Shown here: piece by piece, positions 1 through 64,000 of the stretch | Layout: each line of letters opens with the position of its first letter | How positions within the stretch are numbered: the first letter of the stretch is position 1 | NCBI RefSeq assembly: GCF_006345805.1 | Contig: NC_043010.1 | Location: 57,102,001-57,166,000, forward strand | Direction: 5' to 3' | DNA: 64,000 bases | DNA from: Octopus sinensis | Lineage: Eukaryota | Position numbers and translations under genes: made by a program | The notes under the pieces: generated by a model | The model's database searches: none | The model's input: only the letters and a program-made list of their open reading frames with translations | What the model was told of the DNA's origin: nothing

Positions 1-430
1 TCAGAAACTCTATTGACCAATCTTTATATTGTTTGTATTCCCACCAAATTTACACATAAAGTTTGAGTCGTGTTGCTAATTTAATTATTTTTAGAATGGT
101 TTAACAAACTTCTATATCCAACAAGTAAGGATCAGTGTTTGTGCAGGGCTTTTTCGATGTACGACAAATGTTTCTTTACAAATTAACTTTTCAATGTCTG
201 CTTCATCAGGTTTCATTTTATTATTATTATTATAGATGAGTGATTATCATATTTCCAGAAACTTGGTTTCTGAAACATATTTCTCCTTTAAACTGTAGCA
301 AAAATAGATTTGGTGTGGATATTTCTGAAATGTTGGTTGGACAAGGTTTTTCTAAAGCTTCCTCTACAAAACTGACAATTCTTATTTCTTCAAATAAAAT
401 ATTTGAACCATATTTTATTAGAATAAAAAC
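1..430 (-). mobile_element. Possible decayed Penelope-like element, post-RT linker/GIY-YIG region
   Basis: Minus-strand translation with stops gives NLFLLQFKGE (like the PLE linker L.LPF.G) and HDSNFMCKFGGNTNNIKIGQ (like SN.VYKF.C..C...YIGQT). Recognised by eye only. Confidence 0.35.
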
Positions 431-516
431 AGTGAAACAGCTTTGAGTTATTTATTTTTTCTTTCATCTCTATTTTGCAATGTTTCTTTTTCGTTAAGTG
501 GAAACCAACATATTTT

Positions 517-2420
517 ATTCATCATCATCCAGTGTTTTAAGTCCGGGTTTTGTCCCTGTTAACGGGGGTGGCCAGATCTATCTCAATGCCATAGCAACCA
601 CCCTCACCCTATCTTGCCCAGTTTTGGGCATCCTCCTTTTTCAAACCGACCCTCCCAATCTCCTCCTCCACCTTTTCCTCGCTTTCACACTCCATTTACC
701 TCAAATGCAATCACCCTCCTCAGAACATGCCCTTCATCCTTCCTCAACATATGCCCATACCACCACCACCACTCCATTCACCCTTGCCAACCATTTCACC
801 AATTCCGCCAACCCCAGCATCCCCATCAAATCCTCAGCCCTCCTCTTATCAAACAGCTTCACTCCACACATTCTCTTACCATTGCTTCCTCAGTCCTTCT
901 CAAAATTGCCATCTCTCTCCCTCAGACACCATGTCTCACTCCCATACAGCATTGCACCTCTCACACAACTCTTACAGACCCTTCCTTTCATCTTCAATGA
1001 GGACCTTTTCCCATATAACATTGCTCCACATTCCCTGAACTTTTCCCAGCCAAGTTTTGTTCTTGCTGTCACATCCACCCCTTACATCCACCCCTTACAT
1101 CCACCCTATTTCCCAAATAACAAAACCTTCTCATCGGTTCTACCTTGTCACATAGCATTTCTACTGGTTCTGCCGGCCCTCCAGCTCCTTTCTCACATCT
1201 TCCACAAACAAACTCTCTCACCAGTCTTGGGTTACCTTCTTCATTTTCTATCATGAGTCCATTTCTCACATTTCATACACAACACTGCATTTTCCATAAC
1301 CCTTCTCTCACATACACCACATGGATCCACCTTACACTTCTTCCACTCCACTCACCATCACCTTTGTCTTCCTAAGGTTTACCTTCAAACCCTTACTTTC
1401 AGACACCTCCTTCCATTTCCAAAACTTCTCCCTCAATCCCTCCATGTTCTCCCTCATCAGAACAAGGTCATCCACATGCAGTATCTCCATTATCAATCCT
1501 TCTCTTGCACTCTCCGTCACCACATCAATCACTGTTGCAAACGACAATGGTGACAGCACAGATCCCTGATGCACACTACAAACTTTCACCACAAACTCCC
1601 CCGACAGCTCTGATCCAATTCTCACTCTTGTCTTTACCCCCTCATAAAAACTCATCACTGCCCTCACTATTGCCTCTAGTACACCTCTCTTCCTCAATGC
1701 CCGCTCTATCACCTTCTTTGGGACCTAATCATATACCTTTTCCAGATCAACGAAACACATGTACAACTCCTTCCCCTTATCTCGGAATTCCTCCTGCAAT
1801 CTCCTTACAGTGAACACTGCATTTAGTGTCCCCCTTCCTGGCATAAAACCAAATTGCATCTCATCCACATCCATCCCTTTCTGAACTCTCCTCTCCAACA
1901 CGCTGTCCACCATCTTCATTGCATGCTCCAATAACTTCATTCCTCTATACACCCCCACAACTCATCACATCTCCCTTCCCCTTGAAGATCAGTACCACCA
2001 CACTTAGTGTCCAGTCCCCTGGCATTCCTCGTCCGTCCAGCAGAGCTCCATCAACACAACAATACCCATCTCTCCACTTGCAGTTATCGTTTCCACACTT
2101 ACTTCTGATGGACCAGCTGCCCTTTCCTGTTTTCATTTCCTTCATTGCCTCCACTACTTCTTCCCGACTAACCCTCTCTATTGGCCCCTTCACCACAGCA
2201 ACATCCACCCTCTGATTCCATTCATTCTCCTCATTCATAATTCCTTCCAAACTCTTCTCCTGTCCTTCGCACTAAAATTCAACCTTCCATCATTCCTCCT
2301 CATGAATCATTTTCCATTGATTTAATAAACCTAAACACTCTATCTGGGTTCTCATCCAGCCTGCTCCACCCCTCCCCAGCCTCCTTCCTCATAGACCTCG
2401 CAACCACCCTCTTTGCATGA
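517..2420 (-). mobile_element. 5'-truncated, frameshifted RTE-clade LINE (RT and C-terminus)
   Basis: ORF pieces 1945-2250, 1725-1958 (QFGFMPGRGT, CFVDLEKVYD), 1332-1712 (VHQGSVLSPL, HVDDLVL = degenerate YADD) and 890-1078 (LYGSETW) are colinear RTE RT motifs; short (GAT)n tail near 520. Confidence 0.92.
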
Positions 2421-3959
2421 TTCTAAACCTGTGCTTAGGAAGTTCATTTCTAACCCCAACCGACTTCAGTTTTCTTGTTTGTTGCTAAAATAAAAGTTCT
2501 ACCTGGAATACTATTTCTTAATATTTGCCATTGTTCATTTGTTGTCTGAGTATTGTACCCCCTTTGTGGATTGCTACCCTTACTCTATGGATACCAACGA
2601 TGTATTGGCTGCACAGGCCATAGCCTAAAAAAACAACAACACATTAACAATGTAAAGCTTATTTAAAACAAGATTTATTCAAAATTGTCTTTTTCTATTG
2701 ATATATCGACCAAGAATACTAATCACTACTAAATATGATCAGTACAATATAGTGCTCCAGCATGGTCTTAACCATGATGGCTAAAGTAAACTACTACAAT
2801 TCATTTATCACACTTTCAACTCCATCCCCAAAGTCATGGGTTCTCAAACTGGGGGCCCATATTGCATGCCGCAGGAGTTTTTAGAAGACAAATTGCAGTT
2901 CATCAATTTTGTAAAAATATTGGAATTTCTGAGGTCAAATAAAGGACCAGCTGGAGTTGTGTGTCTGAGACTTTGCCTTTGGATGGAACTCACTGTCTTG
3001 ATGTTTCTATATCAACTTGATGAAGACTGCCACAGCATCACCTCTTCTTCCCCCTGAAGCAAAACAAAAGATCACATGATGTTTGAGTTGTACAAATTCA
3101 AGTTTACAAACAGATTTTAGGGGTCAGTTGACCTCTGACATCAGATTACATTGTTAGCCCTGTACTCATTCTTAACTATCACACCATCTCACTCTTTCAC
3201 TCTCTCTACACATTCTCCACTCACAGATATATGCTAGAATGTAGTATATGTCATGTATGTGTCTGCCTTCAATCTACCATTAACTTCGTCACGATCCCAG
3301 GCCAATCAAAAGTACACTGTGGTTCTGTGATTGAGGGACTGTGGGAAATGGTTCAACTACCAAATCAGTCCTTTTGGTACCTGACTTGCGTGTCTTCCTC
3401 CACTATCATTCTTCAACATAAACTGGCTATCAACAGGGAAGTTAAGATAATTAGATAATTAATATTTTGGATAATTAATTAGATAATTAATGTTTTTGAG
3501 GAACACAGCCAAAATCCTTGAAGTAACTGATTCTAAAGCAAAAAATTGTATAATTCCAATACTGGAATAATCTGTTCAAAACCCTGCCTACAGAAACAGA
3601 CAAACCAAGACACATTGCGGAAGCCATAGAATCTGCCTTACATCATGTGATTGTCTTCGTCATATCCAAAGAAATCATTGATCTTCAGATATTTGCTGAT
3701 AACTTGTCCAATGACTTTGGTTGTCCTCCTCCAAAAACTGTTCATTGTGTCGGGTAACAGAATCCCAAACCCAGACTAGTCAGATGGGTTTTCTCAAGTT
3801 CTACCAAGATGCATCCATACAAAGTCTGCTCGAAAAGCCATGGCGGGGGGATCATTTATGTTCATTCAAGTTTTTCAACAATCTTTTGTGACAATTTGAT
3901 GCAATTACAGCAAGAGATAGTTTTCTGCATCATTTGTTTAAAAACATCAAATCTTCTAT

Positions 3960-4015
3960 TTATAGTTGTTTATGACCCTTGAGAATTACCATCAAGGCAC
4001 ATGACATTTTGACAT
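3960..4015 (-). CDS. Probable terminal exon 5 of PAN-domain gene
   Basis: tgtgcag|AT GTC AAA ATG ... CTA TAA gives DVKMSCALMVILKGHKQL* in phase 1. A competing acceptor 14 nt upstream (ttcttag, exon start 4029) would give DGTVQMSKCHVP*. Confidence 0.5.
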
Positions 4016-4175
4016 CTGCACAGTCCCATCTAAGAAAACAGTTCCCTATCTTTTCATCACTGTTTAGAGATTGTTTGGGAAACCTTTCTCCATCAACTGG
4101 AAAGTGCAAGGAATTTCCCAGACAGGTTGTTAGAGTAAAATAGAAGTTTGTCTTTACGGTATTTTGCCTGCTCAC

Positions 4176-4333
4176 CTGAAGAAATGGTGACAGATGTTGT
4201 GAGAGGTCAATAGATGAGTGTGGGGTAGTACTCAGCTTCCTGTCACGAGCAGCGTGCTGCTTCACTAACAATCAACCAGGACAGAAGACGTTCACAACCA
4301 ATTTGAACCTGGGATACATAAAAGTGCCTTTGT
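4176..4333 (-). pseudogene. Exon 4 of PAN-domain gene with two in-frame TGA codons
   Basis: ctccctttcag|A CAA AGG CAC TTT TAT ... TCA G|GTGAGC; RQRHFYVSQVQIGCERLLSWLIVSEAARCS*QEAEYYPTLIY*PLTTSVTISS; phase 2 to 1. Confidence 0.75.
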
Positions 4334-5724
4334 CTGAAAGGGAGAATCAAATGGTGATTAATGATGGAAGAAGAATGTCAGCGATTATGATAACAATAAC
4401 AACAACAAAAAGTGATATAAAATGGATAAAGACAACTACAAGAACAAGAATATCAATGAAAATAACTAGAATAACAATATGAAGATTTTTTCAGCTCCTT
4501 TATAATAAACACGACATTCCTATTTCAATTGTAGACTTACACCAACTCAGCTCTGTTCAAATATCCAGAATATACCTGGGTAATACAGGACAGCAGTGCA
4601 GGGTACATATATATAACCATGAAGCAGTAAACAGATGCCACTCCACACAAACAATAAATATGATGCAACAGTTAACAATATACAAATACTAAATAGGACA
4701 ACATTACAATCACTAAATAGGACAAGCACAAAAATAAACAGTAAACAGGATGACAATAGCAACGACATAAATTATTAACAAGACTACAATAACAACAGAC
4801 AAACACTAAACAAAAAGCCCAGGATAATGCAGAAATGCATAGGTTCAATATAAAGTCTGGCAATAAACAGTGGGAGAATCTATTTTCATATTGTATGGCA
4901 GATAATGTGAATGGAGTTTGTAGAGTTGCATCATTTGTGTTTGAGTATATTTTGTGTGGTATATATGTATACTGTATGATGGTTGTATATCATATGTTGG
5001 TGTATATATTGTGTGTATAGAATGTGGCAGTAATATCTGTGTATATAGTGTATGTATGTATTTATTACATGTGCTGTGCTGTTTGTGATAGCAATCCCAT
5101 AATTCCCATTTAAATGTTAAACTTTTCCCTGTTGTTTTCCTTCACAAGGAATATCAATAATCTTAATAAATGTTTTCCCTAATCATTAATCTTAATTAGT
5201 TGTTCCTCTTATTATAATTGTAATATCAATTGATTAAATGCTGTTTTTGTTTCTTTATATCAAATATCGTTGGCAACAATGCTTGACTATGTTTTTAAGG
5301 CAGAAGACACTCTCTGAAATTTCCCAATTTTGTCATAATTTTTAATGATTTAATGAGTGAATAATTATCTAAGAAATATCAGTTAATCCTCTTCATAGTC
5401 ATTCATATTTTTGCTAAGTTCACCTTGAATTATTCTTTGCTAAGAAGTTTAAATAAAACTGAAACCTGGTCCTGTTACTTCATACAAGATAGATCAAACT
5501 CATCGTCACTGCTTATCTTCATTTAATTAAAATCAATTTGTGTTCTATCCTTTGATTTTCTTCACTATAATTCTAATTGACACTAATTATCTTTCTTTTC
5601 ATTATGAGTGTGATTTCAATGTCTTAAAAGCGTTAAGTGGTTCAAGACAGCCAGAACGCATCCTGTTATTGTCCACCCTGAAGACAGTTTCAAGAAATGT
5701 CTCAGTGGCATCAGTTCCACTTAC

Positions 5725-5888
5725 CTCGTTGGACTTATACCAAAGTAGGCAATTGTTGCTTCACTTAAATCAGTCCATGGCGAAGAGATAAGTCTCTGGA
5801 AATTAAACCAATCACTCTTTGTTGAATTGCGACCATTGAAGACAAGCTCCAGCTCTTCTATACCATTCTTATAAGCAGCAAACTTCAC
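5725..5888 (-). CDS. Coding exon 3 of PAN-domain gene
   Basis: ttttgacag|GTG AAG ... ACG AG|GTAAGT; VKFAAYKNGIEELELVFNGRNSTKSDWFNFQRLISSPWTDLSEATIAYFGISPT; phase 0 to 2, no stops. Confidence 0.85.
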
Positions 5889-6029
5889 CTGTCAAAATAA
5901 AATGATTTTTATTTAGGTTTCTTTCACTAAAATATTTTACAAATGTTATACAGCAATGATTTTAGACAGTGATAATCTGGCTCATCCATTAATCTATAAC
6001 ACCATCTTATATATATATATATTTACAAA

Positions 6030-6212
6030 GTTGAGACAGATATCTGCAGCTAGCAGGCCTCCTAGCTGTTGCGGGTATTTGTCTCCCCTTCGTAAATATA
6101 TAAGGACACAGGAAATGTGTCAAGGCCGACAGGAAGCGTCGATGCTTCCTAGGGCTAAACAGCGGTGGTCTAATCCCCTACTGTCACGTTAAGTTGACAG
6201 TATACAACCACT
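6030..6212. repeat. Dispersed repeat, reverse-complement homolog of 17220-17440 lacking the ribozyme segment
   Basis: Reverse complement gtcaacttaacgtgacagt...ccctaggaagc...ggccttgacacatttcctgtgtcctta...aaggggagacaaatacc matches 17221-17345. Confidence 0.8.
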
Positions 6213-6265
6213 CTATCGCCCCACCACCATACATATCTCTATGAGATATTTAGAAATTTAATATT

Positions 6266-6311
<46 letters not shown>

Positions 6312-7067
6312 AACATCATCTACCTTCCATGCTGGCATGGGTGGGATGGTTTGATAGGAGCCAGCCAGGCAGAAGCCTGTACCAGACTTCTGTGACAGTT
6401 TTGGCAGGATTTATATACATCCACAACCACGCTAATAGCTTAAGAGTGAAATTTAGTATTTCTCCGTTTTCTTTGAATTAATTTTGATAAAACTTTTCCC
6501 AGCTGGTTTGCACACTCTGGCAACACCATTCTTATGTTTTCATCATTCTGAGTAACGTCCTTTCTTTTTTATTTCAGATTCTTCAGTTTTTTGGGGGTGA
6601 ACCATGCTAATAGCTTTTGAATGAAAATAACCCATCTGAACTTATATTTTTTTTCAGGAATGAAGGGTAATGATACATATTAAGCATACATTGAGTCTAT
6701 ATCTAACAGAAAACCATAATAATGTTATAACATTTATTGACATAATCAATTATTTAGCCACATGAGTGCAATTTCAATGGCTAACTTCAAAAACCCTCTT
6801 AAGAATAAATAAATTCATTCTTCTCCCCTCTACAGTTGTTATAGATGTTGTCGAATAGATTTGGAGAGTGACTCCCATTTACTATTCACACATCTAAGAC
6901 AGACATGTAACGGCTGTACAAACACACAAACACATGCACACACAGACACACATACACACACACGTGCACATGCAAACACATACATACATGCACACATCCA
7001 GAACAATGTTGCTGCTGTATATTCACACATATCTAAGACTATGCTGTCAACATTTCTAAGCACTCAC

Positions 7068-7249
7068 CTGATCAATGGGTAGAATTGTCCATTGGTCCAT
7101 GAGGGTATTTCGATAAAAGAATGTCTCATTCAAGTGTGAACAACTGTTGGGTGGGTTTATCAGTCTTGGATTCTCAAGAAACGATTCAGAAACAAGACAA
7201 TCCTTCTCCATTGTTAATGAGTAGATTTTAAACCATTTCTTCTGCAGAA
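7068..7249 (-). CDS. Coding exon 2 of PAN-domain gene
   Basis: ttgtag|TT CTG CAG AAG AAA TGG ... GAT CAG|GTGAGT; VLQKKWFKIYSLTMEKDCLVSESFLENPRLINPPNSCSHLNETFFYRNTLMDQWTILPIDQ; phase 1 to 0, no stops. Confidence 0.82.
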
Positions 7250-8159
7250 CTACAAATAAAAACCACAGAAACATGTTTATTTGCATTGAAACTGTGCAAA
7301 GATCTTGTCAAGAGTTCAATACTCTGTGCTGTCTGTCTGAACATGTCAATGGACACTTGACCTGTTAGAAATAACAACCAAACGTCTCGATGAATGGCTC
7401 ATCAGATAATGGAGGATGGATGGATGATTATGTCTGACAGCAAGACATGAGGGTCACAGCTGGAAAATATTTCCATGTGTCCAGATGAGGCTTGATATCA
7501 GGTTAAAAACAACATCATCAACAACAACAACAAGGTGAACAATTTGTAGACAAGGTTTTAAAGTTTTTTAAAACTAAGATGATACTTAGTTCTGTTTGTA
7601 TGGGTTGCTATGGAGGGAGGAATCGGGCTGTCCATGATGTTGTCTGAAGCTCCAATCCTAGAGACATCATCGATGGTTTAGGCTCAACGTTGGTAACATC
7701 TGTTACTGCTTTGAAGAAATCATAATTATATGGGAGGAACTGTTTCTATTGGCTGATGCTCTTGTGAAAATGGTTAGCATGCCATCTAGAGGCAAGGAAT
7801 GGCATGGATGATGTAGAATAACCTTATGTAGAGATATTATTTAGACTGTGAGTACAGAAGAGTACGAGCCATTATGGTGGTAATAGAATAGACAAAAAGA
7901 AGACAATACATCGATGAACCAGAGGCTGTAATTATGTTAGCGAGTATTTGTTAATTAGTCTGTTGGCTGGGAGAAGATTTTCGTGGGTAGTAACAGCAAT
8001 ATCTCAGATATTATCTAAAAGTAAAACTGAGTTTGTTTTATGCCAGGGGAATAAAGTAGTTTGCTTATAAATTTCCAGTTTCTCTTCATTCATAGTTTAA
8101 GACTAAAGACTAAGAACTTACTAATAATGGCTATTTCCCTAACATTTACAAAATCAAGG

Positions 8160-8380
8160 CAGACATGCCCCAATGTCCTAGTAAGCAGGAAAGCAGGCAA
8201 ATTGCTAATGCCTTGAAGGAAATGGCCCTGCTTTAGATATAGAAACGGTGTTGGTAGAAATTCAATATGGTGTGTCCAGTGCAAGCTATGAAGACATAAG
8301 AGGTAGAATGGAAGTACAGGAAGGTTAACATAAAGAGTGAACTTTGTGTGTGGCTGATGCACAGGAGCAATAAACTAAGA
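8160..8380 (+). mobile_element. Old RTE LINE fragment
   Basis: VLVSRKAGK...KWPC...GVGRNSIWCVQCKL..HKR, homologous to 9350-9550. Confidence 0.7.
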
Positions 8381-8934
8381 ACCCGTAGGAAGTAGATTTT
8401 CCTCCCCTTAGCTAAGGAATATTATATCCACTGATTATCCCTTTAGTCAAAAGATATTATTATAGTCACTGATTACTCCGCTTGAGCTATACCCTCCTGT
8501 ATAACTGCAAAATTATATCATATTTGCTTCTATGCAGGATTAAATCAAAAGCTTATAATGATTTCATAAGACTGAGTCATGATTAGCCAAGAGAAACCAA
8601 TCAACACTGTAAATATTGTAATGGATTAAATAAACTTTATCCACACAAACAAGATTTCTGTGCTTTTTCACTTTAAATCTTATTTAATATGTATATATGG
8701 AAAAAAAAGTCAAGGTAGAAAATGCTAAAATAATTTTATAAAAACATTTCAGTACTAGTTTCAGTCATTAAGACTTTTTCAACTCTAAGTATGGAAAACA
8801 ATTAAATTTTGGAAAAAAAAAAAAAAAGTTTTTAAAAAGAATATTTGCATAGTATTCAAATAGAAGGGTCATTTTCCTTGTTTCTGCCTGTCTCTGTCTC
8901 TCTGGTTTAATTTTGTGGGTTCGAGGTTGGCTGA

Positions 8935-9167
8935 GAAGAAGAAGAAGAAGAAGGGAACTGAGGGCTGAAGAAGAAGAAGAAGAAGAAGAAGAAGGAGAGG
9001 AGGAGGATGGCATTCCCCCCTCTTCCTCCTCCTCCTCCTCCTCCTCCTCCTCTCCTCCTCCTCCTCCTCCTCTTCCTCCTCCTCCTCCTCCTCCTCCTCC
9101 TCCTCCTCCTTCTTCTTCTTCTTCTTCTTCTTCTTCTTCTTCTTCTTCTTCAGCCCTCAGTTCCCTT
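8935..9167. repeat. (GAA)n/(GGA)n then (CCT)n/(CTT)n tracts forming a fold-back at the 5' junction of an RTE
   Basis: 8951-8967 aagggaactgagggctg is the exact reverse complement of 9151-9167 cagccctcagttccctt; the adjoining purine and pyrimidine triplet tracts extend the arms. Confidence 0.9.
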
Positions 9168-10692
9168 TTATTCATCATAGTCCTCCAGGCAATAACATAG
9201 GAATTCAAAACGGGTTGCCCCTGGGAGCTCCTCTATGCTGATGACCTGGCCCTCATAGCAGAATCCCTACCAGAACTAGAAAAGAAATTTCGGATGTGGA
9301 AGCAAGGTCTAGAATCAAAAGGCCTTAGAGTCAATCTAGCAAAGACCAAAGTTCTAGTAAGTAGGAAAGCAAACTCATCACCCCCCCCTCAGGTAGGTGG
9401 CCCTGCTTGATCTGTAGAAAAGGTATAGGTAGAAACTCCATAAGATGTACCCAGTATAAGCTATGGATACAAGAGGTGCAGCAACATCAAAGGAAGATTA
9501 ACCGAGAAGATAGCTTTCATGTGCAGCAGATGCAAAGGGATAATAAACACCGCAGATGCTCAGAAATCAGATTTCATCACACTCCAGGGCGAGAAACTAG
9601 AATTAGTTGATGGCTTCTGTTACCTAGGTGACCAAGTTAGTAGTGGGGGTGGATGCTCAGAGAGTGTTACCACTAAAATAAGAATAGCCTGGGCGAAGTT
9701 TAGAAAGCTTCTGCCCTACTGGTTACAAAGGGCCTCTCGCTCAGAGTGAAAAGTAGATTGTACGATGCATGTGTGCGAACTGCCATGCTTCACAGTAGTG
9801 AAACATGGGCTGTGACTGCGGAGGACATGCGTAGACTCGAAAGAAATGAAGTTAGCATGATCCACTGGATGTATAATGTCAGTGTGCACACATGACAGAG
9901 TGTTAGCGTCCTGAGAGAAATGTTGGACATAAGAAGCATCGGATGTGGCATGCAAGAGAGACGTTTGTGCTGGTATGGTCATGTACTACGAATAGATACA
10001 GAGAGATGTGAGAAGTGCCACTCCCAAACAGTTGAAGGAATTCAGGGTAGAAGTAGACCCAGGAAGACATGGGATGAGGTGGTCAAGCATGACCTTCAAA
10101 CGTTGGGCCTCACAGAGGCAATGACGAAAGACCGAGACCTCTAGAGATATGCTGTGACTGCGAAGGCCCGGCAAATAAAATGAGTTCATGGCTGTATCCT
10201 TCACCAGTTTTGCATAACCAGCCCCAGCCCATTCAAAAGTACCTTGGATCGTAGGGCAACCTGCTGTGCTTACCTTTGATTGTAGGGTGACCTGCTGTGC
10301 TTGAGAAGACCTATTGAGTCAAGTACATCGACATCAAATTAAAAATCAAATGGAAATTGTAGCTGTGATCCCTGTGCCGGTGGCAAGTAAAAAGCACCAT
10401 CCAAACATGGCCGATGCCAGCACCGCCTTGGCTGGCTTCCGTGCCAATGGCATGTAAAAAGCACCAACCGATTGTGGCCATTGCCAGCCTCCTCTGGCCC
10501 CTGTGCTGGTGGCACGTAAAAAGCACGCACTACACTCACAGAGTGGTTGGCGTTAGGAAGGGTATCCAGTTGTAGAAACACTGCCAGATCAGACTGGTGC
10601 CTGGTGCAGTCTCCTGGCTTCTTAGACCCCAGTCAAACCATCCAACCCATGCTAGCATGGAAAACAGACGTTAAACGATGATAATGATGATT
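9151..10692 (+). mobile_element. 5'-truncated RTE-clade LINE with complete 3' UTR, antisense in intron 1 of the PAN gene
   Basis: LSSLLFIIVLQAIT*EFKTGCPWELLYADDLALIAES (YADD at about 9233), FCYLGD, RPRKTWDEVVKHD; 3' UTR with repeated ggcacgtaaaaagcac motifs ending ccatccaacccatgctagcatggaaaacagacgttaaac(gat)n. Confidence 0.93.
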
Positions 10693-10995
10693 ATAGTTAC
10701 TGTGACATTGATATCACTCTTTGCCTAGAAGTGGCCTATGGACCCTACTTGTGTGTGTGTGTGTGGGGGGGGATTTGGGGTGAAGGGAAAAACAGAAGCA
10801 AAGAAGTTTTGTTGTTTAATTTATTGTGGAGTCAGAGTTCAAGGTTCAAACATTTGTGATGTTAGTGCTGTAAGACTGTGCTTTGGTGGCTTGACACTGT
10901 TGTAATAGTGTCGTGGTGAATGTGTCAAACACTAAGTTATTGTGTGAAGGGGTTTAAGACTAAAGCAAACAGTTATAGGGAAGGATCACACTTAC

Positions 10996-11302
10996 CATTC
11001 TTTGAGACAAATGTTTCTGCTTGTCTGTTGGTTGTTTTCTGTATGGTGACATTATCTTGCCATATATGGAAATATTGGCATTGCCGTTCACTAGATTTGT
11101 AGGTGAAGTATTCACAGTCATTCACTGAACACATTTGGGCACATTGAAATTTGCTGGTGGCTTTATGAATAACTTTGGCTGGATCAGTTGACTGGATTAT
11201 GTAACCTTCTAATCGGTGAAAATGGTAACTAGTCGACATCTGCTCACATATTATTCCAATAATGGTACAAAGCAACACTGGGATTGTTGGATTCCTCAAC
11301 AT
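10996..11302 (-). CDS. Coding exon 1 of PAN-domain gene (signal peptide + PAN/Apple domain)
   Basis: MLRNPTIPVLLCTIIGIICEQ (hydrophobic N-terminus), then ATSKFQCAQMCSVNDCEYFTYKSSERQCQYF (PAN C...C....C..F.Y......C pattern). Ends AATG|GTAAGT (phase 1); an acceptor (ctacag) lies just upstream of the ATG, implying a 5' UTR exon. Confidence 0.88.
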
Positions 11303-12032
11303 GGTTCACTGTAGTTCAAGTTCAGCAAAAAGAATAAAGAAATGAACATTTAGCAAAAACGATAGTCAGTAATAGGATGTGATACAGAAAGTTATTTTAA
11401 ACCTTGTAAATCAATATGCAAAGGTTATCAGAATTTACTTTCAAATAAACACAATAAACTCAATTGGTAGAAACATTAGTTTCATTGAAGAATGTCACAG
11501 TGGAGAAAGTCAACTGTGTACAGAAAGAATTTGAAGGTAATAATTTCTTGCTATGTTCTAATAAAACAATATATTTTACAGACTTCTAGGACCCTGAACA
11601 ACTGTGTGCAACAGGGACTTTTAATACATGCTACATTACTCGTCAGCAAACTAAAAACAAACAAGGAGCATAAAACAAATGTCCAGCAAAAACAAATGTT
11701 TACAGCAACAACTAAATCTTCATAAAACTGCAAGAAAAAGGAAATAAAACAACCATATAAGTCTGAATAGAAATTGCAAGAATAGCAAAATGGAAGCAAC
11801 ATCCATAATGGCAGAAAGTAAATGAATTGGTGAATATAATGTGAGCCAGCAGTAGTTCTTGGAAAGAAAAAATGAAAGATGTGCCTGGCACCGTTTTCGG
11901 TGCACATTTGTTAAGATTAGCAAGGACGATAGAATTACATGCTGGCACATTGCAAAAGACAGACAACGTTTTGTATTAATTACGTGACCAACCATAGAAG
12001 CAAGCTGTGTCTGACAAGAGTTCAGGGAGCAG

Positions 12033-12591
12033 GAGATAATATCTGACGATGTACAAGGTATCGGGCAAAAGAGCTTAACAGACACCGTTATGGTTTTGTT
12101 TCTTCCTTCTTGAGCCATGCCTGGCTCATAAGGGCCGGTTTCTTGGTTTCTTGGTGTATAGATTCCCCACCTGGACGGGACGCCGGTCCATCGCAGGTGA
12201 ACTGCAAGATGCAGGAGGAAAGAGTGAGAGAAAGTTGTGGCGAAAGAGTCAGCAGAAGTTTCGCCATTACCATCTGCCAGAGCCACATGGAGCTTAGGTG
12301 CATCGCTCATAAATACACACATCGTCCGGTCTGAGATTCGAACCCGCGATCCCTCGACTGCGAGTCTGCTGCTCTAACCACTAAGCCATGTGCCTCCACA
12401 CCGTTATGGTGATATAGCTCAATTAAAAAGCACAGTACTTTGGTGCAATGTACTTATGAATGTTGCAGAAAAGAAATATTTTAACCAACAAAATACAGAA
12501 TATTTACAAACGTAAATATCATTGAGAAATTATCACCATAACGATGCCTGCTAAGCTCTTTTGCCTGATATTTCATACGTCAGAGATTATC
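12033..12591. mobile_element. Fold-back/MITE-like element (about 50-bp imperfect inverted ends) interrupted by a SINE
   Basis: 12033-12082 (agataatatctgacg...gggcaaaagagcttaacagac) is the approximate reverse complement of 12545-12591 (gcctgctaagctcttttgcctga...cgtcagagattatct). Confidence 0.55.
12095..12397 (-). mobile_element. Young full-length tRNA-derived SINE with V-domain-like core and 13-bp TSD
   Basis: A box TGGCTTAGTGG, B box GGTTCGAATC, core ctgcgatggaccggcgtcccgtccagg; perfect TSD acaccgttatggt at 12082-12094 and 12398-12410; CpGs retained. Confidence 0.92.
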
Positions 12592-13134
12592 TTAAGAACC
12601 CTTCACGTGGTCAGAGATTTAGGGATGTCCTTACTGAGAAATTTGATGAGAGGGAGGAAGAGCTACAGTCCTGTGACTTAGAAGTCAACTGGGGATTCCT
12701 GATGGCTCATGTATTGTCATGTGGTCACGACATGAGAATGACAAGAGAGCTGACCTGGGGCTACACAACAACAACAACAACAACGGCAATAAAATGGTGT
12801 CAATAGCATCATCTCATCGTGTTACGTTATTTGATGTGGCACTAGTCTATGTCACACTGTGCCATAAGGGAAATCGAAGTAATGAATGAAGAAAACTAAT
12901 ATGAAGGTGTCGTTGTTGCTGTTGTTGTTGTTGTATTGGAATGAGGTGGAGGAGGGGGTGTTTTATGTCATCAGATGGTGGGAGTGGGAGTAGAGGGGTG
13001 TTACATTGTGGATGTGGGTGGGGAATAGTTTGAATTCGGGGGGGGTGATTTGTTTGTATGTGGGGTAATAGGGAGGGAGGGAAGGAATTTGGAGGAATAG
13101 GGGTCCATTGAATGATGGGAAGCATGGCTCTGAG

Positions 13135-13512
13135 AGGGAGTAGGAGAGAGGGAGTGAGAGCGAGGGATACAGAAACAGTGACAGATGGATAGATAGATAA
13201 AGAGGGAGATATTGAAAGATTGAGAGAGGGAGAAAGAGAGAGAGAGAGTAGGACAGAGAGACAGAGGTAGATAAAGAAAGAGAAAGAGAGAAAGGGAGAG
13301 ATAGATAGAGAGTGAGAGAGGGAGAGAGAAAGAGAGAGGGGGAGGGAGGGATAGAGAAAAAGAGATAGATGGATAGGTCGATAAAGAGGGAGGGGGAGAG
13401 ACCGTGGGAAAGGGAGAGACAAAGGTAGATAAAGGAAGAGAGATAAAGAAAGAAAGGGAGAGATAGACAGATAGAGAGTGAGGGAGGGAGAGAGAGACAC
13501 ACACTCACACAC
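13135..13512. repeat. Degenerate (GA)n/(GATA)n purine-rich microsatellite
   Basis: Visible low-complexity gagagagg/gataga tract. Confidence 0.9.
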
Positions 13513-13969
13513 ATGGAATAAGTTGGTTTTTATAAGATAGAATCAGAAGGTTGAGAATGGAGAATCTTACCTTCTCAAGAATTGTAGGAATTGTCTTGTA
13601 TTCTTCTGGGTCCTATTGGCTACCATAAAATATATTGTCCAGATTAACAGAAGTTATCATTCTAATACCATGGAACCTTACAAATAGAGAGGTATGAGGT
13701 TCAATCTCTGATAAAATTGTGTTTACCTAATTATGGTTTTGAGAATTAATGATGTACTTCGTTAGTTGATTGAACTGGATGATCAATTAGAGAAGGTAAT
13801 CAATTTATTGGATCTCTTGTCTTTTGTTCTGATAACATAAACAGTTTTGTTATTAACGAATCCTTTTGTAGTCAGCAACAGCAGTAAATAATGGTGAGGA
13901 GAAGTGGTGGTGGTGGGGTGTAGACAAGTGTCTATACAAAATATAGAGATGAATTTTATACATACATGG

Positions 13970-14402
13970 TTGCAGGCATGGCTGTGTGGTAAGAAGCTTG
14001 CTTCCCAACCACATGGTTCTAGGTTCAGTCCCACTGCATGGCATCTTGGGCATGTGTCTTCTACTGTAGCCTTGGGCTGACCAAAGCCTTGTGAGTGGAT
14101 TTGGTAGACGGAAACTGATAGAAGCCCATTGTATGTGTATGTATGTGTGTGTGTGTGTGTGTGTATGTGTGTGTATGTGTGTGTATGTGTGTGTGTGTAT
14201 GTGTATGTATGTGTGTGTGTGTGTGTATGTCTTTGAGTCTGTTTACACCCCACCCCCACTGCTTGACAACTGCAGACCAATAGAATAAGGACCAGGCTTA
14301 ACAAAGACATAAACCCTGGGGTTGATTCATTCCATTAAAAATTCAAAGCAGTGCTACAGTATGGCCGCAGTCTAATGACTCAAGTCAGTAAAAGATAAAG
14401 AC
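13970..14402 (+). mobile_element. tRNA-derived SINE family A with internal (TG)n
   Basis: ggctgtgtggtaagaagcttgcttcccaaccacatggttctaggttcagtcccactgc... tail gtcaaatgact...agtaaaagataaag; same family at 26139, 59614, 17870, 29185, 44630 and 47625. Confidence 0.9.
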
Positions 14403-14619
14403 ATATGCAAACACACAGACACATACACACATACTTATTCACACAAATGCACAGCTGCATACACACACGCATACATAAACGCATACATCTATGCATACAT
14501 ACATATATGCAAACAAACATACATACACACATGCATACATGCATAAATACATGCATACATGCATACAAGCATGTATATATATGTGTGTGTGCGTGCATAC
14601 ATAAACAGATACTATCAAC

Positions 14620-14870
14620 ATTTTTTCAGCCATCTTGGAAACGTCGGAACCACTCGTACACTCGTGTGCAGCTCATACACTCCTCTCCATACACTTTCTG
14701 CAACTTTGTGTAGGCCTCTGAGCAGGTATCACCATGAAAACTTTCTCTGCCATGGTCAATGCGATGATCACACGCTACACACCTTCCTTCCAAGCACTGC
14801 TGTAACAGTGGAAGTGAACTAGAACGTTAAAAGTTTGTGTAAATGCACAGCAGAGGTCAAGCAGCTTCAC
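14620..14870 (-). mobile_element. Mariner transposase N-terminal fragment
   Basis: Minus frame KVYGEECMSCTRVYEWFRRFQDG, the mariner HTH signature. Confidence 0.75.
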
Positions 14871-15289
14871 TCTGTGTGCTTTAGCTTCGTTACTATGGCA
14901 ACAGTCTGGATACTTATTGATCAAACCTAGTATGTATGTGTGTGTGTGTGTGTATGTGTGTGTATATATATAGGTTATGAGAGGTACTAGTAGTGTGAAG
15001 AAGACCCAAAGGTGTCAGGTAATGCTGAGTAAGTGCTATGGACAGACTATAGTTAAGCTCCAGGTGTGGTGATTATGTGAATGAGGAGTCCAGCGTAGGT
15101 CAGATATACCAGCATGCATGTATGTAAAAAATTAACAGAATGAAATAAAAATCCAAAAATTGACAAAAATTGATTAAAGCAAATTAATCTCCATTATCTC
15201 TTCTGTATTGAATTAAAATTTCATACAACTATTTGTAAAAATCAGGGTTTTATTAAAAATTAAAACCCCTCAGTGACTTCTGGACCACC

Positions 15290-15322
<33 letters not shown>

Positions 15323-15336
15323 GTTATATGCATACA

Positions 15337-15471
15337 CATAGATAGATAGATTGATAGATAGACAGACGGACAGACAGATAGATAGTTAGATAGACAGATA
15401 GATAGATAGATAGATAGACAGAGAGACTAATTGATAAACAGATAGACAGACAGACAGACATACAGACAGAC

Positions 15472-15526
<55 letters not shown>

Positions 15527-15579
15527 CAGATAGATAGATAGAAAGATAGATAGATAGATAGATAGAAAGATAGATAGAT

Positions 15580-15614
<35 letters not shown>

Positions 15615-15760
15615 CAGACAGAGAGACAGAGAGACTAATTGATAGACAGACAGACAGACAGACAGACAGATAGATAGATAGATAGAGACAGACAGACAGA
15701 CAGACAGACAGATAGATAGATAGATAGAGACAGACAGACAAACAGACAGATAGATAGAGA
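15337..15760. repeat. (GATA)n/(GACA)n compound microsatellite
   Basis: Direct reading of the sequence. Confidence 0.97.
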
Positions 15761-16199
15761 TATTTCTGTGTAACCACAACATTAAATCCAAACCATAATT
15801 TCCCATTTGTCACCAGGTGGACACTTATTGGACAAAATAACAACAATGGTCGGCTGTAGGCAAGCGTGGACAAGATTATGTATATGTATAGCATGCATGA
15901 ACACACACACACACATGCACACACATGCACACACATGCACACATACACACATGCACACATACACACATGCACACACACATGCACACATACACACACACAT
16001 ACACACACATGTGCAAACACACACAAAGAGATATACACACAGACACATCTGCAGACAAACACAAACTAATTGTTTAATCAAGTGGAACTGTTAATTCATT
16101 GAAGTAGAACAAACGATGATGTCCTGATATTTAAAAGTAATTGCTAATTAGTGTCTGGAGTAGTTGAAATCATATCTATAAAAGGGAGGATGTGTGTGC

Positions 16200-16620
16200 G
16201 TGTGTGTGTGTACGTGTGTGTGCACGTGATTGTAATTTATGCACATCCACAAATTAGCACGCATGTCGCTCAAATTTTAGGAGGACATTTGTCAACATCT
16301 TATCTGGGTTTTGTCAACTTATCTTTTCCCCTAGGCACCCGCAGATGGGGTAAAAATCTATTTTCAGACATAGCTCTTAGCCATGAAAAATATCAGTCTT
16401 GGCTTTTTTGATGGCGCCTAACAAAAAAAAAAAAAATGATAAAATAGAGAAATATTTTTGTTTCACTTTTAACACGTAATACTGAAATAGTGGAGAAAAT
16501 ATGATATTGCTATGGGCTCACTCTAGGCAAGGAGTTGAACATTTTTTTTTGGCCCATGAAACTACATGGACCCTAAGTAAGGCATGTGTAAAATTTGAAT
16601 GAAATTGGTTGTGTAGTTCT

Positions 16621-16662
<42 letters not shown>

Positions 16663-16680
16663 AACAGACAGACACGCATA
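16200..16680 (+). mobile_element. Non-autonomous Helentron/HINE-like element ending in (GACA)n
   Basis: gcatgtgtaaaatttgaatgaaattggttgtgtagttctc followed by (gaca)n resembles DINE/HINE-type ends; recognition only. Confidence 0.4.
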
Positions 16681-16845
16681 TGTGTGTGTGTGTAAACACA
16701 CTAAACATATGCTTTGATACACTAGAATAAATATCTAGAATTGGTTAGAACAGGTAATGTAATATAGAAAGCAAGAAAGAGGGAGAAGGATAGAAAAACA
16801 GAAAGAGATAGATTGATACATAGATAGAAAGAAAGATAGACAGAG

Positions 16846-16884
<39 letters not shown>

Positions 16885-17219
16885 AAAGACAGAAAGAAAG
16901 AGAAGAGAGGGAAAAAGTTACATTGACAGAGACAAAGTAAAAAGAGAGGGAAGAGTGACAATTGGAGAGAGATAGACAGAGAGAGGGTGAGTAGGGAAAA
17001 GAGAGAGAGAGAGAAACTGTGAAGCACAGACTGAAAGAGAGAGAGTGAGTGTGTGTGTGTGTGTGCGTGTGTGTGTATTGATTAATTAACATGTGCACTT
17101 TAATTGAAAACAATACCTGTTCCATTTAATGAAAACAGTAAATTTATAAAAAGAAATAATATATTTCTAAATCTCTCAGAGAGATTCATTCAGTAGCAAC
17201 ATGATAAAGAGATAGCATG

Positions 17220-17440
17220 TTGTCAACTTAATGTGACAGTCCCATGAAAGGGAAGAATGCTACTGTTATTTAACCCTAGGAAACACCGTTCCCTGTTGGC
17301 CTTGACACATTTCGTGTGTCCTTATGTTTTCAAAGGGGAGATAAGCACCTCCGCCCAGCAAAGCCAGAGACTAGTTTCTGAGTCATTGCTCATCATCAGT
17401 CCGGAGTAGCATGGCTTGCTAGCTGTCGATGTCTATCCAC
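17220..17440 (-). mobile_element. Dispersed repeat carrying a hammerhead ribozyme (Penelope pLTR- or retrozyme-like)
   Basis: Homologous to 6030-6212 in opposite orientation; contains a complete minimal HHR at 17364-17404. Confidence 0.6.
17364..17404 (-). ncRNA. Minimal type I hammerhead ribozyme
   Basis: Minus strand CCGGA CTGATGA TGAG-caatga-CTCA GAA ACTAGT C TCTGG: stem I CCGGA/TCTGG, full core CUGAUGA and GAAA, 4-bp stem II, palindromic ACUAGU stem III, GUC cleavage triplet. Confidence 0.85.
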
Positions 17441-17837
17441 CATTGAAAACATAGATTTCAAGAGAAATACATTCACTGAGTTTTGAAAATAGAAATAATA
17501 CATTTCTTGCCTAAACAACCATGATTTCTGGACACTCTTGTGGCTGACGTGGAACCATCCTGGAACGGACTTGTTCTCAGCCTTTGTTTACTTGCACTGC
17601 TGTGTTAATTGCTTTTAATCTCTCACATGGTAGAATTACTTGATAAAATAGTAGCATCATCATCATCATCACCACTTCACATCCACATTTTCATGCTTGC
17701 ATGGGTCAGACGGAATCTGTTAAGGCAGATCCTTCACAGCCAGAACAACCTTACTTCTACGATGCTGATGCTTGTTTACAATGATCATGTAATGCTAAGA
17801 CATACAAACATAAACACACAGACAGACATATATATAT

Positions 17838-17869
<32 letters not shown>

Positions 17870-17872
<3 letters not shown>

Positions 17873-18012
17873 GGTGGGCTTCTTTCAGTTTCTGTTTACC
17901 AAACCCACTCAGAAGGTTTAGGTTGGCCCAATGCTATAGTAGAAGGTGCCACGCAGTAAACCTGAACTCAGAACCATCTGATTGGGAAGCAAACTTCTTA
18001 CCATTACAGCCT
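17870..18012 (-). mobile_element. SINE family A, 5' part
   Basis: Reverse complement of ggctgtaatggtaagaagtttgcttcccaatc...ttggtaaacagaaactgaaagaagccc. Confidence 0.75.
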
Positions 18013-18629
18013 TGCCTATAATTAAAGGTTTTAATATTGAAGTAATTTTAAATAAAACTTGTTCAGTATTTTCCATTGGAGGAAGATTTTCGCAACAGTA
18101 GTGAGATGGGCTGAAATATGTTTAGCCCTGTTTTCACAGTGGAATATAATGTGTGTGTGTGTGTGTGTGTGTAGAACAGCTCTTCACACACAGACACACA
18201 TACTCACCCCACCCCCACACAGTTTACTTTTCCATTAAGGTAAGATCAACAAAAAAAAGGGTCCTCCATCCAGTTAGAGATAAATGTCAATGAAATAAAA
18301 TGAAATGTCTTTAGACATATCTATTTATATGTAAACTCAAGAAGACCTGCCCAAAATAACAGAATTAATATCCCGAAATCAAGGCAGCACATAAAAAGTA
18401 CACAATACAGTGTTTGGAATTCAGAAGGGCATCCAGAAAGCAACCCTAACCAGAGAAGCTGACCCAAAGCAGACTACGGAATCTGGTGCAGACCATAACA
18501 TTGCTACTTGCTGTTAAACCAATCCATGCCAGCAGGAAAAATGGACATTAAATGATTATGATGATGATGATGTATACACACACACACACACACACACATA
18601 CACACACACACATACACACACACACATAC

Positions 18630-19370
18630 ATATATATGTGCACCAATGTACATCCCAAAACGAGATGGTTTGTTGTTTCATCAAATGTGTTGAAGAATCT
18701 GCATTTAGCATCAGAGCCGGTTTGAAGAATATTAGTCAGATAGTTTTTGGTAAGCAAAATTTGGTCTTGTGCTGCCAATACGAAACCTTCAGTCCTGAAC
18801 TTCTCAGCCACCGATGGGTTGTTGCTTGATCTACATCAGCATTTCAACTTCCAAGTACATACTGTCCATGAAGAGGCTTCTGGCTCCACCACTCCTCAAT
18901 TTATTTTCGCTCATTCTTTTTAGCAGTCTGTTTGATCTGTTTTGCCTTTTTCATGATAGTGGTTTCAGGTTCTTCATCTAATTCAGGGTTAATGCCAAGT
19001 TCCCTTGCTAATTTGCAGTTTTCCTCGACAATAGAATGTGACTTTTTGTTGCTTTCATGTTTGCACCAAAATGCTGCAGCATCCAGTCCTCTCTCCTACA
19101 TAAGTACCTCTTCATTGCTATTGTGGAGGTGTTACAATACAGTCCTACCTGCATCTTTCCTCTTTCCTCATTACTTCCAGGTAGGCACAGACAATCAGCC
19201 TCTCCTTTTGGGTGGTGCATGTTCTTAGATGTTTAATAGTTTTCTTGTCTTCCTGTCCTGGCACTGGAGTTCCATAAGATTCCCCTTAATGATGCTAAAA
19301 CTGTGTCGGACTACTGGAAGTATCCGACTGATGCGATTTTTTGAGATGAGTTCAGTATCCTTCTAAGTGT
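18630..19370 (-). mobile_element. R4/Dong-like LINE fragment (post-RT, zinc-knuckle region)
   Basis: TEGFVLAAQDQILLTKNYLTNILQTGSDAKCRFFNTFDETTNHLVLGC matches the ETEG..AAQDQ / C..C...ET..H...GC region of RLE-type LINEs. Confidence 0.75.
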
Positions 19371-19654
19371 AAACTTATGAGTTGGAGAGGCCACTTGCCC
19401 TTGGTGTTCAGGGAAATCTCGGACAATGGGGTTCCTCGGTTATCCCTAGAAGTCATCCTCTATCAGAAGAGCCACATCTCTATCACCCTCTCCCCACCCA
19501 CATTTTTTAAACCTTTCTATTCTATATACATGTCCCTTCCTTTTCATTGTATACTTATGCTTTTTTCTTATTATTTTATCATTTCATTATATGTAACTGC
19601 CCCGCCCCACTTTATGTCCATCTTTGTATTGTTCCCTTATCCTAGTTATTATCA

Positions 19655-19656
19655 TT

Positions 19657-19752
<96 letters not shown>

Positions 19753-20300
19753 TTGGTCTAGCTCCGGTTCGGTCTTATTCCTGGTAGGATTTATCTGGGC
19801 AGCGGAATACTACCTGTAACCTTAGGTATCCACAAGTTTTCAACAGTCTTCCAAGTGCTTAGACCCTTCCTGATAATCCTTGCTGTCCCTAAGAGACAAA
19901 CTTTCTGTTGGAGCCCTACTGGGGCATTCTATTCCAATCTCCTTCACCCATTTTTGCTTACTGTCCCCCAACACACCAATTATTATAGGCACAACCTTTA
20001 CTGTTCTCATGCTCCAAATTCTTCCTATTTCAAATTTTAAGGGATTGCATGTTTTTGTTTTTCTTCTTTCTTTACAATCCTGGAATCAAACAGGTATGAT
20101 GGGTCGATCAGGAAACAAGTTTGCTTTTCCTTATCTATAATTGTTATGTCTGGTCTATTATTTACTAATGTCTTGCCCGTTTGAATAGGCAAGTCCCTCA
20201 AAATCTTACATTTTTCTGACTCCAGTAGTTTGGTAGTTTGTGAGCTGATTCCTAGTAAGGTGCGTGTTTTAACAAAGGCTGGTGGTTAGCAAGTTCAGGT
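19655..20300 (-). mobile_element. R4/Dong-like LINE 3' end (RLE domain) with (TAA)n/(TGA)n tail
   Basis: NNRPDITIIDKEK...VVPIIIGVLGTV...LQQKVCLLGTARIIRK (PD..D nuclease C-terminus), followed by (TAA)n at 19690-19752. Confidence 0.78.
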
Positions 20301-20874
20301 TATGGAAAGGAAGTAGGAGAGAACCACGATTGTGTCAAGGTTATTAAGGATTTCTGTAAGCGACAGCTTCCAAAGCTCAAAGGTACAATTATGTAGAATA
20401 GAGCTGGAAGCCAATAATAATAAAACAACGGCTTTTGGTGGACATGATGGGGATAGTAATAATGAAGGCATTCTAATGAGATGTGAAAGAGATATTAAAT
20501 GATGATGAGAAGGCTTCCACACAGTTTCCATCAACAAAATTGTGTTCCCAAGTCATTGGTCAATTTGCTGCTAGAGTTGATTACATTTGTCCAAGGGTTC
20601 TGTGAGAAATTTTGAAATGATCTTCTTAACAGCAAAACTCTGCCATTTCCCATCTGTACAATGAAATGGTTTACATTATGGTGAAGCCATTAACTGAAAC
20701 AGTCTGAGGTGTCATGTCCAAAGTGAATCATCAATGAAAGACCGTAAATGTAGGACGATGTCAGGACAAACAAGGTGAAAGGTTAATCTCTGTTCTGTGT
20801 AGACTAAAATCCATTTTGTTTTTGTCTTTGTGAAATTTGACACAAGGAGGTGACAGAGGGGAGATGGAGCACCA

Positions 20875-20981
20875 TACATACACACACACACACACACACA
20901 TACATACATACATACATACACACACACACATACATACACACATACAGACATACATACATACAGACACATACATACATACAC

Positions 20982-21016
<35 letters not shown>

Positions 21017-21075
21017 TACATACATACATACATGCATACATACATACATACATGCATACATGCATACATACATAC

Positions 21076-21110
<35 letters not shown>
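20875..21110. repeat. (CA)n/(CATA)n microsatellite directly upstream of the His-rich peptide gene
   Basis: Direct reading of the sequence. Confidence 0.95.
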
Positions 21111-21118
<8 letters not shown>

Positions 21119-21168
21119 GGTGCCTTCTCTATGGAATTGGTATTATTGAGAAGAGAGCAACAGCTAGA

Positions 21169-21223
21169 ATGAGACTAACAGCTGCTCTTGTGTTCCTTGT
21201 GGCTTTTGCCCTGATTGTCGGAG
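21169..21223 (+). CDS. His-rich peptide exon 1 (signal peptide)
   Basis: ATG AGA CTA ... GTC GGA G|GTAAGA; MRLTAALVFLVAFALIVG. Confidence 0.85.
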
Positions 21224-21816
21224 GTAAGAAGAGCCTTAACACCTCAAACTTTATTTCATCTCAAGTTTAAATTTACTGCTTCAGTCATTAGGCTAAGCCC
21301 ATACTGGGGCACTGCCTTCATATGTTTTATTCAATCTTGTTCATCTCACTCTGAATGTTTCATATATTATTTATTGATCTCGATTTATTGAATGGTTAAG
21401 TTATATATATATATCATCGTTTAACCCATACTAGCATGGTCAGATGATTTGACCAGTGCTGGTAAGGCTAGGGGCCACACCATTGTCTGTTCTGGCATTG
21501 TTTCTATGGCTGAGTGCCCTTCCTAATAGCAACCACCCTGCAAAGTGTGCTGGGCACTTTATATATAGTACCAGTATGTGTTTTTCATGTGGCACCCTGC
21601 TGTGGTGGGTGGGTCTTTTTGAGTAAAGTAAGCTGCTCAGTCCTTAGTCATCTCCTTCGTCAGGCTCAGTGTTTTGAGATCAGCCTTCAATACTTCACCT
21701 CCTGTCCTCCTGGGTCTCCCTCTTCTACAAATTCCATCCACTTTAAGTGATCAACACTTCTGCACGCAACTGTCTACATCCATACACATCACATGACTAA
21801 ACCAGCACAAAATACA

Positions 21817-21848
<32 letters not shown>

Positions 21849-21901
21849 ACCCATGCTAGCATGGAAAGCAGACGCTAAATGATGATGATATATATATATA
21901 T

Positions 21902-21941
<40 letters not shown>

Positions 21942-24076
21942 TATTATAAAAGGCAGATTTTATCTGCCTCCCTTTGGGAGTTATACAAATCTACAATATA
22001 GGATTTCTTCAATTACAATTTACCTAGCAGTTTTAAGAGTACAATGCATCGCGTCATGCCAGGTCCAGTTTTTAAAATTGAAACTCCAATGAAGCAAAAT
22101 TTACAGAAAACTCACATTCTGGTATGTGTGTCAAATGCTTTTCTTAGTCTGGTTTACACCACACGCAAACGCACACACACAGTGGGCAAGGAATAAAATG
22201 AAAGTAATTCACTTACTGTAGTGAGTGATTCTTTCACTCTGCTTCCACTTCCTCTTTACACACATAGAAAAAACTTTTATTTTTTTACATAAGTAATGAG
22301 AGCGAAAGAGACTAAGAGAAAGCGATTGTATGACGAGGGAAGTTCCTTTCAAGTTACCGTGCATGGGACTCATTGATGTACATGTGTGTGTGTGTGTGTG
22401 TTTGATGGAGTGTGGGAGACAGACACTATGTTGTGTAAGTGAAGTGCTTCTGTTAGTGTGTGTGAAGAGACAGAGAGAGTAATGTGTGAAAGAGAGAGAT
22501 AACTGAAATTTTTTACTCGGTTTATGTGTATATGTATGTATGCATGTGTGTGTGTGTGTATGTATGTGTGTGTGTATGTATGTATTTATATATAAAAGAA
22601 AGGTTGTGTCTCTGTCTACTCCGATTTAGATTCCTAACTACTCCCACATTTTGCGATGCAGTTTAAACCAAAACCGGGTATCTTATAGTCGTGATTCATA
22701 TCGAGCCTTCTGGGTATTAGCGCGCGTCTACGATGAGTCTATGATTTTACAAATAATTTACCATCATTTTTTTCCATTTTAATGCATATTTTTTAAAATA
22801 AACGGAAGTAACTCTCAAACTTCACCAATATGCGTGCTCATATGCGACGTAATATCACATCACCAGCATTTCCTCACACTCTCCTTGCACTTGGCGAAGG
22901 CAAAATACCAGGGATGAAAATGGTATATTGCCATCGATTCCATTTGTACCATTGTTAAGACGCCTTCTGATCTCAGAGATGCAGTGTTCCCAGATTTACA
23001 AGCTAATTATCAGAATATGGATTGGATTGGCAAAAAGGCTATACTGGCCCCGAGGAATAAAACTGTTCACATATTAATGAGGAAATGCTAAAACTCATTC
23101 CTGGGGAAGTCGATGTATATCAGTCTATCGATACAACTCCTGACCAGAGGACGTCATCAACTATCCAATAGAGGTACTCAATCCTTTGAGCACCCCGACT
23201 ACCACCACCTTTCTCAAACTTAAAGTTAGTGCCCCTATAATGCTCATCAGAAATTTGGTTCCCCCAAAACAATGCAAGCACACATTTGGCGTTAAGTCTT
23301 ATCTCCCACCGTAAGCTTATTTCAATCTTTGCCTGAATAATCATCATAATTCAGTGCAATCATTAACAGTACTTTCAAGCAATCAGCCCCGAGCAACGCC
23401 GGGCAATTCTGCTAGTATATATATATATATATCTTTTATCTTTCATCTTTTCCTGGTTTCAACCAGAGGCTGAGACCATGCTGGAGCTCCCCCTTTCAGT
23501 CTATTATCATTATTATTATTAAGGCAACCAGCTAACAGAATAGTTAGCATGCCAGGTGAAATGCATAGTGGCATTTCACCTGCCTTCATGTTCTGGGTTC
23601 AAATTCCACTGAGGTCGACTTTGCCTTTCATCCTTTCGGGGTTGATTAAATAAGTACCAGTTACACACTGGGGTTGATGTAATCAACTTAATCCCTCCCC
23701 TCAATTTCGAGGCTTTGTGCTTCCAGTAGAAAGAATTATTATTATTATTCAGTAGTTTTATTTTTATAGTGTGCTTTCACTTCACAACCGAGCACAGCTC
23801 TGTGTGCCTTGGGTATGTGCTGTGGTTTGTTGTGATGCTCTGATGGTTATTGTATGGAAAGTGTTCTGCGTAGGATGTGTGCAGTGCCTAGTAGTGCAAT
23901 TTTCTGTATGTTATATGTGTTTGTAAGTCCTGGTGTTTTTGTTATGTATTTGTCTGATTATTTTTTTATCATGCCTAATGCACCTACTATGATAGAGATT
24001 GTTTCTGTTTTTAGATTCCACATTCTGGTTACCTCTATTTCCAGGTCGTTGTATTTTGAAAGTTTCTCCTTTTCTC

Positions 24077-24132
<56 letters not shown>

Positions 24133-24189
24133 TCTGTTCAACTTGTGCCAAACATTTTAACCCATGCGAGCAACGAAGACAGGCATTAA

Positions 24190-24223
<34 letters not shown>

Positions 24224-24782
24224 CAATGATGGTGATGGTGATGAACCTAAAATTGTTTGCAATTTGTTATGGTAATGTCCCCTCATCCATTGCCCTTCTG
24301 GCAAAAATAAAGAAATGTCGTTGTTGTTCTTGTCTGAGTGTTGGATTAGCAGAAGTGTTTGAGGCTGAGACAAGTTCAAATTCTGCTGAGGACAATATTG
24401 CTTTCATCTTTCTAGGGAGTCGATGGAATAAAGTACCAGTGGTGTCTTAGGGGTTTCAAATAATCAGTGAAACCCTTCCCTTCAATCTATGACTTTCTTC
24501 TAATGCTAGAAATACTGTTGTGTGGCTATATGTGCAGGAATGAAATTTGCTTAGGAGTTCAAATCTAGGTCTAACCTAGGATGTTTGAAGCATCTTCATT
24601 GCCATGCCCACCACCCAGCAAAATTTAGGGAGTGCACTTGCAACCCCTGCACCCTAATTTCTGACCCTATGGTTGTGGCTGTCGTTTTTGTTGTTGTTGT
24701 TAATTTTTATTTACCTTTTCTTTTTTATTCTTTTTACAGTTCAGTCTGGTCCTCGTAAGTACAACTTTTAGATGTAATCATG

Positions 24783-24844
<62 letters not shown>

Positions 24845-24913
24845 GTGCACCTGAGCACTTTATACAAGAAGTTCATTATATACATATACATAAATAAATA
24901 CATATACATATAC

Positions 24914-24951
<38 letters not shown>

Positions 24952-25240
24952 CTAGCATCACCTGACTGGCATCCGTGTCGGTGGCACCTAAAAGCACCAA
25001 CCGATCATCGCAATTTGCCAGCCTGCGCTGGCTCCTGTGCCGGTGGCACGTAAAAAACACCCACTACACTCACGGAGTGGTTGCTTTAGGAAGAACATCC
25101 AGCTGTAGAAACACTGCCAAATCAGACTGGAGCCTGGTGTAGCCTCCATGGCTTACCAGACCCCGGTCGAACCATCCAACCCATGCTAGCATGGAAAACG
25201 GACGTTAAATGATGATGATGATATATATATGTATACATAT

Positions 25241-25318
<78 letters not shown>

Positions 25319-25787
25319 TATATATTGTATAGGGGGGAGAATTCACGAAAGAAACAAATGATGAAGACAGGTGGTGTAGACAACAAACAGATGTATTAGT
25401 TTAACGCTCAGGAATTGAAAAAGCCTTTTATATTTCGAGCCTACGCTCTTCTACAGAAAGGAACACAGAAAGAAACAAGGAGAGAAACAGGAGAGAAAAA
25501 AATGTGTGTAGTGGCTAACGATCTATCATGGCAACTACCGGACAGAAGAGTCACACAGGAGAGCGAAGGTGATCCCCAAATATATATTATATTATATTAT
25601 ATATATATATTATATTATATATATATATATAATGGTCGTGACTTCTGGAACTTGACTGAGGAGAGAAAGCCAAGAATGAGCTGTCTTTTTTTGCCAGTCC
25701 TTCTAATTCTTGTTTCTCTTGTCTGCCGTTGTATCATCTGGCTGTCCGAATGTTTTATTGTCCTCTATTGCGTTTTTGTTCCATTGT

Positions 25788-25820
<33 letters not shown>

Positions 25821-26102
25821 GGATAAGATCGTTAATTTAAATTAAATAACGATCTTATCAAGTGGCCAGCATGGAAATAAAAACCTTCAAAGGTAATAAT
25901 TATTATTAAAATTATAACTACGAGATACTGCCATGCTGAAAATAGCAGCCAGGATCTGACTCTAAAACCACCTTAAGTGTTCATATAGCACAAGGAACAC
26001 TACTATATGAACACTTAAGGTGGTTTTAGAGTCAGATCCTGGCTGCTATTTTCAGCATGGTGGTATCTTGTAGATACCCTAAGTTATAATTTTAATGATA
26101 AT

Positions 26103-26138
<36 letters not shown>

Positions 26139-26809
26139 GGCGCAGGAGTGGCTGTGTGTTAAGTAGTTTGCTTACCAACAACATTGATCCGGGTTCAGTC
26201 CCACTGTGTGGCACCTTGGGCAAATGTCTTCTACTATAGCCTCAGGCTGGCCAAAGCCTTGTGAGTGGGTTTGGTAGACAGAAACTGAAAGAAGCCTGTT
26301 GTATATATGTATATATATATATATATATATATGCGTGTGTGTGTTTGTATGTCTGTGTTTGTCCCCGCCAACATCGTTTGACAACTGATGCTGGTGTGTT
26401 TATGTCCCTGTAACTTAGCAGTTCAGCAAAAGAGACCAATAGAATAAGTACTAGGCTTACAAAGAATAAGTCCTGGGGTTGATTTGCTTGACAAAAGTCG
26501 GTGCTCCAGCATGACCACAGTCAAATGACTGAAACAAGTAAAAAATAAAAAAAACATACATATACTTATACACACACATCCCTATCAGTTTGTCTACGTC
26601 ACTCTGTGTCTTCCTGTCTCTGCTTATATTTGTCTGTCTGTTTGTCTCACTGACCCGTTGCCATGGAAATGGGAAATCCAAGATGCTGCATAATCATTCC
26701 AATGTCATATTCCTTACACTTTCCAAACTTGAATGTCTTCTCAGCAGACCTCTCCCTTCTGACTAACATTAGGGTGATGCTTAGGTCAATATTAGGGGTT
26801 TATGGGTGT

Positions 26810-26844
<35 letters not shown>

Positions 26845-27858
26845 ACACACACACACACACACATTCATACACACATGTGCGCATGCACACACATATTCTT
26901 GCACACAAACTCACACACACATTCACACACATATTCACATACACACACACACTCACTCACAAACACACACACACATTCATACACATACACATGCATGCAC
27001 ACACATTTACACACACATTCTCACACACATACATTCATACACATATACGCATGCACACACACACATTCACACACACACACATGAACACATTCACACGCAT
27101 ATTCACATACACACACACACTCACAAACACACACACACATTCATACACATACACACGTATGCACACACATATTCACACACACACGTTCACACACACATTC
27201 TCACACACATACATTCATACACATACACACATGTTCATACATAGATATGCACACACACACGCACATTCACACACACACATACACACACCACACACACACA
27301 CATACACACTCACAAACACACACACACATACACACACCACACATACACACACACACACTATTGTTTCCTCTCTTATTAAAAATATTCTACATTTGTTTCA
27401 CCAGTTCCAGATGATGGACACACCCATCATGAACACCATCAACACGAAGGTAAGACATTTATCTTTGAGCTCCAGCAACCAGTTGAATAAACCCCTAGCA
27501 ACCACCTGAACAGACCCCCTAGCAACTAGTTCACTGAACCCTAGCAGTTATCTTCAGGTGGTTAAGTAGCTCTGAAATTGTCTGTAAACCACAGGTAATA
27601 GGGGTCCAGTTGGTCCTCTTACTTTATACCTTTACAATGTTAATTGGTCATTTTGGTCAACAAAGCCAGAATTCCATTGGTCATGGATTGGTTCTGTGTT
27701 TTACTGAAACCTGAAAAGCATGTAAGGAGTGGGGTCTTCCCACTAGAATGGACAAAAGTGCTAATATATGATATATGATTTATAAAAGCATGTAACATAC
27801 TAATAAATATCTGTAAATATAAAACCATCCAGATTTCTGAGTACCTCATTTCTTCTAA

Positions 27859-27893
<35 letters not shown>

Positions 27894-28246
27894 TTAGGAG
27901 GAAAAAGAAAATGGATATTGTGAAGTTGATAAATATTTATTATTAACAACAAATCAATCATTATCAGTTATGAGGCTAACATAACCTCTAATCGTGTTTG
28001 ATCTCCATGTGTCTAACACGCGTGGACATGCCTACAAAGTCAGAAAACAACACAGCTCCCATGACTTTCGGAAACATTTTTTCACGCTCAGAGTTGCTGA
28101 AGCATGGAACAAACTGCCTGTGTCAGTTGTTGACTGCCATGACACTGCATCTTTTAAGGCCCTCATGCTTTCCGAAATCCACCGAAACTACACCTGATTA
28201 TATATACACTTTAGATGAGTTGTAGTGCACCTGAGCACTGTACACA

Positions 28247-28284
<38 letters not shown>

Positions 28285-29675
28285 CATGTATGTACACACA
28301 CACACACACACACCCACACACACACACCCACACACACACACCCACCCACACCCACCCACACACACACACATGTAAGTTGAATGATAAATATAAAAATGAT
28401 GATCTTCTGAGACAGTGTTATTGTATTCTTTAATTTCAGGAAATTGTAACCATGGAAACCATCAGCATCACCATGATCACGATCGTGAGTATAATCTTCC
28501 TACACCTGTCACTCTTTTATACACCCCTCAATACTTTATACATCGTTCTTTTCTTTATACACCCCTCACAACTGACATAAAGTAGTTTACCTGTCCTATC
28601 TTTTACGGAACACCTCAGTGTATTAATATTGTTGCTGTTTAACCCTAGGGCAAAGCTAATCAAGGTCACCCTGGATCAATAAGGTTCCAGCTGTGACCTT
28701 CCCAACATTTTAGGAGTATGACAAGAGCTACATTATTCCATGTACCTTTCTTTGCTTATTCAAGATAGTAGATTTGAAGGAGATCTAGCTGCTATTTCTA
28801 GCAGAGACAGTAATTCAAGCACATGCCTGAGAAACCAGAACCCATGCTGGGGTGGCAGGGTGGTGGTGGCAGGGCCAGGGTCACAGATGGAGACTGGCCA
28901 GGGATACATCAAGCGATCAAAATATCTATGTATATACATATGTATACACATATGCATATGTATATACATATGTATACACATATGAGTGTGTATATACATA
29001 TGTATACACATATGCATATATATACTTTTCTACTCTAGGCACAAGGCCCAAAATTTTGGGGGAGGGGGCCAGTCGATTAAATCAACCCCAGTTCGCAACT
29101 GGTACTTAATTTATCGACCTCAAAAGGATGAAAGGCAAAGTCAACCTCGGCGGACACACACACACACACACGCACACACATACATACAATGGGCTTTTTT
29201 CAGTTTCCGTCTGCCAAATCCAAGCTTTTAGTCAGACTGGGGCTATAGTAGAAGACACTTGCCCAAGGTGCCAGGCAGTGGAATTGAACCAAGGACCGTG
29301 TGGTTGGGAAGAAAGCATCTTACCACACAGCCACACTTTGCTTTCATATAGAGTTTCCTGCCAAAGATCTTTTGACCCTTAGCTCCATACCTCAGCAGTC
29401 GCATGTTGATTTGTTTGTTGTGGGGAAGTCTGCTGGGATTCAACCAATGTTATAGAAACAACACGGATGCCAAACATATTGAATTCTTGAGAATGAGACT
29501 CTGAAAATCAAGAAACATTAAATGCGAAATTAGGAACTCTTTTGTTCAAAACAGGTAAAAAGAATCCAAGAAGAAGAAAATGATCTAAAATGAAAAAACA
29601 CAAAACTTGGACACAGTTGAGTAGTCAATGAGACACGAGTAAAAGAAAAACTGTTAACCATAAATATAAACATAG

Positions 29676-29734
<59 letters not shown>

Positions 29735-30396
29735 CATATATATATATAATAATATTAGGGAGTATGGCTCCAAACTTACAGGGAAAAATTAGATTTTGTA
29801 TTAAATCAAATTTCACAGTATAAAATATGAATTAGAGATAAAACCACTATTAGGCAACTCAAACACAAATTTACAAAATAACCAAGTTTGGATTTTGTGA
29901 TTTTCCAATGTCATAATTGGTAAAGAATTTTAATTAATGAATCTTTAAATATTTTCAGATGAGTCACACCATCAAGGAGGTAAGGGAACCATATTTTATA
30001 AATATGTGTGTGTGTGTGAATGCATGTTAGTATGTGTGAATGTGTGTATATATATGTGTATGTGTGAATGTGTGTTAGTGTGTGTGTGTTTAAAGGAAAA
30101 GAAAAGGGACAGGAAGAGAAGCTATCATATTAAATAAATAAACACAGTGAGTCGATGTTGACAGTGTAAATGCATTTTGCAGAGGTGAGCGTGTGGAGAG
30201 AGTGTCTCAGTGTTCTTTCACTTGGAGATAATACAATAATGTCTACTTAAGAATTTGGACAGTGCTATCATGTCCACAGGGTTCCATTAATCCTAAATAT
30301 CAGCCCCTGATTTAATTTCTTTCTAATCCTTTCCAATTTTTCCCTTTTCTCATGTTGTCTGTTTATTTCCTTTCAGAAGCTCAACCATCGAATTGA
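21169..30396 (+). CDS. Six-exon micro-exon gene for a 66-aa secreted His-rich peptide: MRLTAALVFLVAFALIVGVQSGPLPDDGHTHHEHHQHEGNCNHGNHQHHHDHDHESHHQGEAQPSN
   Basis: Exons 21169-21223, 24740-24754, 27405-27449, 28440-28484, 29959-29979, 30377-30396 (55+15+45+45+21+20 = 201 nt); canonical Yn-cag acceptors and GTAAG/GTGAG donors, all phase 1, one open frame; AATAAA near 30549. Confidence 0.82.
21937..22584 (+). mobile_element. Non-autonomous Helitron 5' portion
   Basis: Starts TC (tctcttattataaaaggcag) right after a (TA)n run; directly precedes the second Helitron. Confidence 0.5.
22585..23415 (+). mobile_element. Internally deleted Helitron with PIF1 helicase remnant
   Basis: KLFTNMRAH...AILAPRNK...YPIEVLN...LKLKVSAPIMLIRNL (PIF1 motifs, frameshifted); 3' hairpin gccccgagcaacgccgggc followed by CTAG|T at 23412-23416. 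Confidence 0.9.
23523..23750 (+). mobile_element. tRNA-derived SINE family B
   Basis: ggcaaccagctaacagaatagttagc...gttcaaattccactgaggtcgactttgcctttcatcctttcgggg...(att)n; relatives at 29030, 49220, 56575 and 60815. Confidence 0.85.
23752..24130 (-). mobile_element. R4/Dong-like LINE 3' end between (TAA)n tracts
   Basis: EKLSKYNDLEIEVTRMWNLKTETISIIVGALGMIKK...IQKIALLGTAHILRRTLS*. Confidence 0.85.
24740..24754 (+). CDS. His-rich peptide exon 2 (15-nt micro-exon, VQSGP)
   Basis: ttttttattctttttacag|TTCAGTCTGGTCCTC|gtaagt; supplies the likely V-Q-S signal cleavage site. Confidence 0.78.
24955..25222 (+). mobile_element. RTE 3' UTR fragment
   Basis: Same sequence as 10400-10690; further copies near 6312-6410, 17655-17790, 21415-21600, 41851-42133, 56745-56925 and 58392-58750. 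Confidence 0.88.
25896..26105. repeat. Long fold-back with a 58-bp perfect core and about 90-bp arms
   Basis: 25931-25988 is the exact reverse complement of 26003-26060; 14-nt loop; AT-rich outer arms also pair. Confidence 0.95.
26139..26548 (+). mobile_element. tRNA-derived SINE family A, full length
   Basis: ggcgcaggagtggctgtgtg... through gtcaaatgactgaaacaagtaaaaaataaa. Confidence 0.9.
26810..27358. repeat. Degenerate (CA)n/(CACAT) microsatellite ending about 45 nt before exon 3
   Basis: Direct reading of the sequence. Confidence 0.95.
27405..27449 (+). CDS. His-rich peptide exon 3 (LPDDGHTHHEHHQHE)
   Basis: tttgtttcaccag|TTCCAG ATGATGG...CACGAAG|gtaaga; in-frame alternative acceptor at 27411. 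Confidence 0.8.
27990..28272 (+). mobile_element. CR1-clade LINE 3' end
   Basis: TRGHAYKVRKQHSSHDFRKHFFTLRVAEAWNKLP (CR1 C-terminal motif) with (att)n tail; tail-only copy at about 24840. Confidence 0.88.
28440..28484 (+). CDS. His-rich peptide exon 4 (GNCNHGNHQHHHDHD)
   Basis: ttctttaatttcag|GAAATTGT...CACGATC|gtgagt. Confidence 0.82.
29030..29155 (-). mobile_element. SINE family B fragment
   Basis: Reverse complement of ccgaggttgactttgcctttcatccttttgaggtcgataaattaagtaccagttgcg. Confidence 0.8.
29185..29335 (-). mobile_element. SINE family A 5' fragment
   Basis: Reverse complement of ggctgtgtggtaagatgctttcttcccaaccacacggtcc...ggcagacggaaactgaaaaaagccc. Confidence 0.8.
29959..29979 (+). 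CDS. His-rich peptide exon 5 (21-nt micro-exon, HESHHQG)
   Basis: attttcag|ATGAGTCACACCATCAAGGAG|gtaagg. Confidence 0.78.
30377..30396 (+). CDS. His-rich peptide terminal exon (EAQPSN*)
   Basis: gtttatttcctttcag|AA GCT CAA CCA TCG AAT TGA; AATAAA about 150 nt downstream. Confidence 0.72.
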
Positions 30397-30598
30397 CCAG
30401 ATCAGCCAATAATGTTGGAAAGATGACCAGATCAGCCAATAATGTTATATTTAATGGCAACACATTAAATAAGATTGTTAAAGAGACAGACTTCAGTGTT
30501 CCTGATCATCATCTTTCCACCTCTTTATAACCGATATTACAACAGTTCAATAAATATTGATTGTCAACAAATTAACGTTTGATGTTTTGTGTGTGCAC

Positions 30599-30630
<32 letters not shown>

Positions 30631-31180
30631 GCACGTGTGTGTGTGTGGGCGTGTGTGCTAGAGTATCTAAGTGGCTGATATTTGAAGTCCCTCCTTAAGG
30701 TGTCCACCCCATACCAAATAATTTCTTAAATTAAACAAGTCTATTAACTCTTATTTACTTATTCAGCTTCCATTAATTTATAAGCAAATTATCTCACTTA
30801 TCCTTCCTACATGTTATTTTGCTTAGGTTTGCCACATGGTAACATGGCTACATGTGTTGTTACTGTGGTATACTATTGGTTACAGGATAACATGCGTTTT
30901 TGGCTATACGGCCACATATCTTTACAAACGTACAATATTGTCCACATGTATATCTCTATAGCAGTGTTTCTCAACTGTTTTACCCTTGCGTAACCCTTAA
31001 AATAAATTACATATCTCAAGGAAATCCTGCAAAAGAAAACTATATACTATATCATTCTCATATTCTTTCATCATAGTTTATTTGGTAAATATCATGTATA
31101 AGTAAAAGCAATGTATACGCGCACCTGGTGTTTAGGGTTGGAATTTTTGTTACACCAATAATGGGTGTAACAAAGGTCTT

Positions 31181-34100
31181 TCTGGGATGAGGTGGTGAAG
31201 CATGAAGAGGTAGACCCAGGAAGACCTCGGATGAGGTGGTGAAGCATGAAGAGGTAGACCCAGGAATTCCTGGGATGAGGTGGTGAAGCATGAAGAGGTA
31301 GACCCAGGAAGACCTGGGATGAGGTGGTGAAGCATGAAGAGGTAGACCCAGGAAGACCTCGGATGAGGTGGTGAGCATGAAGAGGTAGACCAGGAATTCC
31401 TGGGATGAGGTGGTGAAGCATGAAGAGGTAGACCCAGGAAGATCTGGGAGAGGTGGTGAAGCATGAAGAGGTAGACTCAGGAAGACCTGGGAGAGGTGGT
31501 GAAGCAGCAGGTAGGAGAGGTAGACCCAGGAATTCTGGGATGATGTGGTGAAGCATGAAGAGTAGACCCAGGAAGACCTGGGATGATGGTGTGTGAAGCA
31601 TGAAGAGGTAGACCCAGGAAGACCTCGGATGAGGTGGTGAAGCATGAAGAGGTAGACCCAGGAATTCCTGGGATGAGGGGGTGAAGCATGAAGAGGTAGA
31701 CCCAGGAAGACCTGGGATGAGGTGGTGAAGCATGAAGAGGTAGACCCAGAAGACCTGGATGAGGTGGTGAAGCATGAAGAGTAGACCCAGGAATTCCTGG
31801 GATGAGGTGGTGAAGCATGAAGAGTAGACCCAGGAAGATCTGGGATGAGGTGGTGAAGCATGAAGAGGTAGAGACTCAGGAATTCCTGGATGAGGTGGTG
31901 AATGAATGGTGAAGCATGAAGAGGTAGACCCAGGAAGACCTGGGATGAGGTGGTGAAGCATGAAGAGGTAGACCCAGGAATTCCTGGGATGAGGTGGTGA
32001 AGCATGAAGAGGTAGACCCAGGAATTCCTGGGATGAGGTGGTGAAGCATGAAGAGGTAGACCCAGGAATTCCTGGGATGAGGTGGTGAAGCATGAAGAGG
32101 TAGACCCAGGAAGACCTGGGATGAGGTGGTGAAGCATGAAGAGGTAGACCCAGGAATTCCTGGGATGAGGTGGTGAAGCATGAAGAGGTAGACCCAGGAA
32201 TTCCTGGGATGAGGTGGTGAAGCATGAAGAGGTAGACCCAGGAATTCCTGGGATGATGTGGTGAAGCATGAAGAGGTAGACCCAGGAAGACCTGGGATGA
32301 GGTGGTGAAGCATGAAGAGGTAGACCCAGGAATTCCTGGGATGAGGTGGTGAAGCATGAAGAGGTAGACCCAGGAATTCCTGGGATGAGGTGGTGAAGCA
32401 TGAAGAGGTAGACCCAGGAATTCCTGGGATGTGATGAGGTGGTGAGATGATGAATGTTGTGAAGCAGAAAAGGTAGACCCAGGAAGACCTGGGATGATGG
32501 GTGGTGAAGCATGAAGAGGTAGACCCAGGAAGATCTGGGATGAGGTGGTGAAGCATGAAGAGGTAGACCCAGGAATTCCTGGGATGAGGTGGTGTGAAGC
32601 ATGAAGAGGTAGACCCAGGAAGACCTGGGATGAGGTGGTGAAGCATGAAAAGGTAGACCCAGGAAGACCTGGGATGAGGTGGTGAAGAATGAAGAGGTAG
32701 ACCAGGAATCCTGGGATGAGGTGGTGAAGCATGAAGAGGTAGACCCAGGAATTCCTGGGATGAGGTGGTGAAGCATGAAGAGGTAGACCCAGGAATTCCT
32801 GGGATGAGGTGGTGAAGCATGAAGAGGTAGACCCAGGAAGACCTGGGATGAGGTGGTGAAGCATGAAGAGGTAGACCCAGGAAGACCTGGGATGAGGTGG
32901 TGAAGCATGAAGAGGTAGACCCAGAAGACCTGGGATGAGGTGGTGTGAAGCATGAAGAGGTAGACCCAGGAAGACCTGGGATGAGGTGGTGAAGCATGAA
33001 GAGGTAGACCCAGGAAGACCTGGGATGAGGTGGTGTGAAGCATGAAGAGGTAGACCCAGGAAGATCTGGGATGAGGTGGTGAAGCATGAAAAGGTAGACT
33101 CAGGAAGACCTGGGATGAGGTGGTGAAGCATGAAGAGGTAGACCCAGGAATTCCTGGGATGAGGTGAAGCATGAGAGCATGAAGAGGTAGACCCAGGAAG
33201 ACCTGGGATGAGGTGGTGTGAAGCATGAAAAGGTAGACTCAGGAAGACCTGGGATGAGGTGGTGAAGCATGAAGAGGTAGACCCAGGAATTCCTGGGATG
33301 AGGTGGTGAAGCATGAAGAGGTAGACCCAGGAAGACCAGGGATGAGGTGTGAAGCATGAAGAGGTAGACCCAGGAAGACCTGGGATGAGGTGGTGAAGCA
33401 TGAAGAGGTAGACCCAGGAGACCTGGGATGAGGTGGTGAAGCATGAAGAGGTAGACCCAGGAAGACCTGGGATGAGGTGGTGAAGCATGAAGAGGTAGAC
33501 CCAGGAATTCCTGGGATGAGGTGGTGAAGCATGAAGAGGTAGACCCAGGAAGACCAGGGAGGTGGTGTGAAGACATGAAGAGGAGTAGACCCAGTGTGGA
33601 AAGACCTCGGATGAGGTGGTGAAGCATGAAGAGGTAGAGGTAGACCCAGGAAGACCGGGATGAGGTGGTGAAGCATGAAGAGGTAGACTCAGGAAGACCT
33701 GGGATGAGGTGGTGAAGCATGAGAGGTAGACCCAGGAAGTCTGGGATGAGGTGGTGAAGCATGAAGAGGTAGACCCAGGAAGACCTGGGATGAGGTGGTG
33801 AAGCATGAAGAGGTAGACCCAGAAGATCTGGGATGAGGTGGTGAAGCATGAAGAGGTAGACCCAGGAACCTGGGATGAGGTGGTGAAGCATGAAGAGGTA
33901 GACCCAGGAAGACCTGGATGATGTGGTGAAGCATGAGAGGTAGACCCAGGAAGACCTGGGATGAGGTGGTGAAGCATGAAGAGGTAGAACCAGGAAGACT
34001 GGGATGAGGTGGTGAAGCATGAAAAGGTAGACCCAGACGACCTGGGATGAGGTGGTGAAGCATGAAGAGGTAGACCCAGGAAGACCTGGGATGAGGTGGT

Positions 34101-37100
34101 GAAGCATGAAGAGGTAGACCAGGAATTCCTGGATGAGGTGTGAAGCATGAAGAGGTAGACCCAGGATTCCGGGATGAGGTGGTGAAGCATGAAGAGGTAG
34201 ACCAAGAAGACCTGGGATGATTTGGTGAAGCATGAAGAGGTAGACCCAGGAACCTGGATGAGGTGGTGAAGCATGAAGAGGTAGACCAGGAAGACCTGGG
34301 ATGAGGTGGTGAAGCATGAAGAGGTAGACCCAGGAAGACTGGGATGAGGTGGTGAAGCATGAAGAGGTAGACCCAGAGACCTGGGATGAGGTGGTGAAGC
34401 ATGAAGAGTAGACCCAGGAAGACCTGGGATGAGGTGGTGAAGCATGAAGAGGTAGACCCAGGAAGACCTGGGATGAGGTGGTGAAGCATGAAGAGGTAGA
34501 CCCAGGAAGACCTGGGATGAGGTGGTGAAGCATGAAGAGGTAGACCCAGGAATTCCTGGGATGAGGTGGTGAAGCATGAAGAGGTAGACCCAGGAAGACC
34601 TGGGATGAGGTGGTGAAGCATGAAGAGGTAGACCCAGGAAGACCTGGGATGAAGCATGAAGAGGTAGACCCAGGAATTCCTGGGATGAGGTGGTGAAGCA
34701 TGAAGAGGTAGACCCAGGAAGACCTGGGATGAGGTGGTGAAGCATGAAGAGGTAGACCCAGGAAGACCTGGGATGAGGTGGTGAAGCATGAAGAGGTAGA
34801 CCCAGGAAGACCTGGGATGAGGTGGTGAAGCATGAAGAGGTAGACCCAGGAAGACCTGGGATGAGGTGGTGAGCATGAAGAGGACCCAGGAAGACCTGGG
34901 ATGAGGTGGTGAAGCATGAAGAGGTAGACCCAGGAAGACCTGGGATGAGGTGGTGAAGCATGAAGAGGTAGACCCAGGAAGACCTGGGATGAGGTGGTGA
35001 AGCATGAAGAGGTAGACCCAGGAATTCCTGGGATGAGGTGGTGAAGCATGAAGAGGTAGACCCAGGAAGACCTGGGATGAGGTGGTGAAGCATGAAGAGG
35101 TAGACCCGGAAGACCTGGGATGAGGTGGTGAAGCATGAAGAGGTAGACCCAGGAAGACCTGGGATGAGGTGGTGAAGCATGAAGAGGTAGACCCAGGAAG
35201 ACCTGGGATGAGGTGGTGAAGCATGAAGAGGTAGACCCAGGAAGACCTGGGATGAGGTGGTGAAGCATGAAGAGGTAGACCCAGGAATTCCTGGGATGAG
35301 GTGGTGAAGCATGAAGAGGTAGACCCAGGAAGACCTGGGATGAGGTGGTGAAGCATGAAGAGGTAGACCCAGGAAGACCTGGGATGAGGTGGTGAAGCAT
35401 GAAGAGGTAGACCAGGAAGACCTGGGATGAGGTGGTGAAGCATGAAGAGGTAGACCCAGGAAGACCTGGGATGAGGTGGTGAAGCATGAAGAGGTAGACC
35501 CAGGAATTCCTGGGATGAGGTGGTGAAGCATGAAGAGGTAGACCCAGGAAGACCTGGGATGAGGTGGTGAAGCATGAAGAGGTAGACCCAAGAACCTGGA
35601 TGAGGTGGTGAAGCATGAAGAGGTAGACCCGGAAGACCTGGGATGAGGTGGTGAAGCATGAAGAGGTAGACCCAGGAAGACCTGGGATGAGGTGGTGAAG
35701 CATGAAGAGGTAGACCCAGGAAGACCTGGGATGAGGTGGTGAAGCATGAAGAGGTAGACCCAGGAATTCCTGGGATGAGGTGGTGAAGCATGAAGAGGTA
35801 GACCCAGGAAGACCTGGGATGAGGTGGTGAAGCATGAAGAGGTAGACCCAGGAAGACCTGGGATGAGGTGGTGAAGCATGAAGAGGTAGACCCAGGAAGA
35901 CCTGGGATGAAGCATGAAGAGGTAGACCCAGGAATTCCTGGGATGAGGTGGTGAAGCATGAAGAGGTAGACCCAGGAAGACCTGGGATGAGGTGGTGAAG
36001 CATGAAGAGGTAGACCCAGGAATTCCTGGGATGAGGTGGTGAAGCATGAAGAGGTAGACCCAGGAATTCCTGGGATGAGGTGGTGAAGCATGAAGAGGTA
36101 GACCCAGGAAGACCTGGGATGAGGTGGTGAAGCATGAAGAGGTAGACCCAGGAAGACCTGGGATGAGGTGGTGAAGCATGAAGAGGTAGACCCAGGAAGA
36201 CCTGGGATGAGGTGGTGAAGCATGAAGAGGTAGACCCAGGAAGACCTGGGATGAGGTGGTGAAGCATGAAGAGGTAGACCCAGGATACCTGGGATGTGGT
36301 GAAGCATGAAGAGGTAGACCCAGGAATTCCTGGGATGAGGTGGTGAAGCATGAAGAGGTAGACCCAGGAAGACCTGGGATGAGGTGGTGAAGCATGAAGA
36401 GGTAGACCCAGGAAGACCTGGGATGAGGTGGTGAAGCATGAAGAGGTAGACCCAGGAAGACCTGGGATGAGGTGGTGAAGCATGAAGAGGTAGACCCAGG
36501 AATTCCTGGGATGAGGTGGTGAAGCATGAAGAGGTAGACCCAGGAATTCCTGGGATGAGGTGGTGAAGCATGAAGAGGTAGACCCAGGAAGACCTGGGAT
36601 GAGGTGGTGAAGCATGAAGAGGTAGACCCAGGAAGACCTGGGATGATGTGGTGAAGCATGAAGAGGTAGACCCAGGAAGACCTGGGATGAGGTGGTGAAG
36701 CATGAAGAGGTAGACCCAGGAAGACCTGGGATGAGGTGGTGAAGCATGAAGAGGTAGACCCAGGAAGACCTGGGATGAGGTGTGAAGCATGAAGAGGTAG
36801 ACCCAGGAAGACCTGGGATGAGGTGGTGAAGCATGAAGAGGTAGACCCAGGATCCTGGATGAGGTGGTGAAGCATGAAGAGGTAGACCCAGGAAGACCTG
36901 GGATGAGGTGGTGAAGCATGAAGAGGTAGACCCAGGAAGACCTGGGATGAGGTGGTGAAGCATGAAGAGGTAGACCCAGGAATTCCTGGGATGAGGTGGT
37001 GAAGCATGAAGAGGTAGACCCAGGAAGACCTGGGATGAGGTGGTGAAGCATGAAGAGGTAGACCCAGGAAGACCTGGGATGAGGTGGTGAAGCATGAAGA

Positions 37101-40100
37101 GGTAGACCCAGGAAGACCTGGGATGAGGTGGTGAAGCATGAAGAGGTAGACCCAGGAAGACCTGGGATGAGGTGGTGAAGCATGAAGGTAGACCCAGGAA
37201 GACCTGGGATGAGTGGTGAAGCATGAAGAGGTAGACCCAGGAAGACCTGGGATGAGGTGTGAAGCATGAAGAGGTAGACCCAGGAAGACCTGGGATGAGG
37301 TGGTGAAGCATGAAGAGGTAGACCCAGGAAGACCTGGGATGAGGTGGTGAAGCATGAAGAGGTAGACCCAGGAAGACCTGGGATGAGGTGGTGAAGCATG
37401 AAGAGGTAGACCCAGGAAGACCTGGGATGAGGTGGTGAAGCATGAAGAGGTAGACCCAGGAAGACCTGGGATGAGGTGGTGAAGCATGAAGAGGTAGACC
37501 CAGGAAGACCTGGGATGAGGTGGTGAAGCATGAAGAGGTAGACCCAGGAAGACCTGGGATGAGGTGGTGAAGCATGAAGAGTAGACCCAGAAGACCTGGG
37601 ATGAGGTGGTGAAGCATGAAGAGGTAGACCCAGGAAGACCTGGGATGAGGTGTGAAGCATGAAGAGGTAGACCCAGGAAGACCTGGGATGAGGTGGTGAA
37701 GCATGAAGAGGTAGAGACCCAGGAAGACCTGGGATGAGGTGGTGAAGCATGAAGAGGTAGACCCAGGAACCTGGGATGAGGTGGTGAAGCATGAAGAGGT
37801 AGACCCAGGAAGACCTGGGATGAGGTGGTGAAGCATGAAGAGGTAGACCCAGGAAGACCTGGGATGAGGTGGTGAAGCATGAAGAGGTAGACCAGGAAGA
37901 CCTGGGATGAGGTGGTGAAGCATGAAGAGGTAGACCCAGGAAGACCTGGGATGAGGTGGTGAAGCATGAAGAGGTAGACCCAGGAAGACCTGGGATGTGG
38001 TGAAGCATGAAGAGGTAGACCCAGAAGACCTGGGATGAGGTGGTGAAGCATGAAGAGGTAGACCCAGGAAGACCTGGGATGAGGTGGTGAAGCATGAAGA
38101 GGTAGACCAAGGAAGACCTGGGATGAGGTAGTGAAGCATGAAGAGGTAGACCCAGAAAGACTGGGATGAGGTGGTGAAGCATGAAGAGGTAGACCCAGGA
38201 AGACCTGGGATGAGGTGGTGAAGCATGAAGAGGTAGACCCAGGAAGACCTGGGATGAGGTGGTGAAGCATGAAGAGGTAGACCCAGGAAGACCTGGGATG
38301 AGGTGGTGAAGCATGAAGAGGTAGACCCAGGAAGACCTGGGATGAGGTGGTGAAGCATGAAGAGGTAGACCCAGGAAGACCTGGGATGAGGTGGTGAAGC
38401 ATGAAGAGGTAGACCCAGAAGACCTGGGATGAGGTGGTGAAGCATGAAGAGGTAGCCCAGGAAGACCTGGGATGAGGTGGTGAAGCATGAAGAGGTAGAC
38501 CCAGGAGACCTGGGATGAGGTGGTGAAGCATGAAGAGGTAGACCCAGAAGACCTGGGATGAGGTGGTGAAGCATGAAGAGGTAGACCCAGGAAGACCTGG
38601 GATGAGGTGGTGAAGCATGAAGAGGTAGACCCAGGAAGACCTGGGATGAGGTGGTGAAGCATGAAGAGGTAGACCCAGGAAGACCTGGGATGAGGTGTGT
38701 GAAGCATGAAGAGGTAGACCCAGGAAGACCTGGGATGAGGTGGTGAAGCATGAAGAGGTAGACCCAGGAGACCTGGGATGAGGTGGTGAAGCATGAAGAG
38801 GTAGACCCAGGAAGCCTGGGATGAGGTGGTGAAGCATGAAGAGGTAGACCCAGGAAGACCTGGGATGAGGTGGTGAAGCATGAAGAGGTAGACCCAGGAA
38901 GACCTGGGATGAGGTGGTGAAGCATGAAGAGGTAGACCCAGGAAGACCTGGGATGAGGTGGTGAAGCATGAAGAGGTAGACCCAGGAAGACCTGGGATGA
39001 GGTGGTGAAGCATGAAGAGGTAGACCCAGGAAGACCTGGGATGAGGTGGTGAAGCATGAAGAGGTAGACCCAGGAAGACCTGGGATGAGGTGGTGAAGCA
39101 TGAAGAGGTAGACCCAGGAAGACCTGGGATGAGGGGTGAAGCATGAAGAGGTAGACCCAGGAAGACCTGGGATGAGGTGGTGAAGCATGAAGAGGTAGAC
39201 CCAGGAAGACCTGGGATGAGGTGGTGAAGCATGAAGAGGTAGACCCAGGAAGACCTGGGATGAGGTGGTGAAGCATGAAGAGGTAGACCCAGGAATTCCT
39301 GGGATGAGGTGGTGAAGCATGAAGAGGTAGACCCAGGAAGACCTGGGATGAGGTGGTGAAGCATGAAGAGGTAGACCCAGGAAGACCTGGGATGAGGTGG
39401 TGAAGCATGAAGAGGTAGACCCAGAAGACCTGGGATGAGGTGGTGAAGCATGAAGAGGTGACGCCAGGAAGACCTGGGATGAGGTGGTGAAGCATGAAGA
39501 GGTAGACCCAGGAAGACCTGGGATGAGGTGGTGAAGCATGAAGAGGTAGACCCAGGAAGATCCTGGATGAGGTGGTGAAGCATGAAGAGGTAGACCCAGG
39601 AAGACCTGGGATGAGGTGGTGAAGCATGAAGAGGTAGACCCAGGAAGACCTGGGATGAGGTGGTGAAGCATGAAGAGGTAGACCCAGGAAGACCTGGGAT
39701 GAGGTGGTGAAGCATGAAGAGGTAGACCCAGGAAGACCTGGGATGAGGTGGTGAAGCATGAAGAGGTAGACCCAGGAAGATCTGGGATGAGGTGGTGAAG
39801 CATGAAGGTAGACCCAGGAAGACCTGATGAGGTGGTGAAGCATGAAGAGGTAGACCCAGGAAGACCTGGGATGAGGTGGTGAAGCATGAAGAGGTAGACC
39901 CAGGAAGACCTGGGATGAGGTGGTGAAGCATGAAGAGGTAGACCCAGGAAGACCTGGGATGAGGTGGTGAAGCATGAAGAGGTAGACCCAGGAAGACCTG
40001 GGATGAGGTGGTGAAGCATGAAGAGGTAGACCCAGGAAGACCTGGGATGAGGTGGTGAAGCATGAAGAGGTAGACCCAGGAAGACCTGGGATGAGGTGGT

Positions 40101-41260
40101 GAAGCATGAAGAGGTAGACCCAGGAAGACCTGGGATGAGGTGGTGAAGCATGAAGAGGTAGACCCAGGAAGACCTGGGATGAGGTGGTGAAGCATGAAGA
40201 GGTAGACCCAGGAAGACCTGGGATGAGGTGGTGAAGCATGAAGAGGTAGACCCAGGAAGATCTGGGATGAGGTGGTGAAGCATGAAGAGGTAGACCCAGG
40301 AAGACCTGGGATGAGGTGGTGAAGCATGAAGAGGTAGACCCAGGAAGACCTGGGATGAGGTGGTGAAGCATGAAGAGGTAGACCCAGGAAGACCTGGGAT
40401 GAGGTGGTGAAGCATGAAGAGGTAGACCCAGGAAGACCTGGGATGAGGTGGTGAAGCATGAAGAGGTAGACCCAGGAAGACCTGGGATGAGGTGGTGAAG
40501 CATGAAGAGGTAGACCCAGGAAGACCTGGGATGAGGTGGTGAAGCATGAAGAGGTAGACCCAGGAATTCCTGGGATGAGGTGGTGAAGCATGAAGAGGTA
40601 GACCCAGGAAGACCTGGGATGAGGTGGTGAAGCATGAAGAGGTAGACCCAGGAAGACCTGGGATGAGGTGGTGAAGCATGAAGAGGTAGACCCAGGAAGA
40701 CCTGGGATGAGGTGGTGAAGCATGAAGAGGTAGACCCAGGAAGACCTGGGATGAGGTGGTGAAGCATGAAGAGGTAGACCCAGGAAGACCTGGGATGAGG
40801 TGGTGAAGCATGAAGAGGTAGACCCGGAAGACCTGGGATGAGGTGGTGAAGCATGAAGAGGTAGACCCAGAAGACCTGGGATGAGGTGGTGAAGCATGAA
40901 GAGGTAGACCCAGAAGACCTGGGATGAGGTGGTGAAGCATGAAGAGGTAGACCCAGGAAGATCTGGGATGAGGTGGTGAAGCATGAAGAGGTAGACCCAG
41001 GAAGACCTGGGATGAGGTGGTGAAGCATGAAGAGGTAGACCCAGGAGACCTGGGATGAGGTGGTGAAGCATGAAGAGGTATACCCAGGAAGACCTGGGAT
41101 GAGGTGGTGAAGCATGAAGAGGTAGACCCAGGAAGACCTGGGATGAGGTGGTGAAGCATGAAAGGTAGACCCAGGAATTCCTGGGATGAGGTGGTGAAGC
41201 ATGAAGAGGTAGACCCAGGAAGACCTGGGATGAGGTGGTGAAGCATGAAGAGGTAGAACC
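31181..41260 (+). repeat. 10-kb satellite array of a 44-bp RTE-derived monomer (about 230 copies)
   Basis: Consensus AGAGGTAGACCCAGGAAGACCTGGGATGAGGTGGTGAAGCATGA, head to tail without spacers; 41/44 identical to RTE positions 10049-10092. Confidence 0.98.
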
Positions 41261-41600
41261 GTATACAATATGATAGTAAGTTATATGTGGGTGCAACAAA
41301 AAACAATATGAAACAGAGACTTAATTGTTGTAACTTTACATTTAGAAACAGAATTAGGAGAAATTCTACAGGGTTAAGTAGCTACATATGGGAACTTAAG
41401 AATGGGGGAATTAATTATAATTTACAAATTAATATCAGCACCTGCGTACAATAATAAAAATAGAAAATGTTTATTATGCTTTAATGAAATACTTTTTCTA
41501 ATTGGGGCTAAACTTCCGCTTATTAACAACTGTAAGGGACATAAAGTTTTCTGTCTTCATAAAATTGGGTATACCTTTTCCAAATACATATAGAACCTAG
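41261..41600 (+). mobile_element. Penelope-like element GIY-YIG endonuclease remnant abutting the satellite
   Basis: KLYVGATKNNMKQR...RNSTGLSSYIWELKN..INYN [frameshift] ISAPAYNNKNRKCLLCFNE matches the PLE pattern YIG.T...K.R / NST.LS.YIW.LK / Y.N....C.LC..E. Confidence 0.75.
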
Positions 41601-41692
41601 TATTAAAATACCCCAACTGACATAATAATAATTATTTAGAGTTAACCATTGTTACTATATATATTGTATTATGTAATATGGGATAATTATGC

Positions 41693-41735
<43 letters not shown>

Positions 41736-41850
41736 TATATAAGAAGTATATATTAAGTTAGATATAATTATATAATTATATACATACATGTATACGGGAG
41801 TATTTATTACTATAGATACTACTTCTGCATTTATATATCGAAATAAATAT

Positions 41851-42133
41851 CAAATGGAAATTGTAGTTGTGATACCTGTGCCGGTGGTATGTAAAAAGCA
41901 CCATCCGAATGTGACCAATGCCAGCGCTGTCCTGACTGGCTTCCATGCTGGTGGCACATAAAAAGCACCCACTACACTCATGGAGTGGTTGGCGTTAGGA
42001 AGGGCATCCAGCTGTAGAAACACTGCCAGATTAGACTGGTGCCTGGTGCAGCCTCCTGGCTTCCCAGACACCGGACGAACTGTCCAACCCATACTAGTGT
42101 GGAAAGCGGATGTTAAACGATGATGGTGATGAT
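41851..42133 (+). mobile_element. RTE 3' UTR fragment
   Basis: atcaaatggaaattgtagttgtgatacctgtgccggtgg...gatgttaaacgatgatgg, homologous to 10345-10690. Confidence 0.88.
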
Positions 42134-42708
42134 TATGTATATGAATATAGACTATGATATGCAACCCCATTATAGAACCAATGGTTGGATTGATTGATTG
42201 ATTAATTAGTTAATCAATTAATGAATTCATAATTTAATTGATTGGTTGGCTGATTAATAAGTTGAGCTAATTAAATCTAGAGCTACCTCCCTTGGTTTTA
42301 TTTATAAATAAACCCCGAACTCCACGGCATCTCTTAAATATAACATTAAAAGTAATTAGATAAATAAATAGATGGATAGATATTTTGAAGGACTAAATGA
42401 CTTAGGGGTTTATTAATTAATTGACTTAACAATATTACTTGGAATCTTGCATTTTAGGCATTTTGTCAGATATAATAGATTTGAAGGAATTTTGAGCGTA
42501 ATTTTACACCCAAAATAAACATGTTGAGACAATATATACGGTCACTTTTGATGTTTTATCCCTCCTTTGAGTTTGGTCCAACTGGCTTCCGGCATGTATT
42601 TTTAACCATATGGTACCCATATAAGTTAGTAAATATATTAATGATTTCCCTAGTTAGACTTATACATGTAATATTTTATAAGGGTCTTTTAAAATAAATT
42701 TGTAATAC

Positions 42709-43355
42709 AGCCAGGATCCCTGGCCTGGTGGTACGTAAAAAGCACTATCCGACTCGGGGCCGTGGCACGTAAAATACTCCAATGCGACCGTACGACAGGC
42801 ACCCATGCCAACCCCCTTTGCTTGTGAAGACATGTTGGGGCAAGCGAAATCGAAATCGAATTGAACCAGCCAGGATCCCTGGTCTGGTGGTACGTAAAAA
42901 GCACTATCCGACTCGTGGCCGTGGCACGTAAAATACTCCAATGCGACCGTACGACTGGCACCCTTGCCAACCCCCTTTGCTTGTGAAGACATGTTGGGGC
43001 AAGCGAAATCGAAATCGAATTGAACCAGCCAGAATCCCTGGTCTGGTGGTACGTAAAAAGCACTATCCGACTCGTGGCCGATGCCAGCACCGCCTCGACT
43101 GGCTTCCGTGCCGGTGGCACATAAAATACACCAATCTGACTGTGGCCGTTGCCAGCCCCGCCTGGCACCTGTGCAGGTGGCACGTAAAAAGCACCCACTA
43201 CACTCACGGAGTGGTTGGCGTTAGGAAGGGCATCCAGCTGTAGAAACATTGCCAAATTAGACTGGAGCCTGGTGCAGCCTTCTGGCTTCCCAGAACCCCG
43301 GTCGAACCGTCCAACCCATGCTAGCATGGAGAACGGACGTTAAACGACGATGATT
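42709..43355 (+). mobile_element. Young RTE 3' UTR copy with 2.3 tandem copies of a 159-bp unit
   Basis: Units start at 42709, 42868 and 43027 (agccaggatccctgg...gaaatcgaattgaacc); CpG-rich; canonical tail acggacgttaaacgacgatg. Confidence 0.9.
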
Positions 43356-43611
43356 ATCTCTCATATGCATTATATTAAAATAATATCCCCTTAGTATATC
43401 ACTTTAACCTTAAATTCATATATATATATATATATATACCGTTGTGTCTGGGGAGAGTCATTTTCTTTTTGTGCCTTATAATGTAACACACTCACCGGTG
43501 AAATTTCCACTTCTTTCTTATTTTTATTTTCCTAAAATTTTCGTTGCATCTTGCAGCCTAATCAATAGTCTTGATGTATGCATATGTATTTATGTACATG
43601 TATATGAAAGA

Positions 43612-43649
<38 letters not shown>

Positions 43650-44537
43650 GAGAGACTGAGTGAGTGCCACTTACACATGCATGCAAAAAAAAATACATAC
43701 ATGACAACACACACCTTCACTCACTCACTCTCTTTCTCATGCACATATACATGCGCATGCACACACACATCCATTTCATATACACGTACATACATCATTC
43801 TCTTTTTCTTCCCCTTCACTTTCTACTCTCACTCCAAAGCATATGTCACCATTTCACTTTCTTTTCTCTTTCAATTTCTGCTCTCTTCAAAGCATGAAGA
43901 AATGAACATTTTTACGGAAATTAATGATTACATTCGAAAACTGAGTTGTTTATTAGCATTGAGAATTAACTATTCGTTATTTGCTTATTTACATAAAAGT
44001 GATAAACAAGAAAAACCTTTACACACTGGATGGAGAGGATTGAACGAAATACCGTGTGGCATTTAGTTACATGTCTCTACGTTATGAGTCCAAGGTGCAT
44101 TTTGATCTTTCGTCCTTCTGCCATTGATCAAATAACTATCATATAAATGAAATATTTGCCTGTTAAAGCAGACTCGAATCTGGTAGAATCGAAACTGGTG
44201 GCTTTGGGCTACGAAAATAGCATTATTTAAGAGTTGTTTCCCTTGCGTTAGATAACTGCTAGAATACAGAACCAGTGGCAAGTATGCGTGTGTATGTGTA
44301 TTCGTTCGCTTTGGTGGATTAAGCTTTAGGTGAGGGTGCGCCGGAAGTAACCAGCGCTGAATGGAAAAGCAGTGGGTTTTGAAATTATAAAACTGGAGTG
44401 ACTAAATTCCAATTACTGGATTTTCTAAAAGATGAAAAACATTTTTTATTAACTGCCAGAATAGCAGACGAAATTTTTAATTTCATCATAAAAAAAAATC
44501 TTTACCACGCTTAATAATTTCACTCATTCAAATACTC

Positions 44538-44572
<35 letters not shown>

Positions 44573-44629
44573 TCTCTCTCTTTCCCTCCCTCTCTCTCTC
44601 TCTCTCCCCCCTCTCCCCCTCTCCCTCTC

Positions 44630-44830
44630 AATCTTTTATTCTTTTACTTGTTTCAGTCATTTAGACTGGAGAACTACTTCAAAGGGTTTTAGTTGAACAA
44701 ATCCTGGTTACTTTTTAAGCCGAGTACTTATTCTATCAGTCTCTTTTGCTGCTAAGTTACAGGGACACAAACACACCAATGCAGGTTGTTAAGTGGTGAT
44801 GGGGGACAAACACAGACACAAACACACACA
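44630..44830 (-). mobile_element. SINE family A 3' part
   Basis: ttttacttgtttcagtcattt...agtacttattctatcagtctcttttgct...aagttacagggac. Confidence 0.8.
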
Positions 44831-44904
44831 CACACATATAAAAATATATATACATACATACATAGGTATATATATATATATAAATAGTATTAATTATCCA
44901 TCAT

Positions 44905-45640
44905 GGCTGATCTTACGGATCAGTTTCGCGTAAAGAATACAATAGAGTGTTAGGTAACAATCCGATTATATAACTTTATGCTCATCAGAGATAGCCGATA
45001 CAGAAAGGAATACGGCAACTGCTCTCTATTGTCAAAGGTTTATTAGCACAACCAGTCAGTGGCTGCTGTGTAAAAGGTGTTGAAATGAAAAAGGGTCCAG
45101 GGAATTAAGTAAGGAGTTATGTCCCTTGGTTGGGTATGCTGGGAAGCTGGTATGACCTATCTTGAAGTGGGGTAAGTGTGTATTATCAATGTGGTATCAC
45201 TGCAGGGATGGGGTGTGTGGTATGTGTAGGGGTGTCATATGTATAACTCTTTCCAGGGGTGTAAGTATATATAGCTGGGTTCACTGGTCTGTTTTCTTTC
45301 TGTAAAAGATAAAGTCATGGGATGGTTATATTAGGGTGCAGTGTGTAATGTGTAATGTGTGTATGTGGGGGTCTGTGTATATGCAGGGGTATGTATTGGG
45401 AGTGACGGGGATAGTTGTTTGTGAGGTGTTCACTTTGTAGGGGTGGTCATGTGTATACATGGATGCATTGGTGTATGCTTTGGTTAAACTCTTTTTGCTG
45501 TGTCAAGGGCATTGATGGAAAGTTGTTTGTGGAAGGTCGAAGTAGGGGATCCCCTGTGGGAGCCCCTGCCTCGTTCTGCACATCCCAGTCATGGTGGGAT
45601 GTGCAGATATGATAGAATGTACTTCCTTTCATGCAGGAAA
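44905..45640 (-). mobile_element. Possible Penelope-like terminal region with a degenerate hammerhead motif
   Basis: Low-complexity acaccc-rich minus strand followed by CTGATGAG...CGAAAC-TGATC-loop-GATCAG (44996->44905). Confidence 0.35.
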
Positions 45641-45668
45641 GGACTAAACATCTCACTCCTGCTTTTCA

Positions 45669-45716
<48 letters not shown>

Positions 45717-46273
45717 CATATGGTGGCTGCCCCCTCGTTATCGAGTATGGCCATTGCACGAAGCTTAATCAATGTTGTTACTGTGCAATGCCTGTGCAAG
45801 AAGATTTTTTTTAAGTGAGGAAAGGCTGTGCACAGAGTCAATCCCACTCACTAAGCAACAGCAGCCATAATCTGAAAAGAAGAACAAGTCAACATCATCG
45901 GTAACCACTGAGCCGCAAGTTTTATGTCGGAGTTATCCTAGTTACCTGAGTTACCTTCTCCTAGAAGGATGCCCTAACAAAGGCTAGGAGTCCTTCACTC
46001 CCAATGGTTTAACCACACGATTGGGCATTCAGTCCGATTATTTCTATGTCCCCGTGCATGATACAGCGTTAAGACATTTATTGGATGGCTGTTGACTCTC
46101 AAGAGTTCCTCCGCCCTTTGAGGGGTTTTGCTTTTCATCCCGCAGGGTGTCCAATAAACACCCTCCTCACCAAGCAAGCTTGGTGGGGTTGCTGGTTTAG
46201 TCACCGACGACCCAACCATGCAATAGGTTGTACTGGGTTGTATGTTACCAGTAGCACTCGAAAGTGACCTGAC

Positions 46274-46303
<30 letters not shown>

Positions 46304-46307
<4 letters not shown>

Positions 46308-46429
46308 TAATTGTTATCGCCATATTAATATGACAGTCTTATAGATATAAGACTAAAGCTGTCGCTGATTAGCTCCATGAGGCCATCGCCTTAAGACTGT
46401 CATATTAATATGGCGATAACAATTAATTT
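46304..46429. repeat. 38-bp perfect inverted repeat around a 50-bp spacer
   Basis: 46304-46341 aaattaattgttatcgccatattaatatgacagtctta is the reverse complement of 46392-46429. Confidence 0.95.
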
Positions 46430-46482
46430 CCAGTAACGCTACCGTAATCTCTTTTAGAGAGACTTAGTAATTTTAATATTTC

Positions 46483-46530
<48 letters not shown>

Positions 46531-46535
<5 letters not shown>

Positions 46536-46921
46536 CATACACATGTAAATATAGGGATCAAAACAGCTTGATTCAAATTCGTTGGTACTCTGAATTTCAA
46601 GAGTGCTGCTAGTCTTTAGCTATTTTGAATTTGAATGAAACAAGTTGGTTGTTATTACCATAAGGTGGGCTGTGATTGGTTGAGGAAAGTCATGCAGTAT
46701 TGTGGTTTGATGTTGGTATATCAGTATATCAGTGACCTATATACCAACATCAAACTACAACACCACCTGACCTCCCTCGACCAATCGCAGCCCAACTTAT
46801 GGTAATAATAATCACCTTTCGTTCAAATTCAAAATGGCTGAAGACTAGCATCATGCTTGAAACTCAGAGTACCCACAAATTTGAGTCAAACAGTTTTCAT
46901 CCATATATTTATATGTATATA

Positions 46922-46925
<4 letters not shown>
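46531..46925. mobile_element. Fold-back MITE-like element (about 190-bp imperfect arms) inserted in (TA)n
   Basis: Arms pair throughout (e.g. gtggtttgatgttggtatat / atataccaacatcaaactac; ttggtactctgaatttcaag / cttgaaactcagagtaccca); (TA)n on both sides. Confidence 0.85.
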
Positions 46926-46975
<50 letters not shown>

Positions 46976-47624
46976 TAGATACATGTGAGTATATACAGAG
47001 GTGGATCTACCATAAAACTAATGAAGCCTAAGCTTCAGGGGCCCCTAATCCTGGAGGAGTCCCTCTGAAGCAACTTAATTTTTTCATTCTATCAATATAT
47101 TTTTGTTTTTGTATTTTGCCATACAGATTATTGTCCCCAGTCTCGGTGGATGTCATCTCACACTCCTAGGCAGAGTCTAGATATGCCATGTCTAGCCACG
47201 AGTTGTGCACCTGTTGTTCCTGCTGCTGTGGAGTAGCATAAAAATTAAAAGTACAGAATGACTTGCAGATAATTTGCTTTACTTGAATTATTTTGGAAAC
47301 TTTGGCCCTGCCCCTCCCATTGTCAAATATGTCTACTTCTACTACTACTACTACTACTACTCTGGTAGAGATAAGAATTCTTATTTTCACACCATTACTT
47401 AAAGACCAATGGAAAGGTTTGCCTCCTAATTTTGGACTTACAATCTGTTCAGTAACAAAGCAATTTTTCTCCTTTAAAAATTGCCAGGGTCAGTTGCACC
47501 CAACGCACTTTGCAAAGGGCTTTCAGTGCATTGGCTGCATCTTGCTGTGTTACCAGCACCAGACAGGTTGTCATGTCTTTCGCAGGGAAAAATGGTTTAT
47601 CTGTCTGTCTGTCTGTCTATCTAT

Positions 47625-47870
47625 TCTTTTACTTGTTTCACTCATTGACTGGGATACAACCTTCAAGGGTTTAAGGTGATTAAATTGACCCCAGGACTTA
47701 TTTTGAGTCTGGTACTTTTTAGTCTCTTTTAGCCAAGCTACTAAGTTATAAGGGACATGAACAAACCCTGCTTGTGAAGCAGTGAGAGACGGACATAAAC
47801 AAAGATGCACACACACACACACACACGTATATATGATGGGTTTCTGCACAATTTCTGTCAATCAAATGCA
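47625..47870 (-). mobile_element. SINE family A 3' part, decayed
   Basis: ttcttttacttgtttcactcattgactg...aagttataagggac. Confidence 0.7.
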
Positions 47871-48188
47871 CTCAGCTGTTTGTACAACTGTGTGTGTGTG
47901 TGTGTGTGTGTGTATTCATTGCATTAGTGATTTGCTGAACAAAATGCCTTGTGTTAAGTTCAAACCTCCTCTTTGAGTTTAAGTCTCATCCAAGGTGATA
48001 CATTTATTATTCTTTTAGGTTTTATAAAAGAAGTCTGAGTTAATTGCTTTCATGTTGGATCCCTGTGACCTGCTACATTCATAACTTTGTTCTGACATTT
48101 GTTTGGTGAAGGGAGGCGAGAGGGCAACTAGAATCAGGACATGGCTGGGCCTCATTCTCAACTTAAACTGTTAAAAGTTTGGGAATTC

Positions 48189-48325
48189 ACTATTTTTAAA
48201 TCTCACAACGAGATATATTCAGCAACAGTACTTTAGAGTAAAGGTTGTAGTAAACAATCTTCACTACAATCTTTACTCCAAAGTACTATTGCTGAATATC
48301 TCTCGTTGTGAGATTCAAAAATAGT
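48189..48325. repeat. Fold-back with about 62-bp imperfect arms
   Basis: actatttttaaatctcacaacgag...ggttgtagt pairs with actacaatc...ctcgttgtgagattcaaaaatagt. Confidence 0.88.
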
Positions 48326-48422
48326 AATGTTCTTGTTTATAGATCAATGACTAATTGTCACTTTGAAAACCATATATTTTGAACGGGAGTTTGGCAGCGC
48401 CACCTCTAGCTGAATGATTATT

Positions 48423-48465
48423 CTGTGCTGATGAAGGGAAATAACCCAAAAATTGTGATACGCAG
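48423..48465 (+). ncRNA. Decayed minimal type I hammerhead ribozyme (probably inactive)
   Basis: CTGTG CTGATGA AGGG-aaataa-CCC AAAA ATTGTGAT A CGCAG: stem I CTGTG/CGCAG and CUGAUGA intact; GAAA reads AAAA; stem III reads as ATCGCGAT after CpG decay. Confidence 0.55.
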
Positions 48466-48934
48466 ATATTGTTTTGAGCTGAGTGGGGGTGCTAGGTTCA
48501 CTTGTTTGAAAATATAAGGACACAGATCGTGTCGTATAGCCAGCAACATTCATCCTAAATCAGGACTGCCATGTTATGTTGGCAAATAATCTTTGTTATA
48601 GGTTTGTCTCAGTAGGAAAATTATAAGCCAGGAAAAATTTCCTGGAAATTGTAGTTCTGGGAAGAAAAGATTAATTAACATGCTTAGTCCTGGGAGAAAG
48701 GAGGTGGGGGTTGAATGCACCTGCTGGATTTGGTGGAGAGGAGTATACAGTGAACTAGTTCAGTTTATGACCATAAAGAAAATGTATTTTAAATCACACA
48801 TGGTGAGCTAATTTCCATATTAAACTAATTACATCACATGTTACAACAACCTTACTAAATAAAGTAGCACATTTTAATAGTAAAACAGTTTTGTATCTGA
48901 GATGAAGTTTGGTTTTGTGTCTGCTGCTCTCTTC

Positions 48935-49210
48935 ATGGTGAAGCAACTGCAGGAGAAATATCTGGTTAAAAGTACTTAACATTCGTGAACCTGGAGAAAG
49001 CTTTTGCCAGGGTCAGTTGCTCTGTGGTTTAATAATCACTGAGGAAGCTAGGGGTAGATTAATAGCCCGTGAGAGCCATGTAAGCCCTTTACAGAGGAAA
49101 AGATCTTATCAATAAAGTGAGAGTTAATAGGGAGTTTAGCCATGAATCCTGTGCGCAGCTAGGAGTTCAGTAGGGCTTGGTTCTCAGTCCTCTTCTGTTC
49201 ATCATAATTA
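48935..49210 (+). mobile_element. Old RTE RT fragment
   Basis: VKQLQEKYL...NLEKAFARV...KVRVN...GVQ*GLVLSPLLFII with stops and frameshifts. Confidence 0.75.
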
Positions 49211-49513
49211 CATCAACCCCAGTTGAACACTAGGGTTGATGTAATTAACTTATCCCCTCCCCCCAAATTGCTGGCTTTGTGCCAAAAGTTTGAAACAAAT
49301 ATTAGTCACAGAGCAATTGGGCAGTGGCGGGGGGGGGGGTCCCTATCCAAAACCTTCGAGCCCATCTTCCCCTCAGCACCCAAACTGATCTCAAAACTGT
49401 TTTTCCTTTTGCCAATTCAGGCCTAACTAGTTTATTCAACCTTGAGTTGATTTTTGTCCTTTTTCTAAACTTAGACAAAAATATCTTTTGATGATAATAT
49501 ATTTCTCTTTCTA

Positions 49514-49954
49514 CAAGGGTGAGTCATGCCATTTTGGTTAGGACAGGTATAATTACCAACACAGGAACATGTATCATACATCAAAAGGAAGCTGGTCCTC
49601 TGTGGATCACATCCCTACTTCTCAACATAGTCACCATTTCTCTCAATAATTTAGCGCTTTCAGACCATCATCTCTTTGGCCCCATGAAAGAGGCAAAACA
49701 TTATTCCAGTGATGAGGAAGTGAAAACTGTAGTGAAGAAGTGGCTCAAAGAACAGTCAACAGAATTTTATGGGGCAGGGATACATGCTCTCATTCGAAGG
49801 TGGAACATTGCTATTAAGAGAAATGGTGACTATGTTGAGAAGTAGGGATGTGATCCAGAGAGGACCAGCTTCATTTTGATGTATGATACATGTTCCTGTG
49901 TTGGTAATTATATCTGTGCTAACCAAAATGGCATTACTTTTTCACTCACCCTCG
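49514..49954 (+). mobile_element. Internally deleted mariner element with TIRs and TA TSD
   Basis: TA|caagggtgagtca..tgccattttggttag ... ctaaccaaaatggcattactttttcactcaccctcg|TA; peptide LSDHHLFGPMKE...YSSDEEVKTVVKKWL...FYGAGIHALIRRWNIAIKRNGDYVEK. Confidence 0.9.
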
Positions 49955-51164
49955 TAATCTAATCTGTAAGGTTTCCCAACATTCACATTGTCTTCTGCCA
50001 TGAGATCCTTTCACTTATTGTTCCTTTGTAGTTATTCACTTTCCTCCTTTATTTATTACCATTATAATTTTCCATACCATCAGTGTCATTGCTACCCCAC
50101 CACCTCTCATCATCATCACCATCATTGTTGATGTTGTTGTCGTTGTCATCACTGCCACCAGTGCATGGGAATCCACATGTGACCACATGCACCATGAAGG
50201 CATGACATGTATACCAAATATTTCTAATAAAGCATTTTTCTTTCTCCCTCTCTCCTTTTCCTTTTTCCCTTCCTTCCTCACTTCCTCACTTCTTTTCTTT
50301 CTTCTTTCATTACTTACTTTCTTTATACAATAAAGCCATTTTATTAGGTTTCTTCAGATAAAAATATTCGTTAGTGTCATCATTTTCTTAAGAATTCTAA
50401 ATATAAATAAAATGTCACAGAAAGCAAAATCAATAAACAAAAGCAAAATAAAATACCAAATAACGTCAATGAGAGAAAAAAATAGAAAAAAATAATTAAA
50501 TCGTTGACAAAAAACCCTTTTCTTAAGAAAAAAAGAAGGGAAACAAGAAAAAAAACCAAAATTTGTTTATATTTAATACCAAACAATTTTATTCTAATCT
50601 TTGGAAGGTTTCTCTCCATTGGATCATTCTCTTTATTATTTGAAGAGATTTCTTAAAATTGAATGCTTTTGACATTATACAGATATTTGTTCTGCTCATT
50701 TAAATTGCCAATTAGTTAAATGATAGATAACACCCACATCTTTTTTGCATCACAACAACAATAACCGTATATTATCAGGTGAATGGCAGCGGAATGTCAT
50801 TTGACAATGGCAAGACAGCCGTGACTTTCAATTAATATTTTCCGGTTTTGGTTCAGATAAGAAATAAAATATGACACCGTAAGTTTTCTGCTCACATTTG
50901 AGAATCTGACGGAATTGTCTGGCAGGAAATATGATATATTGAATTGAATATCCGGGAATGGAAGAATCTAGCAATAGTTTTTTTCATTACAATGAAGCAG
51001 GTGAGATGATGATTTCACACACACACACACACATGCACACAAGCACACAGGCACACACACACACACAGAGAGGCAGACATACATATGCATACACATACAC
51101 ACACATGCACACTCACATGCACACACACAAATGCACACACATATATAAATATATAGGTGTGTGC

Positions 51165-51198
<34 letters not shown>

Positions 51199-52049
51199 CT
51201 CATGATGATGATGATGAGATATATATATGTACACAACTGTATAAAGCTGTATAAAGGAATACACACATGCACACACGCATGTGTGTAATTTTAAATATTA
51301 GGAAACCTTAGCTATGATTAGTAATAAAAAAAAATATAAACATATTCCATGTGGGTTTTTGCTGTGTAGTTAACAAAAGTGACAGGGAAAGTCCCGACAG
51401 ACCATTTTGCTGGTTGTTGACCACCCTTCAGAAGGGGCCACCTTGATTTCCTTCTCCCATCAATAACAAAGAATATTCAGTCACTATACAAAGCAGAAGA
51501 ACTGAAATAGTTGTGTTATAAAATCATAAGAATGTTAAGACATTTCTTCAATGCCTTTGGGTACAGAAAAAAGAGTAGGGAAGACCCCCCTCATAGACCA
51601 ATCTCCTCTGGAGAGCACTCAGCAAACTGGAGTCTTCCCCACGTCTTTTTTTTCACACATCAAAAACATGGATGGAATGCATTTACATTTTTATAATTTC
51701 ATATTACAGCTAAGTCTTTCTAATATCTAAATTTCAAAATTTTCATATTGTAGATGTGTTGTATGTGAGGCATGTGTTGTTTTGATAAGGACAAGCTGTT
51801 TACAACGCAAATACATATTCGTATGCTATATATTTTATATATTAAATTTCAAATGAAGTTTATGTTATGCATAGATAAATAAATAATAATTCATAAATAT
51901 ATAGCATAGTTATGTATATTCTATTGGTGTTAGTAAGCCATAGAAACCATACTAAAGCTGACTCTGTAGATCAGTACAGCAGCCCTGCGGCTTGTTGCTT
52001 CTTGTTAAACCATCCAACCTAAACCAGCATGGAAAACAGACTTTAGATG

Positions 52050-52083
52050 AAGGTGATAATGATAATGATAATTATTATTATTA

Positions 52084-52141
<58 letters not shown>

Positions 52142-52159
52142 TCTTATTATTATTATTAA

Positions 52160-52217
<58 letters not shown>

Positions 52218-52253
52218 GTTGTTGTTGTTATTATTATTATTATTATTATTACT

Positions 52254-52320
<67 letters not shown>
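52050..52320. repeat. (ATT)n/(GTT)n/(CTT)n compound trinucleotide microsatellite
   Basis: Direct reading; follows an RTE 3' tail. Confidence 0.97.
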
Positions 52321-52321
<1 letters not shown>

Positions 52322-53426
52322 GTTTTTTGCATTATTTTTATTCAACAGCTTACACAACTCATGTATTTTGTCAAATGTTTAAAGTTACATTTTCAGAAAT
52401 CTGTTTAAAATTCTAATTGATTATTTACATAATTTTTAATTAGGAAGGTTTTATGCAAAAACACATCAAAAGCATTAATGCAAATTCCTGCACTGCTTAA
52501 AACAATGAAACTAACCAATCAAAGAAATATTCTCAGCTTGGGATTGGACCAAAGAGAAATAGCTGCCAAATTTTCATCAACATCCTTTAAAGATGAAAAC
52601 CTAACGCTCGAAACTCTTGTTTGAAATAATATGAGAGTCATAAGTGGAAGATGTTCGATCCTAGTGTGAAAGGATGTGACAGTCACAACTGGAACAGTTT
52701 TGATCATCAAAGTTGATTTACAACTAAGCCATAACAACAATGACAATAGGACAACCACTGACATGGCATGCAACTGCATTCTCACCATTTCAAGTGAATA
52801 TTAGACCTGCTAGAAATAATAGCCAAATCATAGTCTACCTTCTTAAAAATAGAAAGCTAAAAATGCCTTATATAGACTATATTTATAAAAGGAAAGGATG
52901 GTCACACTTGGAGAAGCTTTGATTTTGAGGTTTGTTTAAACCAAGCATGGAGCTAAACAATAATATACAGACAGACAGTGGAATTTATCCAGATGTATTA
53001 TTATAGTTTTGAGGATGTAAGGAAATATAGATATTCATAAAAGTGTCATCTTTTTTGTATTGAAGAAATAATGAGTGTAGCATTTTCTTAAATGTAAGCC
53101 ATTCAAGACAGGAGCCAAGGACATTACTAAAACAAATTCAGTGGAAACTCTGTGTCCATATTGAATAATATGGCTCCCTCTTTTATAGATTTCAAATGAA
53201 ATTCATAATCTTTAGCTTGACTTAATTAAACACATCCAACAATAATTTGGTTGCAAATGATTTATGAATCCTCAGTCCAATACAATAAAGCTGCCATACG
53301 TATGTATTAAAAGCTTTGCTAAGCCTGGTGCATTAAATAATCGTGAAGAGATTTTCTCAAAATGTGTTCATTTCAAATGCTGCAGACTGGAAAATTACTC
53401 TCCCGGTTTGCTGTTTAAGCTAATAA

Positions 53427-55717
53427 CACTGGTCAACAAAATTCAAACTTTTTGCTGTCCCATGAACTAAACAAAATGAACTTTATACTACTTTTAACGC
53501 AGATTTCAAATCTGTTTTTAGAATTTTCCCATCAGGCATGGTTTTTATGTGATAGAGTAATTAAATCATATAATAAATATACTATATTAATGCAGAAATA
53601 AAGCGGACAATTATAATTGGTCAACAGAATTAATGAAAAATTGTCCCACAAACAAAAGTAGGTGAACTTAATAGCATTTTATCTGCAGAATTCAAATATG
53701 TTTTCAGATTTTTTTCTATAAGTCATACATTTTTCTGTGATATATAAATTGTTAAACCATTGTATTTTATGAATTCAAAAATCAGGCTGATATTACAAAG
53801 GTAGAGGCAAATGATTTTCGACTGTATTTAGCTTTTGAAACATCCCTTTTTAGGGACCAACAATAATCAGCTAAAATAGCAGAGCTCCATTTTCCATGGT
53901 ACCAGGTTTCCATGTTCAGAATGTCCTGGAGAACCCTCTCATTGTGCTTGTCACTGACAGTCCCAATGATTTGCAGGGGAAAAGTCCAAGTGAGAGTTCA
54001 AGAGGTGAATTTTGGGGCTGATATTGCATCCCAACGTTTCGTTTGATGTCAGCAATTCTTTCACAATGTCAGAATAGTCCTCTGCTCTGTGATTCCCCCA
54101 AAACTCTCTGCAAACTTTCTTAAATGACAACCACACAACTTTTTTAACATCATTGAACTCTTCATCAAACTTTTGGTCCCTCATCAGCTCCCTAATCTGG
54201 GGCCCAACAAAAATACCTTTCTTGATTCTTACGTCACTTACTCTTGGGAATCTAGTTTTCAAATTCGTGAATCCCTTGTCAGTTCCATCCATACCTTTGA
54301 TGAAATTCTTCATCAATCCTAGCTTAATATGCTAAGGAGGCAGATAAATTTTCTCAGAATCAACAAGGGGAGGATTAAAGACATTCTTCGGTCCAGGAGT
54401 CAGAGATCATTTCGGCCACACATTCTTTTCATAATGATTTTTTCTTATCCTGACTGTCCACTCTCAGAGAAAGCAACAAAATTTCGTGGAATCTAGCTGC
54501 ATTCCCAGGAAAAAAATGTCACAACCTTTTGGTCTCCACAAATATTCCACTTTTGTTCCTCAATCTTTGTACCCTCATGTTTCCTTCGTGTCAGCTGCAT
54601 GGACCGGAGGAACAGAAGCAAACTAATTTCCATTGGGGAGTAAAACTGCTTTCAAGCTTACAAACGCCACTCATTCATGCTATATTTGTGGTTAAGTTCC
54701 TCCATAACAGAATATACATCATTACAAAATACCACACCATCCTCAAGTGATGAAGAATTTACACAATTCCAGCCCTTTAACCTGGAACCAAGAAGTTCAG
54801 CTTACTTTTTCGACAAGTTTAAATTCTGCACAACATCGTTCAGGTCTCCCTGACTCAACAAATGTGGTTCACTTGAAGAACAGTCAAGCTCAAAGGTCCA
54901 TGGCTTCTGTTTCTTCCTCCACATCTTCATTACTTCACTCATCGGCACTGAGTGTCATTTGTTTTGGACGGTCAGGTACAGGTAAGTGTTGACTGTGAAC
55001 TACTGATCTCATAGCAGATTGTAAATTAGAATATTTTACAGTCTGCCTGGATTTTGATGTTATACCTGTATATTCGTCATGCAGAAGTAGCAATCTGAAG
55101 TGTGATATTTGGGCTCTCTCCAAATCATAGGGATGGCAAAAGGCATATGGTGTGAACCTTTGGCCCATGCAGTGAGAAGCCTGACACAGGTTACACAACA
55201 CGCATAAGGGGCCCAGCTTTTATCCTGGTCACCCCCTTTGCAGTCAAAATAATGCTCATAGCACTTTCTAATCAATAGCATGAAACGCCATCTTTGTGAC
55301 TTGAATATTAATTCACTGCAAATATAGCAAAAGCTGTTTGCGAGGTTTATACAGTTTCTTGGCATTAGGAAGGCGAATGGAATATGTGAAACTCAGTACA
55401 CAACCGCACACCAACACTTCAAGCACAATATTGACAAAGCATCGGTGACTCAACGACTCAGATAGCTGGATTTATGATTCCATTTGCTTATTTCTATTCA
55501 TAAACATTTAAATTGGGAGTATTTCTTAAACCGTTAGCTTCACATTTCGACACCTTAACTAAAATTTAGCCCACGTAACAGAAACCTAGAGAGATATCGT
55601 GGAACAAAGAAACTGTGGATGATACAGATAATTTGACATTATTATTGAATTCTGCATGCAAAAACATATAAGAGACAGGTATTCTTTCTCTTGGGACAAA
55701 TGCTTTGTTGACCACTA
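53427..55717 (-). mobile_element. Near full-length decayed DNA transposon, Chapaev3-like (CMC superfamily)
   Basis: Imperfect TIRs CACTGGTCAACAAA / TTTGTTGACCACTA; fragments MPRNCINLANSFCYICSE..GDQDKSWAPY..C..C..MPFAIPMIWREP..H.SDCYFC and KLGLMKNFIK..GIFVGPQIR..KIHLLNSHLDF. Family name from recall of these motifs. Confidence 0.8.
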
Positions 55718-55966
55718 AGAGACCTTAACGAAATGGATCCGAGATTGCATTTCGCCTCTGGTCCAGGGGAGATAACCTCTCCTCAATAACTTTTCTCTCT
55801 GTTCGCCATTTGATCACTTTTGTCTCAGTGTTTCTCTGCTGAGCTGTTCACATGGCTGTGGCCTTTCGTTTTTGGGAAACCATTGGTCATTCTATCACCA
55901 GACTTTAACTTTGTAGTTTTATACTTACTGCTCTATTCTTTAGTGTGTGCTTCTTTTTCTGATATA

Positions 55967-56203
55967 CAGGGTGGCCCCAAAAAGTAGGTTTACAGTTATC
56001 TCATAGACATTTCTAATTTCTTTTAAAACATTTTTTTACATTTAAATTTCTGTCTTACAAACTGAAAAGGGAGCTTGACAAAATTAACTCAATTAGCAGA
56101 GAATAAGGGTTCCATATTCTTTTATAATTAAGATCTAAACTGTTAATATATGAATGCGAAAGAGATTGTTGAATGACTGTAAACCTTCTTTTTGGCCACC
56201 CTG
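55967..56203. mobile_element. Tc1/mariner-type MITE
   Basis: TA|cagggtggccccaaaaagtaggtttacagt ... actgtaaaccttctttttggccaccctg|TA. Confidence 0.88.
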
Positions 56204-56223
56204 TATGTTATATTGAGAATGTG

Positions 56224-56280
<57 letters not shown>

Positions 56281-58391
56281 TGTGTGTGCGTGTGTGTGTG
56301 TGTGCACGTGTGTGTGTGTGTGTGTGTTTGATTCAGAAAACTTCTGTTTAACCTTTTGAACTCCTGCCATCATCCAAGAATAATTGTTTCATTCTTATTT
56401 TCCGATACTTTTGTTTTGTGTTCAAAAATTCTTTGTCTTTCTACCAAAGAATTCTTGTTTCCCCCATTTCCATCCGGTAATTTGATATCAGGTAGAACTG
56501 TATTCAAGAATAAAACAAAAAGGGGGAAAATATGTAAAGAGTGATGCAAAACTGCGAATTTATTTGCAGTTGTTTATGTTTTGAGTTCAAATCCCTCCAA
56601 GGTCAACTTTGTCTTTTATCCTCCAAAGGTCAATAAAATAAGCACCAGTCAAATCCTGGTATTTTATTGGAAAGGATTTCATTGACTTTTCTCTTCCTCG
56701 AAATTTGTGACTTTGTACCTCTGTTATCAATCAATGATATCATCATCATCATCATTATCATCATTTAATGTTCCTGTTTCCATGCTGGCTTCGGTTGGAC
56801 AGTTTAACAGGAGTTGGTGAACCAGAAACCTGCACTAAACTCTACTGTCTGTTTCAGTATGGTTTTTTCAGCTGGATGGCCTTCCTAATACCAACCACTT
56901 TGTAGAGTGGACTGGGTTCTTTTTGCAAAAATACATACATGAATAAATACAGGTTCTACTTTCCCCCATCCATCAGCTAAAAAGCCAAAGCAAAAAACAA
57001 TGAAAAAACAAGCAGCATTTCTCCTGCTGTTTTAAACTGGTATTTCACTGTTTTAGACAAGCAACTACAAATATAAGCTACGAGTTTTAATAAAATGTCC
57101 TGAGATAATCTTTGAGATCAGAATTTGGATTTGCTCCTTGTAAGCCTACAAAATATATATTTAGAAACTGCTGCAGGACTCACCCAGAAATAAGTGAGTT
57201 TGTTGATTTTTTCTGGGCTGTTTAGAAGGTTGCTCTTCACTGATTGTCCTAGCATGTACAATTGCTGTTGATGTAACAGATACAAGGCCTGCATATTGTC
57301 TAAGAAAGGATGAGATCTAAATCACCAAAGACAAACCGTGCCTCTGCCTTGATAAGGACCATATTCCACATTGATATATGCAGTTGTGATTGTGGGCAGC
57401 TGTGCACTGCTACACTCTCCCAGGTTTTCTGAAGAAGGAACTTCTTCTAATACAAATGAAATCAAATTTCTTTCAAATTCCGCTTCGTCATTAAAAAGGA
57501 GATTAATTAATACAATGGAAGATGTGGTCTTGTATATAAAAAGATGAGAAGGCCACAACTGGAACGTCAATTGAATAACGATAAATGAATAATGAGAGTA
57601 AAGACGTTTTGTGCATTTGTTGTGTTCTAATGTCTACAACACTGATGATGTATGAGGACATATATATGCATGCATGCACACACACACACACACACACACA
57701 CCACACACACACACACACACAGATACACACAGACACAGACAGACACACACACACACAGATAGGCAGACACAGACAGGCAGACAGACAGACACACACACAC
57801 ACACACACACAAACATGCACACATGCTCTATCTATTGGCATTGGTGTTACTTAACAGCACAACCCTTCTTTGATGGTTTTTATGTCAAATTAAGGATATT
57901 TGGAACCATCATTCTCATTTATTAGTGAATTCAGAATTTCTTCTTATAATCAATACTTAGCACTGGTCAATATTTCTGGCCAGTTGAGTGACCATTTTTG
58001 AGTGTTTTTGGCCGTGGAAGCACAGTAAAATAAGCATCAACATTCCAGTGGTCAGTCATAAACAAGAGACCAGTTCTCTTAAACTGCTTTGGTATGTGAC
58101 CCAGACCCTGGCTTCTGAATATTGGAAGCAACATTCTTTCAGTTGGTGTAAATACTTGTCCATCCCCAGATTAAAATCCAGCACCTTACCCCAGCCCCAG
58201 AGGCTCACTTGAATTCCATCCTTGCAAGTTTTATTTGGTAGATGTTGGGTTGCAGAAATGTTAATAGCATTGGTCTTGCTAGGCCTTGAAGTGCTCATGA
58301 AGGCCAGGGGCACAGTCCCTTTCCCAGACAACAACACAAAAAAAATAAAAGAAAGCAACAAAGCCTGACACCGACCCCAGTTATAAGAGAT

Positions 58392-58750
58392 TATCATCAT
58401 CATCATCATCATCATCATTTAACGTCCGCTTTCCATGCTAGCATGGGTTGGACGGTTTTAACTGAGGGCTGGCAACCAGATGGCTGCACCAAGCTTCAAT
58501 CTTGATCTGGCAGAGTTTCTACAGCTGGATGCCCTTCCTAACGCCAACCACTCCGAGAGTGTAGTGGGTGCTTTTTACGTTCCACCTGCACGGGGGCCAG
58601 TCAGGTGGTACTGGCCATGACCTAGCTCGAATCTTTTTACACATGCCACCGGCACAGGTGCCAGTAAGGCAACACTGGTAGCGATCATGCTCGAACGGTG
58701 TCTTTTACGTGCCACTGGCACAGAGGCCAGATAGCTGCTCTGGCAACGAT
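58392..58750 (-). mobile_element. RTE 3' UTR fragment
   Basis: (cat)n ttaacgtccgctttccatgctagcatgggttggacgg...cttttacgtgccac motifs. Confidence 0.88.
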
Positions 58751-59236
58751 CATGCTTGGATAGGGAGTGATAAACCAAATTTGTTGAGAGAAATGTAGCC
58801 ATGGCTGAATGCACGTGGTTGGCTCCTCTCAGTCGATGCGTTGGAGTATCTCAAGTAATTTGCTTAAAGTGTGAATATAACGTCTGGGCAGTTAAATGTC
58901 ATTAAATGCCATAGAACAGAACGGAGGACTTGTGTGACAGACAATAAACAACAAGAGATTAGTTCAGTTGTTGCAACCAGTTTCGATGCTTAACGATATT
59001 GTTTTCATGGACAGGTAGATATATTGACAGGTAAACAGGCAGATCAGTAGAAATGGAGACAGATAAATCAACTGATAAATATTTAGTAGATGGGGAGGTT
59101 GATATAGATAAAGAATGGAGAGACAAAGAGTTAGATTAAAGTCACTTTTGTTAGCAAATAACTTTGGGCTTATTGCTGGGAAAGCTCTCATGCTGCTAAG
59201 TATATTTCTGTTGAATAAGGTTTAAATGCTTATCTG

Positions 59237-59605
<369 letters not shown>

Positions 59606-59613
59606 GGTATACT

Positions 59614-59931
59614 AGGTGTGGCTGTGTGGTAAGTAGCCTGCTTTCCAACCACATGGTTTTGGTTTCATTCCCACTACATGGACACCTTAGGCAAGAGTCG
59701 AATGGATTTGGTAGCTGGAAACTGAAAGAAGCCCATCCTATATATATTTGTGTATGTTTTTGTGTGTGCTGGTGTGTTTATGTCCCTGTAACTTAGCAGT
59801 TCAGCAAAAAAGAGCAATAGAATAAGTACTGGACTTACAAAGTCCTGGGGTTGATTTGTTTGACTAAAACTCTTCAAGGCAGTGCTCCAGTATGGCTGCA
59901 GTCAAATGACTGAAACAAGTAAAAGAATAAA

Positions 59932-59933
<2 letters not shown>
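59614..59933 (+). mobile_element. SINE family A
   Basis: ggtgtggctgtgtggtaagtagcctgctttccaaccacatgg...gtcaaatgactgaaacaagtaaaagaataaaag. Confidence 0.88.
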
Positions 59934-59973
<40 letters not shown>

Positions 59974-59989
59974 AGGGTAGAAGGGTAAA

Positions 59990-60315
59990 GACCGCCTTCA
60001 GCCATGGATGACCATGTGATTGCCCCTAGAAAGTTCCTCTCCAATGCACAAGTCTTAGCAAGGTTGTTTTGTGGAAGACAAAACACATGCCTACCATGCC
60101 CCCCCTTCTCCCCACCATCGATGTTATCCAAGGGCAAAGCAAAGGGGCCGATACAGCTTGGCCCCAGTGACATCGCAACTCATTTCTACAGCTGAGTGAA
60201 CTGGAGCAACGTGAAATAAAGTGTCTTGCTCAAGAACAGAACACAGAGCCCGGTCCGGGAATTGAACTCACTTCCTCATGATTATGAGCCCAATACTCTA
60301 ACTGCTGAGCCATAT
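59990..60315 (-). mobile_element. tRNA-derived SINE family C with a conserved core
   Basis: Minus strand: head with gttcaattcc B box, then tgttcttgagcaagacactttatttcacgttgctccagttcactcagctgtagaaatgagttgcga. Confidence 0.8.
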
Positions 60316-60814
60316 GATAGCTAATTGTTATTATAATAGCTAATTGTCATTCAGTGTTATATAATTACATAATTATCAATTATATTGAATTTTCTTCAAC
60401 CAAAAGGATATTCCTTGGAGAGGGATTTCTGTCACAACAATTGCTTTCATAGACAGGATCTATCAAGTTATGATAATGATTCGTCACTGAGCCATGACGA
60501 TACACCTGACTGAATTGACCCCAGTAATTGTTTTATTGATCCTAGTAAAATGTTGACGATCCTGGCAGGATTTGATCTCAGATTTGTAAAGAGATGACTC
60601 TAAGCACTGAGTCAGACATTGCACCATTTGTCCAGTGCCTGACTTTGCTCTCTTTCTTTGAGTCAATAATGAAACCTGGATTGATTCGGTTCAGCAAAAT
60701 CACAAACTCATCAAGAACTGGTGTTGATGAAACCAATTCTTCCCAACACAAAACGTCTGGTCTTGAGCTTCGGTTAGAAATCCATATTATTATTATTTTG
60801 TGCTTATATAAGGT

Positions 60815-60995
60815 GGGGGGGGAGCTGGCAGAAACGTTAGCACTTCGGGCAAAATGTTTAATGGTCTTTTGTCTGTCTTTATGTTCTGAGTTCAAATTCC
60901 ACTGAGGTCAACTTTGCCCCAGTTACATACTGGGGTTGATCTAATTGACTGGCCCCCTCCCCCAAAATTTTGTGCCTTGTGCCTATAGTAGAAAA
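60815..60995 (+). mobile_element. SINE family B with internal deletion
   Basis: gagctggcagaaacgttagcacttcgggcaaaatg...gttcaaattccactgaggtcaactttgcc. Confidence 0.82.
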
Positions 60996-63589
60996 GAATA
61001 TTTTTTGCTTGTATACCAAGAATAGTAAACGTTAGCTGGCTTCAAAGCAGTTTCATGCATCTTAGGCTAAAATGTGTAGATCCCTGACCAAGGCAAGGAT
61101 AATAGATTGCTCAACTGAACACAAGAATCACAGACTTCTGATTCTAGTCTGGCATATACTTTTGGTTAGATCAACTCACATTACCATAGAATGTGATACT
61201 GATGGTGATGATTGATGATGGTCAGGACAAAGAAGATGATAGTGGTGGTGGTGGCCTTGTTGATAGTGGCTTGCAACATCTAGATGTTAATCCAAGTTAA
61301 TCTTGATTGATCAACTATGTGGCAGGTGCTCAGTCTTCTTTTTTTAGAAATCTCGTTACAGGATTATTCTAAGCATTTCTGAAGACCTGACTTTTAGGAC
61401 CGCATCCTCATGTCTTACTCTTCATCGACTCAGTTACATAACTAGCAGCTATTCAGTCAAATTTCAATTCGATTTAGTTATTTAATCATTAACTGTGTAA
61501 TAATTCCTTCTCAGCCATATGGCAATCGATTTAATCTATTTAGAAAAAAAAAATATTCTGAAATTAATTCTCCAAAGAATTTGAGTTTTCATTCATCTAA
61601 TTAATTTTTTTTTTTTTTGTATTATTTAATAGTCTTTCAAAACTGGTGTTCAAAATATTTTCTCATCAGCAGAAGATTATCTTTAAACTGTGTTTTGGAA
61701 AATGTTAAAAATATAAGAAAATTTGTTGCAAGAATTTTTTACAATATTAAATTTTTATTTTCGAAAGCATTATTTTCAAAATAAAACACTTTTTGCAAGT
61801 GAACATGTGTCTGTGAAGATATTTGTCTGTCTGTTGATCAACACACTGCATTGGCTGTTATCTAATAGATTTAGAGCCAATGAGGTTCCAGACATCCTTT
61901 TTTTCAGACTTGGTGGAACTATGACTTCATTAAGCAATGTGGTAGGATAAGATTTCAGAAATTTGATTGCTATTTTCAGCAGGTTGAGCAGCCATGAAAA
62001 GGCTTGCTTAATGGCCGGATGTTTGTTGTGGCGGGAAAGGAAATATCTTGTGACTTTGATTTTTCAAAGTTAATGTGTCATTACAATTAATTTGCAAATC
62101 TTTGTTGTTTCTCTCCAAACCTGTCACTGAATCAATATCAAAAAATATTGGATTGATTTCATTATAATCTCTCCTTACATCTCTAGAATTAAGGAGAAGG
62201 TCATTGACTAAACTCTCCATTGACATCTCACATACCTATTCCCAGCCCCTCTTTTGTATTGTCATTTTGGAGGGAAACTTTGATGATACTCCTAGAAATG
62301 TTGTGGTTTAACCCTTTGAAAATGAAACCAACTGATTCTTTGACACCAAAGTCTCATTTTCATAAGAAGAAGGGCATATTTTTTCTCAAAATCTGTAAAA
62401 ATATATCTGACTTTAATAAACAAATATTTTATTCTGCAATGCTTTGTTCAATCCATTTGTTCTTAGAATTCCAATTCCATTCAAATGATTAGTAAAAAAA
62501 AAAAAAGACAAACAAAAGATCCTTTGAGTCTTTTTCTTTCAGGATTCAAATGTGAAAGACAATGTGGTTTTATTGGAATCTGAAGAAGTTATTGCAACTG
62601 AGAGATGTTAAATGTCTCAAGCAATAAAATTTTCTCTCAACAAAAAGCTAAAGATAAAAAAATACTACTTGTTCTGTTGATTAAATCAAATATAACTGTT
62701 TTTAATCAGTCAGTATCAATTAAAATAACCTAATATCTTCATTATAATCAGCAGAACAATTAGTATTCTCCTTCTTTTTAATGAATGAGATTAGAAAACA
62801 AAACAAACAAAAACAGTCAAATTTGCCCCCCAACTTCACCTTTGACCTCTCATCAACAACAAAATGTCTTCTAGTTTCTCCATTCCTTCAACAGCTTCCA
62901 CTTCTCCAAAACTAATTGCTTTATTCTGCTCATATTTACAACACCAGATCTTCGTTTTTAGTTTCCACTGCAAAACATTTCGATTAACCTTTGCTATCTA
63001 AAACTGCATCAAAATGAATATTTTTCCATTTTATATTTATTAATTGGTCCAAAGAAAAGGAACAAAGACCAAAGCCTTTTGGGATTTTCCTGTGAATAAG
63101 GAGAGTGGGTGGGGCTCATATTGTTAATGTAGGTTTTTTCTTATAATTGAGTTTCTTTTTATTAATCTAGTTTTACAAAATTAAATTAGAAAATTGGACA
63201 AAACAGAGAAAAAACTACTGAAAAAATTAAAACGGAAAAAAAGAGAAAAAAACCTAAAACAATGTAGGTTAGTTGTAGAAGATGATACAAGGATGAGAAG
63301 GGAATGCCGGAAGAACATAGGTCTGGGGAAGAAGAAGTGAATTCATGTCAAATAATGGGGTGGAGGAAAGTGAGACACTCAAAGAATGATAAGAAAAACA
63401 AGGACTCTGATTTATGTCAGGTTATCAAAGATTGTAAAGTTTAGCAATTCAGGTGTGGAAAGGGTGGTATTTGTGTTGCTTGAGGTCAGCAAGAAGATTG
63501 TGTTGTGCACTTGCTTTGTGTGGAGATGTTTGATTCCTGAGTTTTGTTTTGACTGGGTTTTCTGAATGTGATTGTAGGAGAGTTCAAGG

Positions 63590-64000
63590 TTTCTTATCAT
63601 TGAGTGGGGCTCATGTCTGGAATGAAATGTTAGGGTTACGTAAAGCTGTGACCTGTGAGAAGACAACACGGAAGTTGTTGTTTAGGCCTAAATATCACAT
63701 GGCTACCCAGTCTTCTTTATTTCCACATTTCTAAGCATTGTGTGTTGTGCTTGAGGGGATCCATCAAGCCAAATGAAATCATAATCATGGTAAGCGGCAC
63801 CTTTCGAGTGTTGGGCCTCATGGAGGCAAAGTGGCTGAGTTCCTTTTGAGTGTTGGTCCTCACGAAGGTATTTGACACTGACTTTAGGCATTATGTCTTG
63901 CTTGAGAAGAAGACCCATCAAGCTGAGCTAAATTGCAGTCATGGCAGATATCGGTATCACACAAATGGCACATAAAAGCATCCTGGTGTTACGCAAATGG
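63590..64000 (+). mobile_element. Old RTE-related 3' end, cut by the window edge
   Basis: gcttgagaagaagaccc and ggcacataaaagcatc motifs resemble the RTE 3' UTR at 10300-10400. Confidence 0.45.

What the first reader, a model, noticed from the sequence alone, without database searches (positions are those of the whole stretch)
24740..29979. Symmetric phase-1 micro-exons born by exon duplication: a tunable His-module cassette
Seen: every internal exon is a multiple of 3 (15, 45, 45, 21) and phase 1-1, so any subset can be skipped in frame. Exons 3 and 4 are both 45 nt and align (gatggacacacccatcatgaacaccatcaacacga vs catggaaac---catcagcatcaccatgatcacga); exon 5 resembles their 3' half. Exon 3 also has tandem acceptors 6 nt apart (27405/27411). 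Established: this architecture defines schistosome micro-exon genes (MEGs), which diversify secreted proteins by exon skipping. Inference: combinatorial splicing could vary His number and metal capacity; more micro-exons may remain undetected in these introns.
Basis: partly seen in the sequence, partly recalled or inferred. Interest (0 to 1): 0.7.

Follow-up and report, generated by a model that had tools for sequence, protein, structure and literature searches.

The report
Octopus histidine-rich secreted peptide micro-exon gene
The four tiny in-frame exons are real parts of an octopus-only gene for a small secreted, histidine-rich (probably metal-binding) peptide, but neither their origin by exon duplication nor mix-and-match splicing is shown by any available data.

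Summary
All are phase 1-1 with canonical AG/GT sites.

With a signal-peptide exon (21169-21223) and a short last exon (30377-30396) they give a 66-aa protein. The Octopus vulgaris protein CAI9733572.1 uses exactly exons 1-5. An O. bimaculoides model carries exons 1-3. No other relative exists among 1.84 billion representative proteins, so this is an octopus-restricted orphan.

An unbiased scan shows that such exons do not arise by chance. It finds no further strong His-rich micro-exon in the introns.

Exon 3/4 similarity is no greater than codon composition gives (P 0.13-0.19), and the flanking introns share only (CA)n, so exon duplication is unproven. All 24 exon and acceptor combinations stay in frame, but no isoform evidence exists. 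The one hint is that the two species' models differ by exactly the 6-nt tandem acceptor.

The likeness to schistosome micro-exon genes (MEGs) is architectural, not homologous.

Unexpectedly, sense-strand (CA)n tracts lie 48-235 nt upstream of exon 1 and of each His exon.

Most likely product: an acidic, 33%-His, disordered secreted peptide that chelates metals.

The parts
21169..21223 (+). Exon 1 coding part. ATG plus MRLTAALVFLVAFALIVG, a signal-peptide-like sequence, then donor G|GTAAGA in phase 1.
   Evidence: It is the only signal-peptide-like first exon with a strong donor on either strand of the 64-kb window. It is identical in O. vulgaris.
24740..24754 (+). Exon 2, 15 nt, phase 1-1. It encodes (V)QSGP and holds the likely signal-peptidase site VQS|GP.
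   Evidence: a T-rich tract plus AG upstream, GTAAGT downstream. Present in the O. vulgaris protein P0001. Found by a composition-blind symmetric-exon scan.
27405..27449 (+). Exon 3, 45 nt, phase 1-1, encoding (L)PDDGHTHHEHHQHE. An alternative acceptor at 27411 gives a 39-nt exon.
   Evidence: The O. vulgaris model uses 27405. The O. bimaculoides model is collinear with use of 27411.
28440..28484 (+). Exon 4, 45 nt, phase 1-1, encoding (G)NCNHGNHQHHHDHD. It carries the only Cys of the mature peptide.
29959..29979 (+). Exon 5, 21 nt, phase 1-1, encoding (H)ESHHQG.
30377..30396 (+). Proximal candidate last exon, coding part (E)AQPSN plus TGA. An AATAAA lies at 30549-30554. This is my model and is not used by the O. 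vulgaris annotation.
   Evidence: a strong pyrimidine tract plus AG. It is identical with its flanks in O. vulgaris. No transcript evidence is available.
47127..47236 (+). Distal alternative last exon, as used in the O. vulgaris model. In the window it reads (D)YCPQSRWMSSHTPRQSLDMPCLATSCAPVVPAAVE plus TAG. It lies beyond the 10-kb minisatellite.
   Evidence: It is single-copy. It has 3 amino-acid changes in 36 against O. vulgaris. No other protein shares it.
20881..21109 (+). Sense-strand (CA)n / (CATA)n tract ending 60 nt before the ATG. It is followed by (TA)n, which could act as a TATA element.
26813..27357 (+). Degenerate CA-rich tract of about 550 nt, ending 48 nt before exon 3.
   Evidence: Its local similarity to exon 3 scores 15 against a null of 10.1 (P = 0.018, uncorrected for 15 tests).
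28295..28370 (+). (CA)n / CCCA tract ending 70 nt before exon 4.
29679..29724 (+). (CA)n tract ending 235 nt before exon 5.

Best explanation
This is a real gene restricted to the genus Octopus. It has six coding exons on the + strand.

Exon 1 encodes a signal peptide. Four symmetric phase-1 micro-exons of 15, 45 (or 39), 45 and 21 nt, plus a very short last exon, encode the mature product. That product is about 45 residues long: GPLPDDGHTHHEHHQHEGNCNHGNHQHHHDHDHESHHQGEAQPSN. It is 33% His, has 8 Asp/Glu, no Lys or Arg, and one Cys.

Shown: the exon structure, the frame, the orphan status and the non-chance nature of the exons.

Inferred:
- The peptide is secreted and intrinsically disordered.
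- It works by chelating divalent transition metals (Zn, Cu, Ni) through clustered imidazoles and carboxylates.
- Its calculated net charge flips from about -7 at pH 7 to about +4 at pH 5.5. It would therefore act as a metal buffer or sequestering peptide, or as a pH-switchable peptide, in an extracellular fluid or secretion.

The uniform 1-1 phase is best read as the footprint of stepwise exon gain inside one ancestral phase-1 intron that followed the signal-peptide exon. Any exon added there must be 1-1 symmetric to be tolerated. It need not be a device selected for exon shuffling at the RNA level. Splicing is probably mostly constitutive, with a possible 6-nt choice at the exon 3 acceptor.
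For: Gene model and frame.

Homologues:
- The O. vulgaris protein CAI9733572.1 (P0001) contains exons 1-5 residue for residue, apart from one E/D change.
- That annotation pipeline combined Iso-Seq and RNA-seq transcripts with protein alignments and ab initio calls (PMC10700109).
- O. bimaculoides A0A0L8H5U5 (P0002) is collinear, at 49 = 49 aa with 39 identical, with window exon 1 + exon 2 + the 39-nt form of exon 3 + retained intron 3. The locus therefore predates the roughly 34-My split quoted.
- Nothing else turns up among 5.8 billion clustered or 1.84 billion representative proteins. There is no Pfam family above threshold and no PDB relative.

The exons are not chance.

Composition and charge.
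Against: - I could reach no transcript, peptide or expression data, so the tissue is unknown.
- The window is only 1.5% diverged from O. vulgaris. Exon conservation therefore cannot be separated from neutrality: 1 substitution in 201 nt of CDS against about 3 expected.
- Against O. bimaculoides, the coding part is 81% identical at the amino-acid level and the read-through intron part 77%, which is no different.
- The 3' end is ambiguous, with a proximal exon at 30377 and a distal exon at 47127.
- Metal binding is inferred from composition alone.
Confidence: 0.55

Rival explanations
1. This is a MEG-like cassette whose His exons arose by tandem exon duplication. Combinatorial skipping, plus the tandem acceptor, tunes the number of His residues and so the metal capacity.
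For: - All 24 combinations stay in frame, giving 0-16 His.
- Exons 3 and 4 have the same length and phase, and both end in CAC-GA(A/T).
- Each lies 48-70 nt downstream of a sense (CA)n tract, as if a (CA)n+exon unit had been copied.
- The species' models differ by exactly the 6 nt of the tandem acceptor.
- CA-rich RNA is a known binding site for a splicing regulator in mammals (hnRNP L; PMC5959245).
Against: - Exon similarity is within the codon-shuffle null (P 0.13-0.19).
- The spacers and flanks do not align.
- The only full-length model includes all four exons.
- No skipped isoform is present in the protein collection.
- There are only 4 micro-exons.
Confidence: 0.2
2. De novo origin from microsatellites. 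The His-rich exons, built of CAY codons, were exonised from degenerate sense-strand CA-rich repeats. The promoter and 5' end also sit on (CA)n/(TA)n. The gene would then be a young orphan built from simple-sequence DNA.
For: - 21 of the 33 sense (CA)>=6 runs of the window lie in this 9.7-kb gene.
- Exons 1, 3, 4 and 5 start 60, 48, 70 and 235 nt after such a tract. For random positions only 5.6% lie within 100 nt.
- Exon 3 aligns to the upstream CA-rich tract at 26/29 with two 1-nt gaps (score 15 against a null of 10.1, P = 0.018).
- The gene is an orphan.
Against: - The P value does not survive correction for the 15 tests made.
- Exons 4 and 5 show no such similarity.
- His-rich coding sequence is CA-rich by necessity.
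- The exons contain no perfect repeat.
- The association was noticed post hoc.
Confidence: 0.15
3. The open reading frame is not translated. The locus would give a non-coding or spurious transcript, and the short ORF would be an annotation artefact.
For: - No purifying selection is detectable with the data available.
- The O. vulgaris and O. bimaculoides models disagree on the 3' part.
- The protein is short and of low complexity.
Against: - Six exons with canonical sites keep one frame, starting with a textbook signal peptide.
- Such exons occur nowhere else in 81 kb of control strand.
- All six His residues of exon 3 are kept in O. bimaculoides.
Confidence: 0.1

Closest known systems
Schistosome micro-exon genes (MEGs)
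   Same: - A 5' exon encodes the signal peptide.
- Most of the mature coding sequence (126 of 201 nt) lies in short symmetric exons that are multiples of 3 and separated by kb-scale introns.
- The product is small, secreted and taxonomically restricted.
   Different: - There is no sequence homology.
- There are 4 micro-exons, not 10-20.
- The exons of 15-45 nt fall within the MEG range of 6-81 nt, but the MEG motifs are absent.
- No alternative splicing has been shown.
- The host is a free-living mollusc, not a blood fluke.
Secreted His-rich metal-binding peptides and regions: histatins, the His-rich region of histidine-rich glycoprotein, and His-rich loops of ZIP transporters
   Same: - Clustered HxH and HH motifs and about one third His, with metal chelation and pH-dependent charge expected.
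- UniRef labels the O. vulgaris orthologue 'Histidine-rich glycoprotein-like'.
- There is a weak sub-threshold Pfam Zip match on the His stretch (E = 0.23).
   Different: - No significant similarity to any of them.
- It is acidic with no Lys or Arg, whereas histatins are cationic (my own knowledge).
- It has no cystatin or other domain, and it is much smaller than histidine-rich glycoprotein.
Squid histidine-rich beak proteins and suckerins
   Same: They are cephalopod-specific, secreted and His-rich.
   Different: These families were reported absent from O. bimaculoides (PMC9068888). No similarity was found. The peptide here is far shorter and lacks their Gly/Ala-rich repeats (my own knowledge).
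Tandem (NAGNAG-type) alternative acceptors
   Same: Two AG dinucleotides lie in frame a few nt apart at one 3' splice site, giving a 2-codon indel.
   Different: The spacing is 6 nt rather than 3. Use of both sites within one species has not been shown.

Membership tests
Schistosome MEG superfamily | Sequence homology to a MEG family | tested here: not met
   phmmer against 1.84 billion representatives and the word-indexed search of 5.8 billion proteins find only two Octopus proteins.
Schistosome MEG superfamily | Most of the CDS lies in many (10-20) symmetric micro-exons of 6-81 bp, each a multiple of 3 | tested here: inconclusive
   Exon sizes and symmetry are met: 15, 45, 45 and 21 nt, or 63% of the CDS. 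There are only 4 such exons, against 10-20 in MEGs.
Schistosome MEG superfamily | N-terminal signal peptide encoded by the 5' exon | tested here: met
   MRLTAALVFLVAFALIVG has a basic residue at position 2, a 15-residue hydrophobic core and VQS|G at -3/-1. It was the single hit of a heuristic scan. No dedicated signal-peptide predictor was available.
Schistosome MEG superfamily | Protein variation produced by alternative use of the micro-exons | not testable with these tools
   No transcript data are reachable. The exon-skipped and alternative-acceptor proteins I looked up are absent from the collection.
Schistosome MEG superfamily | Restricted to Schistosomatidae | tested here: not met
   The locus is 98.5% identical at aligned positions to O. 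vulgaris chromosome record OX597827.1.
Exon-duplication-derived repeat exons | Exon-to-exon similarity beyond what composition gives, and/or similarity of the flanking introns | tested here: not met
   Codon-shuffle tests give P 0.13-0.19. The flanks share only (CA)n. The test has low power on 45 nt.
Histidine-rich glycoprotein (HRG) | Cystatin-like domains plus a GHHPH-type repeat region, with sequence homology | tested here: not met
   No Pfam domain above threshold and no homologues outside Octopus. The database name is compositional.
His-rich metal-chelating secreted peptides (a functional class) | High His density with clustered HxH/HH motifs in a secreted, disordered peptide | tested here: met
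   15 His in the 45-residue mature peptide, with 8 Asp/Glu, pI 5.9 and a signal peptide.
His-rich metal-chelating secreted peptides (a functional class) | Measured binding of Zn, Cu or Ni | not testable with these tools
   This needs calorimetry or spectroscopy on the peptide.
Tandem alternative acceptor | Two in-frame AGs at one 3' splice site, both of them used | tested here: inconclusive
   AGs end at 27404 and 27410. The O. vulgaris model uses the first. The O. bimaculoides model has exactly the length expected from the second, but a 6-nt deletion in that species cannot be excluded.

The most novel reading that the evidence does not exclude
An octopus-lineage micro-exon gene that converged on the schistosome MEG design. 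Its His-coding exons would have been exonised from sense-strand CA microsatellites. The same CA-rich RNA would recruit an hnRNP-L-type factor that sets exon inclusion. The animal could then secrete a graded series of metal-binding peptides (0-16 His) from one locus.
Probability: 0.08. Interest if true: 0.7.

Novelty: new member of a known kind. Interest (0 to 1): 0.35.

Why it matters
This would be a clean, small example of how a lineage-specific secreted peptide gene is built from micro-exons inside one phase-1 intron. It could also show simple-sequence DNA giving rise to coding exons.

If the peptide binds metals, it bears on copper and zinc handling, or on nutritional immunity, in an animal whose oxygen carrier is copper-based.

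At present it is one uncharacterised hypothetical protein, with a tidy gene structure and no functional data.

Tried and rejected
1. The purine-rich block at 31182-41257 as a giant coding exon of this gene. Rejected. It is a 44-bp minisatellite, and 44 is not a multiple of 3. The + strand has stops. The long minus-strand ORFs follow simply from a unit that lacks stop triplets; by my own estimate, about 12% of random 44-mers would do the same.
2. Exon conservation against O. vulgaris. No power, at 1.5% divergence.
3. The O. bimaculoides locus. Its protein is not on record for DNA retrieval, so exon number across species could not be compared.
4. Paralogues in the window or in the O. vulgaris locus. 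None found.
5. Remote homologues. None found.
6. The distal last exon as part of another protein family. No hit; an earlier attempt failed because the query was too short.
7. Isoforms in public protein collections. The two full-length models with either acceptor and either last exon, two intron-3-retention products and three single-exon-skipped products were all absent.
8. Literature on this gene, or on His-rich octopus peptides. Nothing specific.
9. The spliced 66-aa model could not be submitted to the representative search, so P0001 was used instead.
10. A composition-blind scan gave two extra weak symmetric candidates. One is 26246-26260, which by my reading lies inside a SINE-like repeat. 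The other is 28765-28809, 45 nt and not His-rich. Neither has any supporting evidence.
Full report
WHAT IS THERE

Reading 24500-30200 confirms the four segments exactly as described. All four are multiples of three.

| Exon | Coordinates | Length | Context |
|---|---|---|---|
| 2 | 24740-24754 | 15 nt | T-rich tract + AG upstream, GTAAGT downstream |
| 3 | 27405-27449 | 45 nt | AG\|TTCCAG\|AT..., with a second AG 6 nt on, so the exon can also start at 27411 |
| 4 | 28440-28484 | 45 nt | GTGAGT donor |
| 5 | 29959-29979 | 21 nt | GTAAGG donor |

Upstream there is an ATG at 21169. It is followed by MRLTAALVFLVAFALIVG and a G|GTAAGA donor in phase 1.

Downstream, a strong acceptor at 30377 opens AA GCT CAA CCA TCG AAT TGA. 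An AATAAA follows about 150 nt later.

Spliced together these give a 201-nt ORF of 66 codons: MRLTAALVFLVAFALIVGVQSGPLPDDGHTHHEHHQHEGNCNHGNHQHHHDHDHESHHQGEAQPSN.

INDEPENDENT SUPPORT

A search of 5.8 billion clustered proteins returned two hits only.

- P0001 is O. vulgaris CAI9733572.1 / A0AA36BH55. The sources call it 'Hypothetical predicted protein' and 'Histidine-rich glycoprotein-like'. It is 96 aa. Its first 60 residues are exons 1-5 of the window with one E-to-D change. It then continues into a different last exon.
- P0002 is O. bimaculoides A0A0L8H5U5, 49 aa.

A full HMMER pass over 1.84 billion representatives found nothing else. Pfam and PDB give nothing above threshold.

The O. vulgaris locus (L001; OX597827.1, GCA_951406725.2) is collinear with the window. 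It differs by 1.5% substitutions. That fits a sister taxon such as O. sinensis, which split 2.5 My ago according to PMC10700109; the species assignment is my inference.

All exon sequences and their splice sites are identical in L001 except for one base in exon 3.

The O. vulgaris annotation combined Iso-Seq and RNA-seq transcript models with protein alignments and ab initio predictions. I think a 15-nt exon is unlikely to come from ab initio prediction alone. I could not inspect the reads.

IS IT MORE THAN CHANCE?

I ran three scans.

- His-rich symmetric exons. I looked for phase-1-symmetric, stop-free AG..GT segments of 9-90 nt with at least 25% His, a pyrimidine tract of at least 0.6 and a donor match of at least 5/6. 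The scan finds exon 3 (both acceptors), exon 4 and exon 5. It finds nothing on the opposite strand and nothing in four other 9-kb blocks on both strands.
- Composition-blind version. This recovers exons 2, 3 and 4 plus two unsupported extras.
- Signal-peptide-like first exons. A scan of both strands of the whole window for such an exon with a strong donor finds only 21169-21223.

So the exons are real features. There is no sign of further His-rich micro-exons hidden in the introns.

EXON DUPLICATION

- Against codon-shuffled versions of exon 4, the best local score is 14 vs 11.2 +/- 2.0 (P = 0.13).
- In-register identity is 22/45 vs 19.2 (P = 0.19).
- Exon 3 / exon 5 share a 10-mer (P = 0.13). 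Exon 4 / exon 5 give P = 0.67.
- The 120-nt intron flanks show no similarity, apart from the (CA)n tract upstream of both exons 3 and 4.

The test has little power on 45 nt. Equal length and phase remain suggestive. Even so, duplication is not demonstrated.

The uniform phase does not need duplication. Once a signal-peptide exon is followed by a phase-1 intron, any exon later gained in that intron must be 1-1 symmetric to preserve the frame. This holds whether the exon came by duplication or by exonisation (inference).

AN UNEXPECTED REGULARITY

Sense-strand (CA)n tracts end shortly before several exons:

| Exon | Distance from the end of the nearest upstream (CA)n tract |
|---|---|
| 1 | 60 nt |
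| 3 | 48 nt |
| 4 | 70 nt |
| 5 | 235 nt |

- Only 5.6% of random window positions lie within 100 nt downstream of such a tract.
- 21 of the window's 33 sense (CA)>=6 runs lie in this 9.7-kb gene, against only 3 (TG)n runs.
- Exon 3 aligns to the 550-nt degenerate CA-rich tract upstream of it at 26/29 with two 1-nt gaps. This gives P = 0.018, which does not survive correction for 15 tests. Exons 4 and 5 do not align to any tract.

Three readings remain open:
- exonisation of degenerate microsatellite sequence, since His codons are CAY;
- duplication of a (CA)n+exon unit;
- CA-rich RNA acting as a splicing-regulator site, as hnRNP L uses in mammals (PMC5959245).

The association was noticed post hoc.

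ALTERNATIVE SPLICING

By arithmetic, every one of the 24 exon-subset and acceptor combinations keeps the frame and ends at the same stop. His counts range from 0 to 16.

The evidence for actual use is thin.

- The O. vulgaris model includes all four exons and the upstream acceptor.
- The O. bimaculoides protein is exactly as long as the window's exon 1 + exon 2 + the 39-nt form of exon 3 + read-through of intron 3 up to its first stop. Both are 49 aa, with 39 identical and no gaps.
- The two species' models therefore differ by precisely the 6 nt between the tandem acceptors. A 6-nt deletion in O. bimaculoides would look the same.
- None of the nine predicted isoform or model proteins I looked up is in the 15-billion-protein collection.

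THE 3' END

The O. vulgaris model skips the proximal exon at 30377. It joins exon 5 to an exon at window 47127-47236, on the far side of the 10-kb minisatellite.

- That distal exon is single-copy.
- It matches no other protein.
- It carries 3 amino-acid changes in 36 between the two genomes.

The proximal exon is identical with its flanks and has a nearby AATAAA. Which one is used, or whether both are, cannot be settled here.

HOW IT PROBABLY WORKS (inference)

Cleavage after VQS would release a peptide of about 45 residues and 5.2 kDa. It has 15 His, 8 Asp/Glu, no Lys or Arg, and one Cys. Its pI is 5.9. The calculated charge is about -7 at pH 7 and about +4 at pH 5.5.

Such a peptide is expected to be disordered and to chelate Zn2+, Cu2+ or Ni2+ through HxH and HH clusters and carboxylates. 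It may dimerise through the single Cys.

Plausible roles are extracellular metal buffering or sequestration, or a pH-switched activity in a secretion. The tissue is unknown.

COMPARISON WITH KNOWN SYSTEMS

- Schistosome MEGs. The architecture resembles them: a signal-peptide exon, symmetric micro-exons that are multiples of 3, long introns and a small secreted orphan product. But there is no homology, there are only four micro-exons, and no splicing variation has been shown. It works like a MEG only potentially, and it is not a member.
- Histidine-rich glycoprotein. The 'histidine-rich glycoprotein-like' label reflects composition only.
- Squid His-rich beak proteins and suckerins. These were reported absent from octopus, and they are unrelated by sequence.

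VERDICT

This is a real and neatly built octopus-specific micro-exon gene for a His-rich secreted peptide. It is already present as an unnamed model in one annotation, and no paper in the library I searched describes it.

The structural observation holds. The evolutionary claim (duplication) and the functional claim (tunable cassette) are unproven. Interest is moderate to low until transcript data are examined.

Noticed in passing
window 31182-41257: A 44-bp minisatellite of about 230 copies at 93% match, purine-rich on the + strand. Because the unit has no stop triplet on the minus strand, all three minus-strand frames stay open, giving ORFs of up to 3404 aa. The array is about 10.1 kb here and about 14.6 kb in O. 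vulgaris (L001 18502-33061). It lies inside the last intron of the O. vulgaris gene model.
   Followed up: partly
window 20881-21109, 26813-27357, 28295-28370, 29679-29724: Sense-strand (CA)n tracts end 60, 48, 70 and 235 nt upstream of exon 1 and His exons 3, 4 and 5. 21 of the window's 33 sense (CA)>=6 runs lie in this 9.7-kb gene. This may bear on how the exons arose or on how their splicing is controlled.
   Followed up: partly
window 25896-26105 (intron 2): A foldback, MITE-like inverted repeat. Its arms are 25915-25988 and 26003-26076 (74 nt, 95% complementary, 14-nt loop). Arms 25896-25919 and 26082-26105 extend it. (TA)n lies on both sides.
   Followed up: partly
window 21940-23415 (intron 1): A 1475-bp stretch present in the window but absent from the O. 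vulgaris locus. It is probably a recent insertion, or a deletion in the other lineage.
   Followed up: no
window 28765-28809 (intron 4): A further 45-nt, phase-1-symmetric, stop-free AG..GT segment (SRFEGDLAAISSRD) with a good pyrimidine tract and a GTAATT donor. It is not His-rich and has no supporting evidence.
   Followed up: no
window 1335-2271 (-), 9365-10141 (+), 27985-28194 (+): ORF fragments that, by my reading of the translations, look like pieces of reverse-transcriptase / LINE-type retroelements. Several SINE-like copies are also present, for example around 26140-26300 and 29190-29330. The introns are mostly repeats.
   Followed up: no
window 42708-43000: A 159-bp tandem repeat of 1.8 copies at 97% match, just downstream of the minisatellite.
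   Followed up: no

What the first reader, a model, noticed from the sequence alone, without database searches (positions are those of the whole stretch)
31181..41260. A 10-kb satellite amplified from 44 bp of an RTE LINE coding region
Seen: monomer AGAGGTAGACCCAGGAAGACCTGGGATGAGGTGGTGAAGCATGA matches the RTE at 10049-10092 at 41/44 nt; that segment encodes RGRPRKTWDEVVKH near the ORF C-terminus. No other RTE sequence flanks the array, so only this segment was amplified, to about 230 copies. It begins about 630 bp downstream of the His-peptide poly(A) signal. Established: TE-derived satellites are known, mostly from LTRs, UTRs or Helitron-internal repeats. Inference: a young LINE-ORF-derived satellite that could yield small RNAs against the abundant RTE family or spread heterochromatin towards the neighbouring gene.
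Basis: partly seen in the sequence, partly recalled or inferred. Interest (0 to 1): 0.82.

Follow-up and report, generated by a model that had tools for sequence, protein, structure and literature searches.

The report
Octopus tandem array born from LINE gene
A 10-kb run of about 230 head-to-tail copies of a 44-base unit in the Octopus sinensis genome was copied from a conserved coding piece of a LINE retrotransposon; the array is real in this assembly, but it belongs to a known kind of TE-derived satellite and no function is shown.

Summary
Window 31182-41257 is one + strand tandem array, period 44, about 230 copies, 110 of them identical to the consensus. Its only relative elsewhere in the window is 10049-10092 (41/44), inside a decayed, 5'-truncated LINE copy that carries a reverse-transcriptase domain. 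The segment encodes the conserved C-terminal motif GRPRKTW, so the LINE is the donor. An outgroup element shows that two of the three differences are decay of the local copy, so the donor was another, more consensus-like copy. The array flanks carry no LINE sequence, no terminal inverted repeats and no target-site duplication.

The window is Octopus sinensis CM016872.1:57,102,001-57,166,000.

New points:
- The array is almost free of CpG and is 72% purine on the + strand.
- It has no higher-order repeat, but diversity falls about six-fold from left to right.
- Much of the variation is 1-bp deletions, likely long-read consensus error.
- The likely satellite-side change (A21C) and the main variant (GA->TT) both increase dyad symmetry, up to a 16-bp perfect palindrome.

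LINE-ORF-derived satellites are already described in chicken, hamster and seal. The proposed small-RNA and heterochromatin roles are untested, and the "His-peptide gene" is a (CA)n artefact. Verdict: a new member of a known kind, of modest interest.

The parts
31182..41257 (+). Tandem array of a 44-bp unit, about 230 copies. Consensus: AGAGGTAGACCCAGGAAGACCTGGGATGAGGTGGTGAAGCATGA, in the sense orientation of the LINE ORF. It starts at monomer position 21 and ends near position 10.
   Evidence: TRF, exact counts, wrap-around segmentation
31182..34500 (+). Heterogeneous left part of the array. It holds most B variants (GGAATTCC) and the t (C20T), 23C, 11T, 2A and 30T variants, and has many indels. 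Monomer pairs differ at about 4.6-5.7 positions.
37270..41257 (+). Homogeneous right part of the array, almost purely the consensus 'a' monomer. Monomer pairs differ at about 0.9-1.1 positions.
31259..31274 (.). First of 34 exact copies of the 16-bp perfect palindrome CCCAGGAATTCCTGGG (B variant, contains an EcoRI site). In the 'a' monomers the same place is the 6-bp-stem hairpin CCCAGG-AAGA-CCTGGG (132 exact copies).
10049..10092 (+). The 44-bp LINE segment homologous to the monomer (41/44). It encodes RSRPRKTWDEVVKH, lies about 240 bp from the element's 3' end, and is present once (not duplicated) in this copy.
9190..10332 (+). 5'-truncated, decayed LINE copy (stops and frameshifts). It contains the reverse-transcriptase tail, a degenerate PHD-like zinc-finger region, a C-terminal region and a 3' UTR with a 31-bp x2 repeat. 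A SINE follows directly.
31146..31174 (.). Inverted repeat with an 11-bp stem in the unique left flank (TTTGTTACACC / GGTGTAACAAA, 7-nt loop), ending 7 bp before the array. Its relevance is unknown.
   Evidence: read from the sequence, coordinates
31172..31181 (.). Left junction AAAGGTCTTT. It contains AGGTCTT, the reverse complement of the monomer's AAGACCT, directly before the array start CTGGG. It may be a fold-back scar or chance.
   Evidence: read from the sequence; not tested statistically

Best explanation
This is a young, locally homogenised, non-coding tandem array (a satellite or large minisatellite) in Octopus sinensis chromosome CM016872.1.

Its 44-bp unit was copied from the part of a LINE retrotransposon ORF that encodes the conserved C-terminal motif GRPRKTW.

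The donor was a consensus-like member of the same LINE family, not the decayed copy 21 kb upstream.

Because neither array border carries adjacent LINE sequence, one of two things happened (inferred). Either the seed arrived as a short fragment, for example filler or cDNA captured at a break, or a piece of an array born elsewhere was inserted here.

The array then grew by ordinary tandem-repeat dynamics: replication slippage and unequal sister-chromatid exchange, possibly rolling-circle amplification (inferred). The most recent expansion was of the pure 'a' monomer in the right 40%.

The monomer core is a quasi-palindrome that has moved towards perfect dyad symmetry. A21C gave a 6-bp stem, and GA->TT gave a 16-bp perfect palindrome. 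Templated, template-switch mutation predicts exactly these changes (inferred).

No cellular function is indicated. The default reading is neutral or selfish DNA.
For: Array anatomy.

Homology to the LINE: 41/44, E = 4e-13, and the only match in the window.

Direction LINE to satellite: the motif GRGRPRKTW is conserved in homologues with RVT_1 plus PHD, down to 34% identity, including cnidarian proteins.

Donor is not the local copy: at the three differences, an outgroup element (L002, 72% DNA identity) agrees with the monomer at positions 4 and 36 and with the local copy only at position 21. The local copy's Ser replaces a Gly that is invariant in six homologues.

Flanks: no LINE homology, no terminal inverted repeats or target-site duplication, and both flanks are unique within the window.

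Youth and dynamics: 110 of 230 monomers are identical to the consensus, and diversity falls from 5.7 to 0.9 differences per monomer pair from left to right.

Dyad trend:
- Hairpin free energy is -6.8 kcal/mol (z = -3.25) for the monomer, against -4.2 (z = -1.3) for the LINE version.
- A21C ranks 1st of 132 single substitutions for hairpin stability.
- GA->TT is one of 4 in 8514 double substitutions that give a perfect palindrome of 16 bp or more.

Not coding: there are stops in all + frames, and the open - strand ORFs have no homologues.

Precedents: LINE-ORF2-derived satellites are described in PMC9659126 and PMC6947457.
Against: - Only one locus in one assembly was seen. No reads, no second genome and no genome-wide search were available, so copy number, family size and the mode of origin remain inferences.
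- Indels outnumber private substitutions (185 indel bases against about 20). Of 43 single-base deletions, 29 lie in homopolymer runs. Part of the 'variation', and possibly the gradient, could therefore be consensus error of a long-read assembly.
- The ancestral state at position 21 rests on one decayed copy and a distant outgroup at a synonymous site. The donor subfamily may already have carried C.
- The dyad-symmetry statistics are post hoc.
- No microhomology is visible at the unit boundaries, so simple slippage does not obviously explain the first duplication.
Confidence: 0.7

Rival explanations
1. The array is a functional small-RNA (piRNA or siRNA) source against the LINE family, or a heterochromatin nucleator that affects neighbouring genes.
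For: - The unit is 41/44 identical to a LINE coding segment, and probably closer to active copies.
- RTE-type LINEs are reported as recently active, and one as expressed in octopus brain, where a Piwi homologue is also expressed (PMC13282606; PMC9115989).
Against: - No expression or small-RNA data are available here.
- Rfam finds nothing.
- The array is in the sense orientation and offers only 44 nt of target.
- It is almost free of CpG, so CpG methylation has almost nothing to act on.
- The supposed neighbouring 'His-peptide' gene is a (CA)n ORF. The nearest annotated gene found, the PAN-domain LOC118766143, ends 19.9 kb away.
Confidence: 0.1
2. The array is cargo of, or was delivered by, another mobile element (Helitron-like or other), or is one member of a dispersed satellite family that spreads with such elements.
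For: - No LINE sequence lies at the borders, so the array is probably not at its birthplace.
- An inverted repeat with an 11-bp stem ends 7 bp from the left border.
- Tandem repeats carried by transposable elements are common in molluscs and Drosophila (PMC9659126).
Against: - No terminal inverted repeats, target-site duplication or flank-to-flank similarity were found.
- Both flanks are unique within the 64 kb window.
- The hairpin is A+T-rich, and no matching terminal motif was established.
Confidence: 0.1
3. The array is an assembly artefact: spurious, or strongly expanded or collapsed by the assembler.
For: - Variation is dominated by indels, with 1-bp deletions enriched in homopolymer runs.
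- The source is a 2020 long-read assembly with only 86% of its sequence placed in chromosome-scale scaffolds (PMC10700109).
Against: - There are no Ns, and both junctions run into unique sequence.
- Variation is structured and non-random: the B variant occurs 27 times as an identical string and is clustered at the left, and diversity changes smoothly along the array. A stutter artefact would not be expected to produce this.
Confidence: 0.07
4. The array is an internal tandem repeat of a LINE variant, so members of this family normally carry the segment in multiple copies.
For: The 3' UTR of the local LINE copy does contain a short tandem repeat (31 bp x2).
Against: - The local copy carries the 44-mer once.
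- Homologous proteins carry the motif once.
- The array flanks show no LINE homology.
Confidence: 0.03

Closest known systems
Satellites derived from LINE ORF2 segments: chicken HinfI/SCR1 (from CR1), PROsat of Phodopus roborovskii (from L1 ORF2), Pvc20 of the harbour seal (from L1 ORF2). Listed in PMC9659126 and PMC6947457.
   Same: The tandem-repeat unit is homologous to an internal coding segment of a non-LTR retrotransposon, and only part of the element was amplified.
   Different: - The unit here is very short (44 bp) and the whole of it is ORF-derived.
- The host is a cephalopod and the donor LINE has RT plus PHD.
- Only one 10-kb locus is known.
- The chromosomal location class (centromeric or not) is unknown.
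Common cetacean satellite (from the L1 3' region) and the Drosophila 18HT satellite (from HeT-A/TART)
   Same: A LINE-derived unit expanded into long arrays.
   Different: Those derive mainly from non-coding 3' regions and are abundant, cytologically mapped satellites. Abundance is not known here.
Tandem repeats carried by transposable elements in molluscs and insects (the bivalve BIV160/pearl MITE-like elements, central tandem repeats of DINE-1/Helitron)
   Same: Satellite-like arrays linked to mobile elements in a mollusc genome.
   Different: In those cases the repeat is an integral internal part of the element and spreads with it. Here no element ends were found around the array.
Dyad-symmetric (non-B-DNA-prone) satellites, and quasi-palindrome 'correction' by template switching. 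This comparison rests on my own knowledge (Ripley 1982; Kasinathan and Henikoff 2018), not on papers checked here.
   Same: The monomer core is an inverted repeat. The derived changes are exactly those that copy one arm onto the other.
   Different: No evidence for cruciform or hairpin formation in vivo, nor for a centromeric role. The stem is short (6 bp, or a 16-bp palindrome in 34 units).

Membership tests
Satellite DNA | Head-to-tail tandem monomers in a long, uninterrupted array | tested here: met
   229.8 copies over 10,076 bp, all in one orientation, with no interspersed sequence
Satellite DNA | High genomic abundance, multiple arrays, or heterochromatic or centromeric location | not testable with these tools
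   No eukaryotic genome search was available. There were no further copies in the window and no hits in the metagenome or viral collections. Flanks look euchromatic (SINEs, microsatellites, an annotated gene 20 kb away).
Satellite DNA | Higher-order repeat structure (a feature of some satellites, not required) | tested here: not met
   Mean difference is flat for lags of 1-8 monomers in every block of the array
TE-derived (LINE-ORF-derived) satellite | Monomer significantly similar to an internal segment of a transposable element | tested here: met
   41/44 identity to 10049-10092, E = 4e-13. Identity is 43/44 to the state inferred with an outgroup.
TE-derived (LINE-ORF-derived) satellite | Direction of derivation is TE to satellite | tested here: met
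   The segment encodes GRPRKTW, conserved in RVT_1 plus PHD homologues, including cnidarian proteins. The monomer keeps the invariant Gly that the local copy has lost.
TE-derived (LINE-ORF-derived) satellite | Transitional forms: the array embedded in, or bordered by, the parent element | tested here: not met
   No LINE homology in either flank. This does not contradict derivation, but it means this locus is not shown to be the birthplace.
RTE clade of non-LTR retrotransposons (the donor element) | Reverse-transcriptase domain | tested here: met
   RVT_1 in the window copy (E = 4e-5, below the gathering score because the copy is truncated) and in homologue P0001 (E = 4e-25)
RTE clade of non-LTR retrotransposons (the donor element) | Single ORF with an N-terminal apurinic/apyrimidinic endonuclease; placement within the RTE clade in an RT phylogeny | not tested
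   The copy is 5'-truncated and no reference LINE library was available. The literature reports RTE-BovB types expanded in cephalopods (PMC10294476) and RTE families in O. vulgaris (PMC13282606), so the label is plausible but unverified.
piRNA cluster or small-RNA source locus | Small RNAs that map to the locus, with the expected strand and size signature | not testable with these tools
   No expression data. No Rfam match.
Tandem repeat carried as cargo by a mobile element (Helitron, MITE or other) | Defined element termini (terminal inverted repeats, target-site duplication, or a hairpin plus CTRR end) and flanks repeated elsewhere | tested here: inconclusive
   No terminal inverted repeats or target-site duplication. 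Flanks are unique within 64 kb. One hairpin lies near the left border. Genome-wide repetition of the flanks could not be tested.

The most novel reading that the evidence does not exclude
The array is transcribed and processed into piRNAs or siRNAs against the most conserved C-terminal coding segment of active RTE-type LINEs of octopus, including brain-expressed ones. A satellite born from a LINE ORF would then act as a dedicated silencing trap.

A second unexcluded novelty: the array was created by reverse-transcriptase end-to-end template jumping, or by polymerase template switching, on a 44-nt fragment. That would explain unit boundaries without microhomology and borders without LINE sequence.
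Probability: 0.08. Interest if true: 0.7.

Novelty: new member of a known kind. Interest (0 to 1): 0.3.

Why it matters
- No paper in the searched library describes cephalopod satellite DNA. A clean, datable case of a LINE coding fragment turning into a tandem array adds a mollusc example to a phenomenon known mostly from vertebrates, insects and plants.
- The two derived steps towards a perfect palindrome offer a small natural series for testing how dyad symmetry arises in young satellites: by mutational template switching or by selection.
- Practical point: the array's minus strand is open in all three frames (ORFs up to 3404 aa), so it can generate false gene models.
- Practical point: its sequence quality marks a stretch where this assembly should be treated with caution.

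Tried and rejected
- **Other arrays through predicted proteins.** I searched with the stop-free minus-strand peptide. The 5.8-billion-protein word-index search found nothing. The full HMMER scan of 1.84 billion representatives gave one marginal hit (E = 2e-5). So no gene caller has reported such an ORF anywhere, but this says little about genomic abundance.
- **Exact-pattern scans.** Scans for the unit in metagenome contigs (two patterns) and in viral contigs gave 0 hits.
- **Literature search for the monomer string.** 0 papers. The supplements of the octopus RTE paper hold no matching sequence.
- **Look-ups of window ORFs as called genes.** The PAN ORF and the (CA)n 'His' ORF are not on record as exact products. 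The organism was identified instead from a 100% match of the PAN ORF to O. sinensis LOC118766143.
- **Higher-order repeat.** Rejected.
- **Chance similarity.** Rejected.
- **Coding function.** Rejected: there are stops in all + frames, and the - strand ORFs have no homologues.
- **Structured RNA.** No Rfam match.
- **Flanks as part of the LINE or of an element with terminal inverted repeats.** Rejected within the limits of the window.
- **Selection for single-strand hairpin stability as the explanation for the B variant.** Not supported. B folds slightly worse than 'a' (-5.8 against -6.8 kcal/mol), which favours a mutational template-switch reading.
Full report
**Observation.** Tandem Repeats Finder reports a single array at 31182-41257 with period 44, 229.8 copies, 93% matches, 3% indels and score 17349. 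The array is 54% G+C in a window that is otherwise 37-38% G+C, and it contains no Ns. A wrap-around dynamic-programming alignment to the cyclic consensus cuts it into 230 full monomers plus two partial ends. The array begins at monomer position 21 (CTGGG…) and ends near position 10. Window 10049-10092 matches the monomer at 41/44. With the array masked, this is the only significant match in the 64 kb (E = 4e-13; the next hit has E = 0.02).

**Where the window comes from.** The ORF at 10973-11302 (-) has a PAN domain and is 100% identical to part of 'uncharacterized protein LOC118766143 [Octopus sinensis]' (P0189). The contig that encodes it is CM016872.1 of GCA_006345805.1, 68.4 Mb long. The fetched locus is 100% identical to window 1-21302 in reverse orientation. 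This places the window at CM016872.1:57,102,001-57,166,000 and the array at about 57,133,182-57,143,257. [quoted passage not shown] That makes the orthologous locus the obvious test, but it could not be run here.

**The donor element.** Window 9190-10332 (+) is a 5'-truncated, decayed LINE copy with several stops and frameshifts.
- It has a reverse-transcriptase tail.
- Its homologues carry RVT_1 followed by a PHD finger.
- The best database relative is only 63% identical.
- The 44-mer lies about 240 bp from the element's 3' end and encodes RSRPRKTWDEVVKH. The monomer encodes RGRPRKTWDEVVKH.
- Six homologues, including cnidarian proteins, all have G-R-P-(R/Q)-(K/M)-T-W at this place, with the Gly invariant.

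The segment is therefore an old, conserved part of the LINE protein, and the satellite is the derivative. It is plausible, because RTE-BovB types are expanded in cephalopods (PMC10294476) and RTE families are recently active in O. vulgaris (PMC13282606; PMC9115989).

**The local copy is not the donor.** I used the contig of P0001 as an outgroup (L002, 72% DNA identity over 993 bp) to polarise the three differences.

| Unit position | Monomer | Local copy | Outgroup |
|---|---|---|---|
| 4 | G | A | G |
| 36 | G | C | G |
| 21 | C | A | A |

Two differences are thus private decay of the local copy; one of them destroys the invariant Gly. Only A21C is a candidate satellite-side change. The donor was a more consensus-like family member. 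The caveat is that position 21 is a synonymous third position and the outgroup is distant.

**Borders.**
- Neither 300-bp flank aligns to the LINE sequence upstream or downstream of the 44-mer better than shuffled controls do.
- The flanks share no direct or inverted similarity with each other, and no target-site duplication is present.
- Window 29800-31181 and 41258-41836 are unique within the window. A SINE with at least seven copies in the window starts at 41837.
- A normal 5'-truncated LINE insertion would leave the element's 3' portion to the right of the array, and it is not there.

So this locus is either not the birthplace, or the seed arrived as a short fragment. That is an inference, not something shown. 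The left flank has two odd features. One is an inverted repeat with an 11-bp stem at 31146-31174. The other is the junction AAAGGTCTTT, which contains the reverse complement of the monomer's AAGACCT. I could not tell whether they matter.

**Internal anatomy.**
- There are 73 distinct monomer strings among the 230. 110 monomers equal the consensus ('a') and 27 are an identical 'B' variant with GA->TT at positions 18-19.
- Differences from the consensus total 131 substituted, 131 deleted and 54 inserted bases. About 110 of the substitutions belong to six shared variants, so private substitutions number only about 20 in 10 kb.
- 43 monomers have a single 1-bp deletion, and 29 of these lie in homopolymer runs, which make up 45% of monomer positions. 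This pattern is typical of long-read consensus error, so true homogeneity is probably higher than 93%.
- There is no higher-order periodicity.
- Diversity falls smoothly from 5.7 differences per monomer pair at the left to 0.9 at the right. Most B variants and nearly all of the minor shared variants lie in the left half. This fits a recent expansion of the 'a' unit on the right, although a gradient in consensus quality cannot be excluded.
- The array has 11 CpG against 545 expected and is 72% purine on the + strand.
- The + strand has stops in all frames. The - strand is open in all three frames, with ORFs up to 3404 aa, but these have no homologues in 5.8 billion or 1.84 billion proteins.
- No Rfam family matches.

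**Dyad symmetry.**
- The monomer core CCCAGG-AAGA-CCTGGG folds as a 6-bp hairpin with -6.8 kcal/mol and z = -3.25. The LINE version CCCAGG-AAGA-CATGGG gives -4.2 kcal/mol and z = -1.3.
- Among all 132 single substitutions of the inferred ancestor, A21C is the most stabilising.
- The B variant turns the core into the 16-bp perfect palindrome CCCAGGAATTCCTGGG, present in 34 exact copies. Only 4 of 8514 possible double substitutions would produce such a palindrome.
- B does not fold better as a single strand (-5.8 kcal/mol).

Both changes are exactly what copying the left arm onto the right arm would give. I therefore favour quasi-palindrome template switching, a mutational mechanism known from my own knowledge and not tested here, over selection. 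These statistics are post hoc.

**Mechanism and verdict.** The supported chain has four links.
1. A 44-bp coding fragment of a consensus-like LINE copy was the seed (shown).
2. It became tandem, and the array at this locus has no LINE borders (shown). How this happened is inferred: fragment capture at a break, or insertion of a piece of an array born elsewhere.
3. It expanded and was homogenised by slippage or unequal exchange, most recently on the right (inferred from the gradient).
4. Its core drifted to dyad symmetry (shown as a pattern; the mechanism is inferred).

Nothing indicates a function. The small-RNA and heterochromatin ideas remain possible but have no support here. The 'His-peptide gene' next door is a (CA)n translation.

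**Comparison with the known.** Reviews list satellites derived from LINE ORF2 segments: chicken HinfI from CR1, PROsat from L1, and seal Pvc20 from L1. They also list others derived from LINE 3' regions (PMC9659126; PMC6947457). I found no paper in the library describing cephalopod satellite DNA and none containing the monomer sequence. The finding is therefore a new member of a known kind. It is well documented at one locus and of modest interest unless the genome-wide, read-level or small-RNA tests listed above turn up something more.

Noticed in passing
window 42708-43080: A 159-bp unit repeated 2.3 times at 97% identity, built from the 5' head module of the local SINE. This is a second, independent TE-derived tandem duplication only 1.45 kb to the right of the array.
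   Followed up: partly
window 10333-10694, 41837-42137, 43034-43352, 25028-25243, 58398-58659(-), 56744-56924(-), 21478-21578(-): A SINE-like repeat of about 260-300 bp with at least seven copies at 70-84% identity. One copy abuts the 3' end of the LINE copy. No Rfam match anywhere in the window.
   Followed up: partly
window 10973-11302 (-); gene span about 4243-11302: PAN-domain exon, 100% identical to O. sinensis LOC118766143. It is the only annotated host gene identified in the window. A receptor-tyrosine-kinase-like gene (fn3, Pkinase) ends about 1.3 kb before the window start.
   Followed up: partly
window about 500-2600 (-): A second LINE copy of a different family (RVT_1). It has an equivalent C-terminal region whose G/R/K-rich stretch is degenerate, and no DNA similarity to the monomer.
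   Followed up: partly
window 31092-41306 (-), 33100-41268 (-), 33689-41299 (-): The minus strand of the array has no stop codon in any frame, giving mechanical ORFs of 3404, 2722 and 2536 aa with no homologues. This is a trap for gene predictors.
   Followed up: yes
window 26663-27509 (+): The 'His-rich' ORFs are translations of a 546-bp imperfect (CA)n microsatellite (26813-27358). No gene with this product is on record.
   Followed up: yes
window 53951-54316 (-), 55060-55365 (-), 49519-49845 (+): Remnants of DNA-transposon genes. Two ORFs are up to 80% identical to a widespread family of about 555-aa proteins that has no Pfam domain; one UniRef entry calls it 'Transposase'. There is also a mariner-like transposase C-terminus, recognised by eye.
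   Followed up: partly
window 27994-28197 (+): This ORF looks like the C-terminal tail of yet another LINE family, judged by eye from the motif (…AEAWNKLP…). Not tested.
   Followed up: no
whole window: Very high microsatellite density: 110 TRF rows, including (ATAG)n of 420 bp, (CA)n of 546 bp and (ATT)n of 248 bp.
   Followed up: no
window 10036-10043 versus the B-variant core: The B variant's AGGAATTC octamer also occurs in the LINE 6 bp upstream of the homologous 44-mer. This could be chance or a trace of the donor context; unresolved.
   Followed up: no
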